This document shows, one piece after another, positions 1 through 64,000 of a DNA stretch of 64,000 nucleotides. Source of the stretch: Clostridia bacterium. Its GTDB lineage: Bacteria > Bacillota > Clostridia > Christensenellales > QALW01. The notes below the pieces were generated by a model that worked only from the letters and a program-made list of their open reading frames with translations, did not search any database and was not told the origin of the DNA. Position numbers and translations under genes: made by a program. Location of the stretch: NCBI GenBank assembly GCA_045541035.1, contig JAZQII010000059.1, positions 899 through 64,898 of the forward strand. Direction: 5' to 3'. Every line of letters starts with the position of its first letter. Within the stretch, counting starts at the first letter, position 1.

Positions 1-313
1 ATGGCAGATTTGCGAAGAACCCCAAAATGGCTACGTTGAAATGTGCTATTATCATGAGTTTGAAAATGAAACACCCACGGTATCACTCTATAACAACGAT
101 ATCAAAAAAGGTATCGAAATGACCTTTGATACAAAAGAATTACCATTCTTTACCCAATGGAAGATGATGGGTGAGGGGGAATACGTTATGGGACTTGAAC
201 CCGGAAACTGCAATCCTGACGGCAGAGATAAAATGCGCGAAAGCGGGAAACTTGAGATCCTTAAATCAGGCGAAACAAAAACTCACAGAATTAAATTTAA
301 GTTTGTTGAATAA
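1..313 (+). CDS. DUF4432 / aldose 1-epimerase-like protein, C-terminal part (5' truncated by window edge)
   Basis: The frame of ORF 41..313 is open back to position 2. FTQWKMM-GEGEYVMGLEPGN is a typical DUF4432 C-terminal motif. Confidence 0.75.
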   Translation, partial: WQICEEPQNGYVEMCYYHEFENETPTVSLYNNDIKKGIEMTFDTKELPFFTQWKMMGEGEYVMGLEPGNCNPDGRDKMRESGKLEILKSGETKTHRIKFKFVE

Positions 314-319
314 AAAACA

Positions 320-343
320 AAAGCCACGAAATTTCGTGGCTTT
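320..343. terminator. Bidirectional intrinsic terminator
   Basis: AAAGCCACGAA-at-TTCGTGGCTTT perfect stem between convergent genes. Confidence 0.8.
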
Positions 344-348
344 AAATT

Positions 349-1671
349 TTATTGGTTATCTTTTTCCATTTCGTCCATTGAAACAGAGTACGTATGTTCA
401 ATGGGTTTCCATTCAACTTTAGTAAATAAAGCCTGAATTGAAATGGGAATGTATGTAAGAATGAAGAATGGGAACGTGAAAATTGAACCGATCTTTCTTG
501 CAGGTGAGCAATGGATCTGCTTCCATTCACCGATTAGAGTGATAATTCCAACCACAAACAGAAGCGCGTAAGCACCAAGACCTGCATTGACCATACCTAT
601 TGTAACGGCGAGAGCGTATTTTATATCAAAAATCAATGAATAAATAAGTGCGCCGAAGTTAATGAAAAAGTTTGTTACGGTAATAAAGAAAGCAGGGGCA
701 ATGGTCATAAGCATGTCAAAGGAAGAAAAGCCTTTGCAAGTAACTATATTTTTAATAAGTCCCATGCCGTATTTTGAAATAACCTGCAAAAAGCCTTTTG
801 ACCAACGCAAGCGCTGACGCCAGGATTGTTTGAAGCTTGTAGGCTGCTCGTCATAAAGCATAGCGCTATGGCAATAGCCGACTTTTTCGCCATGAATAAC
901 GTTATCAATTGAGAACTCAATATCTTCAGTTAAAAGATAGTGTTTCCAACCGCCCTGACGTTTGATAATATCCTTATGCACAAGGAATCCCGTTCCTGAA
1001 ACTGCGCAACTTGTGTTTAAAATAAAACGGGGATTGTTAAGATAGCGTGCTTCACGAATAAACCAAAGGGCATAGCCTGCTGAAATCCAGTTGCTGCCGT
1101 AGTTTTTTGAATTGCGGTAACTTGTAATAATCCTGCTTCCTTCTGAAAAACATTTATCCATTTCGGTTATATAATGTTTATCAAGAAGATTATCGGCATC
1201 AAAAACAAAGTAACCGTCGTAATAATCGAGACCTTTTTCCTTATTAATGTTCTGTAAAAGGAAGTTAAGGGCATAACCTTTACCTAAAAGATCAGTATCA
1301 AAACGCTCATAGACTATTGCGCCTTTTTTTCTTGAAAGTTCCGCAGTTGAATCGGTGCAGTTATCGGCAACAACGTAAATATCAAGAAGATCCTGAGGAT
1401 AATCGTTTGCCTGAATACTGTCAATAAGATATCCGATTACGTTTTCTTCGTTACGGGCAGATATCATTATTGCATAGCGGTGAACCTGTTCAACGTCTTT
1501 AAATTTTTTCGGTTTAACGAAAATTGCAAGTATAATATAAAAGAATTGATATGAGAAACATATAGTCAAAATAATACTTGTGGCAATATTGACCGCATTT
1601 AACCAAGGGATGCTATGATAAAAATCATTGAGCACATCCCAATTGATAATATTTAACCAAACTGTTGTCAT
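349..1671 (-). CDS. Membrane GT2 family glycosyltransferase
   Basis: ARNEE, VVADNCTD, FDADN, TEDIEFS and QRLRW motifs; N- and C-terminal TM segments. Confidence 0.9.
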   Translation of the reverse strand: MTTVWLNIINWDVLNDFYHSIPWLNAVNIATSIILTICFSYQFFYIILAIFVKPKKFKDVEQVHRYAIMISARNEENVIGYLIDSIQANDYPQDLLDIYVVADNCTDSTAELSRKKGAIVYERFDTDLLGKGYALNFLLQNINKEKGLDYYDGYFVFDADNLLDKHYITEMDKCFSEGSRIITSYRNSKNYGSNWISAGYALWFIREARYLNNPRFILNTSCAVSGTGFLVHKDIIKRQGGWKHYLLTEDIEFSIDNVIHGEKVGYCHSAMLYDEQPTSFKQSWRQRLRWSKGFLQVISKYGMGLIKNIVTCKGFSSFDMLMTIAPAFFITVTNFFINFGALIYSLIFDIKYALAVTIGMVNAGLGAYALLFVVGIITLIGEWKQIHCSPARKIGSIFTFPFFILTYIPISIQALFTKVEWKPIEHTYSVSMDEMEKDNQ

Positions 1672-1919
1672 TTTAAATCCTCGTAAAGTGTTTTTTTAGC
1701 CTGAATAAAAGATTCAAGGCAGAGTCTGTAACCCCATATATGATGTACTATTCTCAAAGAGCACAGTAACTTATTTTATTTTTAATACATGACTATTATA
1801 CACTCTTAAAATATATTTGTCAAATTTATTCGAATGGGGCAAAAATAGGCGCAAAAACAAAAATACTGCGATAAAAGCGGGGCATTTGGATAAATAACAG
1901 AAAATGTAAAATTCTATAA

Positions 1920-4820
1920 TTACTTGAATAATTCAATTTTATCAATTCCAAAGTGCATGAAAGAATAGCGTTCTTTAAATTCTTTGGCAACGGAATCTTC
2001 GCTCCATTGACCTTCAAAGGTGAAACTTGCGGGAACTACTGCAAAAGATTCATTGGTCTTGTGGTGAAGTGGACCTAACGTATTTCTTAATGAATTTATA
2101 AGTTCCACCTTTATTTCGTTTTCGCCGTCTTCAAGATCAATATAAGCGGTGCGGTCAAAGATAAGTGTTTTAACCTTTTTGTTGTTTATGAATAAGTTGC
2201 ATATAGCATATCTTCCGGGGATAGAAAGCAGATATTTACCCTTTTCAGCATTAAAAGATTTCTTCAAGGTGATTTTTCCGTAGAAGAATGGATAAAGATC
2301 CGTCGTTATATCGGAAATATCAACGGTACGTTTTTGTTTTGTTATTGTGAAATTACCGTCGTTTAATCTGCTGTCATTTTCACCGATAGTATAATTCTTA
2401 TCCGAGCAAACACCGAAAGAGCCGAAAAGATAAACGGCTTCAATTTCAGTATCAAGTGAAAGACAGTTGCGTAAAGATTCCATAACGTTTTGGAACAAAA
2501 CGTCATAAACTTTTTGTGCCTGATAATAATCAAAGGATAAAACTATCTCGTTTTTGCCTTTATGTGAAAGGTGTGATATAGGCGCAAGTTTAAAACTTCT
2601 GTCAATGCGCCAGTCATCTGTAAGAGTGGCTTCTTTGCCGTTAACCGTAATAGAAAGATCTTTTAACGGTTCAATGCAAAGGGCAAGGTTTTTGGGAATA
2701 AAGTCAGCATTAAAAGTAAATTTCAAATATACTTTACCGCAATGTTTCCGTTTAAGTAAAAGTTCATGAATGTGCTTTATATAGCGCACAGGCTCGTAAG
2801 TTTTGCCGTCAAAGGAAAGAGATGCAAAATCAAGAGCAATGCAATTTTCAGGTTTTTTTGTGAGAGTAAAATCGTTTTCTAAAGTATATGCCTTAAAAAG
2901 TTCTTTTTCAGGTTCTTTTTTAGTTAAAGTTTTTGTTTCGAAAAGCATATATGAAGCAGAATCGGTAAAATCAAGAACAACGTTTACGTCTTTTTTGTTC
3001 TTTTCAATATTTAAAGTATCTTCCTTTAAATCGAGCATGTGAATCTGCTTTAAGCCTTTGCAGTTTTTTACGGTAAGAGTTGCACCTTTTATTTCTTTTT
3101 CGGTAAGATTTGTAATATAGAAGATTCTTCCGTGTTCGGTTGTGCGGACGTTTATGCGCATTCTATCTATTGGCATATTATCCTTTTCAATAAAGGCTTC
3201 ACGGGAAGAAAGAATATCTTCAAAAGTTTTGTTGGCTTTAAGCCATGAAAGATCTGAAATTTTACCGTCGATACGGGTTGGCATCGTACCTTCTGAAACC
3301 ACTTTACCGCCGTTTTTAATAAACTCTTTAAGAAGAGAAGCGGTAAATGAGTCAATAGTTTCTGCTTCGGGGATAACTACGTAATCGTACTTGCATTGAC
3401 CGATAATAAATTTATCGTTTTCAACTTTTCCGTGGCGTGAAATAATTGTTTCATCACCTAAATGATACTGCACGCCAAAATTTCCGTATTTATCTAAAAG
3501 TGCATGGAATGGTGCTTCAAGGTGCTTGACGCTTTCATCTGAAGCGATGCGCTGATAATATAAATATAATGAGTGCATTGGATGAAGAATAAGAACGTTG
3601 GCGTTTTCTTTACCTTCTGCCATAAGTGCGCCTATGTGGGCAAAATAATCGTTGAATTGTTTATAGTATGAGTTCCATGGCAGATGATCGCTGTAATGAG
3701 CAGGATAATCGTACTTTCTTTCACCGCGTTCAGAATAGGGGTAAAGGTGAGAACAGATAAGGTTTATGCCTGAAACAAATTGCCATTGGGCAATACGTTT
3801 AAGTTCGATAGGCGAAACGTCCCAACCGCAAAGGGCAAACGTTTCTGTAAGGACTTTTTTCTTATTTAACTGTGCGGCAACAGAACCTAACTGTTTAGGC
3901 GCAAGATCATCATAAAACATTCTTCCTAAATGATCCATGCCGGGAATATGTTCATATTCATAAAAAGGCATTACACCGCCGCAGCACACCATCTGGAATG
4001 CAAGGGAAGTTTCTTCAATACTGTGTCCCGTAAGTTTTGCACCGTTTTCTTCGCACCAATCATATATTTGTTTTGCAAAACTATCGTTATATTGTCTGTG
4101 GCACAAAAGCCAATAGTCATAGCGCATTTCTTTTGCGCCTTCAAAATCAATAAAGAGGGCAGGGATAGCCTTATAAACGCTATATCCGTATGCTTCCTGA
4201 AAGTTTTTAAGAAAAGTATCAGACCACGCGGTATTATAGCGATAGTACTGAGGCTCGTCAGTAAAAAAGCCGGGCATTGCTTTACCGAAATTTTCGCCTA
4301 CCCGTTTTTTATATTGTTCGTGAGTTGCCGTGATAAATTTTCTGATTATGTTTTTGTCAAGAATATCAACGTAACTTGCAGAATATTCTCTGTAAACGTT
4401 GAGAAATTCTCCGTCTTCAGGGTTAGTAACCTGAACGCCTTCAAGAGTGTAAACGGCAAAGGCGTTTTCATCAAATTTTCCGATTTTATGTGTGAGATAG
4501 GCAACAAAATTTTTAGGATCTTTTAAAAGTTCTCCTCCTGCAAAGCCTGAAGGCCAACCGTTTTCATCGTAAGCCCACGCTTCCATATCGAGTTTTTTCG
4601 CTTCTTCTACGCAGGCATTTATGCAATCGTACCATTCATCGGAACAATATTCAGTTTTTAATCCTCCGCGGGCGTGCATGAAGAATCCGTTAAGACCGAT
4701 ATCTTTCATGTTATGAATCTGCCTTAAAAGTTCATCTTTTTCAAGTTTATCGTTCCAACTCCAGAAAGGGAGACCGCCGAATTCTTTTTTGTTTTCTTTT
4801 ATCTTTTTTGTTAATTTCAT
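1920..4820 (-). CDS. GH106-like (alpha-L-rhamnosidase family) glycoside hydrolase, cytoplasmic
   Basis: PFWSWN, FFMHARGG, WAYDENGWPSG, FFTDEP and HIPGMDHLG motifs plus a C-terminal sugar-binding domain. Start moved to ATG 4820, which follows a GAGG RBS. Confidence 0.8.
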   Translation of the reverse strand: MKLTKKIKENKKEFGGLPFWSWNDKLEKDELLRQIHNMKDIGLNGFFMHARGGLKTEYCSDEWYDCINACVEEAKKLDMEAWAYDENGWPSGFAGGELLKDPKNFVAYLTHKIGKFDENAFAVYTLEGVQVTNPEDGEFLNVYREYSASYVDILDKNIIRKFITATHEQYKKRVGENFGKAMPGFFTDEPQYYRYNTAWSDTFLKNFQEAYGYSVYKAIPALFIDFEGAKEMRYDYWLLCHRQYNDSFAKQIYDWCEENGAKLTGHSIEETSLAFQMVCCGGVMPFYEYEHIPGMDHLGRMFYDDLAPKQLGSVAAQLNKKKVLTETFALCGWDVSPIELKRIAQWQFVSGINLICSHLYPYSERGERKYDYPAHYSDHLPWNSYYKQFNDYFAHIGALMAEGKENANVLILHPMHSLYLYYQRIASDESVKHLEAPFHALLDKYGNFGVQYHLGDETIISRHGKVENDKFIIGQCKYDYVVIPEAETIDSFTASLLKEFIKNGGKVVSEGTMPTRIDGKISDLSWLKANKTFEDILSSREAFIEKDNMPIDRMRINVRTTEHGRIFYITNLTEKEIKGATLTVKNCKGLKQIHMLDLKEDTLNIEKNKKDVNVVLDFTDSASYMLFETKTLTKKEPEKELFKAYTLENDFTLTKKPENCIALDFASLSFDGKTYEPVRYIKHIHELLLKRKHCGKVYLKFTFNADFIPKNLALCIEPLKDLSITVNGKEATLTDDWRIDRSFKLAPISHLSHKGKNEIVLSFDYYQAQKVYDVLFQNVMESLRNCLSLDTEIEAVYLFGSFGVCSDKNYTIGENDSRLNDGNFTITKQKRTVDISDITTDLYPFFYGKITLKKSFNAEKGKYLLSIPGRYAICNLFINNKKVKTLIFDRTAYIDLEDGENEIKVELINSLRNTLGPLHHKTNESFAVVPASFTFEGQWSEDSVAKEFKERYSFMHFGIDKIELFK

Positions 4821-4839
4821 TTGATACCTCACAAAAAAA

Positions 4840-4860
4840 CGTTGCACAATTACTGCAACG
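4840..4860. promoter_or_regulatory. Inverted repeat, candidate operator upstream of the GH106-like gene
   Basis: CGTTGCA-caattac-TGCAACG, 20 bp upstream of the start codon. Confidence 0.35.
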
Positions 4861-4962
4861 GTATTTTTTTTATTATAACATAGTGACTTTCTGTTTGTAA
4901 ACACCAAAAATGTCATTTATATTTTTTAAGGAAATATAATTAAACATAAGGAGGTGCTTTTT

Positions 4963-5421
4963 TTGAAAAAGGCAATTGTTTTGTTGGTGATTATTGCCAC
5001 AATGTTTTCGGGGTGTGCAAAAAAAGAAGTTAAAAATAATGAATACGGTAAAGTATCTTTTACTGTTATTGACGGTTTCAGCGGACTGCCCGTAGAAGGT
5101 GTAAGGCTTGTTATTCCCGAATGTGAAAAGGAACTTTTTACGGACTCTTCGGGAAAAACAGAACAAACAGAGGTTACTGTGATTAAAAATGAAAACAGCG
5201 TTCTCAAACAAGATTACGGCACTTTTTCGGTGCTGGGGTATAAAGACGGATATAACGAATACGCGTTATTCTATGCGCAGATAAAAGACGGTCAGGAACG
5301 TAATATAAAAGTATATATGTTTATGACCGATACGCCCCTTTCTTCGGGAACACCCCTTGCAACCATTGAAAGTCCTGATAAGGAATGGGTTAATGCGCTG
5401 GTGGAAAAATACAGAAATTAA
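4963..5421 (+). CDS. Hypothetical lipoprotein (beta-sandwich-like)
   Basis: AGGAGG RBS then TTG at 4963; MKKAIVLLVIIATMFSGC lipobox. Confidence 0.75.
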   Translation: MKKAIVLLVIIATMFSGCAKKEVKNNEYGKVSFTVIDGFSGLPVEGVRLVIPECEKELFTDSSGKTEQTEVTVIKNENSVLKQDYGTFSVLGYKDGYNEYALFYAQIKDGQERNIKVYMFMTDTPLSSGTPLATIESPDKEWVNALVEKYRN

Positions 5422-5522
5422 ATATTCAGTTTTATGCATAAAAATACATAAAATTTACAAATAAAAACGAAAAAAACGCTTGACAAACCTTTTTTATAAA
5501 CGGAAATTTTTCAAAAAACAAT

Positions 5523-5680
5523 TTATCCACAGGTGTTGATAACTTTGATTTCATTTGTGGATAAATTCATATGTCAAGGAAAATGGGGAAGTTAAATGTG
5601 GATAACTTTTTGGCAAAAAGGAAAGTTATCCACATAAAAGCAAAAAAACCCGTATTTTACTGAACTTTTACTGTGGATTA
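5523..5680. promoter_or_regulatory. DnaA-box cluster
   Basis: Perfect TTATCCACA boxes at 5523-5531 (+), 5556-5564 (-), 5597-5605 (-) and 5626-5634 (+). One-mismatch boxes at 5534-5542 and 5672-5680. AT-rich flanks. Confidence 0.85.
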
Positions 5681-5860
5681 CTTTTTTTGATTCAATTTGT
5701 TAAAATAGTATTACAAAAATTGAATTTTTGCAAATTTTCATTAAAATCAGGCAAAAATGTTTATGCATAATGTATGCAAAAAAATGAATGAAGAAAAATC
5801 CTTTAAAAATGCGGTAAAACAAGGGTTTCTACTGTTTTTTTAAGAAAAGAGAGAATTTTT

Positions 5861-6574
5861 ATGACTGAAAAAATCTTAAAATATTTATGCGGAATTTTGC
5901 TTGTTACGGCACTTACTTTTGGAATGTTTTTCCGTGATACAGATAAAGCAGAATCTGTTTTTTTAAATTATCCGTTAAATGATTACGTAATTGTTCTTGA
6001 TGCAGGGCACGGCGGTGATGACGGCGGTGCAATAGGAATAAAAACACTTACACGTGAAAAAGATATAAATCTTTCAATAACTTTAAAACTTGCCCGTCTT
6101 TTTGAAAGCGTGGGCGCAACGGTTATTCTCACCAGAGCAGATGAAAATGCGCTATGTAAAAACGGGTTCAATAAAATGGAAGATATGCGATCCCGCGCTG
6201 AGATAATCGAAATTTCAAGACCTTACGTTGTTTTAAGCATTCATTGCAACAGTTTTCCGCAAAGCAAAAGTGTTAAAGGCGCGCAGACATTCTATTATCC
6301 GGGCTCTGTAACGGGAGAAGCATTGGCAGAAAGTATTCAGGAAAGTCTGAGTGAAATGGTAGATCCGAAAAATAAGCGACAGGTAAAAAGTGAAGATTTT
6401 TATATGCTCCGCCATGGAAATTCCACAAACGTTATGATTGAATGCGGTTTTCTTTCCTGCCCCGAAGAGGAAGTTTTGCTTATTGATGATAATTATCAAA
6501 ACAAACTGTCTTACGCCATATTTGACGGAACCTGCAAATACATATTAAAAGCAAACACTCCCGATAATATATAA
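5861..6574 (+). CDS. cwlD: N-acetylmuramoyl-L-alanine amidase (Amidase_3, CwlD-like)
   Basis: VLDAGHGGDDGG, EKDINL, LSIHCNS and VMIECGFLS motifs; N-terminal signal anchor. Confidence 0.8.
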   Translation: MTEKILKYLCGILLVTALTFGMFFRDTDKAESVFLNYPLNDYVIVLDAGHGGDDGGAIGIKTLTREKDINLSITLKLARLFESVGATVILTRADENALCKNGFNKMEDMRSRAEIIEISRPYVVLSIHCNSFPQSKSVKGAQTFYYPGSVTGEALAESIQESLSEMVDPKNKRQVKSEDFYMLRHGNSTNVMIECGFLSCPEEEVLLIDDNYQNKLSYAIFDGTCKYILKANTPDNI

Positions 6575-6631
6575 TTGCTTTTTTTTTCGAAATATAATAT
6601 AATTATCTTACAAAATGTTCGGGAGATAATT

Positions 6632-7459
6632 ATGCGCCAAATTACAGTTGAAAAAATTGAAAATGCAGTTTTTGACCTTTTGAGGGATATTTGTGTTAAT
6701 ATGCCCAAAGATACGGAAAAAATGATAGAAGATGCCTATAAAAATGAGATTTCTGACTACGGAAAAGCCAATCTTAAAATGGCGCTTGATAATATCAAGA
6801 TTGCAAGAGAAAACAATATGCCCATCTGTCAGGATACGGGAATGGTTACAGTTTTTGCTGAAATCGGGCAGGAAGTGCATATTGTCGGCGGAAATTTTGT
6901 TGATGCTATAAATTCAGCCGTAAAAAAAGCATACGTTCCTTTCAGAAAAAGTGTTCTTTCTCCGATAGACCGCATAAATACGGGAGATAACACTCCTGCG
7001 GTTATTCATACTTCGCTTGTTGAAGGCGATAAAATCAAACTAACCGTTGCGCCTAAAGGCTTCGGAAGCGAAAACATGAGCGCTCTAAAAATGCTTAAAC
7101 CGTCAGAAGGTCTTGAGGGAATTAAAAACTTTGTTATTGAAACTGTTTCAAAGGCAGGCTCAAACCCTTGTCCGCCCGTTATTATCGGTGTAGGTATCGG
7201 CGGAACAATGGAAAAGGCGGCTATTATGTCAAAACACGCTTTGGCAGTTTCAAAAAATTCCGACGATCTCTTTTTAAAAAAACTTGAAAAAGAACTTTTG
7301 GAAAAAATAAACGATCTTGGTATCGGTCCACAAGGTCTTGGCGGAAGATGCACTTGCCTTAACGTTTACATTGAAACTTATCCTACCCATATAGCAGGCT
7401 TACCCGTTGCAGTAAACGTTCAATGTCATTGTGCCCGTCACGGCGAGGTGATAATATGA
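6632..7459 (+). CDS. Fe-S fumarate hydratase (class I, tartrate/fumarate family), alpha subunit
   Basis: [29 protein letters not shown] and NVQCHCARH motifs. Start at ATG 6632 after a GGAG RBS. Confidence 0.9.
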
Positions 7460-8004
7460 TAGAACTTAAATTTCCTTTAGAAGACAGAGAAATACTTAAA
7501 ACTTTAAAAGCGGGGGATAGCGTGCTTCTTTCAGGTGTTATCTACACCGGCAGAGATGCTGCACACAAAAAACTTGTTGAAAAAATAGATAAGTGTGAAG
7601 AACTTCCCGTTGAAATTAAGGATATTGCTATTTACTATACGGGCCCTTGCCCAAAACCCGAAAATAAACCTATCGGCTCGTGCGGGCCTACAACAAGCGG
7701 AAGAATGGATGCTTATGCGCCTAAATTATTAGACCTTGGACAAGCAGTAATGATCGGCAAAGGCGAAAGAAATGATGAAGTCATATCTGCCTGCAAAAGA
7801 AATAAGGCGGTGTATCTTGCGGCGGCAGGCGGAGCAGGCGCTCTTTTGGCAGATTCGGTAAAAAAGTGCGAAGTTATTGCTTTTCCCGAACTTTTGTCTG
7901 AGGCAATTCATCGCCTTGAAGTTGAAAAAATGCCTCTTATTGTTGCTATTGATACTGAAGGCAGAGATCTTTTTAAAACGGGCAGAGACAAATATAAAAA
8001 ATAA
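7456..8004 (+). CDS. Fe-S fumarate hydratase, beta subunit
   Basis: YTGRDAAH, GPTTSGRMD and MIGKGER motifs; ATGA overlap with the alpha-subunit stop. Confidence 0.9.
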   Translation: MIELKFPLEDREILKTLKAGDSVLLSGVIYTGRDAAHKKLVEKIDKCEELPVEIKDIAIYYTGPCPKPENKPIGSCGPTTSGRMDAYAPKLLDLGQAVMIGKGERNDEVISACKRNKAVYLAAAGGAGALLADSVKKCEVIAFPELLSEAIHRLEVEKMPLIVAIDTEGRDLFKTGRDKYKK

Positions 8005-8026
8005 AACGGCTTTGAATGCCGTTTTT
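8003..8026 (+). terminator. Intrinsic terminator
   Basis: AAAACGGC-loop-GCCGTTTT followed by T-rich sequence. Confidence 0.65.
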
Positions 8027-8048
8027 ATTTTGTTTTGGTTCCAAATTG

Positions 8049-8077
8049 TTGACGAAAACTTGCTTGTATTATATAAT
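8049..8077 (+). promoter_or_regulatory. SigA-type promoter for mrnC-rlmB-sigH
   Basis: TTGACG-17 bp-TATAAT. Confidence 0.6.
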
Positions 8078-8166
8078 GTATAGCAACATAGTTAAAAAAC
8101 AAGTCAATATAATTCTTGAAAAAACAATAATTTTAAATTACAATATTTAGGAAAAAAGGACGTAAA

Positions 8167-8604
8167 ATGGCAGAAGATTTTATTTTAAATGAACTTTCTA
8201 AAAAATTTAACGGTGATGAAAATTCTGTAAGGCAATTAAATCCGTTGATTCTTGCGTCGATAGGAGATGCGGTTTACAGTCTAAGTATTCGTTGCCATAT
8301 GGTTGCAAATCATGATTTCAATGCTCATATGCTCCATATGAATTCTGCAAAAATGGTTCGCGCTTCGGCACAGAAAGAAGCGTATTATAAGATTGAAAAC
8401 TTGCTTTTGGAAGATGAACTTTATATTGCAAAGCGGGGTAGAAATTCGCATCCGGGAACAGTACCCAAAAATGCTGATATTTTAGATTACCGCGTTGCAA
8501 CGGCACTTGAAGCGGTGTTTGGCTATTTATATATTTTGAATAAAGCCGATAGAATAAATCTTTTAATAAAAACTATATTGGAGAATGAAAATGAAGAAAT
8601 TTGA
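8167..8604 (+). CDS. mrnC: Mini-ribonuclease III
   Basis: LASIGDAVY, KRGRN and YRVATALEAVFGYLY motifs; upstream of rlmB as expected. Confidence 0.9.
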   Translation: MAEDFILNELSKKFNGDENSVRQLNPLILASIGDAVYSLSIRCHMVANHDFNAHMLHMNSAKMVRASAQKEAYYKIENLLLEDELYIAKRGRNSHPGTVPKNADILDYRVATALEAVFGYLYILNKADRINLLIKTILENENEEI

Positions 8605-9481
8605 TGATAGAAAATTCAATAATAAAAACAGAAGTTTTGATAAAAATAAGAAATTCGATAAGCCACGCTACGATAAACCCAGATTCAATGATGAAAAACC
8701 TAAACGCTTTGAAAAGCGTGATGAATCTGAAAAAGATGAATTTTGCGAAAATATTCTTGAGGGCAGAAATCCCATTCGTGAAGCAATAAAAGCAGGCAGA
8801 AATATTGAACGTCTTCTTGTTGCCGAGGGCGAGATTCAAGGCTCGGTAAAGGAAATCGTTTACGATGCAAAGGCTAACGGTGCAATTATTCAGGAAGTTG
8901 AACGTGCACGCCTGGACCGTATTTCACAAACAGGTGCGCATCAGGGAATTATTGCTTACGTTGCGGTTAAAGAGTACGTAAGCGTTGACGATATTTTAGA
9001 ATATGCCCGTGAAAAAGGCGAAGATCCTTTTATCGTAATTCTTGATGGCATCTGTGATCCTCAGAATTTAGGCGCGATTATCAGAAGTTCAGAATGCGCA
9101 GGCGTTCACGGTGTTATTATTCCTGAACGCAGAGCCGTGGGACTTACTCCCGTTGTTGCAAAATGCTCGGCAGGCGCCATTGAATATATGCGCATTGCCC
9201 GTGTTACCAATATTTCACAAACCATTGAAAAACTTAAAAAAGAAAACGTTTGGGTTTACGGTGCTTCAATGGAAGGTAAAAATTATTCACGTGTAAATAT
9301 GACAGGTGCTTGTGCGCTTGTTATCGGCGCTGAAGGGGAAGGACTTTCTCCTCTTGTTAAGAAAAATTGCGATTGCCTTGTTTCGCTTCCTCAGCTTGGT
9401 AAAATCGATTCTCTTAACGCTTCTGTTGCGGCAGGTATCCTTATTTATGATTGTTTAAGACAAAAGGGTGAGAAAAATTGA
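8591..9481 (+). CDS. rlmB: 23S rRNA (Gm2251) 2'-O-methyltransferase
   Basis: EGRNPIREA, HQGIIA, DPQNLGAIIRS, VIGAEGEG and SLNASVA SpoU motifs. ATG 8591 fits the RBS better than 8585. Confidence 0.9.
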   Translation: MKKFDDRKFNNKNRSFDKNKKFDKPRYDKPRFNDEKPKRFEKRDESEKDEFCENILEGRNPIREAIKAGRNIERLLVAEGEIQGSVKEIVYDAKANGAIIQEVERARLDRISQTGAHQGIIAYVAVKEYVSVDDILEYAREKGEDPFIVILDGICDPQNLGAIIRSSECAGVHGVIIPERRAVGLTPVVAKCSAGAIEYMRIARVTNISQTIEKLKKENVWVYGASMEGKNYSRVNMTGACALVIGAEGEGLSPLVKKNCDCLVSLPQLGKIDSLNASVAAGILIYDCLRQKGEKN

Positions 9482-10068
9482 AGTTAGACGTTTCTGACGA
9501 ACAACTTGCAATCCTTGCGCAGATGGGAAATAACAGCGCTTCGGAAATACTTTTAAATAAATATAAACCTCACGTAAGAAGTATATGTAAACGTTTTTTT
9601 ATGGCAGGCGCCACAAAAGAAGATATTATTCAGGAAGGTATGATCGGTCTTTACAGAGCCATTATGAGTTACAGTCCTGAAAAAAACAGCAGTTTTTCTG
9701 CCTTTGCCATAATGTGTATCAGACGGCACGTTGTTACTAAGGTTCAAGGTGCAAACAGAAAAAAGAATCAACCGCTTAACACCAGCGTTTCGTTAAGTAA
9801 ACCCGTAAGCGATAACGGCGTAACTTTAGGCGAGATCATTGAAGATGAATCTCAGGATCCTGAAATCATGTTTATTGATTCTGAAAATAAACAAAACGCT
9901 AAAAAACGTATCAGCGGTATGCTTTCTCCCCTTGAAAAGCGGATTCTTATTGAATATCTTAAAGATAAAACTTATGATGAGATAGCAAAAAAACTTAACG
10001 TTACAACAAAAAGTGTAGATAATGCAATGCAACGCATTAAAAATAAAATTTCCCGTTTGAAAGTGTAG
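9478..10068 (+). CDS. sigH: RNA polymerase sigma factor SigH
   Basis: EDIIQEGMIGLY, RKKNQPLN.SVSL and KSVDNAMQRIK motifs; position after rlmB. Confidence 0.9.
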   Translation: MKLDVSDEQLAILAQMGNNSASEILLNKYKPHVRSICKRFFMAGATKEDIIQEGMIGLYRAIMSYSPEKNSSFSAFAIMCIRRHVVTKVQGANRKKNQPLNTSVSLSKPVSDNGVTLGEIIEDESQDPEIMFIDSENKQNAKKRISGMLSPLEKRILIEYLKDKTYDEIAKKLNVTTKSVDNAMQRIKNKISRLKV

Positions 10069-10078
10069 GCAACTGTCC

Positions 10079-11320
10079 ATGGAAAACAAACAAAAAAAGT
10101 TCAATTATGTTTACGTCATTTACGCACTTGCTTTTTTAATGATATTTGTCGGTATCGGTTTTGCAGGTAACGTAAGAACACTTTTTATTCAGCCGGTGTG
10201 CGACGGTCTTAACGTTGAAAGAGATATTTTTTCATTATCCGAAAGTATCCGTTTTATTGCAAACGCGCTGATGAGTTTTGCCTTTGGCTTTTTATTGCAT
10301 AAGATCGGACAACGGAAGATGATCGCTTTAGGCTTTGGGTGCCTTGCGGGTGCCATGCTTATTTACTCTTATGCGCCAATAATATATATATTCTGGATAG
10401 GAAGCGTGCTTTTTGGTTTCGGCGCATCTCTTATTACAACAAATATGATAGGAAGTATCATGAACAGTTGGGGCGATAAGAATAAAGGCACGATGACAGG
10501 TCTTGCGCTTTCTGCCAGTGGTATAGGCGGTGCAGTAGCAACACAGTTTGTTTCGCCCATTATTGAAAATCCTGATTTAGGTTACAGAAAAGCATATTTA
10601 TTTTGCGGTATTGTAATTCTGATAACGGGAATCGTTATAGTTCTTTTGTACAGAAATAAAGGTGATGCCGTCAAAAATAAAAAACAAGCCCGTGACTTTG
10701 GTTGGGAAGGCATAGCCTTTGAAGATGCTCTGAAAAGACCTTATTTTTATATTTTTATTGTGTGTATTTTCTTTACGGGATTTGTTCTGCAAGCCATGAC
10801 CGGTACTTCAACCCAACATATGAAAGATGTTTTTCAGGATCCGGTATATGTAACAAATATTTTAAGTAGTCATCTTTTGATTCTTACTGCCTTAAAATTC
10901 CTGACCGGATTTATCTATGATAAGTTTGGAATAAAGGTTGCTTTCAGTATTTGTGCGGTTGCAAGTGTTATGTCACTTATGTTCCTTGCTTTTATGCAAA
11001 ATAATATTATCGGTAAAGGCTTTGCAATAGGTTATGCAGTTGTTTCGTGTATTGGTGTTCCTCTTGAAACGATTATGCTTCCCATATTTGCTTCAGAATT
11101 TTTCGGACCTAAATCTTACGATAAAGCATTGGGAATAATTTCAGGCTTTAACGTTGCAGGATATGCGGTAGGCTCATTTGTAATCAACAAGATATGCGTT
11201 ATTGCCGGCGGTTACGAAAAAGGCTATTTTATTTTCGGTTTGATCATGATCACGATATTCTTCTTAATGCTTTACGTAATCAGCGCATCAAGAAAAGAAC
11301 GCTTAAAAAGCATAAAATAA
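10079..11320 (+). CDS. MFS transporter
   Basis: About 12 hydrophobic segments; GFIYDKFG motif. Confidence 0.85.
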   Translation: MENKQKKFNYVYVIYALAFLMIFVGIGFAGNVRTLFIQPVCDGLNVERDIFSLSESIRFIANALMSFAFGFLLHKIGQRKMIALGFGCLAGAMLIYSYAPIIYIFWIGSVLFGFGASLITTNMIGSIMNSWGDKNKGTMTGLALSASGIGGAVATQFVSPIIENPDLGYRKAYLFCGIVILITGIVIVLLYRNKGDAVKNKKQARDFGWEGIAFEDALKRPYFYIFIVCIFFTGFVLQAMTGTSTQHMKDVFQDPVYVTNILSSHLLILTALKFLTGFIYDKFGIKVAFSICAVASVMSLMFLAFMQNNIIGKGFAIGYAVVSCIGVPLETIMLPIFASEFFGPKSYDKALGIISGFNVAGYAVGSFVINKICVIAGGYEKGYFIFGLIMITIFFLMLYVISASRKERLKSIK

Positions 11321-11377
11321 AGCAGGAAAAACTCCTGCTTTTTTGCTCAAAAAAATGCCCCGAATTTTCGGGGCATT
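11321..11377. terminator. Two back-to-back terminators between convergent MFS and pckG
   Basis: AGCAGG/CCTGCT followed by a T run; AATGCCCCGAA/TTCGGGGCATT. Confidence 0.75.
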
Positions 11378-11380
11378 AAA

Positions 11381-13156
11381 TTATTTGTTGAGGTTTGCCT
11401 TAAGAGTCTTAAGTTCATCCTGAAGTTTAGCAGGTACTCTGCCAAGTTTAGCATAGAACTCATCGATTCCTACGGTTTCTTCTTTCCAAAGTTGAGTATC
11501 AACGTTAAGAAGTTCCTTAACAGTATCAACTGTAATATCAAGACCTTCGATGTTGATATCTTCTGCCTTGGGAACGTAACCGATAGCGGTTTCGTTTGCA
11601 TCCATTGTGCCGTCGCATCTGCCGAGGATCCACATAAGAACGCGCATGTTATCACCAAAGCCGGGCCAAATGAAATGACCTTCATCATCAGTTCTGAACC
11701 AGTTAACGTTGAAGATCTTGGGAGCCTTGTCGCCAAGTTTTTCACCCATCTGAAGCCAATGTGCAAAGTAATCGTTTGCATTGTAGCCGATGAAGGGAAG
11801 CATAGCCATAGGATCGCGGCGAACAACACCTACTGCGCCTGCGGCTGCTGCAGTTGTTTCTGAAGCCATTGTTGAACCTACGAATACACCGTGCTGCCAA
11901 TCTCTTGACTGATATACCAAGGGAGCGGTCTTTGCACGTCTGCCACCGAAGATGATAGCGGAGATGGGAACGCCTGCGCCTGAATTGAATTCAGATGAAA
12001 TGCAGGGGCAGTTTTCAGCAGGAGCTGTGAAACGGCTGTTGGGATGTGCTGCATAAGTTGACTTATCTTTCTTATCAAACATAGCAGGAGTCCATTTATT
12101 GCCTTTCCAGTCAATAGCATGTTCAGGCTTCTCGTCTGTCATACCTTCCCACCAAACGGTGTTATCTGAAGTATCAAGAGCAACGTTTGTGAAGATAGCA
12201 TTCTTCTTTGTGCTTGCAAGAGCGTTGTAGTTTGAATGAGCGTTTGTTCCGGGTGCTACGCCGAAGAAGCCGTTTTCGGGGTTGATAGCCCAAAGTCTTC
12301 CATCGGGACCTTGACGGAGCCATGCGATATCATCGCCAACGCACCATACTTTGTAGCCTTCCTTCTTGTAAAGTTCCGGAGGAATAAGCATAGCAAGGTT
12401 TGTTTTGCCGCAAGCGGAGGGGAATGCTGCTGCAATGTATTTAACTTCGCCCTTGGGATTTTCAATACCTAAAATGAGCATGTGTTCTGCCATCCAGCCT
12501 TCCTTATTAGCAAGGTAGGAAGCAATACGAAGTGCAAAGCACTTTTTACCTAAAAGAACGTTTCCGCCGTAGCCTGAGTTAATTGACCAGATTGCATTAT
12601 CCTCAGGGAAGTGGCAGATATATCTGTCTTCTTCTGAAAGCTGTGCCTTGGAGTGAAGACCTTTAACGAAGTCACCGTCACCAAGCTGATCAAGAACTGC
12701 TTTGCCCATACGTGTCATAATTGCCATTGAAACAACAACGTAGATAGAGTCAGTAAGTTCGATACCGATCTTTGAGAACTCTGAACCAACGGGGCCCATT
12801 GAATAGGGGATAACGTACATTGTTCTGCCCTTCATTGAACCGTCAAAAAGCTTGCCTAACTTGGCATATGCTTCAGAGGGAGCCATCCAGTTGTTTGTGG
12901 GGCCTGCGCCGTCTTCGGTTGAGGTGCAGATGAAAGTGCGCTGTTCAACACGGGCTACGTCGTTAAGTGCTGAACGGTGAAGGTAGCAACCGGGAAGTTT
13001 TTCTTCGTTAAGCTTAATAAGCTCACCGGTAGCCATTGCTTCTTTACGAAGCATTTCAAGCTGTTCTTCGCTGCCATCGATCCACATAATGCTTTCGGGC
13101 TTTGTAAGAGCTGCCATTTCATCAACCCAATTTAAAAGCTTGATGTTTTTTGTCAT
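11381..13156 (-). CDS. pckG: Phosphoenolpyruvate carboxykinase (GTP)
   Basis: GYGGNVLLGKKC, WMAEHM, AFPSACGKTNLAM, VGDDIAW, AINPENGFFGV and HPNSRF motifs. Confidence 0.97.
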   Translation of the reverse strand: MTKNIKLLNWVDEMAALTKPESIMWIDGSEEQLEMLRKEAMATGELIKLNEEKLPGCYLHRSALNDVARVEQRTFICTSTEDGAGPTNNWMAPSEAYAKLGKLFDGSMKGRTMYVIPYSMGPVGSEFSKIGIELTDSIYVVVSMAIMTRMGKAVLDQLGDGDFVKGLHSKAQLSEEDRYICHFPEDNAIWSINSGYGGNVLLGKKCFALRIASYLANKEGWMAEHMLILGIENPKGEVKYIAAAFPSACGKTNLAMLIPPELYKKEGYKVWCVGDDIAWLRQGPDGRLWAINPENGFFGVAPGTNAHSNYNALASTKKNAIFTNVALDTSDNTVWWEGMTDEKPEHAIDWKGNKWTPAMFDKKDKSTYAAHPNSRFTAPAENCPCISSEFNSGAGVPISAIIFGGRRAKTAPLVYQSRDWQHGVFVGSTMASETTAAAAGAVGVVRRDPMAMLPFIGYNANDYFAHWLQMGEKLGDKAPKIFNVNWFRTDDEGHFIWPGFGDNMRVLMWILGRCDGTMDANETAIGYVPKAEDINIEGLDITVDTVKELLNVDTQLWKEETVGIDEFYAKLGRVPAKLQDELKTLKANLNK

Positions 13157-13399
13157 TTTAAATGACCTCCTTAAATTATTAGAAATAAGGCGTGCATAGG
13201 TTATTATATCCTAAATCTCGCCAATTTAATTTTCTTAAATAAATTATATCCGAAATACCTATATTTGGCAACAATATTTTGAAGGATATAAACAAAATTT
13301 ATTCAAAATTCATCATGTTTTCATATAATTTGCATTGATTCTGCAAGAAAAATTGCAAAAAGAGAGATTTTGAAATTAAATGAAGCAAAAATATTGATA

Positions 13400-13446
13400 T
13401 TGACAAATTGAAAAACAAGTGATAGAATTAGTGCAATCGGTTGCAC
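13400..13446 (+). promoter_or_regulatory. SigA promoter and LacI-type operator
   Basis: TTGACA(13400)-17 bp-TAGAAT(13423) with TG extension. Palindrome GTGCAATCGGTTGCAC at 13431-13446 abuts the RBS. Confidence 0.75.
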
Positions 13447-13456
13447 AGGAGGAAAT

Positions 13457-14452
13457 ATGGATAAAAAAGTAACGATATATTCTATTGCAGAAGAACTTGG
13501 ATACACACCTTCAATGGTGAGCAGAGCACTTTCTGAAAAAGGCAAAGTCAGCGAAGATAAGCGAAAAAAAGTAATTGAACTTGCTCAAAAATATAATTTT
13601 GCACCAAATAAGTTTGCTTCAAGAATGAGTAAAGGTGAAATTAAAATCGGTTGCATTCTCGTATCAAGAACAAAGCGCATTGATGAAGAAATGATAATTG
13701 GCTTTAAAAAGGCTTTTAATGAACTTCGTGATTATAAAATTCATTATGAAGTGATTGCTGTTTCCACATTTAATAATTTAGATGTAGAAGATGAACTTAA
13801 AAATGCTTTATTAAAGTTTATTGAATTTGACGGTATAATTATTTCGGGTATGGGCGATAACCGCTTTACGGAAATATTAAAGAAATTTAAAATTCCCAAA
13901 CTCGTTTTTTTACAAACTGTAAATGAAGAAATACCGTATCTTTTTGCATCAAAGCACAATGAATGTCTTGCGGCAGAGTGTGCATCTGATTTTCTTTTTT
14001 CAGCCAGATGTAAAAATGTTTTCCTTTTTACGGGAAATCAAGATAGTTCACTTCATTTAAGTGCAAAAGAAGTTTTTTTAGAAAAAAGCAAATTTAATGT
14101 CAAAGGCGTTTTTGACATGCGCGATGATGAAAAAATTTTAGAAGAAAACGTTGAAAAACTTATAACCGATGATATTGACGGTATCTATATAACAAGCGGA
14201 AATTCTCTTTCTCTGTGCGAATTTTTGAGAAAAAAACAGAAAAACATAACGCTTGTATGCACAGATACTTTTAAAGAACTTAATCAATATTTTTCCGATA
14301 ACATTATTGATATGACTATTGATCAAAACATTTCGGGACAAGCATATTTTGCCTTTCACGGTTTATGTATGAATATTTTAAAAGGTCAGCAGATCGAAAA
14401 AAATTTATATACCGAAATTAAATTAAAAACAAAAAGCATGATAGAGGTATAA
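13457..14452 (+). CDS. LacI-family transcriptional regulator
   Basis: VTIYSIAEELGYTPSMVSRAL HTH, YNFAPN hinge, periplasmic-binding-type core. Confidence 0.9.
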   Translation: MDKKVTIYSIAEELGYTPSMVSRALSEKGKVSEDKRKKVIELAQKYNFAPNKFASRMSKGEIKIGCILVSRTKRIDEEMIIGFKKAFNELRDYKIHYEVIAVSTFNNLDVEDELKNALLKFIEFDGIIISGMGDNRFTEILKKFKIPKLVFLQTVNEEIPYLFASKHNECLAAECASDFLFSARCKNVFLFTGNQDSSLHLSAKEVFLEKSKFNVKGVFDMRDDEKILEENVEKLITDDIDGIYITSGNSLSLCEFLRKKQKNITLVCTDTFKELNQYFSDNIIDMTIDQNISGQAYFAFHGLCMNILKGQQIEKNLYTEIKLKTKSMIEV

Positions 14453-14453
14453 G

Positions 14454-15296
14454 ATGGTAATATTGCTTTTAATTTCGATAATAGCGGTTGTTGTGATGAA
14501 TTGTTTGTCGAATTACGTTGGAAAAAAATATATTTGTGAAGCAAAGGATACATACTTATTTAACCGTATCCAATATTTTGTGCCGTTTGTAATTTTTTTA
14601 TGTATTTCTCTTACACAAAAAATATCATGGTTTGCGGTTGTTTTTGGTTTTATATTTGGAATATTTACCGTTCTTTCGGGGGTAAGCAAATTGGTGGCCT
14701 TATCCATTGGACCTATGTATATAACTAATTTGATAATTACCTCATCAATGATAATCCCAACTGTTTCAGGAGTGTTTTTTGGCGAGAAACTAAGTTATTT
14801 AAAAATCATTTTTATATTGTTTCTTGTTTTCTTCTTGTTTATTACAACTTTCAAAAAGGAAAATAATAAAAGTTTTAGTACAAAATGGCTGATTTTTTCC
14901 ATTGTTGCTTTTTTATTTTGTGGCGCAATAGGTGTTTTGCAGAAAATTTTTCGTTCTACAGAGTTTGGAGATCAAACAAGTCCTTTTCTTGCAAGTGCGT
15001 TTTTAGTTTCGTTTTTATATTCGTTTTTTAAGGCACGCGGAAAGCACAAAAAAAATAATAAAAATTTTGTTGTTACGGCAATTATCTGCGGAGTATGCGT
15101 GTATTTGTGTAATCACATAAATTTGTATCTTTCAGGCATAATTGAAAGTCAGTTGTTTTTTCCTTTGGTAAACGGAATTCCTCTTGTTTTATGTTCAATA
15201 TTGGCTTTTACTGTGTTTAAAGAAAAATTTAAACCTATTCAAATGATAGGTCTTATCGGCGGAATAGCGTGTCTTATTTTGATTTGTCTTGTGTGA
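14454..15296 (+). CDS. EamA/DMT family transporter
   Basis: About 10 TM segments in two repeats; SGVFFGE and FTVFKE motifs. Confidence 0.75.
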   Translation: MVILLLISIIAVVVMNCLSNYVGKKYICEAKDTYLFNRIQYFVPFVIFLCISLTQKISWFAVVFGFIFGIFTVLSGVSKLVALSIGPMYITNLIITSSMIIPTVSGVFFGEKLSYLKIIFILFLVFFLFITTFKKENNKSFSTKWLIFSIVAFLFCGAIGVLQKIFRSTEFGDQTSPFLASAFLVSFLYSFFKARGKHKKNNKNFVVTAIICGVCVYLCNHINLYLSGIIESQLFFPLVNGIPLVLCSILAFTVFKEKFKPIQMIGLIGGIACLILICLV

Positions 15297-15304
15297 GGTA
15301 GAAA

Positions 15305-17146
15305 ATGGATTTTAAATTTAATTACGGAAACAGAGAATATTCTTTTAAAGATTTTAAGGATAACAAACTCAAAATAGAAAATCTTCTTGTAACTCTTGAA
15401 TTAAAGGAATATAGTGAGTTTTCTGCAAAAGAGTGGCTGTTGTATTTTGAAAATATCGGTGAAGAAGATACTGATATTATTTCAGATATTTCCGATTGCA
15501 ATTATGTAATAGAACTTCCCCAAATTGAAAGCACCACAACTGCATATATTCCACCCAAAAACTCAAGAAGCGTTTTTACGATGGCAGGTATGATTGATGG
15601 CTACGCTTATACTGAAAACGATACATTAAGTGCAACTGAATTTTCACGCCATCAGGAGTTTTTAAGAAAAGGTCAAAAAAAGACTTTTGAAAATCTCGGT
15701 GCACGTTCAAGTGACGTTATGATGCCATTTTTTGATGTTTGTGCAGATGAATGTGGCGCAATGGTTGCAATCGGTTGGACGGGATCGTGGAAAGCCGAGT
15801 TTTTAGAGTGTAACGACGGTGTGCTTGTTACAACCGGATTATCAAGAACTCACTTTTATCTTAAAAAAGGCGAAAAAGTGCGCACGTCCTCAACTTTGAT
15901 TATGAATTACGAAAAAGGTGAGGATCATTTTAATAAATTCAGGAAGTTACTTTACAAATACTATTCCCACATTAAAACAGATGAGCCTGATGGTCTTTGT
16001 GCATATGAATTGTGGGGCGGTCTTCCAACAGAAGAAATGCTTAACAGAATGGCACGATTAAAAAAGCATAACGTTAAGTTTGAACAGACGTGGATAGATG
16101 CAGGCTGGTATGGACAATGTGAAAACTGTATCGACCCTTTTAATGGTGATTGGTCCGGTCATACGGGGGAGTGGGACGTCAATCTTAAAGTACACCCAAA
16201 TGGATTAAAAGACGTTGCAGATACAGTAAAAGAGATGGGAGCACCGCTTATGTTTTGGCTGGAGCCTGAACGTGCTTGTCCTGATGTGCCTATTGTAAAA
16301 GAACACCCTGACTGGCTTTTGAAATCTGATGAAAATAATAATTTTATTGTCTATTACGGTATTGAAGAAGCCTACAAATACGTTTTTGATTTGATTTCAT
16401 CATATGTGGAAAAATTCAATATGGCTTGCTACCGCCAAGACTTCAACGTTAAGCTTACCGATTATTTTGAAAAAAATGATGAAGAAAACAGACAAGGCAT
16501 TACAGAAATTAAGCATATAATGGGTGTGTATCGCCTTTTTGATGAACTGCATGAAAAATATCCGAATCTTTTAATTGATAACTGTTCTTCAGGTGGCAGA
16601 CGGATTGATATTGAAATGCTTAAACGTTCAATAGTTTTCTTTCGCAGTGATTATCAGTGCGAATTTAACCTTACCGCAGAAGTTTTACAGGTACATAATT
16701 CAGGGGCACAGAAGTATTTTCCGCTTCTTGGTTGCACAACGAAAATGCACGATAAATATTCAATAAGAAGTGCATATTCTGCAAGTTTTGGCGGTGCATT
16801 CTATAACGCATATTTTCAGAATATGACAGATTCTGAACTTGATTTTATTTCTGAAATTTTGGAAGAATATAAATCTATTCGTAAATATTTCTCCAAAAAC
16901 TTTTACAATTTAGCATCTGAAGTGTTAGATATGACTTCGTGGACGGTGTGGCGATTCCACGATGATGAAAAAGATGAGGGAATTATTATGGCGTTTCGCC
17001 GCGAAAATTCGCCTTTTGATACTTTTACTGTCGAATTTGAAAAAGAATATGATGTTCTTAATCTTGATACGCGTGAAAAAATAAAAAACAAAACACTTAA
17101 TATTGTTTTAAATGAAAAACGCTCATCCGTAATTTTTAAGTATTAA
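15305..17146 (+). CDS. GH36 alpha-galactosidase-like protein
   Basis: IDAGWYG, FWLEPE, YRQDFN, IDNCSSGGRRID and RSD motifs. Confidence 0.85.
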   Translation: MDFKFNYGNREYSFKDFKDNKLKIENLLVTLELKEYSEFSAKEWLLYFENIGEEDTDIISDISDCNYVIELPQIESTTTAYIPPKNSRSVFTMAGMIDGYAYTENDTLSATEFSRHQEFLRKGQKKTFENLGARSSDVMMPFFDVCADECGAMVAIGWTGSWKAEFLECNDGVLVTTGLSRTHFYLKKGEKVRTSSTLIMNYEKGEDHFNKFRKLLYKYYSHIKTDEPDGLCAYELWGGLPTEEMLNRMARLKKHNVKFEQTWIDAGWYGQCENCIDPFNGDWSGHTGEWDVNLKVHPNGLKDVADTVKEMGAPLMFWLEPERACPDVPIVKEHPDWLLKSDENNNFIVYYGIEEAYKYVFDLISSYVEKFNMACYRQDFNVKLTDYFEKNDEENRQGITEIKHIMGVYRLFDELHEKYPNLLIDNCSSGGRRIDIEMLKRSIVFFRSDYQCEFNLTAEVLQVHNSGAQKYFPLLGCTTKMHDKYSIRSAYSASFGGAFYNAYFQNMTDSELDFISEILEEYKSIRKYFSKNFYNLASEVLDMTSWTVWRFHDDEKDEGIIMAFRRENSPFDTFTVEFEKEYDVLNLDTREKIKNKTLNIVLNEKRSSVIFKY

Positions 17147-17159
17147 TTTCGTTTTGCTA

Positions 17160-17188
17160 TAGACAAATGAGAAAAATTTTTGTATAAT
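17160..17188 (+). promoter_or_regulatory. SigA-type promoter for the GH127 gene
   Basis: TAGACA-17 bp-TATAAT with TG extension. Confidence 0.6.
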
Positions 17189-17222
17189 CTATCAGGAACT
17201 TGTTTTGTGGAGGTTTTTTGAT

Positions 17223-19064
17223 ATGGTAAACAAAATAGTTAAAGAAATTGATAATTTGCGCGTTTTAAATAAACAAGACGAAATTTTAATGAGTTTTGAC
17301 GGTTTATTAAAAGAGGCAGTCAGATTTGCTGAGCGCAATCAGATATGCGAAGTAGGTTTATGGCGAAAATTCGTTGATCTTTTCCGTTGGGGGAAAGACG
17401 GCTGCGGCGAAGTTTGGGTAAGTTGGCGAAGCGAATATTGGGGTAAAATGATGCGCGGTGCTTCAATGGTAGTGCGCTATACCCGTGATGATGAAATGTA
17501 CACAATTCTTGAAGACAGCGTTCGCGATATGCTTACTGCCGAAGATGATTTAGGCAGAATTTCAGGATATTCTGTTGAAGAAGAATTTCAGCGTTGGGAT
17601 CTTTGGGGCAGAAAATACGTTATGCTCGGCATGATGTATTTTATGGAAATTTCCAAGGATGAAGAACTTAACAAAGAACTTATTGCTTCAATGTGCCGTC
17701 AGGCAGATTATATAATTGAGCGTATAGGTGAAAATAAACTTGATATCCGCACTTGCTCCAAAAATTGGGAAGGCATGAATTCCTGCTCAATTTTAGAGCC
17801 TATCGTGCGCTTGTACCGCCTTACAAACAATGAAAAATATCTTAAATTTGCCGAATATATTATTTCAACGGGATTTATTCAGTCGGATAATATTATCGAA
17901 CTTGCTTATAAAGACGTTGCACCTCATAAATTCCCCGTTGTTAAGGCTTATGAGATGATGTCATGCTTTGAAGGCTTATTGCAGTATTATTATCTTACAG
18001 GCATCGAAAAGCATAAAACCGCCCTTCTTAATTTAGGAAAAAACATTATAAAGGAAGAATTAAGTATTATCGGTTGCAGCGGTTGCACTCATGAACTTTT
18101 TGACCATACAAGAGTAAGACAGACTCAAACCGATTACGAAGGTATTATCCAGGAAACCTGCGTTACCGTTACCTGGATGAAATTTGCCTCTGCATTGCTT
18201 GAACTTTCAGGGGAAAGTATCTATGCAGATAAAATTGAACAGTCATTCTATAATGCCTATATGGGCGCGTTTAATACAGAGCGTGCAACGTTCCGGCGCG
18301 GTAATGGTGACGTGCCTCAGGTATTACCTTACGATAGTTATGCACCTCTTGTTGCCGATAGACGCGGCAGACAGACCGGTGGTTACAACTCTTTCCCCGA
18401 TAAAACATTCTACGGTTGCTGTGCTTGTATCGGCGCGGCAGGCGCAGGCGTTATTCCCGAAATCGCTTTAATGAAAAATAAAAACGGTGTTACAATTAAC
18501 TATTACGAAAAAGGCGAAATAACAACAAAAACACCTTTAGAAAATTCTTTAAAAATTTTTATGGATACAAGATATCCCTATGACGGCAAGATCAAATTAA
18601 CACTTGAACTTGAAAAAGAAGAGAAATTTGATATTTGTGTCAGAATTCCTTCATGGTGCGATAGTGCCTACGTAAACAACAATAAGGCAGAAAAAGGCTA
18701 CTTTACGTTAAATAACACATGGAAAAACGGTGATGAAATAGTAATTGATCTTGAAATGCAGATCAAAAAGATTCTTCCCGATTCCGATCAGGTTAATGCC
18801 GATATGTTTGCCGCTTATATGTTTGGACCTCTTGTTTTAGCAGCAGATAAGCGCATCTGTGATCCTGATGGAAAATTTGAAGTTCTTTTGGATGAAAAGG
18901 GTTACGTCAAAGGAGAAAAAGTTTATTGCCCCGAAATTAAAGAGGCGCATATTTGCTTTGAAATTCCCCTTGTTAACGGTGAAAAGATCAGACTTATCGA
19001 TTATGCATCGGCAGGCAAAACTTGGACAGATGAATCACGTTGCGCCGCTTGGATAAGAAAATAA
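17223..19064 (+). CDS. GH127 beta-L-arabinofuranosidase-like protein
   Basis: WRSEYWGK, KAYEMMSCFEG, ETCVTVTW, GCCA, YPYDG, RIPSW and GPLVLA motifs. Start at ATG 17223 after GGAGG. Confidence 0.85.
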   Translation: MVNKIVKEIDNLRVLNKQDEILMSFDGLLKEAVRFAERNQICEVGLWRKFVDLFRWGKDGCGEVWVSWRSEYWGKMMRGASMVVRYTRDDEMYTILEDSVRDMLTAEDDLGRISGYSVEEEFQRWDLWGRKYVMLGMMYFMEISKDEELNKELIASMCRQADYIIERIGENKLDIRTCSKNWEGMNSCSILEPIVRLYRLTNNEKYLKFAEYIISTGFIQSDNIIELAYKDVAPHKFPVVKAYEMMSCFEGLLQYYYLTGIEKHKTALLNLGKNIIKEELSIIGCSGCTHELFDHTRVRQTQTDYEGIIQETCVTVTWMKFASALLELSGESIYADKIEQSFYNAYMGAFNTERATFRRGNGDVPQVLPYDSYAPLVADRRGRQTGGYNSFPDKTFYGCCACIGAAGAGVIPEIALMKNKNGVTINYYEKGEITTKTPLENSLKIFMDTRYPYDGKIKLTLELEKEEKFDICVRIPSWCDSAYVNNNKAEKGYFTLNNTWKNGDEIVIDLEMQIKKILPDSDQVNADMFAAYMFGPLVLAADKRICDPDGKFEVLLDEKGYVKGEKVYCPEIKEAHICFEIPLVNGEKIRLIDYASAGKTWTDESRCAAWIRK

Positions 19065-19068
19065 AAAA

Positions 19069-19094
19069 ATACCGCAGAAAAAAATCTGCGGTAT
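19069..19094. terminator. Bidirectional terminator
   Basis: ATACCGCAGA/TCTGCGGTAT stem with A- and T-rich flanks. Confidence 0.75.
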
Positions 19095-19101
19095 AATTTT
19101 T

Positions 19102-19905
19102 TTAAAATATAATATGTAAAACAAATTTATCAAGGCAAACTAAAAATCCTAAAACAAGAGTATATATTGCAAAGGGTTTAAAGGATTTGTTTCTGATTAA
19201 ATGAAGCATATATTTAATTGCTAAAAATCCTACGATAAATGCGGCTATCATACCAAGTATTGTTGCAAACCACGTTATTTTCACTTCTGAATCGTTACCG
19301 TTTATTATAAGTTTCAATACGTCCCAACAGAAAGCGCCTAAAATTGCGGGAATGCTCATTAAAAATGAAAAACGCGCTAAAAACTTTCTGTCCATTCCGA
19401 AGAACACACCGCCTGCAATGGTGGAGCCTGAACGTGAGATACCTGAAATAGTCGCAATACCTTGAACACAACCTACAAGTGAAGCATCTTTCCAAGTGAT
19501 GTCTTCAAGTTTTTTCTTCGCATAATTTGATGAGATCATTTCCATCGTATAAAGAAGAATACCCGTTATCATGAAACCGTAGCCTAAGAATGCGCTTGAA
19601 AAACTGTCGGGCAAAATCACTTCAAGTAAAACTGCAATTATAACGGTAGGAATCGTTGCAGCAATTATCATAAAAGTAAGTTTTTGCTTGGGATGCCTGA
19701 TAATTGACCATATATCTTTCCAAAACACTATAAAAACAGCCAAAAGCGTACCTATATGCAAACAAACGTCAAAAAGCCTCGGAACTTCTTCAACACCTAA
19801 AATATGCTCGAACAATGCAAGATGTCCGCTTGATGAGATAGGTAAAAATTCTGCAAGACCTTGTATAATTCCCAAAATAATGGATTGCCACCATGAAATT
19901 TCCAT
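19102..19905 (-). CDS. uppP: Undecaprenyl-diphosphate phosphatase
   Basis: QGLAEFLPISSSGH, GISRSGSTI and RFSFLMSIP motifs. Confidence 0.95.
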   Translation of the reverse strand: MEISWWQSIILGIIQGLAEFLPISSSGHLALFEHILGVEEVPRLFDVCLHIGTLLAVFIVFWKDIWSIIRHPKQKLTFMIIAATIPTVIIAVLLEVILPDSFSSAFLGYGFMITGILLYTMEMISSNYAKKKLEDITWKDASLVGCVQGIATISGISRSGSTIAGGVFFGMDRKFLARFSFLMSIPAILGAFCWDVLKLIINGNDSEVKITWFATILGMIAAFIVGFLAIKYMLHLIRNKSFKPFAIYTLVLGFLVCLDKFVLHIIF

Positions 19906-20100
19906 ACGTAACGCCTCCTTAGTTTAGATAAGTATATCATAAAATATCCTAAATGTCGAAATATTTTTTTAATTATATGAATTTAACAAAAAATTAAGAA
20001 CAAACTCCTTGCTATTTTTCCAAAAATATGTATAATAATATAGGCGACGGAATGTGTTCCGTTCAGAAAACAGAAAATAATATTTAGGAGGATATATTTT

Positions 20101-20793
20101 ATGCAATACTCACATGAAGTTGAAGAAATGATTTGTGTTGCAAAGGGTGCTAAGCACGATCCTGCTCCTATTCCCGAAGAAGGCGCTTGGGTGGCTTCAA
20201 AGGAAGTTAAGGATATTTCAGGTCTTACCCACGGTATCGGTTGGTGCGCACCTCAGCAGGGCACATGCAAACTTACCCTTAACGTTAAGGAAGGTATCAT
20301 TCAGGAGGCACTTGTTGAAACAATCGGTTGCTCAGGTATGACACACTCTGCTGCTATGGCTGCAGAAGTTCTTCCCGGCAAAACAGTTTTAGAGGCTCTT
20401 AATACTGACCTTGTTTGTGATGCTATCAACGTTGCAATGCGTGAACTTTTCCTTCAGATCGCTTACGGCAGAACACAGACTGCTTTCTCTGAGGGCGGAC
20501 TTCCCATCGGTGCAGGTATGGAAGACTTAGGTAAAGGTCTCCGTTCACAGGTTGGTACAATGTACTCAACTGCCGCAAAGGGTGTTAGATACCTTGAAAT
20601 GGCTGAAGGCTATATTTTAGAAGAAGGTCTTGATGAGAACAACGAAGTTATCGGTTATAAGTTCGTTCACCTCGGAAAGATGATGGAAGCTATCAAGAAG
20701 GGTGTAGATCCTAAGGAAGCTTACGAAAAGAACATCGGTACTTATGGCAGATTTGCTGAAGCAAAGACTGTTATTGATCCCAGAAAGAAATAA
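20101..20793 (+). CDS. NifU_N/IscU-like domain protein, partner of the GGGtGRT protein
   Basis: WCAPQQGTCKLTL, ETIGCSGMTHS and LVCDAIN motifs; strong AGGAGG RBS. Confidence 0.8.
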   Translation: MQYSHEVEEMICVAKGAKHDPAPIPEEGAWVASKEVKDISGLTHGIGWCAPQQGTCKLTLNVKEGIIQEALVETIGCSGMTHSAAMAAEVLPGKTVLEALNTDLVCDAINVAMRELFLQIAYGRTQTAFSEGGLPIGAGMEDLGKGLRSQVGTMYSTAAKGVRYLEMAEGYILEEGLDENNEVIGYKFVHLGKMMEAIKKGVDPKEAYEKNIGTYGRFAEAKTVIDPRKK

Positions 20794-20807
20794 GGAGGAC
20801 GAAGAAT

Positions 20808-21806
20808 ATGGCAAATTTTGAAAGTTATTCAAGAAGAATTGATCAGATCAACGTTGTCCTTAAGGAGTATGGCTTTAAGGATCTTGATGAAGCAAAGGAA
20901 TTCGCTCTTAGTAAGGGCGTTGACGCTGAAACAATCGTTAGAGAAACTCAGCCCATCGCATTTGAGAATGCTTGCTGGGCATATACTTTAGGTGCTGCTC
21001 TTGCACTTAAGAAAGGCTGCAAAACTGCTGCTGATGCCGCAAAGGAAATCGGTGTAGCACTTCAGGCTTTCTGTATCCCCGGATCAGTTGCCGATCAGAG
21101 AAAGGTTGGTCTTGGTCACGGTAACCTTGCATCAATGCTTTTATCTGAAGAAACAGAGTGCTTCTGCTTCCTTGCAGGTCACGAAAGCTTTGCTGCTGCT
21201 GAAGGCGCAATTAAGATCGCTCTTAACGCAAACAAGGTTCGTAAAAATCCTCTTCGCGTTATTCTTAACGGTTTAGGTAAGGATGCCGCTTATATCATTT
21301 CAAGAATCAACGGCTTCACTTACGTTGAAACAAAGTATGATTACTATACAGGCGAGCTTGAAACTGTATATGAAAAGGCTTTCTCTGATGGAGACAGAGC
21401 AAAGGTTAAGTGCTACGGCGCTAACGACGTTTCCGAAGGCGTTGCTATTATGAGAAAAGAAAACGTTGGTGTTTCCATTACCGGTAACTCAACTAACCCC
21501 ACACGTTTCCAGCATCCCGTTGCAGGTACCTACAAGAAGTGGGCTATCGAAAACGGTGTTAAGTATTTCTCAGTTGCTTCCGGTGGCGGCACAGGCAGAA
21601 CACTTCACCCCGATAACGCTGCTGCAGGTCCCGCTTCCTACGGTATGACCGATACAATGGGCCGTATGCACGGTGATGCTCAGTTTGCAGGTTCATCTTC
21701 AGTTCCTGCTCACGTTGAGATGATGGGCTTAATCGGCGCAGGTAACAACCCCATGGTTGGTATGTCCGTTGCAGTTGCAGTTGCTTGCGAAGTTGCAATG
21801 AAATAA
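20808..21806 (+). CDS. GGGtGRT family protein (function unknown)
   Basis: SVASGGGTGRTLHPDN signature, FLAGHESFAAAEG and HVEMMGLIG. Confidence 0.92.
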   Translation: MANFESYSRRIDQINVVLKEYGFKDLDEAKEFALSKGVDAETIVRETQPIAFENACWAYTLGAALALKKGCKTAADAAKEIGVALQAFCIPGSVADQRKVGLGHGNLASMLLSEETECFCFLAGHESFAAAEGAIKIALNANKVRKNPLRVILNGLGKDAAYIISRINGFTYVETKYDYYTGELETVYEKAFSDGDRAKVKCYGANDVSEGVAIMRKENVGVSITGNSTNPTRFQHPVAGTYKKWAIENGVKYFSVASGGGTGRTLHPDNAAAGPASYGMTDTMGRMHGDAQFAGSSSVPAHVEMMGLIGAGNNPMVGMSVAVAVACEVAMK

Positions 21807-21840
21807 AAAGTTTTTCAGACCTTTGAATAAATGTGAACTA

Positions 21841-21872
21841 AAAAATACCGCGGATCTTTCCGCGTTATTTTT
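21841..21872. terminator. Bidirectional terminator
   Basis: AAAAATACCGCGGA/TCCGCGTTATTTTT. Confidence 0.7.
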
Positions 21873-21882
21873 GCCTTCTGAT

Positions 21883-23772
21883 TTATTTTTTCTTTTTTAC
21901 TATAACTACAACGATTATACCGATGGCAACGGCTAACACTAATGCACCTGATATAATATAAGTCAAAATATTATTTTGGGGCGTAATTTCGTCATCAATA
22001 GGTTGTGCGGTTGCTTCAGGAGAAGGTGTAATTTCAGTATGCTCGGTTTTTCTGTATTCATCAATTACTGTTTTATATGCATCGATACGCTGAGTATCAA
22101 TCTGTGCCGTACCGTCTTCATTATAAATAACGTTGCCGTTTTCATCGCATTTTACGGTGGGGCAAATCCAACCGCCTTCATCGTGCTCGTTCCAAGCATA
22201 AGTAAGCACCATATTTGCCTTTGAGTTGTTGGAATTATCTTTAACGTAATCAAGGGTAAACTTTAATAATTCACCGATTTCTTCCGGTGAAGCATCAAAA
22301 GTAAACTTGTTGCCGTAAGGCCATTTTGACTTGTCAGGGTTTGTTATATCGCCACCTACCCAGCTAACGGGATTTTTAAGACGGGGACGGATATCATAGC
22401 CCGTTAAAACACAAGGTATAAGACTATAACCGCGAGCATGTGACATTGCGCCGAACTCTTCTGTTTTGCTTCTGCAATAATCGGCAAACTCAACGTATTC
22501 GATACCGCCTGCTTTTTTAGGTTCTATTGCATACCACGAAAATGCTTCCGCTCCATTTTTTATGCTTGCATTATTAAGAATGATATCTTTCGAGCTAATC
22601 ATACCAACTATATAAAGTGCTTCCGTTACGCCGGCTTTGACAGCAGCCTGACGAAGTTCATCAATCATTTTTTGTGTCCACTTGCTATCATATTGATATA
22701 AGAACACAACGGGACGATTATCAATTCTAACGTAACATTCATCCTTCATTGCCTCAAAAAGCTCGTTCATCGTCTTTTTTGAACGAATGGTTTCAAGTAT
22801 GCCACACATCAAAACATCGTTTTTCTTTTCACTTTGCAAATGAAGTTTTCTGGGGTCCGACATAGGATCGGTTGTTTCGTACCAAAGATATGCAAAATAA
22901 TCAAGACCGCCTGCTTTTGCATAGTCAATTTCCTTTTCAATAATCTCCGTTGAATAGCCCGGGAAGGTTACGTTGCCTGCATCATCAATGTCGCTGAAAA
23001 AGGGTGCACGCCAATGAAATTCACTTGGCGAAAGTGCCTTTGCTACTTGTTGTGAAACGTTACTTTTTTTACTGTCGGTTTCAAAGTAGGCATCCCAACG
23101 AATTGCACCGATTAAAGTGTTTTCTTGCTTTGTAATTGCATTGATTTCAGGCAGTTCAATTATTTCCTTTTCAGGTTCTTCAGGCTCCTCAAAGCCAACA
23201 TAGACGTTATCAACGTAAATGACAAGATCTTTACGGATAGTGGGTAAACGGTCAAAGCAAAGCTCCCACTTGCCTTCGGTCCTTTCAATATCCTCATCGG
23301 TTATTTCAAAAGAGAACACACCGTGTGCCCACTCGGATTCGCCTGAAATATTGCCTAAACATATGTATTCGCTATCCTTTTCCATTGCAAAATCAAGATG
23401 CTCTTTCTTGGATCTGATCATAATTTGAACATTAAATGCGTCCTCGCAGAAAATGTCCATAGCAATATAGAGGGTATTTGCTTCCTTTATGAAAGGTTTA
23501 AGATCAATAATACAGCTTTGCCAAGTATTGTTTTTTTCGGTATAGGCGTTGGTATCTACCTGATACTTCATAACCTTGCCTTCACCTTTGGGATTATCAA
23601 CAAAGGAGAGTTCACCTGCCGTAAAAATATTCCAGTTTGTTTCACCGCTTTCAAAAGTGGAATCTGCTTCGGAAAGCAGGTTTGTGTTTTCTTCATTATC
23701 AGCAAAAACGGTAAGATGTACTACGCTAAACAAAAAAATGAATGCAAGTAATAGTGAAACAATTTTTCTCAT
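21883..23772 (-). CDS. Secreted, C-terminally anchored protein: CBM4/9-like domain plus GH99/WbsX-like TIM barrel
   Basis: Signal peptide, Pro/Glu linkers, GAIRWDAYF and YAWNEHDEGGW motifs, TM helix followed by KKKK. Confidence 0.65.
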   Translation of the reverse strand: MRKIVSLLLAFIFLFSVVHLTVFADNEENTNLLSEADSTFESGETNWNIFTAGELSFVDNPKGEGKVMKYQVDTNAYTEKNNTWQSCIIDLKPFIKEANTLYIAMDIFCEDAFNVQIMIRSKKEHLDFAMEKDSEYICLGNISGESEWAHGVFSFEITDEDIERTEGKWELCFDRLPTIRKDLVIYVDNVYVGFEEPEEPEKEIIELPEINAITKQENTLIGAIRWDAYFETDSKKSNVSQQVAKALSPSEFHWRAPFFSDIDDAGNVTFPGYSTEIIEKEIDYAKAGGLDYFAYLWYETTDPMSDPRKLHLQSEKKNDVLMCGILETIRSKKTMNELFEAMKDECYVRIDNRPVVFLYQYDSKWTQKMIDELRQAAVKAGVTEALYIVGMISSKDIILNNASIKNGAEAFSWYAIEPKKAGGIEYVEFADYCRSKTEEFGAMSHARGYSLIPCVLTGYDIRPRLKNPVSWVGGDITNPDKSKWPYGNKFTFDASPEEIGELLKFTLDYVKDNSNNSKANMVLTYAWNEHDEGGWICPTVKCDENGNVIYNEDGTAQIDTQRIDAYKTVIDEYRKTEHTEITPSPEATAQPIDDEITPQNNILTYIISGALVLAVAIGIIVVVIVKKKK

Positions 23773-23813
23773 ACATAGTCTCCTTAATGGTTAATTATTT
23801 TTTACCGTCAAAC

Positions 23814-25268
23814 TTAAGATAGGTCGTTTTTATATTCCTTTATTGCCTTTTTTATAGCATCAAGATGGCTTCTGTCCATAACGTTATTGCCATTTTCATC
23901 AGTAACGGTGTTTCCGTTTTCGTCAACGGTTAAGGTGGGACAGCACCAGCCACCCTCATCATGCTCATTCCAAGCGTACATAAGCACGGCGGGAACGTTT
24001 TTTGCACCATTTAAGGTGGTTTTTGCGTGCATATAGATTTCTTCACTTGTGCCTGTATAGGCAAAGTTTTTGCCACTCATCCACGATACAGGATTTAATG
24101 CGCGAGGTCTAAAATCAAGACCGCAGATAATTAGAGGCACGGTGTCAAGGATATCCTTTGAACTGTGAAACATTACGTTGCGATTTTCAACCTTTTTAAC
24201 AAGCTGTTTATATGACCAGCCTTCAGCACGAGGAAAGTAACTGTATGATGAAATTGCTTGATATCCCCTTAAACCAAATGTAAAAGCATCAGCGACGGAA
24301 TCTCCCAAAGCAATAAAGTATGGGCTTGGATTTCCCTTTTCCATAATACGCGTTCTAATAAGGTCAATATAATCTTTATTAAATTTCATAGCGTAACAAA
24401 CGAATATGGCAGGGCGGTTAAGAATTTTTAAATAAAAATCTTCCTTACAGGTCAAGGCAAGCTCATCAATGCTGTCATCGTTAAGATAAGTAACGCCTAT
24501 TATGGCGCACATTTTAATTTTATCGCGCCAAATAGATTTGGTATGCTGTCTTCTTGCATAGCACATAGGATCGTTATTCCCGTACCAGCAATATGCAAAA
24601 TAATCAATACCCGCGTCAACGGCAAGCTCACATTCCTTATCAAACTGCTCTTGAGTGGGCTCTGAAAAAATAAGCTTATCTTTATCAACTGCCTTTGCAA
24701 AGAAGGGCGCGTGGCTATGGAACATATTGGGTGAAAGTGTTTTTGATACCTGCCTTGAAACGTTGCTTAACGTATTTTCAACTGAAAAATATGCATCCCA
24801 ACGAATGGCGCCTATGGGGCACTTATCAGGAAAAGAATTATTTTCCTTTTCAAAAGGCAAGTGTTCCTCATCCTTTATTATGTAAGAGGAAAGAAAATAA
24901 TCGTCAAAAGGCTCGTTTGCATTTTGAACGATATAGGATATAACCTCTTTGATTTCAAGTTTATCCCACAAATTGAGAGTTGCGGTTACTTGAGTATATT
25001 TATCGGGCGTAATTACAGCCATTTCACCATGAATATAGGAGACGTCTTCTTCACCATTTAGCATGTAAGTAATCTTAAAATATGCAGTAAGATGAATTAC
25101 TTCCTTTTTGCTTTTTATTAAGTATTCAACGGTATAATCGTTTTTACCATCAAGCCTTACTGCAGGCGAGCTGTAACTAAATTTACGGTCTGTAACAGTC
25201 AGTGTATCGTCAACCACTTTTAAGGTTGCTTCGCCTTCTGAAAAAATGTTTAAGTTTTTAAAAAACAT
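23814..25268 (-). CDS. Cytoplasmic paralogue of the GH99/WbsX-like protein
   Basis: Shares GAIRWDAYF, DYFAY.WY, RPR..NPVSW and YAWNEHDEGGW.CPT; no signal peptide. Confidence 0.65.
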   Translation of the reverse strand: MFFKNLNIFSEGEATLKVVDDTLTVTDRKFSYSSPAVRLDGKNDYTVEYLIKSKKEVIHLTAYFKITYMLNGEEDVSYIHGEMAVITPDKYTQVTATLNLWDKLEIKEVISYIVQNANEPFDDYFLSSYIIKDEEHLPFEKENNSFPDKCPIGAIRWDAYFSVENTLSNVSRQVSKTLSPNMFHSHAPFFAKAVDKDKLIFSEPTQEQFDKECELAVDAGIDYFAYCWYGNNDPMCYARRQHTKSIWRDKIKMCAIIGVTYLNDDSIDELALTCKEDFYLKILNRPAIFVCYAMKFNKDYIDLIRTRIMEKGNPSPYFIALGDSVADAFTFGLRGYQAISSYSYFPRAEGWSYKQLVKKVENRNVMFHSSKDILDTVPLIICGLDFRPRALNPVSWMSGKNFAYTGTSEEIYMHAKTTLNGAKNVPAVLMYAWNEHDEGGWCCPTLTVDENGNTVTDENGNNVMDRSHLDAIKKAIKEYKNDLS

Positions 25269-25430
25269 AATGGCATACCTCTAATTTTTTAATTGTATGA
25301 TAAAACAGCCGATAACGTCATTCAAGACAAATATTAGTTTCCGGCATATTTTTATACAGTCGTGGGTGATAATGTAGCTAAGGAAGCAGAAGGTTTTATC
25401 GGGTGCTCTTTGTCTCGTTAAAAACTACTG

Positions 25431-26378
25431 CTAAATTTTATTAAATATATCGTGGCAAGGCCTTATGTTGAAATCGCGGTCTAAAAATGCCATATATAGA
25501 CCTTTTTCCAAATAACTCTCCTCAATAGGATGTAAATCGGCAACAGGAGAAGTTATAAGCCCTTGAACCAGATATCCTACACCGTGTTTTTTGTATACGG
25601 AAAGTTCGCTTTCCAAATAAGGTTTTCTTTCTTCTGCTGTAGGAGCTGCCCAGCAACATTCGGTAATGATTATTGGCTTGTCAAACTGCACCAAATAATC
25701 AAGAATTTTGCAAAAATCTTTTTCAAATTCTTCCACAGGTTTATTCTTCTGATTGTACGGATGAAGCGTAATTACATCCTCATAAGGTGCTAAAGCGTCA
25801 ATGTCGCACAAGTCTTTGTTGTCACTGAGGTAACTTTGAGATCCGATTGTTATTGGTCTTGAGTCGATTTTCCTAAGTTCTTCTGTCATACGAAGCAAAA
25901 AGTCTGTAACCTTATCAAAATATACCTTATGAACGAAAGCATTGTTGTATGGCTCGTTTGCGATGTCGTGCATTAGTATCTTTGAGTCTTTTATTGCTTC
26001 AACTGTTTCGCGGAGGCACTTAATATATGCAGGTCTTTTGCTTTCTTCGATGTTTTCCATTGTAAACGCGCCAAAGCAAGGCATTCCAACCCATCCGTTA
26101 AAGTACGTAGGAATAATGTAAATATCTTCTTTTGTGAGAATATCACATGCTTTTTTAACGTTTTCAAGATATGTAACTCTGTCCTCCATATACGCTTCAA
26201 AGGACAACCAAATTCTTAAGGTATTCATAGACGGAAAACGTTCTTTGCCAATCTTAATAAACATTTCGTAACGTTCCGCGTCAAAGTTGAGCCATATCTG
26301 AGTGCCTGTCCTGCCCCAGTCGGGCTGAATATTAAATCCTTTTACAAATGAATATTTTTCGGTAATTTTTTTATACAT
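25431..26378 (-). CDS. Clan GH-A (GH5-like) glycoside hydrolase
   Basis: NTLRIW, DIANEP (acid/base), TLHPY and IITEC (nucleophile); no signal peptide. Confidence 0.7.
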   Translation of the reverse strand: MYKKITEKYSFVKGFNIQPDWGRTGTQIWLNFDAERYEMFIKIGKERFPSMNTLRIWLSFEAYMEDRVTYLENVKKACDILTKEDIYIIPTYFNGWVGMPCFGAFTMENIEESKRPAYIKCLRETVEAIKDSKILMHDIANEPYNNAFVHKVYFDKVTDFLLRMTEELRKIDSRPITIGSQSYLSDNKDLCDIDALAPYEDVITLHPYNQKNKPVEEFEKDFCKILDYLVQFDKPIIITECCWAAPTAEERKPYLESELSVYKKHGVGYLVQGLITSPVADLHPIEESYLEKGLYMAFLDRDFNIRPCHDIFNKI

Positions 26379-26393
26379 ATTTTTACTCCTTTA

Positions 26394-26939
26394 TCAACCC
26401 TTGCTTCTGTCAAAGATTTCTGCATCTGCTAAAGGTCCCGTTGAAATTTTTCTCGGTTCTTCACACCATACTTTATCGTTCATCATATAGTTTTCTGCTT
26501 CTTTGATAAGCTCTAATGAACCGTCATGGAACAAACCGTCATATTCAGTATTAAGGAAAGTTTCCAAAATGTCAATGGCTTCCCACTCACCGATTATTTT
26601 TCCGCCCATACAAAGAATGTTAGCATCATTATGTCTGCGTGTCATTCTTGCCAAATACGTACTGTTAACAAGTGCCGCACGAACTCCTTTGAATTTATTT
26701 GCCGCAATCGAAATACCGATACCTGAACCGCAAATTAAAAGTCCGCATCTTGCTTCACCGCTTGCTACGGCTTTTGCAACCTTTGCAGCAAAGAATGGAT
26801 ATCTTGTTGTTTCAATATCAGGGTCGTCATCAGAGCCGCAATCAACGTAAGGAATGCCTTTGCCCTCTAAATATTCAATACACTTTGATTTCAAATAATA
26901 TCCTGCTGTGTCGTTTCCTATATAAACTTTCTTTTCCAT
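26394..26939 (-). CDS. rpiB: RpiB/LacAB family sugar isomerase (variant)
   Basis: LICGSGIGISIAANK and TRRHNDANIL motifs; phosphate-binding positions are atypical (see findings). Confidence 0.8.
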   Translation of the reverse strand: MEKKVYIGNDTAGYYLKSKCIEYLEGKGIPYVDCGSDDDPDIETTRYPFFAAKVAKAVASGEARCGLLICGSGIGISIAANKFKGVRAALVNSTYLARMTRRHNDANILCMGGKIIGEWEAIDILETFLNTEYDGLFHDGSLELIKEAENYMMNDKVWCEEPRKISTGPLADAEIFDRSKG

Positions 26940-26941
26940 AA

Positions 26942-27376
26942 TTATTTCACCTCTTTAATTACACCTTTTTTAAGAATTATACAACCGTAAAGTGCTGTTT
27001 CGCCTGTCATAACAACCGCATAAGCTTTCTTTGCTCTTTCATAAAAGGCAAAGCGTTCAATTTGTTCAATTTTTTCATCTGTATGCTCTTTTATAATTTT
27101 ATCAAAAACATCCCAGATGGGGGTTTCTACATTATCTCCGGGAATTTTTTGAATAATAAATGCAGGCTTTGCGTATGTGTCCAACGGCATAAGCTTTAAA
27201 ATTGCTTCCATTACTTCGGGTACGCCGTGTCCATCGCAACGCACACATCTTGCGTTCATACTCTGACCCGGGAAATTTCCGTCGCCTATTACTATCTCAT
27301 CTCCATGTCCCATTTCCATTAAGATTTTTAAAAGCTCCGGTGAAATAATACTTGGTATTCCTTTTAGCATAACCAC
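26942..27376 (-). CDS. fucU: FucU/RbsD family sugar mutarotase
   Basis: MGHGDEIVIGDGNFP, ERFAFYE and YAVVMTGE..YGCIILKKGVI motifs. Confidence 0.88.
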   Translation of the reverse strand: MVMLKGIPSIISPELLKILMEMGHGDEIVIGDGNFPGQSMNARCVRCDGHGVPEVMEAILKLMPLDTYAKPAFIIQKIPGDNVETPIWDVFDKIIKEHTDEKIEQIERFAFYERAKKAYAVVMTGETALYGCIILKKGVIKEVK

Positions 27377-27432
27377 ACCTCCTTTTTTGATATTGTTAAC
27401 TTAATCATATCAAAAAGAGGTTTTAATGTGAA

Positions 27433-27461
27433 TTGACAAAAAAGCACCTTTTCAGTATAAT
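27433..27461 (+). promoter_or_regulatory. SigA promoter of the AraC gene
   Basis: TTGACA-17 bp-TATAAT. Confidence 0.7.
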
Positions 27462-27495
27462 GATGTAAAATAACGCAAAAAACGCAGGTGATAAT

Positions 27496-28311
27496 ATGGG
27501 TAATATTTTTAACTTAAATGCTAACAGGCGAATTATAATCGCGAGTCATAACGTATTTATATCACCTGTCAAACATCCGTCAAGGACACTGAATGAGCAT
27601 ATTATATCGTATGTTTTAAAAGGCAGTTGGAAGTTGGACATAGGTGGCGAAATTATAAATGCAGAAAAAGACTATGTATTTATACAACCTGCTGAAATTG
27701 CGCACATTGGACTCAAGGACTGTCCTGCGGGTACACATACTATGTTCGTGCATTTTTCTGTTGCGCCGGGTGATAAACATATAAATACACAGTCATACAA
27801 AACCGATGAAAGTTGTATATACATAAACACTATTGTAGAGACAAAGAACAATCCCGAAATCAAAAAAACGCTTGTAAAAACTATAGAAGAACACGCAAAA
27901 GGTAATGATTTAAAGGCTTCATCTTATTTAAACATACTTTTATGCGAGCTTTCAGAAAGCACTATATCCGATAAGTCAAAATATGCATTGGTATCCAATG
28001 TTAAAAAGATACTCACCACATCGGTCCATAAAAACTTTTCAAATAAAGAAATTGCGCAGATGTTGAACGTGGGTGTAAGAACGGTAGAAACAACCTTTAA
28101 AGAGTGTTGCGGTATGACTATACATCAATATCAGCTGATACAGAAAGTCGAGAGCGCAAAATTCTGCCTTGAATACTATCCACAGATGAAAATAATAGAT
28201 ATTTCATTTAGTTTGGGCTTTTACGATGAATATCACTTCAGCCGACAATTTAAAAAGTTGACCGGATTATCGCCTACGGAATATAGAAAAATGTACTTAT
28301 GTCAAAAATAG
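27496..28311 (+). CDS. AraC-family regulator
   Basis: N-terminal cupin; C-terminal LGFYDEYHFSRQFKKLTGLSPTEYR. Confidence 0.92.
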   Translation: MGNIFNLNANRRIIIASHNVFISPVKHPSRTLNEHIISYVLKGSWKLDIGGEIINAEKDYVFIQPAEIAHIGLKDCPAGTHTMFVHFSVAPGDKHINTQSYKTDESCIYINTIVETKNNPEIKKTLVKTIEEHAKGNDLKASSYLNILLCELSESTISDKSKYALVSNVKKILTTSVHKNFSNKEIAQMLNVGVRTVETTFKECCGMTIHQYQLIQKVESAKFCLEYYPQMKIIDISFSLGFYDEYHFSRQFKKLTGLSPTEYRKMYLCQK

Positions 28312-28505
28312 AAACATACATCGTGTAATCAAATGATCTTCGACACGCTATACAGAACAGTGAATTTGAATTTAATATAAAAAGCAGTTGCAGTTGCTTG
28401 GGTCGTTGCAATGAAGGGCTAAGATTTTGCAAGGCTTTTAAGACTTTTGCGTTTTATTTGATGATTGTAAAATCCAAAAAACATAAATTTTAATGTAAAA
28501 AAGTT

Positions 28506-28582
28506 GGACACATTATTTTAGGTTTTTCCTAAACGATGTGTTCAATATTTTTTGTAATTTGAAAAGAGTTTCACAATGAAAA
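28506..28582 (+). repeat. 77-bp direct repeat, copy 1 (starts with a 38-bp hairpin)
   Basis: 75/77 identical to 30035-30111. Confidence 0.9.
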
Positions 28583-28691
28583 CAATAAATTTAGTGTTGA
28601 AATAAAAAAAAGAATATGTTATAATAATTTAAAAATTTTAACTTTTGTATAGTTCGTTTTGAAATTTTTGATGCATTTCTGGAGGGAAAAA

Positions 28692-29984
28692 ATGAATTTT
28701 TTTAAAAATCTTACTGTGAAATATGAAACCGATGTCTTTGTTGCCGGTGGTGGTGCGGCGGGTATTGCAGCAAGCGTAGCGGCGGCACGGTGCGGAAAAA
28801 AGGTATTCCTTGCAGAGTCAACGGGGTGCTTCGGTGGATTGGGTACTTCGGGTATGGTTCCTGCTTTTGCACCTTTTGATGACGGCATAAACGTTCTTGC
28901 AAGTGGTATTGGATACGAAATAAGAAAAAATGTATCAAAGCATTCTTCCCTTGATTCTTATTGGACGACTATAAATGCAGAAGAGCTAAAAAGGGAGTAC
29001 GATAGAATAATCACCGAAGCAGGAGTTGATTTTTCCTTTTTTACAACGGTCTACGACGTTGTAACTGTCGATAATAAAATTGAAGCGGTTATTCTTGGCG
29101 CGAAAAGCGGTCTGTTTTCTGTGAAGGCAAAGGTTTATATTGATTGTACCGGCGATGGTGATTTGTGCGCATATGCAGGTGCGAATTTTCAAAAGGGCGA
29201 TGAAAATGGTGTAGTTATGCCGCAGACTCTTTGCAGTCTTTGGACAAATATTGATAAGAGTAAGGTAAAGCATGCACCAAACGCTTTTGTTGAAAAAGCA
29301 TATAAAGACGGAGTGCTTTCCAATGAGGACAGACATATTCCTGGTTTTTTTTATGACGTAAAGGGAATCGGTAGAGGAAATATCGGGCATACCTTTGATG
29401 TTGACCCTACGGATGAAAAATCATTGTCAGGTGCGATGATAAAGGGAAGAAAAATGATGCTTGAATACGAAAAATATTTTAAAACGTATTTTGAGGGTTA
29501 TGAAGATATGGAACTTCTTGCAACAGCATCGATTTTAGGCGTAAGGGAATCTCGCAGAATTACTTGTGATTATATGCTTAATGTGGATGATTTTATCAAC
29601 AGAAGTGTTTTTGATGATGAAATCGGGCGATATTGTTATCCCGTTGATATTCACGTTAAGAATACAGATAAGAAAGAATATGAGCGCTTTGAAAAAGAAT
29701 ATAACGAAAGCTTAAAATACAAAAAAGGTGAATCTTACGGTATTCCGTACAGATGCCTGATTCCTGTTTCATTATCAAATGCTTTGGTGGCGGGGCGGTG
29801 TATTGGTACCGATCAAAAAATGCAGGCATCAATCCGAGTTATGCCGGGGTGTTTTATTACGGGACAAGCGGCAGGAATTGCTGCAGCACTTGCTTGTGAA
29901 AATGCAAACGTGCGTAGTATAGATATAAAGGAATTACAAACAAAATTAAAAGAACTTGGCGCCTATTTACCAAATGCAAAATGA
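28692..29984 (+). CDS. FAD-dependent oxidoreductase (FAD_oxidored / PF12831-like)
   Basis: VAGGGAAG, FIDCTGDGD-like, GVRESRRI, YPVDIH, YGIPYRCL and CFITGQAAG motifs. Own promoter TTGAAA(28597)-17-TATAAT(28620). Confidence 0.88.
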   Translation: MNFFKNLTVKYETDVFVAGGGAAGIAASVAAARCGKKVFLAESTGCFGGLGTSGMVPAFAPFDDGINVLASGIGYEIRKNVSKHSSLDSYWTTINAEELKREYDRIITEAGVDFSFFTTVYDVVTVDNKIEAVILGAKSGLFSVKAKVYIDCTGDGDLCAYAGANFQKGDENGVVMPQTLCSLWTNIDKSKVKHAPNAFVEKAYKDGVLSNEDRHIPGFFYDVKGIGRGNIGHTFDVDPTDEKSLSGAMIKGRKMMLEYEKYFKTYFEGYEDMELLATASILGVRESRRITCDYMLNVDDFINRSVFDDEIGRYCYPVDIHVKNTDKKEYERFEKEYNESLKYKKGESYGIPYRCLIPVSLSNALVAGRCIGTDQKMQASIRVMPGCFITGQAAGIAAALACENANVRSIDIKELQTKLKELGAYLPNAK

Positions 29985-30034
29985 GAATATTGGTAAATGA
30001 ATTAACCTCTTGCATAATTTTAATATAAAAAAGC

Positions 30035-30111
30035 GGACACATTATTTTAGGTTTTTCCTAAACGATGTGTCCAATATTTTTTGTAATTTGAAAAGAGTTT
30101 TACAATGAAAA
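30035..30111 (+). repeat. 77-bp direct repeat, copy 2
   Basis: GGACACATTATTTTAGGTTTTTCCTAAACGATGTGTCC hairpin plus 39-bp tail. Confidence 0.9.
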
Positions 30112-30250
30112 AAATGAAAGTAACAAAAACTATTACGTTTGAAGATACTTACAATAAGTATCTATAATGTTGCTAAAAAATTATAGACAAATAACGGTGA
30201 AAAGTGATATAATATATAAGAAATATTTTTAGGAGGATGTTGATCTTAAA

Positions 30251-31036
30251 ATGAAACTTATTATTAAAAACAACTATGATGAAATGTGCGCATGGGCGGC
30301 ACAGCATATTGCTGATGCAATCAATAACCATAAAGAAGATAGACCTTTTATTTTAGGTCTTCCTACCGGCTCATCACCTCTTGGCGTTTATAAGCGCCTT
30401 ATTGAAATGAACAAAGAAGGTAAAGTAACCTTTAAAAACGTTGTAACCTTTAATATGGATGAGTACGTTGGCTTACCTCACGAGCACGATCAGAGTTATT
30501 GGTATTTTATGCACGATAATTTCTTTAACCATATTGATATTCCTAAAGAGAATATAAACATCTTGAATGGTATGACAGACGATCCTGAAGCAGAATGCCA
30601 AAGATATGAAGATAAAATTGCATCTATGGGTGGAATCGATCTGTTCCTTGGCGGTTGCGGTGTTGACGGTCATATCGCATTTAACGAGCCCTTTACTTCA
30701 TTAACTTCCCGTACAGGTGTTCGCGCATTAACAGAAGATACCTTGATTGCTAACTCCCGTTTCTTCAATAACGATCCCAACAAGGTTCCCAAAACTGCTC
30801 TTTCAGTAGGCGTTGGAACAGTTTGCGATTCAAAGCAAGTTCTTTTGCTTATTAACGGTCATCATAAAGCACGCGCTCTCCGCCATTGTGTTGAAGGCGG
30901 TGTAGATCACGCTTGGACAATAAGCGCACTCCAACTTCATAAAGACGGCATTATCGCCTGCGATGAAGCCGCCTGCGGCGAATTAAAACTTGATACTTAT
31001 AAGTACTTTAAAGAGATCTATAAGAACGAAAAGTAA
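30251..31036 (+). CDS. nagB: Glucosamine-6-phosphate deaminase
   Basis: LGLPTGSSP, TFNMDEY and DGHIAFNEP motifs. Confidence 0.96.
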   Translation: MKLIIKNNYDEMCAWAAQHIADAINNHKEDRPFILGLPTGSSPLGVYKRLIEMNKEGKVTFKNVVTFNMDEYVGLPHEHDQSYWYFMHDNFFNHIDIPKENINILNGMTDDPEAECQRYEDKIASMGGIDLFLGGCGVDGHIAFNEPFTSLTSRTGVRALTEDTLIANSRFFNNDPNKVPKTALSVGVGTVCDSKQVLLLINGHHKARALRHCVEGGVDHAWTISALQLHKDGIIACDEAACGELKLDTYKYFKEIYKNEK

Positions 31037-31094
31037 TTGAAAGAAAGTACGTGCTTTGAGCATTGTGTTAAGAAAATAAAATATTTATATAAAC

Positions 31095-31132
31095 AGACAC
31101 ATTATTTTTGAATTCTCTTAAATAATGTGTCT
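31095..31132. repeat. Third 38-bp hairpin of the same family
   Basis: AGACACATTATTT-12 nt-AAATAATGTGTCT; same length and same outer arms as copies 1 and 2. Confidence 0.75.
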
Positions 31133-31304
31133 ATTTATATGTATTAAATTTTTTAATTAGGTTCTTTTGTGTTTTATAGAAAGAAAAAAACTCGTAACAT
31201 TTTTTTACAATGGAATTTAGCACTATAAACTATTATGCAATTCTTTGTTCTAATTATCATTTTTAATAAAAACTTTATCATCACAAAATACAACAAAAAA
31301 TGCT

Positions 31305-32468
31305 TTATATTCCATAATCATATGAGGAAAATGTAATTTTATATTCTCCGTAAGGTAAGCTTCCTATAAACTGTGTAAGAAGCATTGTATCTCCAGCAAG
31401 GCAATTACTTTTAATGAAATAGCTGTTTTTAACAATGTTTCCGTTTGAATCGTATATTTTATAACGACATCCGAATGTACCATTTACGCTAATTTTTACC
31501 GTTAATTTTAATTTGCCATCTTCGTATGACACATTATTGATAAAACCAGCTCCCTGGAATTCAACTCTTCCAGTTGAGTTAAAAGTGTAAGTACATTCAA
31601 CGTATTGGGATTTATTATAGGTTATTTTATATGCAGATACACCACAACGATCGCACTTGCCTGATAAATAGGTGTGTCCTAACGCTGGCATACCGCTTGT
31701 ACCACATACCGAACAAGTTTGAGATTGTGTACAAGTTGCATTTTTCCATGAATGTTGTGCCACTGAACCAGTTGTTTTACCACATTTTGAACAGGTTTTA
31801 GGTTGTGTGCACGTTGCATTTTTCCAAGAATGAGAAGATGTAACTGATTGCGTTTCTACTTTTCCGCAAACACAAACACGTTGTTTTTCACCGCTAACAG
31901 TACATGTAGCTTCTTTTGTTGTTGTCCATTTGCCGAACGAATGACTAGTAACAGGTAAAACTTTAGATTCTACTTTTCCACATTTGCATGTGCGCTGAGC
32001 TTCGCCTTTTGTTGTGCAAGTAGCTGCTTTTGTTGTTATCCATTCACTAAATGAATGATCAATAGTCGGTAACGCTTTAGATTCCGTTGCTCCGCATTTA
32101 CAGGTGCGCTGAGCTTCGCCTTTTTCTGTGCATGTAGATTCTTTTATTGTTGTCCAATCGCCATATGAATGATTGATAACGGGTAATTTTTTAGATTCTA
32201 TTTTTCCGCATTTGCAAGTACGTTGAGATTCCCCTTCTGTAGTACATGTCGCATTTTTTGTTATTTTCCACAGACCAAAAGAATGTTCAACTATTGGAAT
32301 TTCTTCGGAATATGTATCATTGCAAAGGGTACAAGTAAATGTTTTTGTGCCAACTGAAGTGCAAGTTGGCTCTGTTGTTATATTTTCTTCATATTGATGC
32401 TCACAACCACATGAAGTAAGCAGGAAGACTGTTAATAAAATTCCAAAAATTAAAATTATTTTTTTCAT
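31305..32468 (-). CDS. Cys/His-rich repeat lipoprotein
   Basis: Start at ATG 32468 after AAGGAG; lipobox LLTSC; four 37-38-aa and two 26-aa Cys repeats. Confidence 0.8.
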   Translation of the reverse strand: MKKIILIFGILLTVFLLTSCGCEHQYEENITTEPTCTSVGTKTFTCTLCNDTYSEEIPIVEHSFGLWKITKNATCTTEGESQRTCKCGKIESKKLPVINHSYGDWTTIKESTCTEKGEAQRTCKCGATESKALPTIDHSFSEWITTKAATCTTKGEAQRTCKCGKVESKVLPVTSHSFGKWTTTKEATCTVSGEKQRVCVCGKVETQSVTSSHSWKNATCTQPKTCSKCGKTTGSVAQHSWKNATCTQSQTCSVCGTSGMPALGHTYLSGKCDRCGVSAYKITYNKSQYVECTYTFNSTGRVEFQGAGFINNVSYEDGKLKLTVKISVNGTFGCRYKIYDSNGNIVKNSYFIKSNCLAGDTMLLTQFIGSLPYGEYKITFSSYDYGI

Positions 32469-32481
32469 AAATTTTCTCCTT

Positions 32482-32691
32482 TTATAATATTTCAGACCAT
32501 TTTGAGTATCTGCCACAACTTTTTTGACAATCGCGTTCTTCATTGGCAAAACGATAATCTTGTTTATTACAAGGCGCATGTTTATCATAGATGTTAATTT
32601 TTAGTTTACTATGTTGATCAAAAATAAGTTCTCTATTGCCTGCCCAATATTCGCAAGTGCCACATATTTTTCTATCGGTTTTGCTTTGCAT
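32482..32691 (-). CDS. 69-aa Cys-rich small protein
   Basis: GGAGG RBS before ATG 32691; MQSKTDRKICGTCEYW...C...C...C. It is the 3' part of track ORF 32482..32928. Confidence 0.65.
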   Translation of the reverse strand: MQSKTDRKICGTCEYWAGNRELIFDQHSKLKINIYDKHAPCNKQDYRFANEERDCQKSCGRYSKWSEIL

Positions 32692-32695
32692 AAAT

Positions 32696-32836
32696 TTAAT
32701 CCTCCATAGTTTTTTGCTCTCTATTTTTTTCTTCTTCGCGTACACAATTAGAACAAGCCTCTGAACCATTATCCAATGTTTCAAAAAAACTAATATCGTA
32801 CTCTTTACCACAATAATCACATTTTTTTGTTTCCAT
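32696..32836 (-). CDS. 46-aa CxxC...CxxC zinc-ribbon-like protein (below ORF-track cutoff)
   Basis: AAGGAG RBS. Hand translation: METKKCDYCGKEYDISFFETLDNGSEACSNCVREEEKNREQKTMED*. Its 3' end contains the RBS of the next gene. Confidence 0.7.
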   Translation of the reverse strand: METKKCDYCGKEYDISFFETLDNGSEACSNCVREEEKNREQKTMED

Positions 32837-32970
32837 TTTGTATTTCTCCTTTCGTTTACAAAAAAATTTGATAATAATTTAAAATTATTGTCAAATAATA
32901 ATATACTATAGTATTTTGAAAATGTCAACTATATTTATACAATAGTATTGTAATATTTGAGTTGGCGGTG

Positions 32971-33255
32971 ATGAAAATGTTTTCAAGCAGAATAAAGGAA
33001 TTGCGTGTTTCAACGGGGTTAAATCAAGTAGACTTTGCAAAAAAACTTAACGTAACAAAGCAGAGCGTGAGTAATTGGGAAAATGGGAATATTCAGCCAT
33101 CAATAGATATGCTTATAAAAATAGCAACGGTTTTTTCTGTCAGTGCAGATTATCTTTTGGGACTTGACGTGCGTTCAACCATTGATGTTTCAAATCTTAC
33201 TGAAAAGCAAAAATCTCACATACAGTCAATTGTCGATGATATTCGAAATAAATAA
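32971..33255 (+). CDS. XRE-family HTH regulator
   Basis: RIKELR..GLNQVDFAKKLNVTKQSVSNWENG..QPS motif; divergent from the Cys-rich operon. Confidence 0.9.
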   Translation: MKMFSSRIKELRVSTGLNQVDFAKKLNVTKQSVSNWENGNIQPSIDMLIKIATVFSVSADYLLGLDVRSTIDVSNLTEKQKSHIQSIVDDIRNK

Positions 33256-33260
33256 CGCAT

Positions 33261-33292
33261 AAAAAAAGTCCGATAAAAATCGGACTTTTTTT
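33261..33292. terminator. Bidirectional terminator
   Basis: AAAAAAAGTCCGAT/ATCGGACTTTTTTT. Confidence 0.85.
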
Positions 33293-33294
33293 GT

Positions 33295-34770
33295 TTAACC
33301 AAGTAAAACAATGGGAATATATAGGGGAATGGATCTGCCTACTGCGCTGACTTCGAGGACACATCTGTTTTGTGCGCTTAAAAATTCGCCTGCTTTTATG
33401 GTAACGTCAAACTCACATTTTGCTTTCTGGTGGGCGTTAAAGTGGGGCAGGGAAATACTGCTTTTTGCATTTTCAACGGAAAAACCGTCAGGAAGCCACC
33501 AACGAAGCTCAAGGTTATAAAGCTTATTATCAAATACGCTGAAATTATTTTTAAGTGTAATATGAATTTTCTTTTCACCGTTTGGCTTTATTTCGGGTGT
33601 ACCGTCATAAGCGACTATTGCTGTTAAAAAGGCTGACTCAACGGTTATTGAATTTGGTGTTACCGTATCAAGAATATCTTTAAAATATCTGTTATCCACA
33701 AATTTTTCAAAGGTGTTTTCGGGAAGATAATCATTATCAGAAACAAATTCAACGGCACTTCTTGATAAGTGAATTACTGAAGGTGCCTGGAAAATAACTC
33801 TTTCGCTTAACTCGGTGCAGGTTGCAGGAATGTTTCTCGCAGAACCGCCACGGTTAATTGAAATTGTTACTATATCATCACCGATATGCTTTTTCCAATC
33901 TTCGGGAATAATTTTGTTACCGCCTAAAATACCTAATGTTGCGCCAACAGTTGCGGCGGTGCAGTCGGTATCATCACCGCAGTTTATGGCGGTGAGCATT
34001 GACTTTTTAAAATCGCCTGCGCCCCAAAGCAGACCGATTATTGCATAAGAAACATTGGAGGGTGCTTCAAACCAACCGTCGCCAATATCCTTGTTGCGCT
34101 CAAGAATAATATTTCTTGTTTCAACCCAAGTTTTGCTTTCGTCAAAGCATTTAAGAACAGTTCTGATACTGTCTGCCATACGGCAATTTTCGGGAATTCT
34201 TGAAAGCCCTACTTCAATGCATTTGCGCAAGTCTTTTATAACAAAAGCCGCTGATTGCATTGCCGCAACAAATACGGCGGCGAAAGTGCCTTCGCCTGAA
34301 CCGTGATCCACCTTTGCATCTTCAAGAGCGTATTTTGCCGCAATATCGGGGCAACCTGGTGCAAGACACGCCCATATCTCTGTGCGGATCCACGCGCCGT
34401 TTGAGTGCTTCCAATCGTTTTGATAATCGCCTGATAGTGGTGACATAAGTCCCCGTTCAAGATTTGATTTTCCAATGCCGTATTCGTTCCAATGGGGAAC
34501 AATATAGCTTAACCAAAACTCACCTAAAATAGCGGTATTTATTCTGTTTATGCCAAGTTTTTCAACGGCAAGAAGCCAAACAAGCTGAAGATCAAGATCA
34601 TCGTTAGGTAAAACAACGTTTGCTTCGGTCGCAAAGCCTTTAACGTCAAGAAGCTCCCTTTTACACTCATAGGGAGTACCCATTGTTCCACCGATGTTTT
34701 TACCTACCCAGCAGGAATAAACCTTATCTTTATAAGAATCAAAATTAAGTTTTATTTTAAAATCTTCCAT
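33295..34770 (-). CDS. ADP-ribosylglycohydrolase family protein with C-terminal beta domain
   Basis: GKNIGGTMG, NDDLDLQ, NGAWIRTEIW and NCGDDTDCTAA motifs. Confidence 0.85.
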   Translation of the reverse strand: MEDFKIKLNFDSYKDKVYSCWVGKNIGGTMGTPYECKRELLDVKGFATEANVVLPNDDLDLQLVWLLAVEKLGINRINTAILGEFWLSYIVPHWNEYGIGKSNLERGLMSPLSGDYQNDWKHSNGAWIRTEIWACLAPGCPDIAAKYALEDAKVDHGSGEGTFAAVFVAAMQSAAFVIKDLRKCIEVGLSRIPENCRMADSIRTVLKCFDESKTWVETRNIILERNKDIGDGWFEAPSNVSYAIIGLLWGAGDFKKSMLTAINCGDDTDCTAATVGATLGILGGNKIIPEDWKKHIGDDIVTISINRGGSARNIPATCTELSERVIFQAPSVIHLSRSAVEFVSDNDYLPENTFEKFVDNRYFKDILDTVTPNSITVESAFLTAIVAYDGTPEIKPNGEKKIHITLKNNFSVFDNKLYNLELRWWLPDGFSVENAKSSISLPHFNAHQKAKCEFDVTIKAGEFLSAQNRCVLEVSAVGRSIPLYIPIVLLG

Positions 34771-34821
34771 AATAATTCTCCTTTTTTATCATTTTATCAT
34801 AGAAAAAAAGAAAAATCAAGA

Positions 34822-35691
34822 TCAATGACCCAAAACACCCTGCTTTACCGGTGAATTTCTTACGCCTAATTCGGGGTGCCGTCTTTCTAAAATAGCCTTT
34901 GAAATTTCAATATCTTCAATGGCTTCCATTGCACTGCCTGCGCCAACGGCTATCATATCACAATCACGTATCGCATTCCAGGCAAAAGTAAATCCAACGT
35001 AAGGAGTGCATCTGCCTGCCGCCATAGGTTTAATTGTCATAACGGGTTTTTTTGCGTTATGAATAATACGCGCAACATATTCAACTTCAATTTGCATTAA
35101 AAAGCCCATACAGTTGAAAATCTGAATATAGGTTTCAACGTCGTATTCGTTCTTATCGGCGTATTGTATAACTTCGGGCATGTGTGCGCCAAGTCCGGGA
35201 ATAAGGCCTTCGTCGCGAATCATTGAAAGATAATCGGAAATTCTTGGAATCTCTTGCTTATGCTTATCTAATAACTGTTCAACGCAGGAATGGAAAAGCA
35301 ATGAATAGGTTGAACCTGCCTCGCGGCTTTTTTTAATTGCCTCGCGCGCTTCACGTCTGCCCTGCGCCGAATCTTCAACGTTAACGTTTGGCGTATCAAC
35401 AATAATAATCTTCTTGCCTAATTTATCTTCTGCATATTTAATTGCATCAAGACCTAATTGATGACGGCTTATGGGCCCCATAATCGTATCAACACCTCTG
35501 TCAAGATATGCCTTTAATACGGGGAAGAAATCTTCAGGTTTCTGGTATTTTTCCTTAATGCCTGCATCTGCGGCAGGACCTGTGTGGCTGTAACCGAAAA
35601 GCCAGTTAATACCCATAATCATTCTTGAAACGGATACTCCGCCAACGGTGGTTCTTGGGAAAAGTTCTTCGTTTTTTATTATTTCGCTCAT
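34822..35691 (-). CDS. Aldo/keto-reductase-fold hypothetical protein
   Basis: VSRMIMG.N, PGLGAH and VMTIKPMAAGR motifs; canonical AKR catalytic tetrad not evident. Confidence 0.6.
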   Translation of the reverse strand: MSEIIKNEELFPRTTVGGVSVSRMIMGINWLFGYSHTGPAADAGIKEKYQKPEDFFPVLKAYLDRGVDTIMGPISRHQLGLDAIKYAEDKLGKKIIIVDTPNVNVEDSAQGRREAREAIKKSREAGSTYSLLFHSCVEQLLDKHKQEIPRISDYLSMIRDEGLIPGLGAHMPEVIQYADKNEYDVETYIQIFNCMGFLMQIEVEYVARIIHNAKKPVMTIKPMAAGRCTPYVGFTFAWNAIRDCDMIAVGAGSAMEAIEDIEISKAILERRHPELGVRNSPVKQGVLGH

Positions 35692-35748
35692 TGTATATTC
35701 CTCCTTTTTTTACATTCTACCACGTAATAAAAATATCTGCCATATGTG

Positions 35749-35783
35749 AAACAGACTTTTTTATTGACTAAACCGACTTTTTT
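35749..35783. promoter_or_regulatory. Tandem direct repeat, candidate AraC site
   Basis: AAACAGACTTTTTT and AAACCGACTTTTTT, 21 bp apart, in the divergent promoter region. Confidence 0.5.
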
Positions 35784-35809
35784 TGATATTCTTTTTTTGA
35801 GGTGATTAT

Positions 35810-36532
35810 ATGAATTTCAGTCATTGCAGCCGTGCGTTAAAACCATTTTATGCGTGTAAAAATCACAGCCATAACGCATGGGAGATTATATATCAAACAA
35901 TGGGTAAAACCCGAGCTTTTGCAGGAGATAATGTGTTTGAAATGTCCGAGGGTGACGTTATCGTTATTCCTCCGGGAACAGTTCACAGAACAGAATCTGA
36001 TACATATATAACGGATATGTGGATTTCTTTTAAAAAATATGAATTTCCGACATTTCCTTTTTTAGTAAAAGATACTGATGGCAACATACGTAATTTGTTT
36101 AATATGTTGTTTAAAATTTGTGATGAAAAACCAAAAGGCTTTGAAAGCTTTGCTGAAAGATTTACCGAACTTATTTGTCTTTACGTAAAAAAAGCAAGTG
36201 CAGAAGAAGACGTACCCTCAATTATAGGGGTAATAAAAAATAAATTAAAAGAAAATATTGAGAACAGTGATTTTATGGTAACTGAATATATAGTTTCGTT
36301 GGGCTATAATCCTGATTATTTCCGCAGACTTTTTAAAAAATATACTTCTTTTTCACCATCGGTATATTTAAACAATCTGCGTATGGAAAGGGCAAAGGAA
36401 CTGCTTTTTGCAAATCCCTTTTTTAGTATAAGCGAAATTGCAAACTTGTGTGGCTTTAAAGATAGCCTGTATTTTTCAACATCTTATAAACGGTATACAG
36501 GGGTAACACCCTCATGGTATAAAAAACAATAG
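35810..36532 (+). CDS. AraC-family regulator
   Basis: HSHNAWEI cupin; EIANLCGFKDSLYFST.YKR.TG.TPS HTH. Confidence 0.92.
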   Translation: MNFSHCSRALKPFYACKNHSHNAWEIIYQTMGKTRAFAGDNVFEMSEGDVIVIPPGTVHRTESDTYITDMWISFKKYEFPTFPFLVKDTDGNIRNLFNMLFKICDEKPKGFESFAERFTELICLYVKKASAEEDVPSIIGVIKNKLKENIENSDFMVTEYIVSLGYNPDYFRRLFKKYTSFSPSVYLNNLRMERAKELLFANPFFSISEIANLCGFKDSLYFSTSYKRYTGVTPSWYKKQ

Positions 36533-36594
36533 GCTTGAAAATAAAAAGAAATTGTAGTAAAATATAAACATAACTTTTTTACGAGGAAAATTTT

Positions 36595-37752
36595 ATGGCA
36601 ACTCATAATGATGTTTTTAAAACTATTGATAATTTAACACCTGAATTTATTAAATTTTGGGAAGATGTGGGAAATCTTGAAAGTCCCACAAATTATAAAG
36701 CGGGCGTTGATGCGGTAGGCGATTACTTCGCTTCTTATGCTGAAAAAGAAGGCTGGGAAGTTGAGAGATTTGAGCACGATATCGTAGGCAACGTTGTGTG
36801 CATTACGATGAATTCGGGCGTTAAAAGTGCGCCCATAACTCTTTCAGGGCATATGGATACTGCCCATAAGGTTGGCTCTTTCGGAACACCTGCAGTAAAA
36901 ATTGATGAAGAAAATATTTATGGCCCCGGTGTTATGGATTGTAAGGGCGGTGTTGTTGCCGCAATGCTTGCAATGAAAGCATTAAAAGCACATTCTTTTA
37001 TAGAAAGACCAATTCGATTACTTTTGCAAAGCGATGAAGAAAACGTAAGCGCGTACAGTAACAAGGCGACCATAAATTACATCTGCCAAAAATCCGCAGA
37101 TTCCATTGCATTTCTTAACTGCGAAAGCACGAGAAAAGGTACGTTGGTTCTTTGGCGCAAGGGCTGTTTGAGATTTTTAGTTACGGTAAAAGGAAAATCC
37201 ATTCACGGCTCACGGTGCGCAGAAGGCGGTGTAAGTGCTATTCAGGAAGCCGCATATAAGATAATTAAACTTGAAGAATATCCCAAAGATGTTGAAGGCT
37301 TGAGTTTTAACTGCGGAATAGTTAAAGGCGGAACTTTGGCAAATACCGTTCCCGATCTTTGTACCTTTAATGCGGAGATACGTTATAGCACTCAGGCTCA
37401 ACTTGAAGAGGGAAAAAAGATTTTTGAGGAAATTTTAAGTAAAACGTATCTTGAAGGTACAACTACTTTATGGGAAGTTGAATCATACTGTCCCGCAATG
37501 GAAAAAACACAAAAGAATTTTGAACTTCTTGATAAAGTAAACGAGATTTACAAAAAATGTGATATGCCAATTTTATCTGCAAGAGGCAGTTTAGGCGGTT
37601 CAGATGCGGCGGCGGTAACGGTTGCAGGCATACCTTGTGTTGATGCTATCGGTGTTGCAGGTGATTTTATTCATACATTAAGAGAATATGCAACGCTAAG
37701 ATCCTTGCCCGAAGCGGCAAAACGTATTGCTTCGGTATGCTTATATATTTAA
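36595..37752 (+). CDS. M20 family metallopeptidase (carboxypeptidase G2-like)
   Basis: GHMDT, GVMDCKGG, SDEE, GGSDA and FIHT motifs. Confidence 0.88.
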   Translation: MATHNDVFKTIDNLTPEFIKFWEDVGNLESPTNYKAGVDAVGDYFASYAEKEGWEVERFEHDIVGNVVCITMNSGVKSAPITLSGHMDTAHKVGSFGTPAVKIDEENIYGPGVMDCKGGVVAAMLAMKALKAHSFIERPIRLLLQSDEENVSAYSNKATINYICQKSADSIAFLNCESTRKGTLVLWRKGCLRFLVTVKGKSIHGSRCAEGGVSAIQEAAYKIIKLEEYPKDVEGLSFNCGIVKGGTLANTVPDLCTFNAEIRYSTQAQLEEGKKIFEEILSKTYLEGTTTLWEVESYCPAMEKTQKNFELLDKVNEIYKKCDMPILSARGSLGGSDAAAVTVAGIPCVDAIGVAGDFIHTLREYATLRSLPEAAKRIASVCLYI

Positions 37753-37770
37753 AATTTATGAGGGAAAAAT

Positions 37771-38865
37771 ATGTTTGAACTTATTAAAAATTATCCTGCT
37801 GTATATGCGGTAGGCGATGAATATCAGATAACCGTTATGGCAAAAAGTGAAATGCTTGTATCGGTAATTATCGACGGTAAAAGATATTATGATGAATCAA
37901 ATGGGATTATCCGTTCAGGTAAATATCTACACAAAGTGTTGGTGCCTGTTGAAATTCTTGATAAAAGTAAAAAATACACGCTTGTTTTAAGAAAAGTAAA
38001 TGCGCGTTTAGCCTATTATTCAAAATGTGATGATGAAATAACTTTTGATTTTGATTTTAAACCTGTAGGTGACGGTGAAATAAATATTTATCATATATGC
38101 GATTGCCACGGCAAATCCGAAACACCGATAAAAGCGGCAGGATATATGAAAAATATAGATCTGCTCATTTTGAACGGAGATATGCCAAATGATGTTAATA
38201 CTCCCGAAGAATTTGATATAATCCACAACGTTGCAGGAAGCGTTACAAAAGGCAATATTCCCGTTGTCTGTGCACGGGGTAATCACGATAATCGCGGCAA
38301 ATGCGCAGAAGATGCTGATATTTATATGCCGTCTCAAAACGGTAAACTGTTCTATTCTTTCAGTGTTGGCTCCCTTTGGGGCGTAGTGCTTGATAGGGGA
38401 GAAGACAGACCTGATGATTTTCCCATGTATGGCAATGTAGTTTGCTTTACACAGTATCGCCATAAGCAGACTGCTTTTTTGGAAAGAATAGTTGAAACGG
38501 GCGAATATAAAAAAGAGGGTATCACAAAACGTATAGTTGTTTGTCATACACCTTTTATGTATGCTTATGATGCTCCCTTTGACGTTGACAGTGATGTTAA
38601 TGTGCGCTGGTGTGAGCTTTTAAGGGAAGTAAAGCCGCATTTTATGCTTTCAGGGCATCATCACACAACTGAGGTGATCTACCCAGGACACAAACACGAT
38701 AAATTTGGTCAGCCTTGCCCAATAATATTCGGATCAAACCCGTGTATGAAGCTTGAAAATGAAGATAAATTTATTGGTTGCGGCATAAAATTTGATGATG
38801 ATAATATTGAAGTTACCTTTAATGATAATAATCACGAAATCTGCGGAAAAGAAACGCTGAAATAG
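37771..38865 (+). CDS. Calcineurin-like metallophosphoesterase
   Basis: ICDCH, LNGD, RGNHD, VCHTP and SGHHH motifs. Confidence 0.85.
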   Translation: MFELIKNYPAVYAVGDEYQITVMAKSEMLVSVIIDGKRYYDESNGIIRSGKYLHKVLVPVEILDKSKKYTLVLRKVNARLAYYSKCDDEITFDFDFKPVGDGEINIYHICDCHGKSETPIKAAGYMKNIDLLILNGDMPNDVNTPEEFDIIHNVAGSVTKGNIPVVCARGNHDNRGKCAEDADIYMPSQNGKLFYSFSVGSLWGVVLDRGEDRPDDFPMYGNVVCFTQYRHKQTAFLERIVETGEYKKEGITKRIVVCHTPFMYAYDAPFDVDSDVNVRWCELLREVKPHFMLSGHHHTTEVIYPGHKHDKFGQPCPIIFGSNPCMKLENEDKFIGCGIKFDDDNIEVTFNDNNHEICGKETLK

Positions 38866-38870
38866 TAGAA

Positions 38871-39114
38871 AAAACCCGTCTTATGACGGGTTTCTTCAGA
38901 GCACTGACAAACCCTTACAAACATAGCACCCTGCAAAAATTTTGCAGGGTGCTATTTCCGTCGTTACGATGCCCTTGACCGCTCAGTTACTTACGCCAAT
39001 GTAAGCGCCATCGCGTTCAGAACATCGTGCCTTGGCTTGCAAGGGTTTCTCGAACTCTGACAGTCTGCTGACTTTGTCAGCAGACTCAAAAACCCGTCAA
39101 AAGACGGGTTTCTT
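38871..39114. mobile_element. Putative MITE/REPIN-like non-autonomous element flanked by a duplicated terminator
   Basis: AAAACCCGTC-N4-GACGGGTTTCTT occurs at 38871-38896 and 39089-39114. The interior has several palindromes and CTGACAAA/TTTGTCAG inverted ends; no ORF. Confidence 0.6.
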
Positions 39115-39120
39115 GCTATC

Positions 39121-39159
39121 TATCCATAAATTTCTTGTTATTTATCCATAAATTTCTTG
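39121..39159. repeat. 17-bp direct duplication of a gene 3' end
   Basis: TATCCATAAATTTCTTG at 39121-39137 and 39143-39159. Confidence 0.85.
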
Positions 39160-40187
39160 CGATATTCTGCCCAAATGCGGTCACGTTCAACAGAACGGAT
39201 TCTGCGGAAAGCCTCAACAGTAATATCCCAAGTGCGCTGGGGATCTTGTGAAGCATAGTTATTGGACTGACCGCCCATATAACTCCAAGCCATAATTGTT
39301 CGTGCGCCTGCATCATATGCGGCTTCGGTACCGTGAATGATCTCTTCTTCGTAGCCTTTTTTGAAGCAATAACTTTGGATCCAAACGTTATGATCTTTAT
39401 TGAATTTTTTGCAAATATCAAGATTTTTCTTTGCACCTTTATAAACGCGCTCGTAAGGATCAACGGGGTTTGATGAATGCCAATAAGGATCGCAACCGAT
39501 GTTCTGAATGTTGGGAAGGCAACAAATTCTGTCAATAACGTCAAGATAAATACCGTGTTCAGCCTCAAGCATAACGCAAACAACGTTGTTCATGCCAAGT
39601 GAAGCGCTATAGGTGGTAATATCATCCAAATAATCAACGATAGTATCTGTGCGGAACTGTTCAACCTCTTCATCGGGGCGAAGGGGCATAGGATGACCGT
39701 ACTTTTCTTCAAAAAGCTTTTTGCATCTCGGGCAACAACAAGCATAAACTTCCTGACCTTCATCATCCTTGCGCTTGGGAATGTTAGGCTCATCCCACAT
39801 TAAAGTTTTTCCGCCTGCTTCACGAACTGCATCGATCCAGTTTTTAACAAATGTGCGGAATTCGGGACTGTTAAGGCAAGCGTGAACGGGCATCATTGTG
39901 CCGTTGCTTAAATACATATGTGCTTCGGGATGATAAGCAAGGAAGTGTGATTTATCTCCGGGAGGGCCTCCAAGACCCCAGTTATCAACCCAAACGTCAA
40001 GGCCGTTATCTTCGGTGATCTTGAAAATATCTTTCATAATTACGTTGTGTCTGTCCCAGTCGGTATGTGAGAACATATGCACAACGATATCCATATCTGC
40101 TTTTGCAATACGGCGCATATCCTCCTGAACGTGGGAGGGCATACGGTTACCGTGATAGGCAACACCTGTTTTTAATGAGCGTACCAT
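39138..40187 (-). CDS. Hypothetical TIM-barrel glycoside-hydrolase-like protein
   Basis: GVAYHG, WVDNWG, ACLNSPEFR, WDEP and CCCPRC..LF...YG motifs (GH42-like Cys cluster). Confidence 0.6.
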   Translation of the reverse strand: MVRSLKTGVAYHGNRMPSHVQEDMRRIAKADMDIVVHMFSHTDWDRHNVIMKDIFKITEDNGLDVWVDNWGLGGPPGDKSHFLAYHPEAHMYLSNGTMMPVHACLNSPEFRTFVKNWIDAVREAGGKTLMWDEPNIPKRKDDEGQEVYACCCPRCKKLFEEKYGHPMPLRPDEEVEQFRTDTIVDYLDDITTYSASLGMNNVVCVMLEAEHGIYLDVIDRICCLPNIQNIGCDPYWHSSNPVDPYERVYKGAKKNLDICKKFNKDHNVWIQSYCFKKGYEEEIIHGTEAAYDAGARTIMAWSYMGGQSNNYASQDPQRTWDITVEAFRRIRSVERDRIWAEYRKKFMDK

Positions 40188-40331
40188 AATAAAATCTCCT
40201 TTGTTTTTTTATTATTTTAACATATGCAAAAATTTTGAGTCAATAGTAAAATTTGCTAAAAATATAGTAATTTTTGCTCAATGTATGAAAGTATTGTTGG
40301 TGCAACTATAATTTTTAAAACTCAAAAAATA

Positions 40332-40355
40332 AAGGCTCTCATTTTTGAGAGCCTT
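40332..40355 (-). terminator. Terminator of the HAD gene
   Basis: AAGGCTCTCA/TGAGAGCCTT. Confidence 0.7.
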
Positions 40356-40360
40356 ATGTT

Positions 40361-41146
40361 TTATTCTATTCCTGCAATAACGCCAACGTCTTTTAAGATA
40401 TATTTGGGGCGGTAGGGGAATTTATCAAGATCGGAAACGCATGTTACGCCTGAAAGAACTAAAACAGTATCCATTTCCGTTTCGATGCCTGCGATAATAT
40501 CAGTATCCATTCTGTCACCGATAATTGCCGCGTCGATTCTGTGGCAGTTGAGTTTCTTTAATGCATGGCGCATCATAAGTGGGTTAGGCTTGCCAACGTA
40601 ATAGGCTTTTCTGCCCGTTGTAAGTTCGATGGGTGAGATCAAAGCACGACAAGCGGGGATAATTCCATCCTCAGAAGGATCAGTTAAATCGCTGTTTGTG
40701 CCGATAAGTTTGGCGCCGTTCATAACAAGACGTGATGCCTTTTCGATCTGCTCATAGTTAAGAGATTTTGTTGAGCCGAAAACAACGTAATCAGGATTAA
40801 TATCGTTCATTGTAAAGCCTGCTTCGTACATAGCGTAGGTAAGACCGGGCTCACCGATAACGTATGCACTGCCGCCGGGGCATTGACTTTTTAAAAAGCT
40901 TGCCGTTGCCTGAGCAGAAGTATAAAAATGTTCTTCACCAACGTTAAGCCCCATACGCTCCAATTTCTGCGCAAGTTCGCGGGGCGATCTGCCTGAGCCG
41001 TTAGTTAAAAAAAGATAATTTTTGTTATTTTCTTCAAGCCATGCAATAAAATCCTTAACATGGGGAATAAGTTCGTTGCCGTGATATATAACGCCGTCCA
41101 TATCGCATATGAAATTTTGTTTGTTGCGTAAAACCGAAAGATCCAT
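40361..41146 (-). CDS. nagD: HAD-IIA phosphatase (NagD-like)
   Basis: CDMDGVIY, FLTNG, GKPNP, IGDRMDTDI and LVLSGVT motifs. Confidence 0.88.
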   Translation of the reverse strand: MDLSVLRNKQNFICDMDGVIYHGNELIPHVKDFIAWLEENNKNYLFLTNGSGRSPRELAQKLERMGLNVGEEHFYTSAQATASFLKSQCPGGSAYVIGEPGLTYAMYEAGFTMNDINPDYVVFGSTKSLNYEQIEKASRLVMNGAKLIGTNSDLTDPSEDGIIPACRALISPIELTTGRKAYYVGKPNPLMMRHALKKLNCHRIDAAIIGDRMDTDIIAGIETEMDTVLVLSGVTCVSDLDKFPYRPKYILKDVGVIAGIE

Positions 41147-41287
41147 AATTTTGCCTACCTTTGTATTTTTTGTTATCTATATAATATCACAGTTGACAAA
41201 TTTTGTATATCAAATAATTTGTGATATTTATATTTACAATAAAACATAAAAATGTTAGAATATATCAAGAAAAGGGGGGACATATGT

Positions 41288-43021
41288 ATGTTAAATAAAC
41301 TTTGTTATGAACTCTTAAAAAAATGGTGTGATAAAATGGTTGAAATGCAAATAACTGAGCGCAACCATAAAGGTTTGTTTGGCGGTGTTTTATGTGAGTC
41401 CTGCGGATATATTCACGGCAGGTGTGCTGATGCTATATATCCGATGATTACTATGTACAGTAAAACAAAAGATGAAAAATATCTTAAATGTGCCGAAAAT
41501 CTTTTTTATTGGCAGAAAAATAACGTTAGAAGAAGTAGTGGCCTTAATATGAATGACACTTTTAATACTTGGTATGGTGTAACTGAGTTTTATCAAATAT
41601 CATTGGGACTTACACTTTTAACGCATAAAGATGTTATCCCTGAAGAAATTTATAATTTATGGTATGATGACTTTTTTTCTGTAACGGAATCTATTTATAA
41701 GATGCCCCTGTTTATTTACCGAAAAGGCACTACCGTAGCAACAAATTACCTTGTAGCGTATCCCACTTCGATGGCGGTTGCTTATAAAGTTATTGGTGAT
41801 GAAAAATATAAAAGGGAGGCTATTGATCAAGAAGAAAAAATATTGGAATCTATATCGGAAGACGGGCATTTTTACGGTGAAGCAGGCGGGTTAAGGTGTA
41901 CGGAAAAAGGCCATAAAAATATTGATCTTGGCTATAATGCAGAAGAATCTATTGGGAATTTTGCCCTCTATGCAAAACTTCTTGATCGTGAAGAAATTTT
42001 GAAAATTTGTGCTGAACTTTTAAGAAAATCAGCAGAGTTTATGTTGCCTGACGGTGCATGGGATAACTCTTGGGGATCACGTGCGGTTAAATGGACATAT
42101 TATGGAAGCAGAACATCTGATGGTTCACATTTTGCTTTTAGAATTCTTGCTGATTATGATCCTATGTTTTATGAAATGTGTTTAAGATACACGCTTTTAA
42201 TGAAGGAAATGACTTTTGATGGGTTGCTTTCAGGCGGCAAAATGTATAAAGAGGCGGAAATGGCACCTTGTGTTCACCATGCTTTTGCTCATGCAAAAAC
42301 ATTGGCATACGTCGTTGATAATCCATTTAAAAAGCAGGAAAGAAATTTAATTCCGCAGGATAGCGAATATGGCTTTAAAAATCTGGAAAGTGCAGGTGTA
42401 ACGTTAGTTTCTATCGGCGATTTCCGCGGAACAATGTCTGCAACATCTTTGAAGTTTGATGCTAATCAAACTATATCGGGCGGAAGCATAACCTGCCTTT
42501 ATAATTTAAATTACGGTGTGATTTTTTTATCAAACGGAAGAAAGTTTGTAAATGGCGAACCTACAAATATGCAGATACACTACGATGTTTATAACGACAC
42601 TTGTCAAACATTGCGTATTGATAATGGTGAGTTTTCATCAATGCTTTGTCTTGATGCAGAAACCACTGTTGATGATAACATTTATGCGGTAAAAGGAAAA
42701 CTAACTAATTTTTCAGGGCAGACTTCGGGTGAATATCAATTATCTTACGCATTTTTTAAGGATACTGTAAAAATCACGGCAAAAGGGAAGGGTGTTTTGC
42801 AGGTACCTATTGTATGCGCATACGATAGGGAAGTTAAACTTGCTGATAATACAGTTTCTTTTGATAATGTTATTGTTTCGGCAAATAAAAAGATTAATTT
42901 CAGAGAAGGCTATTATAAGAACAGAATCTTTAATCCTGTAGGCGGATTTGCAACGTTGCCCTTATATATTGATTTAAAAGATGAAAATAATGTGGAAATT
43001 TCAATAAAAGTTACACCTTAA
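41288..43021 (+). CDS. Hypothetical protein, probable alpha/alpha-toroid plus beta-sandwich carbohydrate-active enzyme
   Basis: 589-aa track ORF with start moved to ATG 41288. HGRCADAIYP, DLGYNAEES and GAWDNSWGSR..KWTYYGSRTSDG motifs; no family recognised with confidence. Confidence 0.55.
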   Translation: MLNKLCYELLKKWCDKMVEMQITERNHKGLFGGVLCESCGYIHGRCADAIYPMITMYSKTKDEKYLKCAENLFYWQKNNVRRSSGLNMNDTFNTWYGVTEFYQISLGLTLLTHKDVIPEEIYNLWYDDFFSVTESIYKMPLFIYRKGTTVATNYLVAYPTSMAVAYKVIGDEKYKREAIDQEEKILESISEDGHFYGEAGGLRCTEKGHKNIDLGYNAEESIGNFALYAKLLDREEILKICAELLRKSAEFMLPDGAWDNSWGSRAVKWTYYGSRTSDGSHFAFRILADYDPMFYEMCLRYTLLMKEMTFDGLLSGGKMYKEAEMAPCVHHAFAHAKTLAYVVDNPFKKQERNLIPQDSEYGFKNLESAGVTLVSIGDFRGTMSATSLKFDANQTISGGSITCLYNLNYGVIFLSNGRKFVNGEPTNMQIHYDVYNDTCQTLRIDNGEFSSMLCLDAETTVDDNIYAVKGKLTNFSGQTSGEYQLSYAFFKDTVKITAKGKGVLQVPIVCAYDREVKLADNTVSFDNVIVSANKKINFREGYYKNRIFNPVGGFATLPLYIDLKDENNVEISIKVTP

Positions 43022-43022
43022 A

Positions 43023-43051
43023 TTGACAATACCACAATTAAATGTTATAAT
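43023..43051 (+). promoter_or_regulatory. SigA promoter of metY-metA
   Basis: TTGACA-17 bp-TATAAT with TG extension; leader is only about 30 nt. Confidence 0.75.
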
Positions 43052-43082
43052 TTTTACAAATAATTTTAAGTAGGTGAAAACC

Positions 43083-44369
43083 ATGAAAGAAACAAGAATT
43101 GAAACTAAATGTATCCAGGCGGGTTACGTTCCCGGTAACGGTGAACCAAGGCAGATTCCCATTGTTCAAAGCACTACTTTTAAGTATGATACAAGTGAAG
43201 ATATGGGTAAACTTTTTGACCTTGAAGCCAGCGGATATTTTTATACAAGATTACAAAATCCCACCAACGATTACGTTGCAGGCAAAATAGCCGCACTTGA
43301 AGGCGGTACTGCCGCAATGCTTACTTCATCAGGTCAGGCAGCAAATTTTTATGCAGTATTTAATATTGCTAACTGTGGCGATCACGTTGTTTGCGCATCA
43401 ACTGTCTACGGCGGAACTTTTAACCTTTTCTCCGTTACGATGAAGAAAATGGGCATTGATTTTACTTTTGTTTCACCTTATTGCACCGATGAAGAGCTTG
43501 AGGCAGCCTTTAAGCCTAACACCAAGGCAGTTTTCGGTGAAACCATTGCAAACCCTGCACTTGTTGTTTTAGATATTGAGCGCTTTGCAAAAGCCGCACA
43601 TTCACACGGTGTTCCGTTAATTATTGATAACACCTTTGCAACACCTTATCTTTGCCGTCCCTTTGAGTTCGGTGCTGACATCGTAACACACTCAACAACA
43701 AAGTATATGGACGGTCATGGCGCCGCAGTTGGCGGTTGTATCGTTGACAGCGGCAAATTTGATTGGAATAAGTATGCCGATAAATTCCCAGGTCTTACAA
43801 CTCCTGATGACAGTTATCACGGCGTAACTTATACTGAACGCTTTGGCTTGGAAGGCGCGTTTATCACAAAGGCAACTGCACAGCTTATGCGCGATTTTGG
43901 ATCAATTCAGTCGCCGCAGAACGCATTTTTATTAAACTTAGGTCTTGAAAGCCTTCACGTTAGAATGGAAAGACATTCTTCTAACGCGCTTAAAATTGCA
44001 CAGTTCTTAAAAAATCATCCTCTTATTTCTTGGGTAAAATATTCAGGTCTTGAAGGGGATAAGGATTATGACCTTGCAATGAAGTATCTTCCAAAAGGTC
44101 AGTGCGGTGTAGTAAGTTTCGGTGTTAAGGGCGGAAGAAAAGCCGCTGAAGCATTTATGAAAGAGTTAAAACTTTGCTCAATCGAAACTCACGTTGCCGA
44201 TGCGCGTACTTGTTGCTTGCATCCTGCTTCTGCAACACACCGTCAGATGAACGATGAAGAACTTGTTGCCGCAGGTGTTTCACCTGATCTTATTCGTCTT
44301 TCAGTTGGCATCGAAAATGCCGATGATCTTATTGAAGATCTAGATCAGGCACTTAATACTTTAAATTAA
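43083..44369 (+). CDS. metY: O-acetylhomoserine sulfhydrylase
   Basis: [28 protein letters not shown] (PLP Lys) and IRLSVGIE motifs. Confidence 0.93.
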
Positions 44370-44379
44370 GGAGAATTTT

Positions 44380-45300
44380 ATGCCGATTAAAATCCCCAAT
44401 GCGCTTCCTGCAACGGAAACGCTTTTGAGTGAAAATATTTTCGTTATGACGGAAACCCGCGCGCTTTCCCAGGATATAAGACCTTTAAAAATATTGCTTT
44501 TAAATCTTATGCCCACTAAAGTTGAAACGGAAACGCAACTTGCCCGTCTTTTAGGTAACACACCCTTGCAGGTGGAACTTGAACTTATCCACACAAGTAC
44601 CCATGAATCTAAAAACGTTTCAAAGGAGCATCTCTTGGCTTTTTATAAGACTTTTAAGGATGTTAAGCATAATCATTATGACGGCATGATCATTACCGGT
44701 GCTCCCGTTGAAAAAATGCCCTTTGAAGAGGTTGAATATTGGGAAGAGCTTTGTGAAATAATGGAGTGGACAAAAACTCACGTTACAAGCACCTTCCATA
44801 TTTGCTGGGGCGCACAGGCAGGGCTTTATTACCATTTCGGAATAAACAAATATCCTTTAAAAGAAAAGATGTTTGGTGTATTTCCGCATATTGTTGAAAG
44901 ACGTTCTTCTATGCTTTTCCGCGGTGCTGACGATGTATTTATGGTTCCGCATTCGAGACATACGGAAGTTAAAAGGGAAGATATTGAAAAGGTGCCTGAG
45001 TTAAGAATTTTGGCTACAAGTGAGGAAGCGGGAATATATGCTCTTGCTACCGATTCGGGCAAACAGATATTTATTACGGGCCATTCCGAGTACGATCCCG
45101 ATACTCTTAAAAAAGAATATATGCGCGATAAAAATCTTGGTCTTGAAATAAAGGTTCCCAAAAACTACTTCCCTAATGATGATGATACTTTGGATCCTCT
45201 TGTTTCCTGGAGAAGCCACGCAAATTTAATTTATTCCAATTGGCTTAACTATTATGTTTATCAGGTTACACCTTACGAAATATCGAAAGATGAAGAATAA
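44380..45300 (+). CDS. metA: Homoserine O-acyltransferase (HTS family, predicted acetyl-specific)
   Basis: [27 protein letters not shown] and TGHSEYD motifs. Confidence 0.95.
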
Positions 45301-45307
45301 TTTATTT

Positions 45308-45333
45308 AAACGCAGTTTTTTTACTGCGTTTTT
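45308..45333 (+). terminator. Intrinsic terminator
   Basis: AAACGCAGT/ACTGCGTTT plus T run. Confidence 0.75.
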
Positions 45334-45364
45334 ATATTTTTTTATAAAAAAAGTGCAAAAGTCT

Positions 45365-45393
45365 TTGACTTTATCGCTTTAGTGTGCTACAAT
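45365..45393 (+). promoter_or_regulatory. SigA promoter of yerC-his operon, overlapped by an imperfect palindrome
   Basis: TTGACT-17 bp-TACAAT (TG extension); GACTTTA-tcgctt-TAGTGTG overlaps the -35 and spacer. Confidence 0.6.
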
Positions 45394-45425
45394 GTGAAAA
45401 AATAAAAGAAACGGACGGTTTTTAA

Positions 45426-45719
45426 ATGAAAAAACTTGATAAAAATGCACTTGAAAATTTTTATAAGGCAATTCTTTTAATTGAGAACGTTGAAGAATGT
45501 GAAAACTTTTTCAACGATATTTGCACTATTCAGGAACTTGAAGCCATTGCACAGCGTTTTGACGTTGCACAAAAACTTATCGAAGGCAAAGTTTATACTG
45601 AAATAAGTAATGAAACGGGGGCAAGTACCGCAACCGTATGCAGGGTAAACCGTTGCATTAAATACGGTAACGGCGGATATAAGACCATAATCGACAGATT
45701 GGAGAAGTCAGATGATTAA
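45426..45719 (+). CDS. yerC: TrpR-like YerC/YecD regulator (HisR-type)
   Basis: FFNDICTIQELEAIAQRF and ETGASTATVCRVNRC..YGNGGY motifs. Confidence 0.9.
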   Translation: MKKLDKNALENFYKAILLIENVEECENFFNDICTIQELEAIAQRFDVAQKLIEGKVYTEISNETGASTATVCRVNRCIKYGNGGYKTIIDRLEKSDD

Positions 45720-46791
45720 CGAATCTCTCTTAAAGAACGAAGAACTTGCAGTATATAAACTTCGTTCCTTATATTCAAAATACGGATACACTCAATATAA
45801 GATGAGTAAGTTTGAAGAGTATGATCTTTACGTAAGAAACAAGGATTTTCTTATTTCGGATAGGGTAATCACCTTTACCGATACAAATGGAAAACTTCTT
45901 GCTTTAAAACCTGACGTAACTCTTTCAATTATAAATCATCTTGGAAATTCAGAAATAGAAAAACTTTATTATAATGAAAACGTTTACCGCGTTTCAGGGG
46001 AATCACACCGTTTTAAGGAAATCATGCAAACGGGCCTTGAATGCGTTGGTAATATCGGTATTTATGAAATTGCTGAAGTTACGGCCCTTGCAGTCAAAAG
46101 TCTTGAAATGATTGATGAAAATTATCAACTCGATATTTCTCATGCAGGCTTTGTTGAAGCAATTTTAAAGGAAAATGATTTTTCTGAAGACCTTTTAAAG
46201 AAAATAGGCGAATTTATTGCCATTAAAAATGAGGGCGCAGTTACAAAACTTTTAAAAGACGGATATATCAATGAAAAGCAGGCAAATGTTTTATATGCTT
46301 TAATGAAGAATTATTCCGATATTTCCCAAATTAAAATAGAAATTACATCATTTGAAGCACAAAAAGCATTTGACGAGTTTAAGTCGGTGCTTGATACTTT
46401 AAATGGACTAAAGTTAGATGAGAAGGTAAGTATCAACTTCTCACTTGCAAACAACATGCGCTACTATTCGGGCATCGTGTTTAAAGGCTACGTTAAGGGC
46501 ATTCCAACAGGTGTTCTTTCCGGCGGTCAATACGATTCTTTAATGAAAAAGTTAAAGAAAAATGCAAGTGCCATCGGCTTTGCGGTGTATATGGATAGTT
46601 TTGAACGGCTTAACGTTTCCGCACCTGAATTTGACGTGGATATTCTTCTTATTGCCAAAAATGAAGATCCTAAAACAATTCTTGAATGTGTTGAAAAACT
46701 TTCCCAAAATGGCGAAACCGTACTTGTAAGAAAAGATATTCCCGAAAAATTAAAGTATAAAAAAATTATGGAAATAAAGGAGATAATCTGA
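45712..46791 (+). CDS. hisZ: ATP phosphoribosyltransferase regulatory subunit
   Basis: LALKPDVT, YYNENVYR, YYSGIVF and GGQYD motifs (HisRS-like fold). Confidence 0.9.
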   Translation: MINESLLKNEELAVYKLRSLYSKYGYTQYKMSKFEEYDLYVRNKDFLISDRVITFTDTNGKLLALKPDVTLSIINHLGNSEIEKLYYNENVYRVSGESHRFKEIMQTGLECVGNIGIYEIAEVTALAVKSLEMIDENYQLDISHAGFVEAILKENDFSEDLLKKIGEFIAIKNEGAVTKLLKDGYINEKQANVLYALMKNYSDISQIKIEITSFEAQKAFDEFKSVLDTLNGLKLDEKVSINFSLANNMRYYSGIVFKGYVKGIPTGVLSGGQYDSLMKKLKKNASAIGFAVYMDSFERLNVSAPEFDVDILLIAKNEDPKTILECVEKLSQNGETVLVRKDIPEKLKYKKIMEIKEII

Positions 46792-47423
46792 TGCTTAACG
46801 TTGCATTACCTAAGGGCAGACTTGGCGAAAAGGTTTACGATCTTTTTGAAAAAGCAGGTTATGAATGTGATTCAATAAAAGAGAATAACCGCCGTCTTAC
46901 CTTTGAAAACCCCGAAAAAGGCATAAGATATTTCTGGGTAAAGCCGTCAGACGTTTCCATTTACGTTGAGCGCGGTGCCGCTGATATCGGCGTTGCAGGA
47001 AAGGATATTCTTCTTGAGTATGAGCCTGACGTTTATGAACTTTTAGATCTTAACATGGGCAAGTGCCGTATGGCTGTTGCCGCACCTAAAGGTTTTAGGG
47101 ATAACACCGCAACAACCTTGCGCGTTGCCACCAAGTTTTCAAATATTGCCGCAAAACACTATCAGTTAAAGGCAAGAGATATAGATATTATTCACCTTAA
47201 CGGCTCTATTGAACTTGCACCTATTTTAGGTCTTTCCGATGTTATTGTGGATATTGTTGAAACGGGCAAGACCTTATTGGAAAACGGACTTGAACCCTAT
47301 GAAGATATTGTTGATATAAGCGCGCGTCTTATAGCAAATAAGGCAAGTTACGGCTTTAAAATTGATAAGATCAATGATATAAAGACTAAATTACAACAAA
47401 TTGTGGAGAGCAAAAATGATTAA
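46791..47423 (+). CDS. hisG: ATP phosphoribosyltransferase, short form
   Basis: ALPKGRL, DIGVAGKD, VATKF, GSIELAP and DIVETG motifs. Confidence 0.96.
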   Translation: MLNVALPKGRLGEKVYDLFEKAGYECDSIKENNRRLTFENPEKGIRYFWVKPSDVSIYVERGAADIGVAGKDILLEYEPDVYELLDLNMGKCRMAVAAPKGFRDNTATTLRVATKFSNIAAKHYQLKARDIDIIHLNGSIELAPILGLSDVIVDIVETGKTLLENGLEPYEDIVDISARLIANKASYGFKIDKINDIKTKLQQIVESKND

Positions 47424-48690
47424 GATTTTTAAATACGGCGAAGTTTCCAATGATGAGATATTTGCACGAAATAACCCTACGGGCGACGTTTCATCTATCG
47501 TTAAAGATATTATAGAAAACGTAAAAGTCAATGGGGACAAGGCATTAAAGGAATATTCCCAAAAATTTGATAAGGCTGAATTAACAAACATCGAAGTTAC
47601 AGAAGATGAGATCAACGAAGCATTTTCTATCGTTGAGCCTGAATTTATCCGCATTTTAAAAGATGCGGCAGAAAATATCAGAAAATTCCATTCATGCCAG
47701 AAAAGAAACAGTTTTATTATAAACGATACTGAAGGTGTTGTGGTGGGGCAAAAAGTTGTTCCCATTGAAAAAGTCGGTCTTTACGTGCCCGGCGGAACGG
47801 CAGCATATCCTTCCACAGTTTTAATGGATTCAATTCCTGCAAAGATCGCAGGTTGCAAGGAAATATGCATTACTACACCTCCTTCAAAGGACGGCAAAGT
47901 AAATCCCGTAATTCTTGCGGCGGCAAAGATCGCAGGGGTTGACAGAATATTTAAAGTCGGCGGTGCGCAGGCAGTTGCGGCGCTTGCTTACGGCACGGAA
48001 ACCGTTACAAAAGTTGATAAGATAGTTGGCCCCGGTAACGCCTTTGTTGCTGAAGCCAAACGTCAGGTTTTCGGAATGGTTGATATTGATATGATTGCAG
48101 GTCCCAGCGAGATTCTTGTTGTTGCTGACGGAAAAAGCAATGCATCTTTTGTTGCGGCAGACCTTCTTTCTCAGGCTGAACACGATAAAAATGCAAGCGC
48201 AGTTCTCGTTACCGAAAGCATGGAACTTGCCCAAAATGTTCAAAAAGAAATTGAAAATCAACTTGAAAAACTTGAAAGATTTGAAATTGCAAGAGCGTCT
48301 ATTGATAATAACGGCAAGATAATCGTCGCACCCGATATAAAATATGCAATCGAAATTGCCAATGAGATCGCACCTGAACATCTTGAACTTTGTGTTGACG
48401 ATCCGTTCAGTCTTCTTGACGGCGTTAAGCATGCAGGAAGCGTATTTATGGGAAGATACTGTCCCGAAGCCTTGGGCGATTATTTTGCAGGACCTAACCA
48501 TACACTTCCCACAAGCGGTACGGCAAGATTTTCAAGCCCTCTTTCCGTTGAAGATTTTGTTAAAACTATACAATATTCCTATTATACCGAATCGGCACTT
48601 AAAAAAGTTGCGGAAGACGTTTTCTATTTTGCAAATAAGGAAGGTTTAGGCGCCCACGCCAACAGCGCAGTTATAAGGACGAGAAAATGA
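47416..48690 (+). CDS. hisD: Histidinol dehydrogenase
   Basis: GLYVPGG, KIVGPGN, DMIAGPSE, SQAEHD, APEHLE and GDYFAGPNHTLPT motifs. Start at ATG 47416. Confidence 0.97.
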   Translation: MIKIFKYGEVSNDEIFARNNPTGDVSSIVKDIIENVKVNGDKALKEYSQKFDKAELTNIEVTEDEINEAFSIVEPEFIRILKDAAENIRKFHSCQKRNSFIINDTEGVVVGQKVVPIEKVGLYVPGGTAAYPSTVLMDSIPAKIAGCKEICITTPPSKDGKVNPVILAAAKIAGVDRIFKVGGAQAVAALAYGTETVTKVDKIVGPGNAFVAEAKRQVFGMVDIDMIAGPSEILVVADGKSNASFVAADLLSQAEHDKNASAVLVTESMELAQNVQKEIENQLEKLERFEIARASIDNNGKIIVAPDIKYAIEIANEIAPEHLELCVDDPFSLLDGVKHAGSVFMGRYCPEALGDYFAGPNHTLPTSGTARFSSPLSVEDFVKTIQYSYYTESALKKVAEDVFYFANKEGLGAHANSAVIRTRK

Positions 48691-49745
48691 GTAATTTTAT
48701 TTCAAAAAAATATGATTCTTTAAAAGAATATACGCCGGGTGAACAGCCCCAAGATAAAAAATATATAAAATTAAACACCAATGAATCACCGTTTCCGCCA
48801 TCAGATGTGGTTATTGAGTGTGTTAATAATGATGCGGTAAAGAATTTAAAACTTTATTCAGATCCCGAAAGCAAGGTTTTAAAAGAAGAACTTGCAAAAA
48901 CATATGGTGTAAAGAAAGAAAACGTTTTCGTTTCAAACGGGTCTGACGAAATACTTAATTTTGCATTTATGGCTTACGGTGAAAACGGTGCAGTTTTTAA
49001 CGATATCACATACGGTTTTTATAAGGTTTTTGCCGATCTTTATAATATTGAAGCGGATATAATTCCTTTAAATGAAGATTTTACTATTCCTTATGAAAAG
49101 TTTTTAAATAAAAATAAGTTCATCGTAATTGCAAACCCCAATGCACCTACGGGAATTTCTTTAGAAACAGAAAAAATCGAAGAAATTATAAAAAATAATC
49201 CACAAAACGTTGTTTTAATTGATGAAGCATACGTTGATTTCGGCGGAAAAACGGTGCTTCCTTTAATTGAGAAGTATAATAATCTTCTTGTTGTTCGAAC
49301 ATATTCAAAGTCAAGGTCAATGGCGGGGGCAAGGCTTGGTTACGCTTTTGCTCAAAAAGAGATAATAAAAGATCTTGAAAAGATCAAGTACTCCACAAAC
49401 CCCTATAACGTAAACCGACTTACCCAGATCGCAGGCGTAGCATCTCTTATGGATAACGAGTATTATGAAAATAATTGCCGAACCATTATGAAAAATCGCG
49501 ATTGCACAGTTAAAGAACTTGAACTTTTGGGATTTACCGTTTTAAAATCAGATGCTAACTTTATTTTTGTGAAAAGTGATAAAATTTCAGGCGAAGATTT
49601 ATATCTTAAACTTAAAGACCGCGGAATTTTAGTTCGCCATTTTACAAGCGAAAGAATAAAAGATTTTAACCGAATCACTATCGGTACATTAGAGGAAATG
49701 TATGCTTTAGTTAAAGCAGTTTCCGAGATTTTGGAGGAAAAATGA
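48687..49745 (+). CDS. hisC: Histidinol-phosphate aminotransferase
   Basis: KLNTNESP, NGSDE, NPNAPTG, DEAY and RTYSKS...AGARLG motifs. Confidence 0.95.
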   Translation: MSNFISKKYDSLKEYTPGEQPQDKKYIKLNTNESPFPPSDVVIECVNNDAVKNLKLYSDPESKVLKEELAKTYGVKKENVFVSNGSDEILNFAFMAYGENGAVFNDITYGFYKVFADLYNIEADIIPLNEDFTIPYEKFLNKNKFIVIANPNAPTGISLETEKIEEIIKNNPQNVVLIDEAYVDFGGKTVLPLIEKYNNLLVVRTYSKSRSMAGARLGYAFAQKEIIKDLEKIKYSTNPYNVNRLTQIAGVASLMDNEYYENNCRTIMKNRDCTVKELELLGFTVLKSDANFIFVKSDKISGEDLYLKLKDRGILVRHFTSERIKDFNRITIGTLEEMYALVKAVSEILEEK

Positions 49746-50329
49746 GAAACGCCAATATTAAGCGTAAAACCAACGAAACGGATATTTTATTAAAACTTGA
49801 ACTTGACGGCAAAGGTGAAAGCAAAATTGATACCGGCTGCGGTTTTCTGGATCATATGTTAACTCTTTTTGCAAAGCACGGTAAATTTGATCTTACCGTA
49901 AACTGCATCGGAGATACTTTTGTTGATTATCACCACACCGTTGAAGATATTGCAATATGCTTAGGCAAGGCATTTTCCGAAGCATTAGGCGATATGAAAG
50001 GCATTTACCGTTACGGAAGCACCATTCTTCCTATGGATGAATCGCTTATTTTAACTGCTGTTGATATTTCAGGCAGAGCATATCTTAATTTTGACGTTAA
50101 AATGCCTCAAAAACGTGTTGGTGATTTTGATACTGAACTTTGCGAAGAGTTTTTCTATGCATTTGTACGTCATGCAAACTTAACTTTACACATTAAGAAA
50201 CTTGACGGCACAAATACTCACCACATAATTGAAGGTATTTTTAAGTCTTTTGCCCGTACAATGGCGCAGGCTGTTAAAATTAACGAAGATTTTAAGGACG
50301 AAATTCCGTCAACTAAAGGTGTTTTATAA
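49742..50329 (+). CDS. hisB: Imidazoleglycerol-phosphate dehydratase
   Basis: R.TNET, FLDHML, DYHHTVED and NTHHIIE motifs. Confidence 0.97.
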   Translation: MRNANIKRKTNETDILLKLELDGKGESKIDTGCGFLDHMLTLFAKHGKFDLTVNCIGDTFVDYHHTVEDIAICLGKAFSEALGDMKGIYRYGSTILPMDESLILTAVDISGRAYLNFDVKMPQKRVGDFDTELCEEFFYAFVRHANLTLHIKKLDGTNTHHIIEGIFKSFARTMAQAVKINEDFKDEIPSTKGVL

Positions 50330-50940
50330 TGATAGCAATAATTGATTACGGTGTTGGCAACTTGTTTTCCTTAAAATCGTCTTTTAAGGCAATAGGTGAA
50401 GACGCTATAGTTACCAACGACAAAAAAATAATTGACGGGTGCGATAGAATAATTCTTCCCGGCGTAGGCGCATTTGGCGATGCGGCAAAAAAATTAAATG
50501 AAAGCGGTATGCAGGAAGTTTTGCTTCAGGAAGTGAAAAAAGGCAAACCCGTAATGGGAATTTGTCTTGGCATGCAACTTTTGTTCGATGAAAGTTATGA
50601 GTTTGGCGTTCATAAGGGACTTGGACTAATAAAAGGCTCAATAGTTCCCTTTGAAGGCAGAATAGATAAAGATTTGCGCATTCCGCAAATAGGTTGGAAC
50701 TCATTGAAGTTATATAACGATTCGCCTATATTTAAAGATCTTAATAATGGCGATTACGTATATTTTGTTCATTCTTATTTTGCCGATTGCGATAAAAAGA
50801 ACGTTATTGCAACGTCTGATTACGGCATTGAATTTACTGCCGCAGTAGAGAAAGATAACGTGTTCGGCTGTCAGTTCCACCCCGAAAAAAGCGGAGACGT
50901 GGGACTTAAGATTTTAAAAAGTTTTGCTTTAGTTAAGTGA
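50329..50940 (+). CDS. hisH: IGP synthase glutaminase subunit
   Basis: DYGVGN, PGVG, GICLGMQ and QFHPEKS motifs. Confidence 0.97.
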   Translation: MIAIIDYGVGNLFSLKSSFKAIGEDAIVTNDKKIIDGCDRIILPGVGAFGDAAKKLNESGMQEVLLQEVKKGKPVMGICLGMQLLFDESYEFGVHKGLGLIKGSIVPFEGRIDKDLRIPQIGWNSLKLYNDSPIFKDLNNGDYVYFVHSYFADCDKKNVIATSDYGIEFTAAVEKDNVFGCQFHPEKSGDVGLKILKSFALVK

Positions 50941-50950
50941 GGTTTATTTT

Positions 50951-51667
50951 ATGTTGATTTTTCCTGCTATCGACCTTTTTGAAGGTAAGGCAGTTCGCCT
51001 TTATAAGGGCAAGTATGAAGAAATGACCGTTTATTCCAAAGAACCTTGGGAGGTTTCAAAGAAATTTAAAGATGCAGGGTGTGAATATATTCACATTGTT
51101 GATCTTGAAGGAGCAAAAAACGGTGATACTCCCAATATAGAAACCGTAAAGAGAATTGTTAAGGAATCGGGACTTAAAGCCGAAATCGGCGGGGGAGTGC
51201 GTTCAATGGAAACTGTTGAAAAGTATCTTGATGCAGGCGTTATGCGTGTTATTTTAGGTACTGCGGCGGTAAAGGATCCCGTGTTTTTAGAAGAAGCCGT
51301 TAAAAAATTCAGCGAAAGAGTTGCAGTGGGTGCTGATATTTTAAACGGTAACGTTGCAATTAAAGGTTGGACGGAAACTGCAGATTTAACTTGCGATGAT
51401 TTTTTTAAAAAACTTGAAAATCTTGGCGTTCAGACGGTTATCTGCACCGATATTTCAAAGGACGGCACAATGCTTGGCACAAACCGTCAAATGTATAAAG
51501 AACTTTCCCAAAAGTTTAAAATTGATATTGTTGCATCAGGCGGAGTAAATTCCATTGATGATATTATTGCATTAAATGAAATGAATCTTTATGGTGCAAT
51601 AATCGGCAAAGCCTACTATACCGGCGCAATAGACCTTAAAAAGGCGTTGGAGGTATCAGGATGCTGA
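50951..51667 (+). CDS. hisA: ProFAR isomerase
   Basis: [26 protein letters not shown] and ASGG motifs. Confidence 0.96.
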
Positions 51668-52419
51668 CAAAAAGAATTATTCCATGCCTTGACGTTCGTG
51701 ACGGCAGAGTTGTTAAAGGCGTAAACTTTGAGGGATTAAGAGACGTTTCTTCTCCCGTTGAACTTGGAAAATTTTATTCTTCATCAGGCGCAGACGAACT
51801 TGTTTTTTATGATATTACCGCTTCCAGCGACGGCAGAAAGATTTTCACCGATATTTTAAAAGAATGCGCCAAAAATATTTTTATTCCACTTACGGTAGGC
51901 GGCGGAATCAATACGTTAGATGATTTTGAAAGGGTTCTTAATTGCGGTGCTGATAAAGTAAGCGTTAACTCAGGGGCAATAAGAAATCCTCAGATTATTG
52001 AAGATGCGGCAAAGCGTTACGGCAGTCAATGTGTGGTTTTATCTGCTGATATCAAGCGTGTTGACGGAATTTTCAAAGTTTTCGCACGCGGCGGCAGAGA
52101 TAACACAAATATTGACGCTTTAGAATGGGTAAAGCGCGGTGTTGATATGGGCGCAGGCGAAGTGGTAGTAAACTCCATTGATACTGATGGCGTTAAACAA
52201 GGCTTTGATCTTGAAATGCTTGAGAAAATTTGTGATCTTGTAAATGTTCCCGTAATTGCATCAGGCGGTGCAGGCAAGACTGAAGATTTTATTGATTTAT
52301 TTAAAAAAGTTCCTAAAATAAGCGCAGGTCTTGCGGCGTCGGTGTTCCATTTCGGGGAAATTGATATTTTGGATCTTAAAAAAGACTTAAAGAAAAATAA
52401 CATTGAAGTGAGGCTTTAA
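51661..52419 (+). CDS. hisF: IGP synthase cyclase subunit
   Basis: [32 protein letters not shown] and IDTDG motifs. Confidence 0.97.
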
Positions 52420-52421
52420 AA

Positions 52422-53069
52422 ATGGTTGATATAAATGAACTTAAATTTGATGAAAAGGGACTTATTCCCGCAGTTGTTGTTGACGCTTTTTCAAAAAAAG
52501 TGCTTACGGTTGCATATATGAACAAGGAAAGTCTTGAAATTTCCATGAAAGAGGGCAGAACTTGCTTTTTCTCACGTTCACGTCAGGAACTTTGGCGCAA
52601 AGGCGAAACAAGCGGAAACTATCAGAACATCGTTTCTATTACTTCCGATTGTGATAACGATGCTTTAACGGTAGTTGTTGAAAAAGAAGGCCCTGCTTGC
52701 CATACGGGCGAAGATTCCTGCTTCTTTAACGAAGTTTACCATGCTGAAGATAAAGAAGAATTTTCAATGGAAGGCTTATATAAACTCCTTGAAGGCAGAA
52801 AAAAAGATATGCCCGAAGGTTCTTATACCACTTATCTTTTCTCAAAGGGTAGAGATAAGATTTTGAAAAAAGTTGGCGAAGAAAGCACCGAAGTTATTAT
52901 CGGCGGTAAGGCTGACGATAAGGCGGAAACCATTTATGAAATTGCCGACCTTGCATACCACGTAATGGTTTTAATGGTAGATATGGGGATTTCCGTTAAA
53001 GATATTCAGAAAGAACTTGGCTCGCGCCACATAATCGACCATAAGGTTAAGCAGGAAAAAATGCAATGA
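52422..53069 (+). CDS. hisIE: Bifunctional PR-AMP cyclohydrolase / PR-ATP pyrophosphohydrolase
   Basis: SRSRQELWRKGETSG, DCDND and ACHTG (HisI); SYT..L, KKVGEE and EIADL.YH (HisE). Confidence 0.96.
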   Translation: MVDINELKFDEKGLIPAVVVDAFSKKVLTVAYMNKESLEISMKEGRTCFFSRSRQELWRKGETSGNYQNIVSITSDCDNDALTVVVEKEGPACHTGEDSCFFNEVYHAEDKEEFSMEGLYKLLEGRKKDMPEGSYTTYLFSKGRDKILKKVGEESTEVIIGGKADDKAETIYEIADLAYHVMVLMVDMGISVKDIQKELGSRHIIDHKVKQEKMQ

Positions 53070-53872
53070 TAAAAGAAAATTATCACACACACACTCATTT
53101 TTGCGATGGTAAAAATTCTCCCGAAGAAATGGTTTTAAAAGCCATAGAACTCAATTTTGATTATTTGGGATTTTCGGGACACGGGCATACAAGGAAGGAA
53201 AGTTCATACTGTATGTCCCCTGAAAACACAAAAAAATATTTTTCAGAAATAACCGCGTTAAAAGAAAAATATAAAGATCAGATTGAAATTCTTTGCGGAA
53301 TTGAGCAGGATATCATATCAAGTGACGATATCAGTTATTTTGACTATGCTATCGGTTCAACACATTACGTTATTAAAGATAATAAATTCTATAACGTTGA
53401 CGGGTCTATGGAAGAGTTCGATTTTGTTGTAAATGAAATTTATAAAGGTGAGTTTCTTAAATTTGCAGAAGAATATTTTGAAAACGTAAAAACTGTTGTT
53501 GATAAAACAAACTGTCAGATAATCGGGCATTTTGACCTTATTTCAAAAAACTTTGAGCGCAAAAATATTAAAGAAAGCGATAAATATCTGTATTTTGCAG
53601 AAGATGCTGTAAATGAGCTTGTTAAATATGATGTTCCTTTTGAAATAAATACCGGTGCCATTGCCCGCGGTTACAGAACGACGCCGTATCCATCTGAAAA
53701 TATTTTACAGATGATAAAAAACAAAAAGGGCAAAATTATTTTTACCAGCGATTGCCACGATAAAGACTTTTTGAATTGCTATTTTCTTGAAACCGAAAAT
53801 TTGGCTAAAAAAGTCGGATTTAAGAAAAGAAGCATTTTGACTCTAAACGGTTTTAAAGAGATTGACTTATGA
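53066..53872 (+). CDS. hisJ: PHP-family histidinol-phosphatase (HisJ/HisK type)
   Basis: HTHT..CDG, GIE, GSTH, GHFDL, EINTG and SDCH motifs; inside the his operon. Confidence 0.85.
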   Translation: MIKENYHTHTHFCDGKNSPEEMVLKAIELNFDYLGFSGHGHTRKESSYCMSPENTKKYFSEITALKEKYKDQIEILCGIEQDIISSDDISYFDYAIGSTHYVIKDNKFYNVDGSMEEFDFVVNEIYKGEFLKFAEEYFENVKTVVDKTNCQIIGHFDLISKNFERKNIKESDKYLYFAEDAVNELVKYDVPFEINTGAIARGYRTTPYPSENILQMIKNKKGKIIFTSDCHDKDFLNCYFLETENLAKKVGFKKRSILTLNGFKEIDL

Positions 53873-54663
53873 AGATAATTGACTTTCACACACACGTATA
53901 TCCCCAAAAAATTGCGCAAAAGGCAACGGAAAACGTTATTGGCTTTTACGGTCTTAAAGAAGGCTTAGGCGGCATGGTGGGCACAAGCGAAGTGCTTATT
54001 GCCTGCGGAAAAGAAGCGGGCATTGAAAATTTTGTTATTCTGCCCGTTGCATTAAAGGCAGAAACTGTCCGCCACATAAACGAAGCCGCATTACACGAAC
54101 TTGAAATACACAAAGAACTTTACGGCTTTGGCACTATTCATATTGATATGCCCGATATTTTAGGGGAAATTGAGTTTATAAAAGATAAAAAACTTAAAGG
54201 CGTTAAGATTCATCCTGATACACAGCGTTTTAACATTGATGATGAACGTCTTTTTCCGATGTATGAAGAAATTTCAGGTAAACTTCCCATAATGATCCAT
54301 TGCGGTGATCCCCGATACGATTATTCCCACCCAAGAAGATTAAAAAGAGTTTTAGATAATTTTCCCAAATTAACGGCAATCGGTGCGCATTTAGGCGGTT
54401 GGATGCTTTTTGATGAGGCTTTGGAACTTTTAAAAGATACAAACTGCTTTGTTGATATCTGTTCAAGCCATATGTTTATGGAAAAAGGTAAAATGGAATA
54501 TTATATCAACGGCTATGGGGCAGACCGTGTGCTTTTCGGCAGCGATTTTCCCATTTGGGATCCTAAAAAAGAAGCAGAAGCATTTATGGAGCTTCAGCTT
54601 ACTTATTCCCAAAAAGAAAAAATCGCATATAAAAATGCGTTATACTTATTGAAGGAGATTTGA
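53869..54663 (+). CDS. Amidohydrolase (Amidohydro_2 family)
   Basis: IDFHTH, GVKIHP, HCG, AHLGG and LFGSDFP motifs; ATGA overlap with the hisJ stop. Confidence 0.85.
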   Translation: MKIIDFHTHVYPQKIAQKATENVIGFYGLKEGLGGMVGTSEVLIACGKEAGIENFVILPVALKAETVRHINEAALHELEIHKELYGFGTIHIDMPDILGEIEFIKDKKLKGVKIHPDTQRFNIDDERLFPMYEEISGKLPIMIHCGDPRYDYSHPRRLKRVLDNFPKLTAIGAHLGGWMLFDEALELLKDTNCFVDICSSHMFMEKGKMEYYINGYGADRVLFGSDFPIWDPKKEAEAFMELQLTYSQKEKIAYKNALYLLKEI

Positions 54664-54665
54664 AG

Positions 54666-55223
54666 ATGAAAATTACTTTGTTAGGTGATTCAATCAGGCA
54701 GATCGGTTACGGTACAAAAGTTCCCGCACTTTTAGGCAAAGAATTTGAAGTTTATCAACCTGTAGAAAACTGCAGGTTTTCAAAATATACTCTGCAATCA
54801 ATAAGAGCATGGCAAAGTGATATGGAAGGCTCACGGATCATTCATTGGAACAACGGTCTTTGGGATGTTGGCAACAATTGGGGAGACGGACCTTTAACCC
54901 CCATAGACGAATATGTTGAGAATATGACGCGTATTGCAAAGGTTCTTTTAAAAAAAGCTGACAAGGTTATTTTTGCAACAATTACGCCTGTTCGTTTTGA
55001 TAATCCTGATACAGATAACGCGATTATTATGGAATATAACGATGCAATAGTTCCTGTATTAAAGGATATGGGAATTATTATAAATGACTTACATTCTCTT
55101 GTTTATCCTAATATTGAAGAATATATCCTTGAAAGCGATAAGATACATTTGACGGAAAAAGGAATTGATGCCTGCGCTGAACAGGTTGCAAAAATTATTT
55201 TAGAAACTGCAAAAACTTTATAA
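54666..55223 (+). CDS. SGNH/GDSL hydrolase
   Basis: LLGDSI, WNNGLWD and DKIHL motifs. Confidence 0.85.
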   Translation: MKITLLGDSIRQIGYGTKVPALLGKEFEVYQPVENCRFSKYTLQSIRAWQSDMEGSRIIHWNNGLWDVGNNWGDGPLTPIDEYVENMTRIAKVLLKKADKVIFATITPVRFDNPDTDNAIIMEYNDAIVPVLKDMGIIINDLHSLVYPNIEEYILESDKIHLTEKGIDACAEQVAKIILETAKTL

Positions 55224-55227
55224 AATT

Positions 55228-55259
55228 CTCCGCAGAAAACTAATTCTGCGGAGTTTTTT
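55228..55259 (+). terminator. Terminator ending the his transcript
   Basis: CTCCGCAGAA/TTCTGCGGAG plus TTTTTT. Confidence 0.85.
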
Positions 55260-55358
55260 ATAAAAGTGCGCACCGAAATCTTTTAAGGTGTGGGGTGCAT
55301 TTCCTCTTCAATTATAATTTTAATTTTAATTTTTTTAGAAAAATATTATAAAAATCGT

Positions 55359-55387
55359 TTGACAGATGGGGCATTTTGTTATATTAT
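55359..55387 (+). promoter_or_regulatory. SigA promoter of the Leu T-box leader
   Basis: TTGACA-17 bp-TATTAT. Confidence 0.7.
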
Positions 55388-55407
55388 TATAAAAAATTAA
55401 ATGATAA

Positions 55408-55674
55408 ATGCCATGAAGATATTAAACGTGTGTATTTTGCGCTTTCAGAGAGTCGCTGGTTGGTGTAAAGCGATAGGCAGGGCAAACGTTGTCTCGTATC
55501 GGAGCAGGGCCTCGGAATTTCAGTAAGAGGCTTCGGGAGTTCCCGTAACAGAACAAGGGTTTGTTTGAACCTTATTGAGTGGCTCAGATTTTGAGCAATA
55601 CGGGTGGTACCGTGGTCAAATAATTTGTTGATCATCCCGCGAAGATATAATGTATCTTTGCGGGTTTATTTTTT
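55408..55674 (+). ncRNA. T-box riboswitch, Leu specifier (CUC at 55493-55495)
   Basis: K-turn GCCATGAAGATA/TATCGGAGC, AGAGA bulge, GGTTGGTGTAA loop, T-box AATACGGGTGGTACCGTGG (55597-55615), terminator 55636-55674. Confidence 0.9.
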
Positions 55675-55695
55675 AAAAAACAAGGAGGCAGTTTT

Positions 55696-57060
55696 ATGAA
55701 GAAAATTGCAGTTTCCGACAACACACTTTTTGCAGTTGCGGAAGAAAAAAAGACACTTACTTTCAGAGAAAAACTTAACGTTTCAGCAGCGCTTGATGCT
55801 TGCGGATTTGATAATATTATTCTACCTCAACTGCTAAATGAAAAGGAAAATGCCATCGTTTACCGTACTATTGCTTCTGCCGTTGAAAATGCTTCTGTTA
55901 CAGTTTCCGTTTCTGATGAATCAAAGGTTGAAAGCGCATGGGAATCTGTTAAAGATGCTAAAAATCCCTGGATTTCAATAGTTGTTCCCGTTTCTACGGT
56001 GCAGATGGAATATCAGTATCATCTTAAAGCAACAAAAATGCTTGATAAGATTACTGCTCTTTGCGAAAGCGCAAAAAAATATACTGATAATTTTTCAGTT
56101 GTATTAAAAGATGCAACCCGTGCTGAAGACGGTTTTTTAAAAAAATGCGCAGAAACAGCATCAAAAGCAGGTGCAAAATATATTACCGTTGTTGATGATG
56201 CAGGTATTGCTTTCTCTGAAGAAATTTTTAAAATGGTTTCTGAAATCAAAGATATTATTCCTGTTTATGTTCAGCCGTCGGATATGCTTAAAATGGCTGC
56301 TTCATGCGCAGTTGAAGCAATTAAGGCAGGGGCAGAGGGTATAGTTACATCTACCGTTGGTCCTTGGCTTCGCGCTGATGTTTTATCTGATATTTTAAGG
56401 GCAAGAGGATTTGATCTTCAAACAGAAACGAGTCTTGATAAAACCAATATCCACAGAACTGTTGATGAGATCAACGTTAAAGGTGAAGCCGTTAAGGAAA
56501 TAAATATTGAAGAAAAACTTATTTCAGGTCTTGATGAAAGTGCAACGATAGATGATATCAAAGCCGCCGTACAGACTTTAGGCTATGAACTTTCCAGCGA
56601 AGATTACGGCAAGGTTTTTGAAGAATTTAAGCGCGTATCTCAAAAGCGCGGTGTTATCGGTGCAAGAGAGTTGGAAGCAATTATTGCAACAAGCGCAATG
56701 CAGGTGCCCTCAACATATCATCTTATAAACTACGTTGTAAATAACGGTAACGTTATTACTGCAACTGCAAGCATTATTCTTGAAAAAGACGGTGAAAGAA
56801 TTTCAGGTGTTGCAACGGGCGACGGTCCCATTGATGCTTCATTCCACGCCATTGAACAGATAATCGGTCATCATTACGAACTTGATGATTTTAAAGTTGA
56901 ATCTGTTACAAAGGGCAGGGAAGCCGTTGGGTCATCAATTATCCGTCTTCGTGCTAACGGAAAACTTTATTCAGGAAACGGTGTTTCCACCGATATTGTT
57001 GGCGCATGTATCCGTGCTTACGTCAACGCACTTAACAAAATAGTTTACGAGGAAAACTAA
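55696..57060 (+). CDS. LeuA-like protein: degenerate HMGL-like barrel plus intact LeuA regulatory domain
   Basis: C-terminal GDGPIDA and STDIV.AC..AYVNALN present. Catalytic DTTLRDGEQ, HxHND and GERAGN motifs are replaced. Confidence 0.85.
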   Translation: MKKIAVSDNTLFAVAEEKKTLTFREKLNVSAALDACGFDNIILPQLLNEKENAIVYRTIASAVENASVTVSVSDESKVESAWESVKDAKNPWISIVVPVSTVQMEYQYHLKATKMLDKITALCESAKKYTDNFSVVLKDATRAEDGFLKKCAETASKAGAKYITVVDDAGIAFSEEIFKMVSEIKDIIPVYVQPSDMLKMAASCAVEAIKAGAEGIVTSTVGPWLRADVLSDILRARGFDLQTETSLDKTNIHRTVDEINVKGEAVKEINIEEKLISGLDESATIDDIKAAVQTLGYELSSEDYGKVFEEFKRVSQKRGVIGARELEAIIATSAMQVPSTYHLINYVVNNGNVITATASIILEKDGERISGVATGDGPIDASFHAIEQIIGHHYELDDFKVESVTKGREAVGSSIIRLRANGKLYSGNGVSTDIVGACIRAYVNALNKIVYEEN

Positions 57061-57061
57061 T

Positions 57062-59512
57062 ATGAAATTTGCTTTTTCAACCGAAAACGTAAAGGCACTT
57101 TCGTTTTTGGAATATTGTAATATAACAAGTCAATACGGCTTTCAGGGGTTTGAGATCGCCGATCCCTTTAATGAGAAAAAAGATCATGACGACAGCGTTT
57201 TTCATTCTTCACAGATGAATGCGTCAAAAAGAAAACTTGTAAACCGCCACATTGATATAAGCGTGGTATCATTTCCAAAAAAGATAGATAAAAATACCGA
57301 CGCTGAACAACTTAAAAAAGCCGTTGAAATGGCGGCTATGGCAGGAGTTGGTAAAGTTTGCGTTTCTTTTTCGGAGATTCCTGAAGAAGAAACACTTAAA
57401 AATATTTTTGCGCCTGCTGTGGCTATTGCCGAAAGGTACGATATGTCAATTCTTATTGAAACTGACGGCGTACTTTCCGATACTAAAAAGGTTCTTGATG
57501 TTATAAACGTTTTCAGCAATGCTGTTTTCGGCGTTTCCTGGAACATTCGCGAAACGTACTTTAACCATAAAGAATCTGCCGATGAAACAATTCAGACTTT
57601 AGGCGCATATATAGAATATGTAAGAATCGGTGATAAAAAGGGCGAAAACAACGTTTTGATGGGCGAGGGTGAATTACCTGTTAAAGACTTCGTAAACGCC
57701 TTAAAAAGCCTTAATTTTGACGGTTACGTTTGTGCTTTATGGAATGATGAAATTACAGATCCCGATATTGTGCTTACACATTTTATCAGTTTTATGCAGA
57801 ACAGCGAAACAAAAGAGACTGAAGAAATTCACTATAACAGATCGAAAACGGGCACTTTCCCTTGGAAGAGATATGATGTTTTAAATATCACTTTTTCTGA
57901 AGTTCTTGATACAATGGTAGAAAAGTATCCCGATCAGTATGCTTTTAAATATACTACTCTTGATTATACGAGAACTTACTCTCAATTCCGCGATGACGTT
58001 GATAAAGTTGCGGCAGCGCTTATTTCTTTAGGTGTAAAACCAGGTCATCACGTTGCTATCTGGGCAACAAACGTGCCCCAATGGTTCTTAACTTTCTGGG
58101 CATCGGTTAAGATCGGCGCAGTTTTGGTAACTGTAAACACCGCATATAAAATTCATGAAGTTGAATATCTTTTAAGACAGTCCGATACCCATACTCTTGT
58201 TATGATAGAGGATTGTAAGGATTCTAACTATAAAGAAATTATCGAGGAACTTTGCCCCGAACTTAAAAATATTGAGCCGGGCAAACCCTTATATTCAAAA
58301 GCATTGCCGTTCTTAAGAAACGTTGTTTCAGTTGGATTTAATATGGACGGTTGTCTTGAATGGGATGATTTTATGAAGCGCAGCGATCTTGTTCCAAGAG
58401 AAGAAGTGCGCAGACGTGCTTCCATGGTTAAGCCTGATGACGTATGTAATATGCAGTATACTTCAGGTACAACGGGATTCCCCAAGGGCGTTATGCTTAC
58501 CCATAACAACATTATCAATAACGGCAAGATAATCGGCGACAGAATGGATACTTCTACCGCTGACAGAATGATGATTCAAGTGCCTATGTTCCATTGCTTC
58601 GGCATGGTACTTTCAATGACTAATATGATGACCCACGGCGGAACTATCTGCCCGATGCCGTATTTCTCGCCAAAATCATCTCTTGCATGTATCCACAACG
58701 AGAAGATAACGTGCTTTAACGGTGTTCCCACCATGTTTATTGCAATGTTCAATCATGAGGATTTTGCAAAAACAGATTTTTCACATATCAGAACGGGCAT
58801 TATGGCAGGCGCAAACTGTCCTGCTGATCTTATGCGCCGCGCTGCTGACGAAATGAACATGAAAGAGATTATAAGTGTTTATGGTCAGACGGAAGCATCT
58901 CCCGGTTGCACTATGGGCGAAGTAAACGAAGATATCGATCACCGCGTTGAAACGGTAGGCAGTGCTTTCCCCGGTGTTGAATGTAAGATTATTGATCCTG
59001 AAACGGGAGAAGAATTGCCTGACGGTGAAAACGGTGAGTTCGTTGCACGCGGCTATAATATTATGAAAGGATATTATAAAATGCCAAAGGCAACGGAGCA
59101 GACCATTGATAAAGACGGTTGGCTTCATTCAGGTGATATCTGTATGAGAACACCTGACGGATACTATAAGGTTACGGGCCGCTTAAAAGATATGATCATT
59201 CGCGGCGGTGAAAACCTTTATCCAAGAGAGATAGAAGAATTTTATCTTACTCACGAAAAAGTCCGCGACGTTCAGGTAGTCGGTGTTCCCGATGAACGCT
59301 ATGGCGAAGAAGCCTGCGCCTGGATAATTATTAACGAGGGCGAAACAAGCGACGAAAATGAAATGCGCGCCTACGGTGATTCCCATATGGCAAAGCACAA
59401 AGTTCCCAGATATTTTGTGTTTACCAAGGAATTTCCAATGAATGCGGCAGGTAAAATTCTTAAATATAAGATGCGCGATCAGTCTATTGAAATTTTAGGC
59501 TTAAAAAAATAA
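57062..59512 (+). CDS. Fusion of a xylose-isomerase-like (AP_endonuc_2) barrel and an AMP-forming acyl-CoA synthetase
   Basis: QYTSGTTGFPKG, YGQTE, GWLHSGD, RLKDMIIRGGENLYP and NAAGKILK motifs; about 255-aa TIM-barrel N-terminus. Confidence 0.88.
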   Translation: MKFAFSTENVKALSFLEYCNITSQYGFQGFEIADPFNEKKDHDDSVFHSSQMNASKRKLVNRHIDISVVSFPKKIDKNTDAEQLKKAVEMAAMAGVGKVCVSFSEIPEEETLKNIFAPAVAIAERYDMSILIETDGVLSDTKKVLDVINVFSNAVFGVSWNIRETYFNHKESADETIQTLGAYIEYVRIGDKKGENNVLMGEGELPVKDFVNALKSLNFDGYVCALWNDEITDPDIVLTHFISFMQNSETKETEEIHYNRSKTGTFPWKRYDVLNITFSEVLDTMVEKYPDQYAFKYTTLDYTRTYSQFRDDVDKVAAALISLGVKPGHHVAIWATNVPQWFLTFWASVKIGAVLVTVNTAYKIHEVEYLLRQSDTHTLVMIEDCKDSNYKEIIEELCPELKNIEPGKPLYSKALPFLRNVVSVGFNMDGCLEWDDFMKRSDLVPREEVRRRASMVKPDDVCNMQYTSGTTGFPKGVMLTHNNIINNGKIIGDRMDTSTADRMMIQVPMFHCFGMVLSMTNMMTHGGTICPMPYFSPKSSLACIHNEKITCFNGVPTMFIAMFNHEDFAKTDFSHIRTGIMAGANCPADLMRRAADEMNMKEIISVYGQTEASPGCTMGEVNEDIDHRVETVGSAFPGVECKIIDPETGEELPDGENGEFVARGYNIMKGYYKMPKATEQTIDKDGWLHSGDICMRTPDGYYKVTGRLKDMIIRGGENLYPREIEEFYLTHEKVRDVQVVGVPDERYGEEACAWIIINEGETSDENEMRAYGDSHMAKHKVPRYFVFTKEFPMNAAGKILKYKMRDQSIEILGLKK

Positions 59513-59521
59513 AAAAAACAG

Positions 59522-59550
59522 TTGACAAGATAAAAACATCGTGCTAAAAT
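59522..59550 (+). promoter_or_regulatory. SigA promoter of the Ile T-box leader
   Basis: TTGACA-17 bp-TAAAAT with TG extension. Confidence 0.8.
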
Positions 59551-59571
59551 TCATACATAATTAAATATAAA

Positions 59572-59840
59572 GGCTATGACGAAGACGGAACCAATCAAGG
59601 TTTCACAGAGAGTCGGGGCAGGTGGAAGCCCGATAAACAAAGGTTGTTATTCCTATCACTTCTGAGCTGAAGATCCGAAAAAATATTTGTAGGCGTCTTC
59701 CGTGATTGCTGCGTAAAGGCATCGGGCTTGTAGGAGCTTTAAGGGGTACGGGTCATACCGTGCAAATTGAGTGGTACCGCGGGTATTGTTAAAAAACATG
59801 ACTCGTCTCAATGATTTTTGAGACGGGTCTTTTTATTTTT
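59572..59840 (+). ncRNA. T-box riboswitch, Ile specifier (AUC at 59655-59657)
   Basis: GGCTATGACGAAG/CTTCTGAGC K-turn, CAGAGAG, GGTGGAAG loop, T-box AAATTGAGTGGTACCGCGG (59764-59782), terminator 59800-59840. Confidence 0.92.
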
Positions 59841-59862
59841 AAAAGAAAAGGAGAGAGCAAAA

Positions 59863-62130
59863 ATGGACACAAACAACACTATGACAAGACTTTCGGAGAT
59901 AGCTTCGCGAATTAAGGAGATGCGCGAGATTATGGGCTATTCCCAAAGTGAAATGGCAGAAAAAACTGAAGTTACACTTGATGCTTACGTTCAGTACGAA
60001 GGCGGTGTGGCTGACATTCCTTTTACTTTTATTCATAAGTGCGCACTTGTTTTTGACGTTGAACTTTCAGAACTTCTTGAAGGTAAAGGTGCACACCTTT
60101 CGGGCTATACCGTAACAAGAAAAGGTCAAGGTCAGGTTACCGCTAAAGAAGAGGGTATTGATATTAAAAACCTTGCACCTAAATTCCGTGATAAAATTGC
60201 TGAGCCTTATATGGTTCGCTATGAATATTCTCTTGATCAGCAGAACAAACCTATCCATTTAACGAAACACTCAGGTCAGGAATTTGATCTTGTGCTTTCA
60301 GGTTCCTTAAAGGTGCAGGTAGGTGATAATACCGAGGTTCTTCATGAAGGAGACAGTATCTATTACAATTCATCAACACCTCACGGAATGATTGCTGTTG
60401 ACGGCAAGGAATGTATTTTCTGCGCAGTTGTTCTTCCCGGAGAAGACACAAAGGAAGAAGAAGTTCGTGAAAGCATCGTTTCTGCAAAAACTTCAGAAAC
60501 GCTTATCTGTGAAAAGTTCGTAAAATGTCAGGAAGACGAAAAAGGCGTTTTACAGAATATTGAATTTAAAAACACCGATACTTTCAACTTCGGTTTTGAT
60601 ATAGTTGATGAAATTGCAAATAAATATCCCGATAAACTTGCAATGCTTCACGTTGACAAAAATCACGTTGAGCGCAGATTTACCTTTAAAGATATAAAGC
60701 GCGCTTCCAACCAGACGGCAAACTATTTTGCTTCCCTTGGTATCAAACGCGGTGATAAAGTAATGCTTGTTTTAAAGCGTCATTATCAGTTCTGGTTCGC
60801 AATGGTTGCACTTCATAAACTTGGCGCAATCGCAATTCCTGCAACCAATCAGTTAAAGGAACATGATTTTGAATATCGTTATAATGCCGCAGGCGTTAAA
60901 GCAATAGTTATCACCTCCGATGGTGACGTTTCCGATATAGCAGAACGCGCCGCAGAAAAATGTCCTCAGGTTGAAACAAAGATAATCGTTGGCACACCTA
61001 AAGAAGGCTGGCACGATTTTAACGAAGAATACGTTCGTTTTTCTGGAAAATTTGAGCGCGAGGAAAATGCTTCGGCAGGCGATGAAGCGGCACTTATGTT
61101 CTTTACTTCAGGAACAACGGGCAATCCCAAAATGGCTTCACACAAGCACACTTATGCTTTAGGTCATTTCGTTACCGCAAAATATTGGCATTGCTGTGAG
61201 CGTGACGGACTTCACCTTACCATTTCCGATACCGGTTGGGGTAAATCTCTTTGGGGTAAACTTTACGGTCAGTGGCTTTGCGAAGGCGCAGTTTTCGTTT
61301 ATGACTTTGACCGTTTTGATGCTCAGGATATTTTGCCTATGTTCAAAAAGTACAACATCACAACATTCTGCGCACCGCCTACAATGCTCAGAATGTTCAT
61401 AAAAGACGATCTTTCCAAGTTTGATCTTTCAAGCATTCACCACATCACAACTGCAGGTGAAGCGCTTAATCCCGAAGTTTATAAGCAATTTAAACTTGCT
61501 ACGGGCCTTGAGATCATGGAAGGCTTCGGTCAGACCGAAACAACACTTACTATCTGCAATCTTCGCGGCACAACGCCCAAGATCGGCTCAATGGGTAAGG
61601 CTTCACCTCAGTATGACGTTGATATCGTTGATCCTGACGGCAACTCACTTCCTGACGGTGAAACGGGTGAGATCGTAATTCACACAGATAAAAGCGTGCC
61701 TTGCGGTCTTTTCAGAGAATATTATCTTGATGATGAAAAGACTAAGGATGCCTGGCATGACGGCATGTATCACACAGGCGATACTGCATGGCGCGATGAA
61801 GACGGTTATTTCTGGTACGTAAGCCGTATTGATGACGTTATCAAGTCTTCAGGTTACAGAATAGGGCCCTTTGAGATCGAAAGCGTTATCATGGAACTTC
61901 CTTACGTTTTAGAGTGCGGTGTTTCCGCGGCGCCTGACGAGATCCGCGGTCAGGTAGTTAAAGCAAGCATAGTTTTAACAAAGGGAACGGTTCCTTCCGA
62001 AGAACTTAAAAAGGAGATTCAGGAGTACGTAAAGAGCCATACTGCACCTTATAAATATCCCAGAATCGTTGTTTTCTGCGATGAACTTCCCAAAACCATA
62101 AGCGGAAAGATCCAGCGTAACAAACTTTAA
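59863..62130 (+). CDS. XRE-HTH-cupin-acyl-CoA synthetase fusion
   Basis: RIKEMRE HTH, HSGQEF..V.SG cupin, then FFTSGTTGNPKM, GFGQTE, YHTGD, SSGYRIGPFEIE and PKTISGKI motifs. Confidence 0.9.
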   Translation: MDTNNTMTRLSEIASRIKEMREIMGYSQSEMAEKTEVTLDAYVQYEGGVADIPFTFIHKCALVFDVELSELLEGKGAHLSGYTVTRKGQGQVTAKEEGIDIKNLAPKFRDKIAEPYMVRYEYSLDQQNKPIHLTKHSGQEFDLVLSGSLKVQVGDNTEVLHEGDSIYYNSSTPHGMIAVDGKECIFCAVVLPGEDTKEEEVRESIVSAKTSETLICEKFVKCQEDEKGVLQNIEFKNTDTFNFGFDIVDEIANKYPDKLAMLHVDKNHVERRFTFKDIKRASNQTANYFASLGIKRGDKVMLVLKRHYQFWFAMVALHKLGAIAIPATNQLKEHDFEYRYNAAGVKAIVITSDGDVSDIAERAAEKCPQVETKIIVGTPKEGWHDFNEEYVRFSGKFEREENASAGDEAALMFFTSGTTGNPKMASHKHTYALGHFVTAKYWHCCERDGLHLTISDTGWGKSLWGKLYGQWLCEGAVFVYDFDRFDAQDILPMFKKYNITTFCAPPTMLRMFIKDDLSKFDLSSIHHITTAGEALNPEVYKQFKLATGLEIMEGFGQTETTLTICNLRGTTPKIGSMGKASPQYDVDIVDPDGNSLPDGETGEIVIHTDKSVPCGLFREYYLDDEKTKDAWHDGMYHTGDTAWRDEDGYFWYVSRIDDVIKSSGYRIGPFEIESVIMELPYVLECGVSAAPDEIRGQVVKASIVLTKGTVPSEELKKEIQEYVKSHTAPYKYPRIVVFCDELPKTISGKIQRNKL

Positions 62131-62138
62131 AAAATCAG

Positions 62139-62168
62139 TTGACAATTTTTTGTGAGATATGATATAAT
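62139..62168 (+). promoter_or_regulatory. SigA promoter of the Val T-box leader
   Basis: TTGACA-18 bp-TATAAT with TG extension. Confidence 0.75.
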
Positions 62169-62183
62169 TCTCATATATTAAAA

Positions 62184-62442
62184 GGCTTTGACGAAGAGGG
62201 AATTATAGCTTCAGTCCAAAGAGAAACGGCGGTTGGTGTAAGCCGTTGTCTGAACTGTGATTTTTGTAGCTTCTGAGCCGAAAGGAAGAAAGAATTTTTA
62301 TTCAAGTAGAACCTTTCCGTTATTGCTGCGTAAATGCATAAGGCTTGTTTGAGTCTGAGGTGGCACAGTTTGTGCAATTTGAGTGGTACCGCGGGTAATG
62401 TTTGCTCGTCTCAAAGTAATCATATCTTTGAGGCGGGCTTTT
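62184..62442 (+). ncRNA. T-box riboswitch, Val specifier (GUA at 62266-62268)
   Basis: GGCTTTGACGAAG/CTTCTGAGCC K-turn, AAGAGA, GGTTGGTGTAAG loop, T-box AATTTGAGTGGTACCGCGG (62376-62394), terminator 62404-62442. Confidence 0.92.
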
Positions 62443-62475
62443 ATTGTTTGCCTGAAGTATTTGGAGGATTATTTT

Positions 62476-64000
62476 ATGAAAACAGCAACCGGTCTTGAAT
62501 TTAAGATTCAGGAAATGGCGCAACGTATTAAAACGCTGCGCGAGATCGTTGGGCTTTCTCAGGAAGAAATGGCTTTAAAAACGGGTGTTTCTTTTGAAGA
62601 ATACGTTGCTTGTGAAGAAGGTAAAGATGATCTTAACTTTGCATTCCTTTACAAGTGCGCTATTGCCCTTAACGTTGACGTTACTGATATTATTGATGGC
62701 TCAAGCCCCCGTCTTGCAGGTTATACTTTAACTCGTAAAGGGGAAGGTCAGGAAATTCAGAAAGCGCACGGCATGACCTATTATAACCTTGCCCCGTCTT
62801 TCAAAAACCGTATTGCCGAGCCGTTGTACGTAGTTTTTCCGTATGATGAAAACTCACAGAACAAGGATATAGAACTTACCACCCACGAAGGTCAGGAATG
62901 TGATATCGTTATTTCAGGTGCTTTGAAAGTGCAGGTTGGCGACCACGTTGAGATTCTTCACGAAGGCGACAGTATTTATTACGATTCATCAAAGCCCCAC
63001 GGCATGATCGCAGTTGAAAATGCTGACTGTATTTTCTATGCATTCGTTCTTAATTCCAATCAGGAAAGCGTTCAGGAACTTGTTCACGGCGGAACACGTG
63101 ATTTTATGTTTGCGCCCAAAAAGAAGAAAGCAAGTTCTGAAAGAAAGCGTGTTTGGGAAGATTTTATTATTCCCGAAGAAGACGAAAACGGCGTTTTAAA
63201 GAAAATATCCTTTAAAAATGAAGATAATTTCAACTTCGCTTTTGATGTTATTGATCGTTTAGGCGAGGAACAGCCTGATAAAACGGCACTTATGCATATC
63301 GGTGTTGACGGAACTGAACACAGATTTACCTTTAAAGAACTTAAACGTGCAAGTTCACAGACCGCCAACTACTTTAAGTCTTTGGGAATTAAAAAAGGCG
63401 ATAAAGTAATGCTTATTTTAAAGCGTCATTATCAGTTCTGGTTCTCAATGATCGCACTTCACAAGATCGGTGCAATAGCAATTCCCGCAACAAATCAGTT
63501 AAAGGAACACGATATTACTTACCGCTTCAATAAAGCAGGGGTAAAGATGATTATCTGTACTTCAGACGGCATCGTTGCAGATGAAGTAGATAAAGCAGAT
63601 GAACTTTCGCCCTCCCTTGAAACAAAGATTATCGTTGGTGCTTCCCGTGAAGGCTGGCATAATTTTGACGAAGAATACAGCCTTTATACCGGTAAACTTG
63701 AGCGCGATGAAAATTCACCTTGTGGCGACGATATGCTGCTTATGTACTTTACTTCAGGTACAACGGGCAATCCTAAACTTGCAATGCACTCATATAAATA
63801 TCCTTTAGGTCATTTTATTACCGCAAAATATTGGCATTGCGTAAATCCCGATGGCTTGCACCTTACCATTTCCGATACAGGTTGGGCAAAAGCCGCATGG
63901 GGTAAGATGTATGGACAGTGGCTCTCAGAAGCAGGCATCTTTGCCTACGACTTTGACCGTTTCGATGCAAACGATATTATGCCAATGTTCGCAAAATATA
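62476..64000 (+). CDS. Second XRE-HTH-cupin-acyl-CoA synthetase fusion (3' truncated by window edge; absent from ORF track)
   Basis: GGAGG RBS, ATG 62476. Hand translation MKTATGLEFKIQEMAQRIKTLREIVG...HEGQEC...KRHYQFW...YFTSGTTGNPK...LTISDTGW stays open to the window end; collinear with 59863..62130. Confidence 0.9.
   Translation, partial: MKTATGLEFKIQEMAQRIKTLREIVGLSQEEMALKTGVSFEEYVACEEGKDDLNFAFLYKCAIALNVDVTDIIDGSSPRLAGYTLTRKGEGQEIQKAHGMTYYNLAPSFKNRIAEPLYVVFPYDENSQNKDIELTTHEGQECDIVISGALKVQVGDHVEILHEGDSIYYDSSKPHGMIAVENADCIFYAFVLNSNQESVQELVHGGTRDFMFAPKKKKASSERKRVWEDFIIPEEDENGVLKKISFKNEDNFNFAFDVIDRLGEEQPDKTALMHIGVDGTEHRFTFKELKRASSQTANYFKSLGIKKGDKVMLILKRHYQFWFSMIALHKIGAIAIPATNQLKEHDITYRFNKAGVKMIICTSDGIVADEVDKADELSPSLETKIIVGASREGWHNFDEEYSLYTGKLERDENSPCGDDMLLMYFTSGTTGNPKLAMHSYKYPLGHFITAKYWHCVNPDGLHLTISDTGWAKAAWGKMYGQWLSEAGIFAYDFDRFDANDIMPMFAKY

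Follow-up and report, generated by a model that had tools for sequence, protein, structure and literature searches.

A conserved cluster of DnaA boxes between a lipoprotein gene and cwlD in Clostridia resembles the non-origin DnaA-box clusters of Bacillus subtilis

Introduction

A dense cluster of DnaA boxes that has neither dnaA nor dnaN beside it raises the question of what such boxes are there for. The cluster described here was found in a member of the Clostridia (order Christensenellales), in the spacer between a predicted lipoprotein gene, orf155, and a cwlD-like amidase gene. An earlier note on this DNA offered three readings of the array, namely a locus that titrates DnaA, a DnaA-controlled promoter for a sporulation gene and a displaced replication origin. 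As outlined below, the origin reading fell, and the titration locus and the promoter both survived.

DnaA-box clusters (DBCs) outside the origin are known from Bacillus subtilis, where their roles are still unclear, and the array is probably a further one. DnaA binding to the gcp-ydiF spacer of B. subtilis is stable in vivo, and this cluster is "highly conserved" among Bacillus species; it lies at the 3' ends of convergent genes, a position "uncharacteristic for transcriptional regulation", and its role "is not clear" (PMC2533591). Joint deletion of all six DBCs of B. subtilis leads to early initiation (PMC3245932).

Materials and Methods

The window, that is, the whole 64-kb stretch of DNA that was analysed, belongs to contig C59 of a draft assembly of 109 contigs (2.51 Mb, 38.6% GC). 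Sites with at most one mismatch to TTATNCACA were counted as DnaA boxes. The relatives used for comparison were 20 other species of the genus together with sister genera, all of their genomes being MAGs of uncultured organisms. GC skew and gene orientation were read on long contigs of these relatives, because the assembly under study is divided into 109 contigs and leaves 6.3 kb to the left of the cluster. Linkage to cwlD was scored at 61 loci with a cwlD orthologue, drawn from the remaining families of the order, as the presence of at least three boxes within 600 bp, with an equal stretch downstream of the gene serving as control.

Results

Composition and geometry of the array

A box scan of the window recovered the six sites counted in the earlier note, four perfect TTATCCACA boxes (boxes 1, 3, 4 and 5) and two one-mismatch boxes (boxes 2 and 6), in 158 bp (Table 1). 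The four perfect boxes span 112 bp. Boxes 1 and 2 stand head-to-head with a gap of 2 bp, and boxes 4 and 5 are carried on a perfect 14-bp inverted repeat (5596-5609/5622-5635), which the note had also described and which was found again in a repeat analysis. The box centres are placed at 0, 1.05, 3.14, 7.05, 9.81 and 14.19 helical turns, at most 0.2 turn away from whole turns. The array lies in an AT-rich spacer that measures 439 bp (5422-5860), in agreement with the intergenic setting of about 440 bp noted before.

Table 1. Genes, DnaA boxes and conserved elements in and around the orf155-cwlD spacer (positions are those of the window; perfect and mismatched counts refer to the aligned site in 20 species)
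Feature	Position	Strand	Remarks
orf155, predicted lipoprotein gene	4954..5421	+	155 aa; lipobox FSGC; upstream neighbour of the array
Island a (TATGCATAAAAATACATAAAATTTACA)	5436..5463		conserved columns in the 20-species alignment; candidate site for an accessory protein
AAAAAACGCTTGACA, A-tract and -35 hexamer	5472..5486	+	resembles the -35/UP part of tRNA promoters in the genome
DnaA box 1 (TTATCCACA)	5523..5531	+	11 perfect, 8 one-mismatch (n = 20)
DnaA box 2 (TTATCAACA, one mismatch)	5534..5542	-	12 perfect, 8 one-mismatch (n = 20)
DnaA box 3 (perfect)	5556..5564	-	18 perfect, 1 one-mismatch (n = 20)
DnaA box 4 (perfect)	5597..5605	-	left arm of the inverted repeat; 17 perfect, 3 one-mismatch (n = 20)
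DnaA box 5 (perfect)	5626..5634	+	right arm of the inverted repeat; 15 perfect, 5 one-mismatch (n = 20)
DnaA box 6 (TAATCCACA, one mismatch)	5672..5680	-	0 perfect, 12 one-mismatch, 8 with at least two mismatches (n = 20)
Island d (TTGTTAAAATAGTATTACAA)	5697..5716		TTGT-N12-ACAA partial palindrome; conserved in the alignment; candidate protein site
Island e (TATGCATAATGTATGCA)	5762..5778	+	contains CATAnnnTA; conserved in the alignment
cwlD-like N-acetylmuramoyl-L-alanine amidase gene	5861..6574	+	237 aa; Pfam Amidase_3, E = 2.4e-41; downstream neighbour of the array
fumA/fumB, class I fumarate hydratase alpha and beta	6575..8004	+	Pfam Fumerase, Fumerase_C

Boxes with at most one mismatch are more frequent in the window (32) than in shuffled sequence (18.0 +/- 3.8). 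Across the 2.51-Mb assembly, 34 perfect boxes were counted where 29 are expected, and four of them are packed into the 112 bp upstream of cwlD. With six boxes in 300 bp the cluster holds the first rank in the genome, and the next real cluster, upstream of dnaN, has three. Apparent clusters on contigs C74, C90, C8 and C6 proved to be Q/N-rich coding repeats or ordinary coding sequence.

Conservation within the genus and in sister genera

The spacer could be matched, with a DNA identity of 68-82%, in 19 of the 20 further species that make up the comparison within the genus and in a single species from a sister genus, and the cluster is present in at least 19 of the 20 and in two sister genera. 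Conservation upstream of cwlD in relatives, which the earlier note had named as a check, was borne out for boxes, spacing and orientation, while the sequence between the boxes drifts. The mean majority-base frequency is 0.95 in box columns vs 0.69 in spacer columns, and conservation reaches 90% or more in 47 of the 54 box columns, compared with 22 of 104 in the spacers. The box spacing of 11/22/41/29/46 bp and the orientation + - - - + - are the same in all species, with rare 1-bp indels. Box 6 appears as a conserved non-consensus site, in which TGTGGATTACTTTTTTT is conserved. That the boxes came together by chance, or are a decaying relic devoid of present function, has a probability close to nil: such a reading would have to account for four of only 34 perfect 9-mers falling within 112 bp, for box columns that stand far above spacer columns in 20 species at this overall identity, for the invariant spacing, and for the retention of the cluster after loss of either neighbour.

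The neighbours of the array are less constant than the array itself. In 19 of 20 loci of the genus orf155 is located directly 5' of the cluster, the twentieth locus ending at a contig edge. On the other side, the cluster is uncoupled from cwlD in four of 20 species. In three of them (G001, G019 and G003) the array is intact after orf155 and cwlD lies on another contig, where it has no boxes; in G001 a GH95-like gene now follows the cluster. In the fourth, G008, a 2.9-kb insertion parts the cluster from cwlD. Clusters linked to cwlD were found in genera g1, g3 and g4, and in the sister genus g4 a cluster that shares the core spacing of the array (11/22/42) precedes cwlD and orf155 is not adjacent. 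A general bond between the cluster and orf155 was therefore rejected, as none of 24 orf155 homologues outside the genus had boxes and the g4 cluster does without the gene.

Location of the replication origin

That neither dnaA nor dnaN lies near the cluster was confirmed on the assembly, where dnaA is located on C6, dnaN on C87 and the cluster on C59. The search for dnaA and its boxes, also suggested in the earlier note, placed the gene next to a GH20 gene on one side and a gene for a large membrane protein on the other, and one perfect box precedes it. Upstream of dnaA two to three boxes were counted, and the gene shows no skew switch. In each of the 21 species of the genus, dnaA and dnaN fall on separate contigs; in many other families of the order they are adjacent.

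On the contig of the window, the skew to the left of the cluster stays positive although the two large ORFs there (349-1671 and 1920-4916) run on the minus strand. Longer flanks were available in four relatives, measuring to the left and right of the cluster 69 and 21 kb in G001, 62 and 14 kb in G016, 57 and 14 kb in G008, and 90 and 7 kb in G019. In each of them the sign of the GC skew is equal to the left and to the right, and about 80% of genes are co-oriented on both sides; no switch of skew or gene orientation was seen at the cluster in these four relatives with 57-90 kb of left flank. Similarly, a DnaA-trio, scored as a run of at least four TA(N) triplets, is missing from the cluster in all 20 species. 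By contrast, in G019 and G020 both the skew and the direction of the genes reverse at dnaN. The spacer upstream of dnaN in the genus contains a consensus promoter followed by three to five boxes, of which the last one before dnaN is conserved. This box is followed, in three of the six species compared (G000, G008 and G019), by a TAT/TAC trio-like run and then by AT-rich DNA, and the AT-rich DNA of this spacer reaches the dnaN start codon. This is the layout of the oriC2 unwinding module of Firmicutes (PMC7561715).

Thus, the origin maps to dnaN and has lost dnaA from its side, and the cluster lies inside a replichore. The displaced-origin reading of the earlier note does not hold, because skew and orientation run through the cluster and a trio is absent there, while the DNA in front of dnaN has both the switch and the trio module. 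The minus-strand genes to the left, which had been taken as a hint of an origin, are a local accident, since the same GH106(-)/lipoprotein(+) order lies inside a uniformly oriented replichore in G016 and G011. Compared with the oriC2/incC module of B. subtilis and Clostridioides difficile (PMC7561715), the array shares consensus boxes in an AT-rich spacer and differs in having no DnaA-trio, no unwinding element, no skew switch and no adjacent dnaA or dnaN.

A modified form of the origin reading would split a bipartite origin in two, the array being a remote, oriC1-like half and the unwinding half lying upstream of dnaN. Firmicute origins are normally bipartite, no more than three to five boxes precede dnaN, linkage of dnaA and dnaN is lost across the whole genus, and the array is the densest cluster of the genome, set in AT-rich DNA. 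In C. difficile, moreover, oriC2 requires oriC1 for unwinding in vitro (PMC7561715). We nevertheless regard an origin at the array, whole or half, as very improbable. The distance to dnaN is at least about 125 kb in G019, far more than known bipartite origins bridge by looping. The switch of skew and orientation is missing at the cluster in four species and present at dnaN in two, the trio run occurs in 0 of 20 species at the cluster vs three of six at the dnaN-nearest box, and in other orders genomes with an equivalent cluster also have dnaA and dnaN side by side in the classical way.

Neighbouring genes and elements of the spacer

The product of orf155 has no match in Pfam. On the downstream side, fumA starts without a gap after cwlD, and the cwlD-fumA synteny is kept in most species of the genus; cwlD and fumA/fumB are probably one transcription unit. 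No intrinsic terminator was predicted after orf155. The 14-bp inverted repeat was considered as a terminator and dismissed, as a T-run is absent after the repeat on either strand.

Several short elements outside the boxes are conserved as well. All 20 species have the heptamer CTTGACA unchanged, at 42-44 bp from box 1, and the AAAAAACGCTTGACA 15-mer to which it belongs also precedes tRNA and leader promoters with a proper TATAAT on C21, C23 and C52. A conserved sigma-A promoter at this TTGACA was rejected: it has no conserved -10 element, the candidate -10 hexamers being weak and variable across the 20 species. The sole promoter that a prediction tool placed in the spacer (5720-5747) is weak and falls in a non-conserved stretch. 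Repeat analysis of the spacer revealed that TTTATGCATAA occurs twice (5431-5441 and 5760-5770), and a conserved TATGCATA-type element flanks the array on both sides.

Island d is essentially unique in the genome, and so is the exact palindrome of island e. The CATAnnnTA of island e resembles what we take to be the -10 consensus of the mother-cell sigma factors, and the island is degenerate in G019 and G003, in both of which cwlD is gone from the cluster. Island e is a possible candidate for a cwlD sporulation promoter. No equivalent of it was found upstream of the relocated cwlD genes. Searches against Rfam returned no family at gathering score in five loci, the spacer giving sub-threshold noise only, and small open reading frames in the spacer (30 and 19 aa) are unconserved in the alignment.

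Linkage of box clusters to cwlD in the order

At least three boxes were present upstream of cwlD in 30 of the 61 orthologue loci, vs one of 61 on the downstream side. In total, 119 boxes were counted in 37.2 kb upstream and 16 in 36.9 kb downstream, and the positive loci span 17 families. The genes upstream of these clusters vary and include those for TsaD, a RecF-like protein, an M1 peptidase, a 2-hydroxyacid dehydrogenase and a D-Ala-D-Ala carboxypeptidase. Many of the clusters are located 80-150 bp before the cwlD start; in the genus of the window the distance is 190-340 bp. Outside the order, clusters upstream of cwlD were found in none of 40 genomes from 32 families, and a class-wide tie of the cluster to cwlD was rejected on this count.

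This linkage bears on the promoter reading of the earlier note, which in its strict form would make the array primarily a cis operator at which DnaA represses or activates cwlD and fumAB, any sequestration of DnaA being a by-product. If it were true, expression of the cortex amidase would be tied to replication status or silenced in growing cells. The strong preference of the clusters for the 5' side of cwlD suggests such a role, as does the fact that the attachment to cwlD holds despite changing upstream genes, also in g4, which is not required of a pure sink. The promoter-proximal position of many clusters, the lack of a predicted terminator between orf155 and the cwlD side, and the invariant -35/UP-like element point in the same direction. 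As the latter keeps a fixed distance of 42-44 bp to box 1, the first two boxes, when occupied by DnaA, would place the protein just past the putative transcription start, in a repressor-like layout. Furthermore, B. subtilis DnaA regulates sda, ywlC and yydA from clusters of this kind (PMC2533591).

However, the array persists when cwlD leaves. In G001, G019 and G003 the gene moved off without boxes and the array stayed intact, and in G008 the two are separated by the insertion. Fewer than three boxes stand upstream of cwlD in 31 of the 61 loci of the order, in addition to the zero count in other orders. The TTGACA element lacks a conserved -10, and in the genus itself the boxes are rather far from the cwlD start. 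Elsewhere, equivalent clusters follow tsaD and are faced by unrelated genes on either strand, and in B. subtilis the corresponding genes are convergent (PMC2533591). In the literature that we searched, no link between cwlD and DnaA boxes was found. An operator as the primary function is hence a possibility that we take seriously and yet hold to be the less probable one.

Clusters downstream of tsaD and probable descent of the array

Within the order, tsaD (identified as TsaD by Pfam) stands immediately before cwlD in 20 of the 61 loci, vs none of 40 outside the order, and nine of these 20 tsaD-cwlD loci carry a cluster between the two genes. Consequently, the region downstream of tsaD was searched in 30 genomes of other orders, with at least three boxes within 700 bp as threshold and the upstream side as control. 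Clusters were present downstream of tsaD in 22 of the 30 genomes and upstream in none, with 115 boxes in 21.4 kb vs six in 21.6 kb. The genes that follow these clusters are unrelated and lie on either strand. Persistence in the absence of cwlD, together with a position after tsaD in front of variable genes, fits a DBC-like element and thereby the titration reading of the earlier note.

The geometry may provide a further connection. A spacing of 42-44/12/9 bp, with its box orientation, is common to the tsaD clusters of other orders and the cwlD clusters of the order, and a spacing of 41-44 bp between boxes of the same orientation is shared by the array of the genus, the cwlD-linked clusters and the tsaD-linked clusters. 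The geometry of the genus (11/22/41/29/46) differs from the common 42/12/9 pattern. In the genome under study tsaD is located on C3 and has no boxes within 2 kb; the cluster follows orf155 instead.

The positions can be arranged as a chain, tsaD-DBC, tsaD-DBC-cwlD, X-DBC-cwlD and orf155-DBC-cwlD. From this chain, and not from alignable sequence, we infer that the array probably descends from a cluster downstream of tsaD (gcp). The starting point would be an ancient DnaA-box cluster after tsaD, as in most sampled Clostridia and in Bacillus (DBC[gcp-ydiF]). In the ancestor of the order cwlD would have come to stand after this cluster; a rearrangement would then have taken tsaD away, leaving the cluster before cwlD in the family of the window. 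Finally, orf155 would have become the upstream neighbour in the genus, and cwlD would have been lost from the site in a few species.

Discussion

Taken together, we consider the array to be an autonomous secondary DBC outside the origin, with or without a local effect on transcription, and give this reading a probability of roughly 0.6. Binding of DnaA to the array, like each functional output discussed here, is predicted from the DNA sequence. DnaA, encoded on C6, would bind the six boxes, which lie near whole helical turns from one another. Since the spacing is almost free of indels across the genus, DnaA probably forms one cooperative nucleoprotein complex on them. Such a complex would keep DnaA from the true origin upstream of dnaN on C87, by titration or by another form of negative control of initiation. 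With its position 3' of the -35/UP-like element and 5' of cwlD-fumAB, the array may also gate transcription into these genes. The cluster alone is constant through the changes of its neighbours, and a job independent of any one gene is therefore expected of it, such as holding or modulating DnaA, rather than service as a private operator.

Among known systems, DBC[gcp-ydiF] of B. subtilis (PMC2533591, PMC3245932) is the closest in several respects. Both are dense intergenic groups of consensus boxes outside oriC that are conserved among relatives, neither is needed as a promoter for one particular gene, and an equivalent cluster after tsaD (= gcp) exists in the 22 of 30 sampled Clostridia of other orders. 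The array differs in that it no longer stands beside tsaD and lies between a lipoprotein gene and cwlD, and in its own geometry of 11/22/41/29/46 bp, which includes a head-to-head pair and the 14-bp inverted repeat. Furthermore, DnaA binding has been measured in B. subtilis and is predicted for the array. The DBCs of B. subtilis have also been stressed as oriC-proximal; in relatives of the genome under study the cluster lies at least about 125 kb (G019) and, in the closed genome G032, about 577 kb from oriC, so that proximity to oriC is not among the features seen to be shared.

A separate observation concerns the strength of individual clusters. Single DBCs of B. subtilis have small effects on initiation only (PMC5295017), and this small effect counts against a sink reading of the array.

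The promoter-associated DBCs of B. subtilis, at yqeG-sda, ywlC-ywlB and yydA-yycS, resemble the array in having boxes by a promoter-like element and upstream of a gene. At several of these DBCs sink and regulatory roles coexist, and the same could be the case here. With yqeG-sda the array further shares a link to a sporulation-related gene, sda in one case and cwlD in the other. The two genes belong to different stages: sda acts at sporulation entry, and cwlD is a late cortex-modification gene. Clostridia are not known to have sda. Unlike the promoter DBCs, the array has no conserved -10 element and survives parting from cwlD. The promoter reading of the earlier note thus stands in part, being favoured by the order-wide linkage to cwlD and weakened by the persistence of the cluster where cwlD has left.

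A broader alternative is that the array represents an ancient DnaA-control element of Bacilli and Clostridia, at which a trans-acting complex serves a datA-like inactivation of DnaA or an architectural function, and which in this order has also been wired to cwlD. The element would have outlasted repeated exchange of the genes on either side because the complex that DnaA forms on it is a defined nucleoprotein structure. DnaA status would then gate a spore-cortex gene in the order. E. coli datA offers a likeness: it, too, is a chromosomal locus outside the origin, it has about five boxes of high affinity whose geometry matters, and it lowers the initiation potential. There is no sequence relationship between the two loci, and islands a, d and e of the array are candidate accessory sites only. 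Moreover, datA needs IHF and catalyses hydrolysis of DnaA-ATP, and no such activity is known in Firmicutes (PMC5295017). We consider this alternative rather unlikely.

For the autonomous DBC that we favour, the wider pattern is of some consequence. A cluster in gcp-type position is kept in most sampled Clostridia with a recognisable geometry, and it outlives rearrangement on both of its sides; this persistence argues for a selected function that is independent of the adjoining genes. Judged by box content, the array is the strongest predicted DnaA site of the genome, above the origin and the dnaA promoter, and this is seen in a lineage whose dnaA left the origin. For annotation it follows that the densest DnaA-box cluster of a Clostridial draft genome need not be oriC. 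The invariant boxes, their spacings and the flanking islands offer comparative material for binding and deletion work in Firmicutes.

Candidate origin upstream of dnaN

Throughout the genus (21 species), as well as in the family's other genera, dnaA and dnaN are unlinked. The spacer upstream of dnaN is likely to be the true oriC of the genus. It contains a conserved TTGCAA-N17-TATAAT promoter, behind which lie three to five DnaA boxes; the box nearest to dnaN, at about -82, is conserved, and four of six species have it in perfect form. In G008, G019 (both other species of the genus) and the window's own genome (G000), this box is followed by a TAT/TAC trio-like run, from which AT-rich DNA extends to the dnaN start. 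The switch in skew and gene orientation was located at this spacer in G019 and in a further species, G020, and is less clear there in G000, G008 and G011. The region around dnaA is devoid of a skew switch in G019 and G020, and in both the orientation of dnaA apparently opposes the local skew. The gene is flanked by a GH20 glycosidase gene on one side and a gene for a 720-aa membrane protein on the other, with one to three DnaA boxes upstream. The true start of the listed 482-aa ORF probably lies about 28 codons further downstream.

A further set of putative boxes, on contig C74, was rejected as an artefact of a TATCAACAGAA repeat, which codes for a Q/N/Y-rich low-complexity protein segment.

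Coordinates of the features discussed
Feature	Location	Remarks
dnaN-upstream spacer, candidate oriC of the genus	G000 C87:16940-17391 (L008 7943-8392)	promoter, boxes, trio-like run, skew switch
dnaA	G000 C6:42435-43883 (L003 9436-10884)	minus strand
Three conserved non-box islands	window 5436-5463, 5697-5716, 5762-5778	flanking the array
cwlD-fumA-fumB	window 5861-8004	
mrnC (mini-RNase III)-rlmB-sigma factor (sigH-like)	window 8167-10068	
Four one-mismatch 'boxes' in 55 bp	G000 C74:57148-57202	
GH95-like glycosidase gene	L021 (G001:C81) about 1-1322	downstream of cluster

Surroundings of the array

The outermost islands carry TATGCATA-type elements, one on either side of the array, while the middle one is a TTGT-N12-ACAA partial palindrome loosely resembling a Rex-type operator. 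These islands may be sites for accessory proteins, and the right-hand one, with its CATAnnnTA, may be a sporulation promoter of cwlD. As fumA starts (6575) directly after the cwlD stop (6574) and overlaps fumB, the spore-cortex amidase gene and the class I fumarate hydratase genes appear to share one transcription unit, an arrangement kept across most of the genus. The order mrnC-rlmB-sigma factor matches that in the Bacillus origin-proximal region; core genes, mostly on the plus strand, lie beyond.

In G001, another species of the genus, the place of cwlD behind the cluster is taken by the GH95-like gene, which carries a TGgTATAAT promoter of its own and is split into two frames (95 aa and 344 aa) by a frameshift or an assembly error.

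Clusters downstream of tsaD

Among 30 Clostridia sampled from the class's other orders (loci L211-L240), 22 have DnaA boxes clustered immediately after tsaD (gcp), within 700 bp; no report of such a cluster in Clostridia was found in the literature searched. These clusters are the positional counterpart of DBC[gcp-ydiF], the non-oriC cluster following gcp in B. subtilis. A 42-44/12/9-bp spacing recurs among them, and the genes beyond vary.

Follow-up and report, generated by a model that had tools for sequence, protein, structure and literature searches.

The far end of the window (the whole 64,000-nucleotide stretch that was analysed) carries three units, named here Leu, Ile and Val after the codons read in their leaders, and each encodes an AMP-forming acyl-CoA synthetase (Table 1). 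The initial annotation described three separate promoter, T-box and terminator units. This description holds, as a near-consensus promoter and a strong intrinsic terminator accompany each leader. The three best sigma-70-like sites of a 13-kb stretch are exactly those preceding the leaders, the Val-unit promoter being the best of all.

Table 1 Features of the three units (window positions; L001, coordinates in locus L001)
Feature	Position	Strand	Description
Leu-unit promoter	55359..55387 (L001 258-286)	+	TTGACA, 17 nt, TATTAT; 11/12 consensus
Leu-unit T-box leader	55404..55642	+	RF00230, full model, 107.2 bits, E 1e-23; specifier CUC at 55493-55495; UGGU
Leu-leader intrinsic terminator	55636..55674	+	13-bp stem then U run; -19.1 kcal/mol, z -5.6
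LeuA-like pseudoenzyme, 454 aa (predicted)	55696..57060	+	degenerate catalytic barrel and conserved LeuA regulatory (LeuA_dimer) domain
Leu-unit ligase, 816 aa	57062..59512	+	N-terminal xylose-isomerase-like TIM barrel and AMP-forming acyl-CoA synthetase
Ile-unit promoter	59522..59550 (L001 4421-4449)	+	TTGACA, 17 nt, TAAAAT, TG extension; 11/12 consensus
Ile-unit T-box leader	59567..59813	+	RF00230, full model, 82.9 bits, E 3e-17; specifier AUC at 59655-59657; UGGU
Ile-leader intrinsic terminator	59800..59839	+	12-bp stem then U run; -19.7 kcal/mol, z -6.8
Ile-unit ligase, 755 aa	59863..62130	+	HTH_3, Cupin_2 and MacS-type acyl-CoA synthetase (Pfam)
Val-unit promoter	62139..62168 (L001 7038-7067)	+	TTGACA, 18 nt, TATAAT, TG extension; 12/12 consensus
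Val-unit T-box leader	62179..62416	+	RF00230, full model, 90.6 bits, E 3e-19; specifier GUA at 62266-62268; UGGU
Val-leader intrinsic terminator	62404..62450	+	13-bp stem then UUUUAUUGUUU; -20.3 kcal/mol, z -6.4
Val-unit ligase, 766 aa	62476..64000, on to L001 9675 past window end	+	HTH_3, Cupin_2 and MacS-type synthetase (Pfam, full protein)
IlvE	L001 9676-10770		beyond window, Val transcription unit
P-loop NTPase	L001 10763-11431		beyond window, Val transcription unit
Vor delta	L001 11433-11639		beyond window, Val transcription unit
Vor alpha	L001 11629-12711		beyond window, Val transcription unit
Vor beta	L001 12711 to contig end		beyond window, Val transcription unit

The three T-box leaders are confirmed at these places. 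In an Rfam covariance search, all three cover positions 1-219 of the RF00230 model; the Leu leader scores above the gathering threshold of 93 bits (107.2), and the Val (90.6) and Ile (82.9) leaders lie slightly under it. The specifier codon is followed by one conserved base and a 4-bp basal helix, giving CUC-G-UAUC in the Leu leader, AUC-A-CUUC in the Ile leader and GUA-G-CUUC in the Val leader, and a GA (K-turn) motif follows in each. Both the Rfam alignments and the raw sequence bear out the common register first proposed (codon, purine, 4-bp stem, K-turn), and the covariance alignment returns the codons of the initial annotation (CTC at 55493, ATC at 59655 and GTA at 62266). The T-box sequence is GGUGGUACCG or AGUGGUACCGCG and reads UGGU in all three leaders. 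The genome has ten T-boxes in 2.5 Mb, three of which are these, within 7 kb. The seven others, read likewise, give the expected amino acid (GUA with a ValRS-like class I enzyme, CCC with ProRS, UUC with PheS, UGG with two TrpB-like genes, ACC with ThrRS, AUC with an IleRS fragment), which validates the reading of the Leu, Ile and Val specifiers.

The UGGU bulge had been matched to the A73 discriminator of the three cognate tRNAs. This stands for the leaders and for all tRNA-Leu and tRNA-Val genes present, each of which ends in A73-CCA; three of them encode tRNA-Val(UAC). In the assembly, a draft of 109 contigs that is 96% complete, no tRNA-Ile was found, nor was tRNA-Leu(GAG), which would match CUC exactly. 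A T-box switches on its genes in response to uncharged cognate tRNA, a sign that the amino acid is in short supply. The elements themselves are seen in the sequence; by analogy, each of the three predicted transcription units would be attenuated by its own T-box, and uncharged tRNA-Leu, -Ile or -Val would pair with CUC, AUC or GUA and with UGGU, stabilize the antiterminator and let the polymerase read into the unit.

The Leu T-box had been read directly onto a ligase. The ligase is in fact the second gene of the unit, and the first, which was missed, encodes a LeuA-like protein with HMGL-like (72.6 bits) and LeuA_dimer (102 bits) Pfam domains. Its best score against the LeuA equivalogs is 214 bits, below all cut-offs (at least 532 bits). 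In the window protein, as in each of the 24 orthologues, the motifs RDGEQ, HxH, GERAGN and SGIHQDG have been lost or deleted, while the GDGPIDA loop is retained. Loss of the catalytic and metal motifs, together with the low score, rules out a true 2-isopropylmalate synthase (LeuA); judging from these motifs, the protein is a catalytically dead LeuA that has kept its regulatory domain. The ligase that follows matches AP_endonuc_2 (45.8 bits), AMP-binding (326 bits) and AMP-binding_C (55.8 bits) in Pfam, and its top NCBIfam match, PRK12583 (672 bits), lies under the cut-off of 832. The same fusion of TIM barrel and ligase occurs in 2336 database proteins. The Leu ligase belongs to a separate ligase branch, with 24% identity to MacsMa of Methanosarcina acetivorans, and is a candidate isovalerate-CoA ligase; no characterised isovalerate-specific relative was identified in this analysis.

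Of the three ligases, only those of the Ile and Val units, 63% identical to each other, are of the MacS type (3ETC-like). The Val ligase starts with an ATG preceded by a GGAGG ribosome-binding site. Across the ligase domain, the Ile enzyme shares 52% identity (620 bits) with MacsMa (PDB 3ETC), and the Val enzyme about 52% as well. MacsMa prefers 2-methylbutyrate (PMC10455477). At the acyl-pocket position aligned with Acs Val310, Gly is found in 81/81 Ile-type sequences and Ala in 48/48 Val-type ones. This Gly is the MacsMa residue at that position, and Gly278 is common to MacsMa and the Ile-type ligase. The position of Acs Trp414 is occupied by Gly in all three ligases, as in MacsMa. The tryptophan of the TAKYW motif, conserved in both the Ile and Val ligases, probably corresponds to MacsMa Trp259, called critical in PMC10455477. 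In contrast to MacsMa, the present enzymes carry an N-terminal HTH-cupin module, form two specialised paralogues and lie behind T-boxes. Their top NCBIfam match is MbcS of Staphylococcus aureus (NF047394), another short branched-chain acyl-CoA synthetase, which uses 2-methylbutyrate and isobutyrate; at 443.9 bits, the equivalog cut-off of 850 is not reached. No T-box control of MbcS was found in literature searches. The Ile-unit enzyme is a candidate 2-methylbutyrate-CoA ligase and the Val-unit enzyme a candidate isobutyrate-CoA ligase.

All three ligases have full-length AMP-binding and AMP-binding_C domains (Pfam) and motifs A3, A5, A7, A8 and A10. The initial annotation was thus right in giving each unit one AMP-forming synthetase with intact motifs, but it missed the fused domains: all are fusion proteins of 755-816 aa, with either a TIM barrel or an HTH-cupin module.

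No unit had been thought to encode an ilv enzyme. The Val unit, however, reaches IlvE immediately past the window end, and both IlvE and a 2-oxoacid:ferredoxin oxidoreductase, suggested as targets of a search beyond position 64,000, lie directly downstream in this unit. IlvE exceeds two equivalog cut-offs (NF009897, 477 against 307 bits; TIGR01123, 400 against 250 bits), and Vor alpha that of the VorB subfamily (NF005507, 563 against 399 bits). Vor delta has two CxxCxxCxxxCP motifs, beta a TPP_enzyme_C domain and gamma a POR domain. Because the window contig ends within beta, the complete beta subunit and gamma were read in a 96%-identical relative (L004). From the Val ligase through Vor gamma, genes overlap or are separated by 0-2 nt. 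By these matches, the Val unit encodes a four-subunit (delta-alpha-beta-gamma) VorB-type 2-oxoacid:ferredoxin oxidoreductase, for which a branched-chain, reductive activity is predicted. A conserved P-loop NTPase accompanies the IlvE and oxidoreductase genes.

The loss of de novo ilv/leu genes, also suggested as a check at the outset, was looked for with tblastn. E. coli IlvC, IlvD, IlvI and LeuC have no match in the 96%-complete, 109-contig draft genome, and the sole match of E. coli IlvE is the cluster gene. With the de novo pathway apparently missing, a salvage route would, uptake aside, be the sole source of Leu, Ile and Val. Among relatives, ilvD is absent in 29/33 cluster-bearing genomes and present in 14/14 control genomes. 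It occurs in 0/16 genomes with two fused ligases as against 63/135 others of the same order, a comparison in which the 16 genomes represent six families and the Fisher test ignores phylogeny. A true ilvD was found in three genomes, two of which (L059, L071) correspond to loci without the Val ligase; genomes that keep ilvD tend to retain the Ile-type ligase alone.

The association between specifier and gene was followed in 150 distinct leaders from 80 related species-level genomes. It is held in 149 of them, the exception being one Val T-box without an assigned downstream gene: AUC goes with the Ile-type ligase in 76/76 leaders, GUA (50) or GUC (4) with the Val-type ligase in 53/54, and CUC (17) or CUG (3) with the Leu unit in 20/20, these 20 Leu leaders having the register of the window leader. 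Mean identity among orthologous leaders is about 0.6, and the specifiers switch between synonymous codons (GUA/GUC, CUC/CUG). The gene order of the cluster is conserved, in two arrangements. In distant genomes, T-box and ligase pairs are found without an adjoining oxidoreductase, and the HTH-cupin module of distant relatives is a separate gene upstream of the ligase.

Overall, we consider it probable (about 0.8) from these sequence comparisons that the cluster serves tRNA-gated salvage of branched-chain amino acids from branched short-chain fatty acids by substrate-dedicated ligases. The salvage reading, already proposed in the initial annotation, is supported by the IlvE and VorB-type genes downstream, the undetected de novo genes and the conserved specifier pairing. 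The ligases would activate isovalerate (Leu unit), 2-methylbutyrate (Ile unit) and isobutyrate (Val unit) to their CoA thioesters. The VorB-type enzyme encoded in the Val unit, shared by the three branches, would then carboxylate these acyl-CoAs reductively, with reduced ferredoxin and CO2, to 2-oxoisocaproate, 2-oxo-3-methylvalerate and 2-oxoisovalerate, which the genome's only branched-chain aminotransferase, also of the Val unit, would turn into Leu, Ile and Val. Such reductive carboxylation is known in rumen organisms, from 2-methylbutyrate to Ile and from isovalerate to Leu (PMC2812497, PMC7356843). The VOR and IlvE genes stand behind the Val T-box only, so that with ample Val a shortage of Ile or Leu alone would need leaky read-through or an internal promoter; a sigma-70-like scan of the 13-kb stretch found no strong internal promoter ahead of these genes. 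The dead LeuA with its leucine-binding regulatory domain, the TIM barrel and the HTH-cupin modules may form a second, ligand-sensing layer.

Within the same pathway, the ligases could also be promiscuous, each taking all three acids, so that the T-boxes would merely sum starvation signals and the specifier would not predict the substrate. Indeed, MacsMa accepts a wide variety of C3-C8 and branched acids for adenylation (PMC10455477), and only six positions, including the acyl-pocket residue, are strictly specific to the Ile-type or Val-type ligase domains. However, MacsMa goes on to form the CoA ester from 2-methylbutyrate but not from many other acids (PMC10455477). Substrate dedication is supported independently by the conserved specifier-paralogue pairing (129/130 Ile and Val leaders, in 80 species) and by the Gly/Ala pocket difference, whose direction is that expected for a C5 versus a C4 acid. 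The tendency of ilvD-bearing genomes to keep only the Ile-type ligase also speaks against promiscuity, which we regard as unlikely.

The ligases might instead feed membrane lipids, supplying branched acyl-CoA primers for fatty acid synthesis as MbcS does, and be induced when breakdown of branched-chain amino acids, the usual source of primers, falls short. MbcS, the NCBIfam model that the Ile and Val ligases match best, allows branched-chain fatty acids to be made from exogenous acids (PMC10026030, PMC11167679), and the T-box and ligase pairs of more distant genomes that lack a neighbouring oxidoreductase would fit such a role. Yet these ligases fall well short of the MbcS cut-off (444 against 850 bits) and, by gene layout, the genome's only IlvE and a VorB-type oxidoreductase, neither of which is needed for primers, share the transcript of the Val ligase. 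In addition, presence of the cluster tracks loss of ilvD, and one switch per amino acid, each with its own paralogue, better fits amino acid supply. A lipid role in place of salvage thus appears distinctly unlikely, although the two uses are not mutually exclusive. A catabolic cluster, in which IlvE and the oxidoreductase gain energy by breaking down Val, Ile and Leu to acyl-CoAs and the ligases run in reverse or recycle products, is highly improbable. VOR-type enzymes are oxidative in peptide-fermenting archaea (PMC3942289), but T-box induction at amino acid scarcity does not suit degradation. AMP-forming ligases cost two ATP equivalents and conserve no energy, fermenters relying on ADP-forming synthetases or on kinase routes (PMC3942289), and the de novo Val, Ile and Leu synthesis genes are missing from these genomes.

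Literature searches returned no publication describing this cluster. In Firmicutes, T-boxes control aminoacyl-tRNA synthetase, amino acid biosynthesis and transporter genes, as does the Leu-specifier T-box of the Bacillus subtilis ilv-leu operon. The present leaders resemble known RF00230 members in their K-turn, specifier loop, UGGN sequence and competing terminator and antiterminator, and in that uncharged tRNA would induce genes raising the supply of that amino acid. They differ in their targets, which are acyl-CoA synthetases, a ferredoxin-dependent 2-oxoacid oxidoreductase and IlvE, that is, a predicted fatty-acid salvage route rather than a de novo pathway, a synthetase or a transporter, and in the presence of three specifiers in one cluster, one per precursor-activating enzyme. 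Acyl-CoA synthetase or oxidoreductase targets are absent from a T-box survey (PMC2494555) and did not appear in literature text searches.

The classical reductive route needs acid activation, VOR and a branched-chain aminotransferase; PMC2812497 and PMC7356843 describe it on the basis of physiology and labelling and name no regulated gene cluster dedicated to it. As in the anabolic VOR route of rumen bacteria and methanogens, a delta-alpha-beta-gamma enzyme of the VorB subfamily is found here beside an acid-activating enzyme and a branched-chain aminotransferase; the difference is that the genes are clustered, predicted to be tRNA-gated and accompanied by the P-loop NTPase. The cluster would thereby provide a rumen pathway, known only through labelling studies of the 1960s, with candidate genes and a scheme for their control.

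The Leu, Ile and Val units, each built of a promoter, a T-box leader with its terminator and a gene for an acyl-CoA synthetase (ligase), bring together within 7 kb three of the ten T-boxes of the genome. All three leaders match Rfam family RF00230 over their full length, those of the Ile and Val units slightly below its gathering score of 93 bits, with E-values of 1e-17 to 1e-19. The specifiers proposed in the initial annotation were identical in the Rfam covariance alignments and in the raw sequence, where they are the three bases ahead of a conserved base and a 4-bp basal helix. Applied to the other seven T-boxes of the genome, the same register gives GUA for a ValRS-like gene, CCC for ProRS, UUC for PheS, ACC for ThrRS, AUC for an IleRS fragment and UGG for two TrpB-like genes. 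The T-box sequence UGGU, also claimed at the outset, is present in all three leaders and matches the A73-CCA 3' end carried by every tRNA-Leu and tRNA-Val gene of the genome. In addition, the best three promoter-like sites of a 13-kb stretch lie immediately upstream of the three leaders, and each leader possesses a terminator made of a strong hairpin followed by a U run. Directly upstream of the cluster lies a complete-looking histidine biosynthesis operon (window 45712-55223; hisZ-like, hisG, hisD, hisC, hisB, hisH and hisF, together with a PHP-type histidinol phosphatase, an amidohydrolase and an unassigned 187-aa gene), whose terminator is found at about 55228-55253.

Features of the Leu, Ile and Val units (window coordinates unless L001, the locus including the contig beyond the window end, is indicated)
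Feature	Position	Description
T-box leader, Leu unit	55404-55642	RF00230 full-length match, 107.2 bits; specifier CUC (55493)
LeuA-like gene, first of Leu unit	55696-57060	Below every LeuA equivalog cut-off
Leu-unit ligase, second gene	57062-59512	Xylose-isomerase-like TIM barrel fused to intact AMP-forming ligase
T-box leader, Ile unit	59567-59813	RF00230 full-length match, 82.9 bits; specifier AUC (59655)
T-box leader, Val unit	62179-62416	RF00230 full-length match, 90.6 bits; specifier GUA (62266)
Class IV aminotransferase, Val unit	beyond window	Passes IlvE equivalog cut-off
P-loop NTPase	L001 10763-11431, just past window end	222 aa; Walker A GHYGSGKT
Oxidoreductase of Val unit, delta subunit		68 aa, two-cluster ferredoxin-like
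Oxidoreductase of Val unit, alpha subunit		VorB subfamily, 563 bits vs 399 cut-off
Oxidoreductase of Val unit, beta subunit		TPP-binding; contig ends within

Three genes for tRNA-Val(UAC) are found in the genome. Among the tRNA genes of the assembly, located on contigs C23, C12, C31, C38 and C80, those for tRNA-Leu carry the anticodons AAG, UAG, UAA, CAG and CAA. tRNA-Leu(GAG) is absent among the assembled tRNA genes of this draft genome, despite the CUC specifier of the Leu unit, and no tRNA-Ile gene is assembled. Either these genes are missing from the draft, or a modified AAG anticodon reads CUC.

The pairing between specifier and downstream gene is conserved. Relatives of the HTH-cupin ligases are encoded in at least 534 stretches of species-representative genomes, of which the best 80 were analysed. 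All 80 belong to bins of uncultured Clostridia from the gut or rumen of animals such as sheep, goat, yak, buffalo and rabbit; no cultured host of the cluster was found, all named members being metagenome bins. With a stem I covariance model, 150 leaders were found in these 80 loci, all distinct in sequence and with a mean identity of about 0.6. AUC is followed by an Ile-type ligase as first downstream gene in 76 of 76 leaders, GUA or GUC by a Val-type ligase in 53 of 54, and CUC or CUG by the dead LeuA and the TIM-barrel ligase in 20 of 20. These synonymous specifier switches indicate that selection acts on the amino acid read and not on the sequence. The genes follow two conserved arrangements, which always include IlvE, the P-loop gene and the oxidoreductase.

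The window closes within the gene for the Val-unit ligase; on the same contig, the Val unit runs on gaplessly past this point. Both IlvE and a 2-oxoacid:ferredoxin oxidoreductase with a VorB-subfamily alpha subunit, sought beyond position 64000, were found there, and the former contradicts the initial claim that the units contain no ilv enzyme. In a 96%-identical relative (L004), the gamma subunit comes next. The expected loss of de novo genes is borne out, as tblastn searches of the 96%-complete genome with E. coli IlvC, IlvD, IlvI and LeuC gave no match; with E. coli IlvE, the cluster gene was the sole match. The ilvD family is missing in 29 of 33 cluster-bearing genomes and present in 14 of 14 controls. 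Among 151 genomes sampled evenly from the same order, ilvD was found in none of the 16 genomes having two fused ligases and in 63 of the 135 others (Fisher p = 2e-4, uncorrected for phylogeny, the 16 genomes spanning six families). A true ilvD is present in three cluster-bearing genomes, in two of which the locus is devoid of the Val ligase (L059 and L071).

The Ile-unit and Val-unit enzymes are both HTH_3, Cupin_2 and ligase fusions, with 63% mutual identity. Their ligase domains are 52% identical to PDB 3ETC, which is MacsMa, an enzyme whose preferred substrate is 2-methylbutyrate (PMC10455477). The pocket-closing Trp414 of acetyl-CoA synthetase (Acs) is replaced by a glycine in all three ligases. 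Nineteen positions separate the Ile and Val paralogues, of which 13 are in the HTH and linker part; in the ligase domain, only six tell every Ile-type sequence from every Val-type one. Among these group-specific positions is the one aligned with the Acs pocket residue Val310, which is Gly in 81/81 Ile-type and Ala in 48/48 Val-type sequences, MacsMa having a Gly like the Ile-type ligases. Judged from the alignment, the extra methyl group in the Val-type pocket would be as expected for a C4 versus a C5 acid. The ligases may possibly be promiscuous across branched acids, a view countered by this pocket difference and by the strict specifier-ligase pairing.

To the observed RNA elements, specifiers, gene content, conserved pairing and lack of de novo genes, established knowledge adds the following probable salvage route. 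Uncharged tRNA would cause read-through into each unit, the AMP-forming ligases would activate isovalerate, 2-methylbutyrate and isobutyrate, and the VOR-type oxidoreductase, running reductively with reduced ferredoxin, would produce the 2-oxoacids that IlvE would convert to leucine, isoleucine and valine. Rumen organisms form isoleucine from 2-methylbutyrate and leucine from isovalerate via carboxylation (PMC2812497, PMC7356843). Because the shared enzymes, IlvE and the oxidoreductase, are located downstream of the Val T-box only, supply of isoleucine or leucine alone would need basal read-through, joint starvation or an unseen promoter. As a second use, the ligases might supply branched fatty acid primers in an MbcS-like manner, but such a role leaves unexplained the co-transcribed IlvE and oxidoreductase as well as the association with ilvD loss. 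A catabolic role would be at odds with the starvation signal of the T-boxes and with the use of AMP-forming ligases.

Elsewhere in the genome, two TrpB-like PLP enzymes, each with its own Trp (UGG) T-box (C52:25200-28000 and C89:1200-3994; loci L088 and L089), may correspond to an indole-to-tryptophan salvage on the same logic. At C30:4500-11500 (locus L092, minus strand 1582-5542), an AMP-forming ligase adjoins an IorA/IorB-type indolepyruvate:ferredoxin oxidoreductase pair, and together they may form an equivalent of the branched-acid route for aryl acids; the genome-wide Rfam scan gave no T-box at this locus.

As initially proposed, each T-box unit has one ligase, but the Leu unit starts with a LeuA-like gene. 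In its product and in all 24 orthologues, the RDGEQ, HxH, GERAGN and SGIHQDG motifs have been lost or deleted, and conservation is highest in the LeuA regulatory domain at the C-terminus, with its GDGPIDA loop. Judging from its motifs, the LeuA-like protein is a pseudoenzyme. The TIM-barrel domain of the Leu-unit ligase gave insignificant matches only to PDB sequences.

In 12 of 12 loci from distant genomes of the same order (L093-L104), an independent gene immediately 5' of an unfused MacS-type ligase encodes the HTH-cupin part. One of them, L102, has a TIM-barrel gene 3' of a Leu-type ligase, itself preceded by a CUG T-box, and AUC T-boxes are found ahead of three unfused HTH-cupin/ligase pairs (T-boxes in 3 of the 12 loci, as matches to our own stem I model, which is narrow in range). 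Hence, each 755-816-aa protein of the window is the fusion product of a conserved gene pair, an argument for joint action of the extra domains and the ligases. For the HTH-cupin module, the structure model is of moderate quality (pLDDT 69) and has architecture-level matches only, to the regulator 1Y9Q and to the HppE and HEPD enzymes, so that a regulator and an enzyme-like role are both compatible with it. A tentative and on balance unlikely reading is that each ligase is gated twice, by a T-box sensing tRNA charging and by a dedicated ligand sensor, a partner gene that is fused in this clade. In the Leu arm, the leucine-binding domain of the recycled dead LeuA would exert end-product feedback on the TIM-barrel ligase, and in the Ile and Val arms a signal particular to each paralogue would be detected by the HTH-cupin modules, which would modulate the enzyme or its transcription.

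In at least 44 loci, the conserved gene for the P-loop NTPase stands between the oxidoreductase genes and the gene for the ligase or IlvE. The protein has no sequence match in the PDB, and its fold shows only a distant likeness to SRP/FtsY cores and ATPase-type HypB (TM 0.5-0.65), as a generic SIMIBI-class NTPase. In the tentative reading above, it would assist the anabolic oxidoreductase as a new helper. A NifH-like ATP-driven donor of low-potential electrons was discarded, given the single, non-conserved-looking cysteine, the lack of a PDB match and the generic fold.

That anaerobes of the rumen and gut require isobutyrate, 2-methylbutyrate and isovalerate, and turn them into valine, isoleucine and leucine, has been known since the 1960s, and the branched acids ('isoacids') are given as cattle feed. 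No dedicated, regulated gene set for this route has been assigned in the literature searched. Full-text searches gave no earlier account of acyl-CoA synthetase and VOR genes clustered under T-box control, and the T-box survey of Wels 2008 makes no mention of such targets. The enzymes of the cluster belong to known superfamilies, and its RNA switches are typical representatives of an established family. New, as far as searched, is the combination of three T-box specificities, each in control of its own acid-activating enzyme, with a clustered and widely conserved salvage route in place of the de novo pathway and with a pseudoenzyme and sensor-domain fusions, a possible second control layer. The cluster is a candidate gene set for the branched-acid route, in which the amino acid that an enzyme serves can be read from its RNA switch. 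Three uncharacterised 'AMP-binding proteins' of hundreds of uncultured Clostridia species thereby gain testable substrate predictions, and the T-box regulon, with its synthetases, de novo pathways and transporters, is widened by a salvage route based on cross-feeding.

Follow-up and report, generated by a model that had tools for sequence, protein, structure and literature searches.

A non-catalytic LeuA paralogue paired with an acyl-CoA ligase fusion behind a leucine T-box: a putative leucine-responsive subunit in uncultured gut and rumen Clostridia

Rumen bacteria carboxylate isovalerate reductively to leucine, a physiology established since the 1960s. The metabolism of branched short-chain fatty acids to amino acids is long known as physiology, but the genes are poorly assigned. 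The ilv-leu operon of Bacillus subtilis, which makes leucine by the canonical route, uses a leucine T-box. HisZ, a catalytically dead HisRS paralogue, is the regulatory subunit of the short-form ATP phosphoribosyltransferase HisG_S (PMC9734150). In LeuA, the carboxylate of the feedback ligand leucine is held between two helix N-termini (PMC11057210). The gene described here encodes a LeuA paralogue and lies in a window of 64,000 nucleotides from a Clostridia bacterium, the whole stretch of DNA that was analysed.

The gene (55696..57060, + strand) encodes a protein of 454 amino acids, a predicted non-catalytic LeuA paralogue according to Pfam, NCBIfam, alignments and a structural model. The frame is intact, as an earlier note on this DNA had reported. 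A degenerate HMGL-like barrel (residues 1-222, 55696-56361, +) is followed by a shortened linker (residues 223-322) and a LeuA_dimer regulatory domain (residues 323-454, 56662-57057, +). Pfam recognised HMGL-like (PF00682) at residues 18-222 with 72.6 bits and LeuA_dimer (PF08502) at residues 323-449 with 102 bits against a cut-off of 24.9. The LeuA equivalogs were the best NCBIfam models, both below their cut-offs (NF002086, 214.1 against 532 bits; TIGR00973, 197.3 against 598.7 bits). Citramalate synthase models reached just 25-33 bits.

Upstream, a terminator of the preceding gene (55228-55253) is followed by a sigma-70-type promoter of the leucine unit (TTGACA, 17 nt, TATTAT; 55359..55387, +), which had 11/12 matches in a consensus scan. 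The earlier note had referred to a leucine T-box. The T-box leader (55404..55642, +) was recognised by Rfam RF00230 with 107.2 bits, over the gathering score of 93. Its specifier is CTC for leucine (55493-55495, +), according to the cmscan alignment and the sequence itself. The terminator hairpin and T-run of the T-box occupy 55636..55674 (+; terminator 55636-55664), a 13-bp stem and then TTTATTTTTT. Rfam scans detected a T-box 5′ of the LeuA paralogue in 19/19 distinct further loci, and CUC was the specifier in 8/8 homologue leaders read, so that both the T-box and its leucine specificity hold beyond the window. T-boxes were counted by these scans; positions obtained with a simple regular expression inside the Amidohydro_2 gene of Christensenellaceae-type loci are false. 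This context gene codes in the window for a protein of 264 amino acids (53869..54663, +; Pfam Amidohydro_2, 83 bits). It accompanies the LeuA paralogue and its partner ligase in 53 loci, located either 5′ of the T-box or 3′ of the ligase.

The catalytic residues were compared at the residue level with the solved LeuA barrels 3ewb and 3rmj and with six LeuA sequences of related genomes. At the site of DTTLRDGEQ, the paralogue reads SDNTLFAVAEE, with Phe for Arg and Ala for Asp. In helix 4, the TSxxH helix, S..H has become S..Q by replacement of His with Gln. FSxEDAxR is changed to VLKDATR (Glu to Lys) and PDTVG to VDDAG (Thr to Asp). HCHxD reads VQPSD; both metal-binding histidines are gone, with Val and Pro in their places. 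GxGERAGN is represented by GPWLRAD, which lacks the Glu, and about 50 residues with the AHESGIHQ motif of subdomain I are deleted.

Twelve catalytic positions were then tabulated for 105 full-length representatives, one per 50%-identity cluster, from 1.84 billion proteins. Neither metal-binding histidine is kept in any of them (0/105). The Glu of GERAGN is absent in 104 and the subdomain-I His in 103, and the Asp of LRDG is retained in 9. At most 5 of the 12 positions are retained in any representative. The losses are family-wide, not a matter of chance. The altered N-terminal motif, the replaced metal-binding HxH and the missing GERAGN had all been pointed out in the earlier note, whose account of the sequence features is correct. 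Judged by these alignments, the catalytic machinery is gone across the whole family. The vacated positions vary between members: E, Q, S, C, R or A at the first histidine and E, Q, N, K, D or S at the aspartate. This variety, without a new fixed set of residues, speaks against a replacement active site in the same position.

Selection was estimated as dN/dS (Nei-Gojobori) from some 40 pairs in which dS was either unsaturated or moderately saturated. The whole gene gave 0.05-0.15, its barrel part 0.06-0.25 and its regulatory part 0-0.07. The regulatory domain has a mean pairwise identity of 74%, ahead of the barrel (49%) and the linker (36%). All 77 loci with a complete gene have an intact frame. 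Low dN/dS and intact frames exclude a decaying pseudogene. The earlier note had suggested a search for purifying selection and had named neutral decay as evidence against its reading; the search found purifying selection, tightest on the regulatory domain, and no decay. A working but highly divergent isopropylmalate or citramalate synthase would agree with the label 2-isopropylmalate synthase that some members carry at JGI. Against this stand the missing metal ligands and catalytic residues, all of them lost, and a genome in which neither LeuC nor a LeuB above its cut-off is there to process the product. Such a synthase, or a pseudogene with a dN/dS of about 0.1 and 77 intact frames, is extremely improbable. 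The protein is almost certainly neither an isopropylmalate synthase nor a pseudogene, and it should be named LeuA-like (non-catalytic) instead of 2-isopropylmalate synthase.

A locus scan with one genome per species yielded at least 558 loci. The 80 that were fetched all belong to uncultured gut or rumen Clostridia (Christensenellaceae, Acutalibacteraceae, Oscillospiraceae and unclassified). The comparison with LeuA and CimA that the earlier note had called for placed the origin of the family in LeuA. Maximum-likelihood analysis placed the family in a single clade (SH-aLRT 97), which takes in even its most distant members at 33-36% identity. This clade joins bacterial LeuA (98), and CimA-like paralogues of the same order are separate (100). 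Ancestry from citramalate synthase (CimA) is ruled out by the tree and by the NCBIfam model scores. The sensor domain therefore comes from a leucine-responsive lineage.

The regulatory domain, described as well conserved in the earlier note, is so throughout the family. The window protein has GDGPIDA and STDIVGACIRAYVNALNK, which are invariant or near-invariant over 56 homologues. Of eight positions in the regulatory motifs G-D-G-P..D and S-T-D, seven are retained in at least 98 of the 105 representatives, and the range over all eight is 85-105. An AlphaFold2 model of the paralogue, built from the 56 homologues, had a pLDDT of 84.4. In Foldseek comparisons, its barrel superimposed on the Listeria LeuA barrel 3ewb with a TM-score of 0.90 and an rmsd of 1.7 Å, and the whole chain matched LeuA of Mycobacterium tuberculosis, including the leucine-bound structure 3fig, with an E-value of about 1e-19. 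GDGP and STDI are located at the N-termini of the model helices 378-390 and 434-453. Because these motifs cap helices in the model, and LeuA is described to hold leucine between two helix N-termini (PMC11057210), the paralogue looks to have retained a putative leucine site. In sequence searches against the PDB, the regulatory domain alone had zero matches with phmmer even at E 10, and a family profile matched barrels solely and no regulatory domain. One motif differs, TDI(V/I)EAS of LeuA being TDIVGAC in the paralogue; the ligand specificity may therefore have shifted.

The family has features of its own. F23, R24, H109, K111 and GHHYELDDF are family-specific invariant residues. Invariant patches peculiar to the family comprise F23/R24, Y108-K111 and G391-F399, together with WNxRET and RxGD on the barrel of the partner. 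Since the barrel is under purifying selection and the family has such residues, a second barrel function is possible. A neofunctionalised barrel might perform new catalysis or handle a ligand, for instance by binding isovaleryl-CoA or 2-oxoisocaproate or channelling either of them between the ligase, a 2-oxoacid oxidoreductase (VOR) and an aminotransferase. The constraint on the barrel and the invariant F23, R24, H109 and K111 would be in line with this. However, the old active-site positions vary widely and no new constellation is fixed, most invariant barrel residues (D8, S100, MEY, D139, R142, D167 and G170) are the ancestral LeuA framework, and the acetyl-CoA/catalytic subdomain I is deleted. 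Neofunctionalisation is an unlikely explanation.

The partner gene (57062..59512, +) encodes a protein of 816 amino acids, a putative isovalerate-CoA ligase, with the Pfam domains AP_endonuc_2, AMP-binding and AMP-binding_C. A xylose-isomerase-like TIM barrel (residues 1-255, 57062-57826, +) is connected by a conserved linker to an ANL acyl-CoA ligase (residues 281-816, +). The ligase is PRK12583-like with 672 bits, below the cut-off of this and every other NCBIfam model; isovalerate as its substrate is inferred from the gene context. The model of the partner barrel had a pLDDT of 91.4, and its nearest solved folds are ketose 3-epimerases. In the lineage of the window, three of four metal ligands are replaced and the ligand sites read E / N..R / R..D / L. 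The earliest-branching lineage (L095) has intact ligands (ET, WDIHH, YVHMKD, YEW) and an AP_endonuc_2 score of 114 bits; the second barrel therefore degenerated once the pair already existed. A non-canonical isopropylmalate synthase that works via this second barrel was considered and ruled out: the genome is without LeuC, the barrel is of the xylose isomerase type and three of its four metal ligands are lost.

The pairing of both genes is strict and translationally coupled. The barrel-ligase fusion is the next gene in 64/64 loci with room downstream, which answers the earlier note's question of whether the two always co-occur. It is also found 3′ of the most distant and earliest-branching member examined, at 33% identity. 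In the window, a single base lies between the stop codon TAA of the LeuA paralogue (57058-57060) and the ATG at 57062, the 1-bp distance that had been noticed at first reading. The gap is 1 nt in 37/77 loci and between −4 and +5 in 56/77, and the two genes are in frame with each other in 8 loci only. The ribosome binding site of the partner, GAGGAA, is located inside conserved C-terminal codons (YEE) of the LeuA paralogue.

The two barrels diverge at a similar pace. Mean pairwise identity is 85% for the ligase part, 51% for the fused barrel and 49% for the barrel of the LeuA paralogue. Pairwise distances of both barrels correlate with r 0.79 and, given the ligase, with a partial r of 0.55, both values being without phylogenetic correction; the covariation is suggestive only for this reason. 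The correlation between the barrel of the LeuA paralogue and its own regulatory domain is lower (r 0.66).

Tight gene coupling and covarying barrels would also be expected of an obligate structural or activating partner of the ligase, in which the LeuA_dimer domain serves dimerisation solely and binds no ligand. The Pfam name of the domain is 'allosteric (dimerisation) domain', and purely activating dead paralogues exist, such as the trypanosome AdoMetDC prozyme (PMC5201418). Yet conservation within the protein peaks at the GDGP and STDI helix caps, which hold leucine in LeuA and which dimerisation would not obviously need, and dN/dS of the regulatory domain is several-fold below that of the barrel. 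We regard a ligand-free structural role as unlikely and favour a leucine-binding domain.

A leucine sensor might act on another target than the adjacent ligase: the VOR, the aminotransferase, a transporter or gene expression. The conserved regulatory domain is compatible with this. So is the outcome of searches for a fusion of the LeuA paralogue with the ligase, which was absent from the 120 best barrel homologues, from the 150 best representatives and, at the sensitivity of a word index, from proteins of 700-2222 amino acids with the regulatory domain in 5.8 billion clusters. Against another target, the ligase alone is always adjacent (64/64), whereas the genes for the branched-chain aminotransferase (BCAT) and the VOR adjoin the pair in just about a quarter of the loci, and Pfam detected no DNA- or RNA-binding domain in the protein. 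Another target is rather improbable. Because the LeuA paralogue always shares its place behind an RNA switch for leucine starvation with an acyl-CoA ligase gene, it is probably the leucine sensor of a route from isovalerate to leucine, with the ligase as the candidate target.

The neighbourhood provides the pathway context. A second T-box (59567..59813, +) has the specifier AUC for isoleucine and scored just below the gathering score (RF00230, 82.9 bits, E 8.8e-18). It precedes a gene for an HTH-cupin-acyl-CoA ligase with an ORF to 62130 (Pfam HTH_3, Cupin_2 and AMP-binding), which is MbcS-like at 444 bits against a cut-off of 850 (NF047394). A third T-box (62179..62416, +), also just below the gathering score (90.6 bits, E 9.6e-20), has the specifier GUA for valine and precedes a second HTH-cupin-acyl-CoA ligase gene of the MbcS type that runs past the end of the window. 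Clustering of neighbours revealed a longer T-box unit in Christensenellaceae-type loci, where the ligase is followed by a BCAT, a small P-loop protein and VOR subunits. The BCAT of the cluster is over the cut-off of NF009897 (476 bits), and the alpha subunit of the 2-oxoacid:ferredoxin oxidoreductase is over that of the VorB model NF005507 (551 bits); beta and gamma subunits are present. The genome of the window has the same BCAT and VOR genes on the same contig, just past the end of the window and with 70-80% identity. The isoleucine and valine T-box units are located between the leucine unit and these genes.

In this genome, which is 96% complete, LeuA, LeuC, IlvC and IlvD were not found. 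The best LeuC match had 82.6 bits against a cut-off of 560 and the best LeuB match 268.9 bits against 353. Among 101 relatives, the LeuA paralogue was present in 24 and a LeuA over cut-off in 41, and no genome had both. This exclusion has a Fisher p of 4e-7, or 0.005 outside the own genus, both uncorrected for phylogeny. The LeuA paralogue very probably belongs to an isovalerate-to-leucine unit.

In the proposed mechanism, both genes would be transcribed only once uncharged tRNA-Leu opens the CUC T-box, and the LeuA paralogue and the barrel-ligase would be made in fixed proportion. The partner ligase would activate isovalerate with ATP and CoA to isovaleryl-CoA. Carboxylation of isovaleryl-CoA with CO2 and reduced ferredoxin by the VorB-type oxidoreductase would yield 2-oxoisocaproate, which the branched-chain aminotransferase would transform into leucine. 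The paralogue most likely forms a dimer via its regulatory domains, as in LeuA, binds leucine at that interface and docks on the ligase, probably barrel to barrel; a leucine-induced change would pass through the barrel contact. With plentiful leucine, the paralogue would shut off the ATP-consuming first step; alternatively, it would first be required and then shut off the step. It is perhaps also needed for ligase activity, like HisZ for HisG_S. Leucine-bound on the first enzyme, it would thus add a fast feedback above the slower T-box control.

The testable sequence-level predictions of a pseudoenzyme sensor all held, and this reading as a whole is partly supported; what we infer is which acid the ligase activates, that leucine is bound, that a complex forms and in which direction regulation works. 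In our estimate, it is somewhat likelier to be true than false that the protein serves an isovalerate-CoA ligase as a non-catalytic subunit responsive to leucine, and that this ligase opens the reductive carboxylation route to leucine. More tentatively, and with a little less than an even chance, two pseudoenzymes may form one device, a dimer of the LeuA paralogue on the degenerate ketose-epimerase-type barrel of the ligase that exerts leucine feedback on an ANL enzyme. If so, the canonical leucine pathway was lost but its feedback sensor was kept, and now acts in trans on the opening enzyme of a non-homologous substitute pathway; the locus would then link, for the first time, a gene to the activation of isovalerate on its way to leucine.

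Members of the family are labelled in their sources as 'hypothetical protein' or 'AMP-binding protein', or wrongly as '2-isopropylmalate synthase'. If the proposed function is true, the last label would lead metabolic models to credit hundreds of uncultured Clostridia with a leucine pathway in error. A description of the gene pair was found neither in the searched literature on isovalerate, reductive carboxylation, T-boxes and acyl-CoA synthetases nor among the curated families of NCBIfam and Pfam. If the proposed function is true, the locus offers candidate genes and a regulation for the formation of leucine, isoleucine and valine from branched short-chain fatty acids, which are abundant in gut and rumen.

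With bacterial LeuA (EC 2.3.3.13, a DRE-TIM metallolyase; 3ewb, 3rmj, 1sr9, 3fig), the paralogue shares the fold, the order of barrel, linker and LeuA_dimer, the motifs GDGP(V/I)DA and STDI and a tree position within or beside bacterial LeuA. Unlike LeuA, it is without the Arg/Asp/His/His/Glu set and the subdomain-I segment and is about 50 residues shorter. It is never encoded beside leuBCD, always beside the barrel-ligase fusion, and it occurs solely in genomes without a true LeuA.

The control resembles that of the Firmicutes ilv-leu genes in its two tiers, a CUC T-box and a LeuA-type leucine-binding domain, the latter putative here. The chemistry is different: acyl-CoA formation that feeds a reductive carboxylation in place of a Claisen condensation. 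The neighbouring isoleucine and valine T-box ligases resemble the methylbutyryl-CoA synthetase MbcS by their matches to NF047394, which suggests that the cluster as a whole deals with this class of substrate. In contrast to these neighbours, the ligase of the leucine unit belongs to another ANL subgroup (PRK12583-like), has a TIM barrel instead of HTH and cupin domains and would need a separate gene for the LeuA paralogue.

By analogy, HisZ is the nearest functional precedent. In the proposed reading, the LeuA paralogue would, like HisZ, be a dead copy of an amino-acid-related enzyme that has kept an amino acid site and through it subjects the start of a pathway to feedback by the end product. 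As in HisZ-type subunits, catalytic residues were lost and purifying selection persists (dN/dS 0.05-0.15). The complex and the histidine binding of HisZ are experimentally established; for the LeuA paralogue, both are predicted. Unlike HisZ, the paralogue descends from the enzyme that opens the canonical pathway, and its proposed target is a non-homologous enzyme of an alternative pathway. If this is true, it would be a clear bacterial case of a first enzyme that outlives its own pathway as a non-catalytic sensor and controls a different enzyme, a counterpart of HisZ.

Besides the leader of the dead LeuA, the non-catalytic LeuA paralogue, the window carries two further T-box leaders. One has an AUC (Ile) specifier (59567-59813) and the other a GUA (Val) specifier (62179-62416). 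With Rfam scores of 82.9 and 90.6 bits, respectively, both are just under the gathering score of 93. Each is followed by a fusion of HTH_3, Cupin_2 and acyl-CoA ligase domains, which is MbcS-like. Since the mechanical ORF starts at 59818 and 62383 fall within a leader or its terminator, translation must actually begin farther downstream. The arrangement is different in another genome: at locus L084 (5304-5532, minus strand), an Ile (AUC) T-box drives two HTH-cupin-ligase genes, and the Leu T-box unit points the other way. Genomes thus differ in how the Leu, Ile and Val units are arranged, yet these remain clustered.

Tandem leaders were observed upstream of the dead LeuA gene at locus L016 (5488-5998), with a similar arrangement in Christensenellaceae-type loci. 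The first part is a complete T-box with a terminator. Behind it come a second promoter-like site and a truncated element resembling a T-box (63 bits), which has a terminator of its own. At locus L014 (4475-5002), one full T-box directly follows another.

The specifier of the Leu T-box in the window is CUC. Aragorn detected tRNA-Leu genes with the anticodons AAG, CAA, CAG, TAA and TAG in the whole 109-contig assembly of the genome, but no tRNA-Leu with the anticodon GAG. This leaves two explanations: the assembly lacks the gene for tRNA-Leu(GAG), or a modified wobble base (inosine) is used in reading tRNA-Leu(AAG).

A 264 aa Amidohydro_2 protein (window 53869-54663; cluster c2, L005-L084) accompanies the pair of dead LeuA and ligase in 53 loci. 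It had no NCBIfam match. Its gene is located directly upstream of the T-box or directly downstream of the ligase. The wider neighbourhoods otherwise differ, with a his operon in some and sbcCD-like genes in others.

Within the family, P0354 (33% identity) branches off first; it is encoded at locus L095 (6001-9041, GCA_964593505.1). A T-box was absent from its 150-nt upstream region. Its partner is a barrel-ligase, and the xylose-isomerase-type barrel keeps all four metal-ligand motifs. The second barrel was therefore probably catalytically active, or was at any rate metal-binding, at the time the pair arose. A separate LeuA-like protein, P0386 (483 aa), was observed on a 1.7-kb contig (L094, 278-1729). 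It has kept the Arg and Asp of LRDG; the two His are replaced by Cys and Arg, and the Glu of GERAGN by Ser. P0386 may represent an independent or an intermediate degeneration.

The window's own genome has only three other matches to LeuA, LeuC and LeuB. The LeuA-like match is a homocitrate/Re-citrate-synthase-like protein of 473 aa without the regulatory domain (contig C90, 64065-65186). The LeuC-like match is an aconitase-like protein of 738 aa (C76, 8631-9599), and the LeuB-like match is an isocitrate/isopropylmalate-dehydrogenase-like protein of 365 aa (C35, 9500-10522). Together, these proteins look like an oxidative TCA branch rather than a leucine pathway.

Follow-up and report, generated by a model that had tools for sequence, protein, structure and literature searches.

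It is long established that Clostridia of the gut and rumen depend on, or can draw on, isovalerate, isobutyrate and 2-methylbutyrate to make leucine, valine and isoleucine, with the genes involved and their control poorly defined. A precedent for the regulatory logic proposed below is the HisZ-HisG(S) pair, in which a catalytically dead histidyl-tRNA synthetase paralogue senses histidine as the regulatory subunit of ATP phosphoribosyltransferase. This pair may serve as a model for a pseudoenzyme that keeps amino acid binding and regulates an enzyme in the supply route of that amino acid, although at the locus described here the target of regulation would be an acyl-CoA ligase, the pseudoenzyme modules would number two (a dead LeuA and a dead barrel) and the complex itself is a proposal. 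To our knowledge, the short branched-chain acyl-CoA synthetase MbcS of S. aureus has neither a fused barrel nor T-box control. MbcS is reported to activate branched short-chain acids such as isovalerate and 2-methylbutyrate (PMC10026030, PMC11167679). MbcS and the ligase studied here are both AMP-forming acyl-CoA ligases, with MbcS, unlike the latter, feeding membrane fatty-acid synthesis. Searches of the literature found no description of a barrel-ligase fusion or of T-box control of branched-chain acyl-CoA ligases.

The whole stretch of DNA analysed, termed the window, comprises 64,000 nt of a Clostridia bacterium (assembly GCA_045541035.1, contig JAZQII010000059.1, positions 899 to 64,898, forward strand). 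It encodes a protein in which an N-terminal xylose-isomerase-like TIM barrel is joined through a linker to an AMP-forming acyl-CoA ligase, and which starts 1 nt after the stop codon of a LeuA-like gene in a unit headed by a Leu T-box (Table 1). Elsewhere in the Clostridia, metal-intact barrel::ligase fusions and split pairs stand behind Leu (CUC) T-boxes; the window shares their architecture, orthologous ligase and Leu T-box and is nested in their tree, whereas its clade differs from these intact forms in having no metal site, a barrel only about 25-30% identical to theirs and a dead LeuA-like gene gained directly upstream. In the ligase part of the window protein, Pfam matched AMP-binding at residues 285-672 and AMP-binding_C at 723-798, the best NCBIfam model being the PRK12583 fatty-acid-CoA-ligase subfamily at 672 bits, which is under its cut-off. 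A full-length AlphaFold2 model built on 40 near-identical homologues was uninformative on inter-domain packing (pLDDT 66, pTM 0.43, with a poor ligase domain).

Table 1. Features of the Leu unit and of the T-boxes downstream of it, in window coordinates.
Feature	Position	Strand	Basis or remark
Promoter-like site of Leu unit (TTGACA, 17 nt, TATTAT)	55359..55387	+	Consensus scan, 11/12 matches
T-box leader, specifier CUC (Leu) at 55493-55495	55404..55642	+	Rfam RF00230, 107 bits (gathering score 93); codon from cmscan alignment
Terminator hairpin of Leu T-box	55636-55664	+	
LeuA-like protein, 454 aa (HMGL-like barrel + LeuA_dimer regulatory domain)	55696..57060	+	Pfam, NCBIfam, alignment to LeuA structure 3ewb
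Barrel-ligase ORF, 816 aa	57062..59512	+	
N-terminal xylose-isomerase-like TIM barrel, residues 1-248	57062..57805	+	Pfam, AlphaFold2, Foldseek, ligand alignments
First ligand Glu, ILIET, E133 kept	57458-57460	+	
DxxH reads WNIRE, D to N161	57542-57544	+	
DxxH reads WNIRE, H to E164	57551-57553	+	
HxKD reads YVRIGD, H to R188 (K to G190)	57623-57625	+	
HxKD reads YVRIGD, D191 kept	57632-57634	+	
Last ligand Glu reads CALW, E to L226	57737-57739	+	
Linker, residues about 249-274, predicted disordered	57806..57883	+	Both AlphaFold models give pLDDT of about 25-50
AMP-forming acyl-CoA ligase domain (AMP-binding + AMP-binding_C)	57884..59512	+	Pfam, NCBIfam PRK12583-like
Ile T-box, AUC	59567-59813		Drives ligase with HTH + cupin N-terminus
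Val T-box, GUA	62179-62416		Drives ligase with HTH + cupin N-terminus

The preliminary description had read the N-terminal ~255 residues as AP_endonuc_2-like, and this was borne out by a PF01261 match to residues 22-226 at 49.2 bits against a gathering score of 31.1 (E 7e-13 for the domain alone) and by an AlphaFold2 model of residues 1-265, for which 42 homologous barrels were aligned (pLDDT 92.6). The model has eight beta-alpha units with strands at residues 2-6, 29-32, 65-70, 98-101, 129-133, 156-161, 184-189 and 222-225. The motifs that had first suggested the fold are present as YGFQGFEI (25-32), ILIET (129-133) and NFDGYV (218-223), with the helix motif at 207-214 also in place but reading VKDFVNAL rather than the FKDFVNAL originally given. 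A Foldseek comparison with the PDB, proposed at the same time, returned xylose-isomerase-like barrels only (E about 1e-11 to 1e-12, TM 0.7-0.77), named as L-ribulose, D-allulose and D-tagatose 3-epimerases, AsbF, UlaE, Art22 and MJ1311, with E 3e-12 and TM 0.72-0.77 for the matches to 3-epimerases, AsbF and UlaE. Taken together, the Pfam score, the confident model and the Foldseek matches show that the fold assignment is not a chance pattern. Finer classification gave less, with weak, sub-threshold likeness to FrlC, UlaE, IolO and hydroxypyruvate isomerase in NCBIfam, the bare label 'sugar phosphate isomerase/epimerase' in the ESM Atlas and, in a profile search of 1.8 billion representatives, mostly fragments from the barrel's own family. 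The ketose 3-epimerases (2hk0, 5zfs), UlaE (3cqj), AsbF (3dx5), IolI (1i60) and MJ1311 (3wqo) share the (beta/alpha)8 fold with detectable sequence homology; the window barrel differs from them in being fused to an acyl-CoA ligase, under Leu T-box control and with no sugar genes around it.

It differs from them also at the metal site. Residue-level alignments to 4kw2, and profile-search alignments to MJ1311 (3wqo) and IolI (1i60), placed the ligands at the WNIRE, YVRIGD and VCALW positions that had been guessed beforehand, with no complete metal site in the structural alignment. E133, the Glu that forms the first metal ligand, and D191 of the HxKD motif are still there, whereas three ligands out of four have given way to other residues (N161, R188, L226) and the His of DxxH is gone, leaving E133 as the sole remaining ligand of the E-D-H-E site. 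Conservation was followed in 75 barrels, comprising the window and 68 close relatives (the 69 barrels of clade A) together with a sister group of six (clade S; L075, L077, L078, L080-L082). Clade S carries the canonical WDINH, HVHVKD and SYECQPE motifs, by which its metal site is intact, and scores 94-97 bits to PF01261 against 49-59 bits for the window's clade, the range over intact relatives being 94-118 bits. E133 and D191 are invariant in all 75 barrels, while position 161 is N in 68 and D in the six of the sister clade, position 188 is R in 67 and H in six, and position 190 is G in 69 and K in six. Position 226 is variable (A in 39, D in 11, E in eight, S in six and L in five of the 75), an acidic residue being retained there in 13 of the 69 clade-A barrels.

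Relative to intact barrels, clade A is fixed for D to N161, H to R188, K to G190, R to F167 and P to T165, and has newly conserved K56 and R57 on the helix at 52-61. The residues facing its pocket are highly conserved (E31, E133, T134, W160, N161, R163, R188 and D191), and the side chain of R188 may occupy the place, flanked by E133 and D191, where the metal once sat. On such conservation the pocket would also fit a new ligand-binding site or a metal-independent catalytic one. The earlier proposal of a non-catalytic barrel is well supported where a metal-dependent isomerase/epimerase mechanism is concerned, with three of four ligands gone and the replacements fixed clade-wide.

Nor has the domain turned out to be dispensable or poorly conserved. 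Nei-Gojobori estimates on the closest pairs gave dN/dS values of 0.05-0.17 for the barrel and 0.01-0.03 for the ligase in the degenerate clade A, and of 0.06-0.08 and 0.016-0.027, respectively, in the intact clade S, all of which are rough because dS is high and near saturation. The clade-A barrel is clearly constrained, slightly less so than the intact barrel. Ligand loss combined with purifying selection identifies a retained pseudoenzyme domain.

The pairing of barrel and ligase is widespread. The barrel::ligase architecture recurs in over 1000 proteins and in at least 595 species genomes, and a search with the ligase domain of 399 genomes sampled across the class (match at E<=1e-120) found matches in 202, falling into three tiers of identity. 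The first, at 83-87%, consists of the 44 genomes of clade A (ORFs of about 820-830 aa), the second holds fused forms at 63-71% (ORFs of 820-900 aa) and the third unfused ligases of about 570 aa at 52-55%; to the fused intact forms compared, the window's ligase domain is 60-71% identical. Stand-alone intact barrels may lie directly downstream of unfused ligases, as at L120 (669-1460, 99 bits to PF01261) and L122 (3203-4021, 118 bits), and an orthologue of the L122 barrel was present in 158 of the 399 genomes. Barrel and ligase, as a fusion or as separate genes, occur together in about half of the sampled genomes. Outside clade A (n=355), ligase and canonical barrel were both found in 147 genomes, the ligase only in 11, the barrel only in 11 and neither in 186, a co-occurrence for which any formal P value is overstated because the genomes are related, with the partnership still plain. 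In clade A, a search at E<=1e-25 found no canonical barrel anywhere in the 44 genomes, so that the intact form has been lost there altogether. Where stand-alone intact barrels lie away from a ligase they have no T-box, and their neighbours are unrelated (purL, a glycosyltransferase, an L,D-transpeptidase) and give no functional clue. An exception was seen in one other genome (L136), which has an aminotransferase-barrel-ligase operon. Roles for the intact barrel with sugars or Amadori compounds, in glyoxalase-like 2-hydroxyacyl-CoA isomerisation, in pyrophosphatase activity and thioester proofreading were weighed and dropped with nothing in their support.

The order of events was followed in ligase-domain trees (IQ-TREE in quick mode, and FastTree with more rows) and in 41 further loci sorted by upstream gene and metal-site state. 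Unfused ligases lie on one side of the midpoint root and fused forms with no LeuA-like gene make up a grade, while the LeuA-like-positive forms are a single nested clade (support 99), inside which the intact clade S is the sister group of clade A (99). An intact site is the majority form in related gut Clostridia, and barrels with no LeuA-like gene upstream have the full E/D/H/H/K/D/E set in 21 of 21 cases. The decayed sites all fall inside the LeuA-like-positive clade, interleaved with 19 intact LeuA-like-positive barrels, and comprise clade A, which is the most degenerate lineage, L102 (S164, R190, I226), L142 and L143 (N161, F167, with K190 lost), L146 (N161, R163, G164, R190, I226) and L151 (E133T, with the upstream region missing). 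There were thus at least four losses of the metal site inside this clade and none among the 21 barrels outside it, a link that rests on about 4-5 events since related genomes are not independent samples. The confinement of decay to the LeuA-like-positive subclade fits a shift in the role of the barrel after the LeuA-like gene arrived. The barrel was not acquired for docking LeuA, because its pairing with the ligase is far older and wider than the LeuA-like gene, which many of the 147 genomes lack.

The LeuA-like protein lacks the RDGEQ and HxH catalytic motifs in the degenerate and intact clades alike, as judged by motif alignment and comparison with 3ewb. Its gene lies immediately upstream of the barrel-ligase gene, adjacent or overlapping, in all 76 loci with upstream DNA, which suggests translational coupling. 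Since decay of the metal site follows its arrival, the LeuA-like protein probably took over the task of that site or made it redundant and, given that this protein is catalytically dead too, a regulatory or structural task common to both is more likely than a chemical one. Leucine control is common to all the forms, whether fused or unfused and with or without the LeuA-like gene. Every T-box found, in the window and at eight other loci (9/9), reads CUC in the same register, these loci being L102 (fused, LeuA-like gene present), L107, L108, L109 and L111 (fused, no LeuA-like gene) and L119, L121 and L122 (unfused).

Downstream of the Leu unit the Ile and Val T-boxes each drive a further ligase (Table 1), and beyond the window end on the same contig (L141) the Val ligase is followed by genes for a class IV aminotransferase, a ParA/Mrp-like P-loop protein and the alpha (POR_N + PFOR_II) and beta subunits of a 2-oxoacid:ferredoxin oxidoreductase. 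No LeuA or LeuC was found above cut-off in the window's genome, which is 96% complete. The substrate of the Leu-controlled ligase is taken from this context, by which the enzyme is most likely an isovalerate-CoA ligase, and the locus fits a route in which isovalerate is activated, reductively carboxylated to 2-oxoisocaproate and then transaminated to leucine.

From these observations the N-terminal 250 residues are probably a pseudoenzyme barrel derived from a widespread and apparently functional metal-binding partner of the ligase, the site of which decayed after insertion of the dead LeuA and the remaining role of which is non-catalytic and linked to the LeuA-like protein. In the order of events seen on the tree, a metal-binding barrel that regularly accompanies the Leu-T-box-controlled acyl-CoA ligase of Clostridia, whether fused to it or encoded separately, came first. 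A dead LeuA paralogue keeping its leucine-binding regulatory domain was then inserted directly upstream in one subclade, after which the metal site decayed several times, apparently having become dispensable, with the domain kept under purifying selection. What is left of the barrel would be structural or regulatory in function, most likely keeping the ligase bound to the LeuA-like leucine sensor or passing on the sensor's signal, such that leucine may hold back the ligase protein itself in addition to acting through the T-box.

This scaffold or coupling role is favoured over a re-made pocket, a metal-independent enzyme and a plain stability module. The barrel could itself be the small-molecule sensor, with R163 and R188 offered to a carboxylate and E31, E133 and D191 to an ammonium or polar group, binding leucine, 2-oxoisocaproate or isovalerate and exerting allosteric control over the ligase, whether or not the LeuA-like protein takes part. 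Fixed rather than random replacements (N161 in 68/69 and R188 in 67/69 clade-A barrels), the invariance of E133 and D191, purifying selection on the barrel and the ligand-binding-type N-terminal domains (HTH + cupin) of the paralogous Ile and Val ligases all speak for a sensor, but an Arg flanked by the two acidic ligands that remain could just as well be a structural substitute, closing the pocket in place of the lost metal, and the variability of position 226 (A, D, E, S, L) would be odd for a tuned binding site, so that direct sensing by the barrel is doubtful. Conservation of active-site-face residues, together with the catalytic look of the ancestral intact barrels and their close association with the ligase, could point to an enzyme working by a metal-independent or altered mechanism, at a step between isovalerate and leucine or in a clean-up reaction. 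In ketose 3-epimerases two of the E-D-H-E ligands form the catalytic Glu pair. The second Glu of that pair is lost in the window barrel as L226, and all characterised members of the fold family returned by the searches use the E-D-H-E metal site, of which three ligands out of four are gone here; moreover the other decayed lineages (L102, L142, L143, L146 and L151) have decayed at different positions, which looks like relaxed constraint and not like convergence on a new mechanism. Continued catalysis is accordingly highly improbable.

Much the same low standing is given to a barrel serving merely for folding, solubility or oligomerisation, with no link to leucine or the LeuA-like protein and with decay arising because ecology made an ancestral side reaction unnecessary. 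Such a module would accommodate the long, flexible linker, the ligases with no detectable barrel (11 of 158 genomes) and a barrel-ligase link that predates the LeuA-like gene; it would leave unaccounted for the confinement of decay to the LeuA-like-positive clade, with its four or more events against none outside, and the unbroken adjacency of the two genes with the translational coupling that it suggests, which makes it a very unlikely explanation. A bolder reading would have the barrel and the dead LeuA as successive protein-level sensors of an isovalerate-to-leucine salvage ligase, the metal barrel having bound a metabolite (for example a metal-chelated 2-oxo acid), the LeuA pseudoenzyme with its leucine pocket kept having later taken over the sensing, and the barrel, its own site decaying repeatedly, having stayed as the coupling piece. 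This succession of sensors is speculative and on balance unlikely; if true, it would place an acyl-CoA synthetase under the government of a T-box and two pseudoenzyme TIM barrels.

New in this work are the degenerate state of the clade-A barrel, the figures for co-occurrence of ligase and barrel, the split forms and the association of the LeuA-like gene with a metal site that was lost more than once. The locus brings together three T-box-controlled ligases, a transaminase and a 2-oxoacid:ferredoxin oxidoreductase, with the Leu ligase accompanied by two TIM-barrel modules that both appear to have lost catalysis. The series that begins with split genes and passes through fusion and the gain of a dead LeuA to the recurrent decay of the metal site is a natural experiment in the change from enzyme to pseudoenzyme. 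It also shows where the intact barrel, which roughly 40% of the sampled Clostridia genomes carry, should be studied for its function.

The ligase domain of the Leu ligase (window 57884-59509) was unusually conserved, with 83-87% amino-acid identity between it and its relatives in MAGs whose labels span several families and dN/dS values of 0.01-0.03, whereas the N-terminal barrel and the LeuA-like protein encoded directly upstream were each just 45-58% identical to their counterparts. The complete operon of the window's clade (clade A) was also present in two MAGs labelled Spirochaetales (L059 and L062), with the sequences nested among those of Clostridia on the ligase-domain tree, reflecting either gene transfer or binning error.

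The association between barrel and ligase takes several forms in other genomes. An operon in which the intact barrel is a separate gene was found in one genome (G118; see table), while two others (G125 and G179) each encode a fused barrel-ligase plus a separate stand-alone barrel orthologue. The ligases at loci L113 and L114 lack the N-terminal barrel, with ORFs of 587-619 aa, yet lie inside the fused clade on the tree, and a barrel orthologue is encoded elsewhere in both genomes (G192 and G138, respectively). The position of these two ligases within the fused clade looks like secondary loss or splitting of the fusion. In the genome of the window, the sole other xylose-isomerase-like barrel match (C52:13314-13655) is not an orthologue; it is a weak hit, with 34% identity across 107 residues and E 5e-7.

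The window's genome, which is 96% complete, did not yield a canonical leucine pathway, with no LeuA or LeuC above the family cut-off in the whole genome and a LeuB-like gene scoring 269 bits, under its cut-off of 353.

Coordinates of the T-boxes and of aminotransferase-containing gene sets
Feature	Location	Details
T-box, Ile (AUC) specifier	window 59567-59813	83 bits, just below the Rfam gathering score
T-box, Val (GUA) specifier	window 62179-62416	91 bits, just below the Rfam gathering score
Class IV (branched-chain type) aminotransferase, ParA/Mrp-like P-loop protein, 2-oxoacid:ferredoxin oxidoreductase alpha and beta subunits	L141:2476-5978	contig C59 of the window's genome (G000), just beyond the window
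Class IV aminotransferase, intact stand-alone barrel, AMP-binding ligase, in that order	L136:3122-6544	G118

No intrinsic terminator was found 3′ of the Leu ligase (window 59512-59550) and the Ile unit has a promoter-like site that begins 10 nt past the stop codon, such that Leu operon transcripts may read through into the Ile T-box leader. The ligases driven by the Ile and Val T-boxes both have an N-terminus made up of HTH_3 plus Cupin_2. Immediately after the Val-T-box ligase come the class IV aminotransferase and then the genes for the P-loop protein and the two oxidoreductase subunits. Together with the ligases, these genes would complete, within one cluster, the conversion of branched-chain acids into amino acids.
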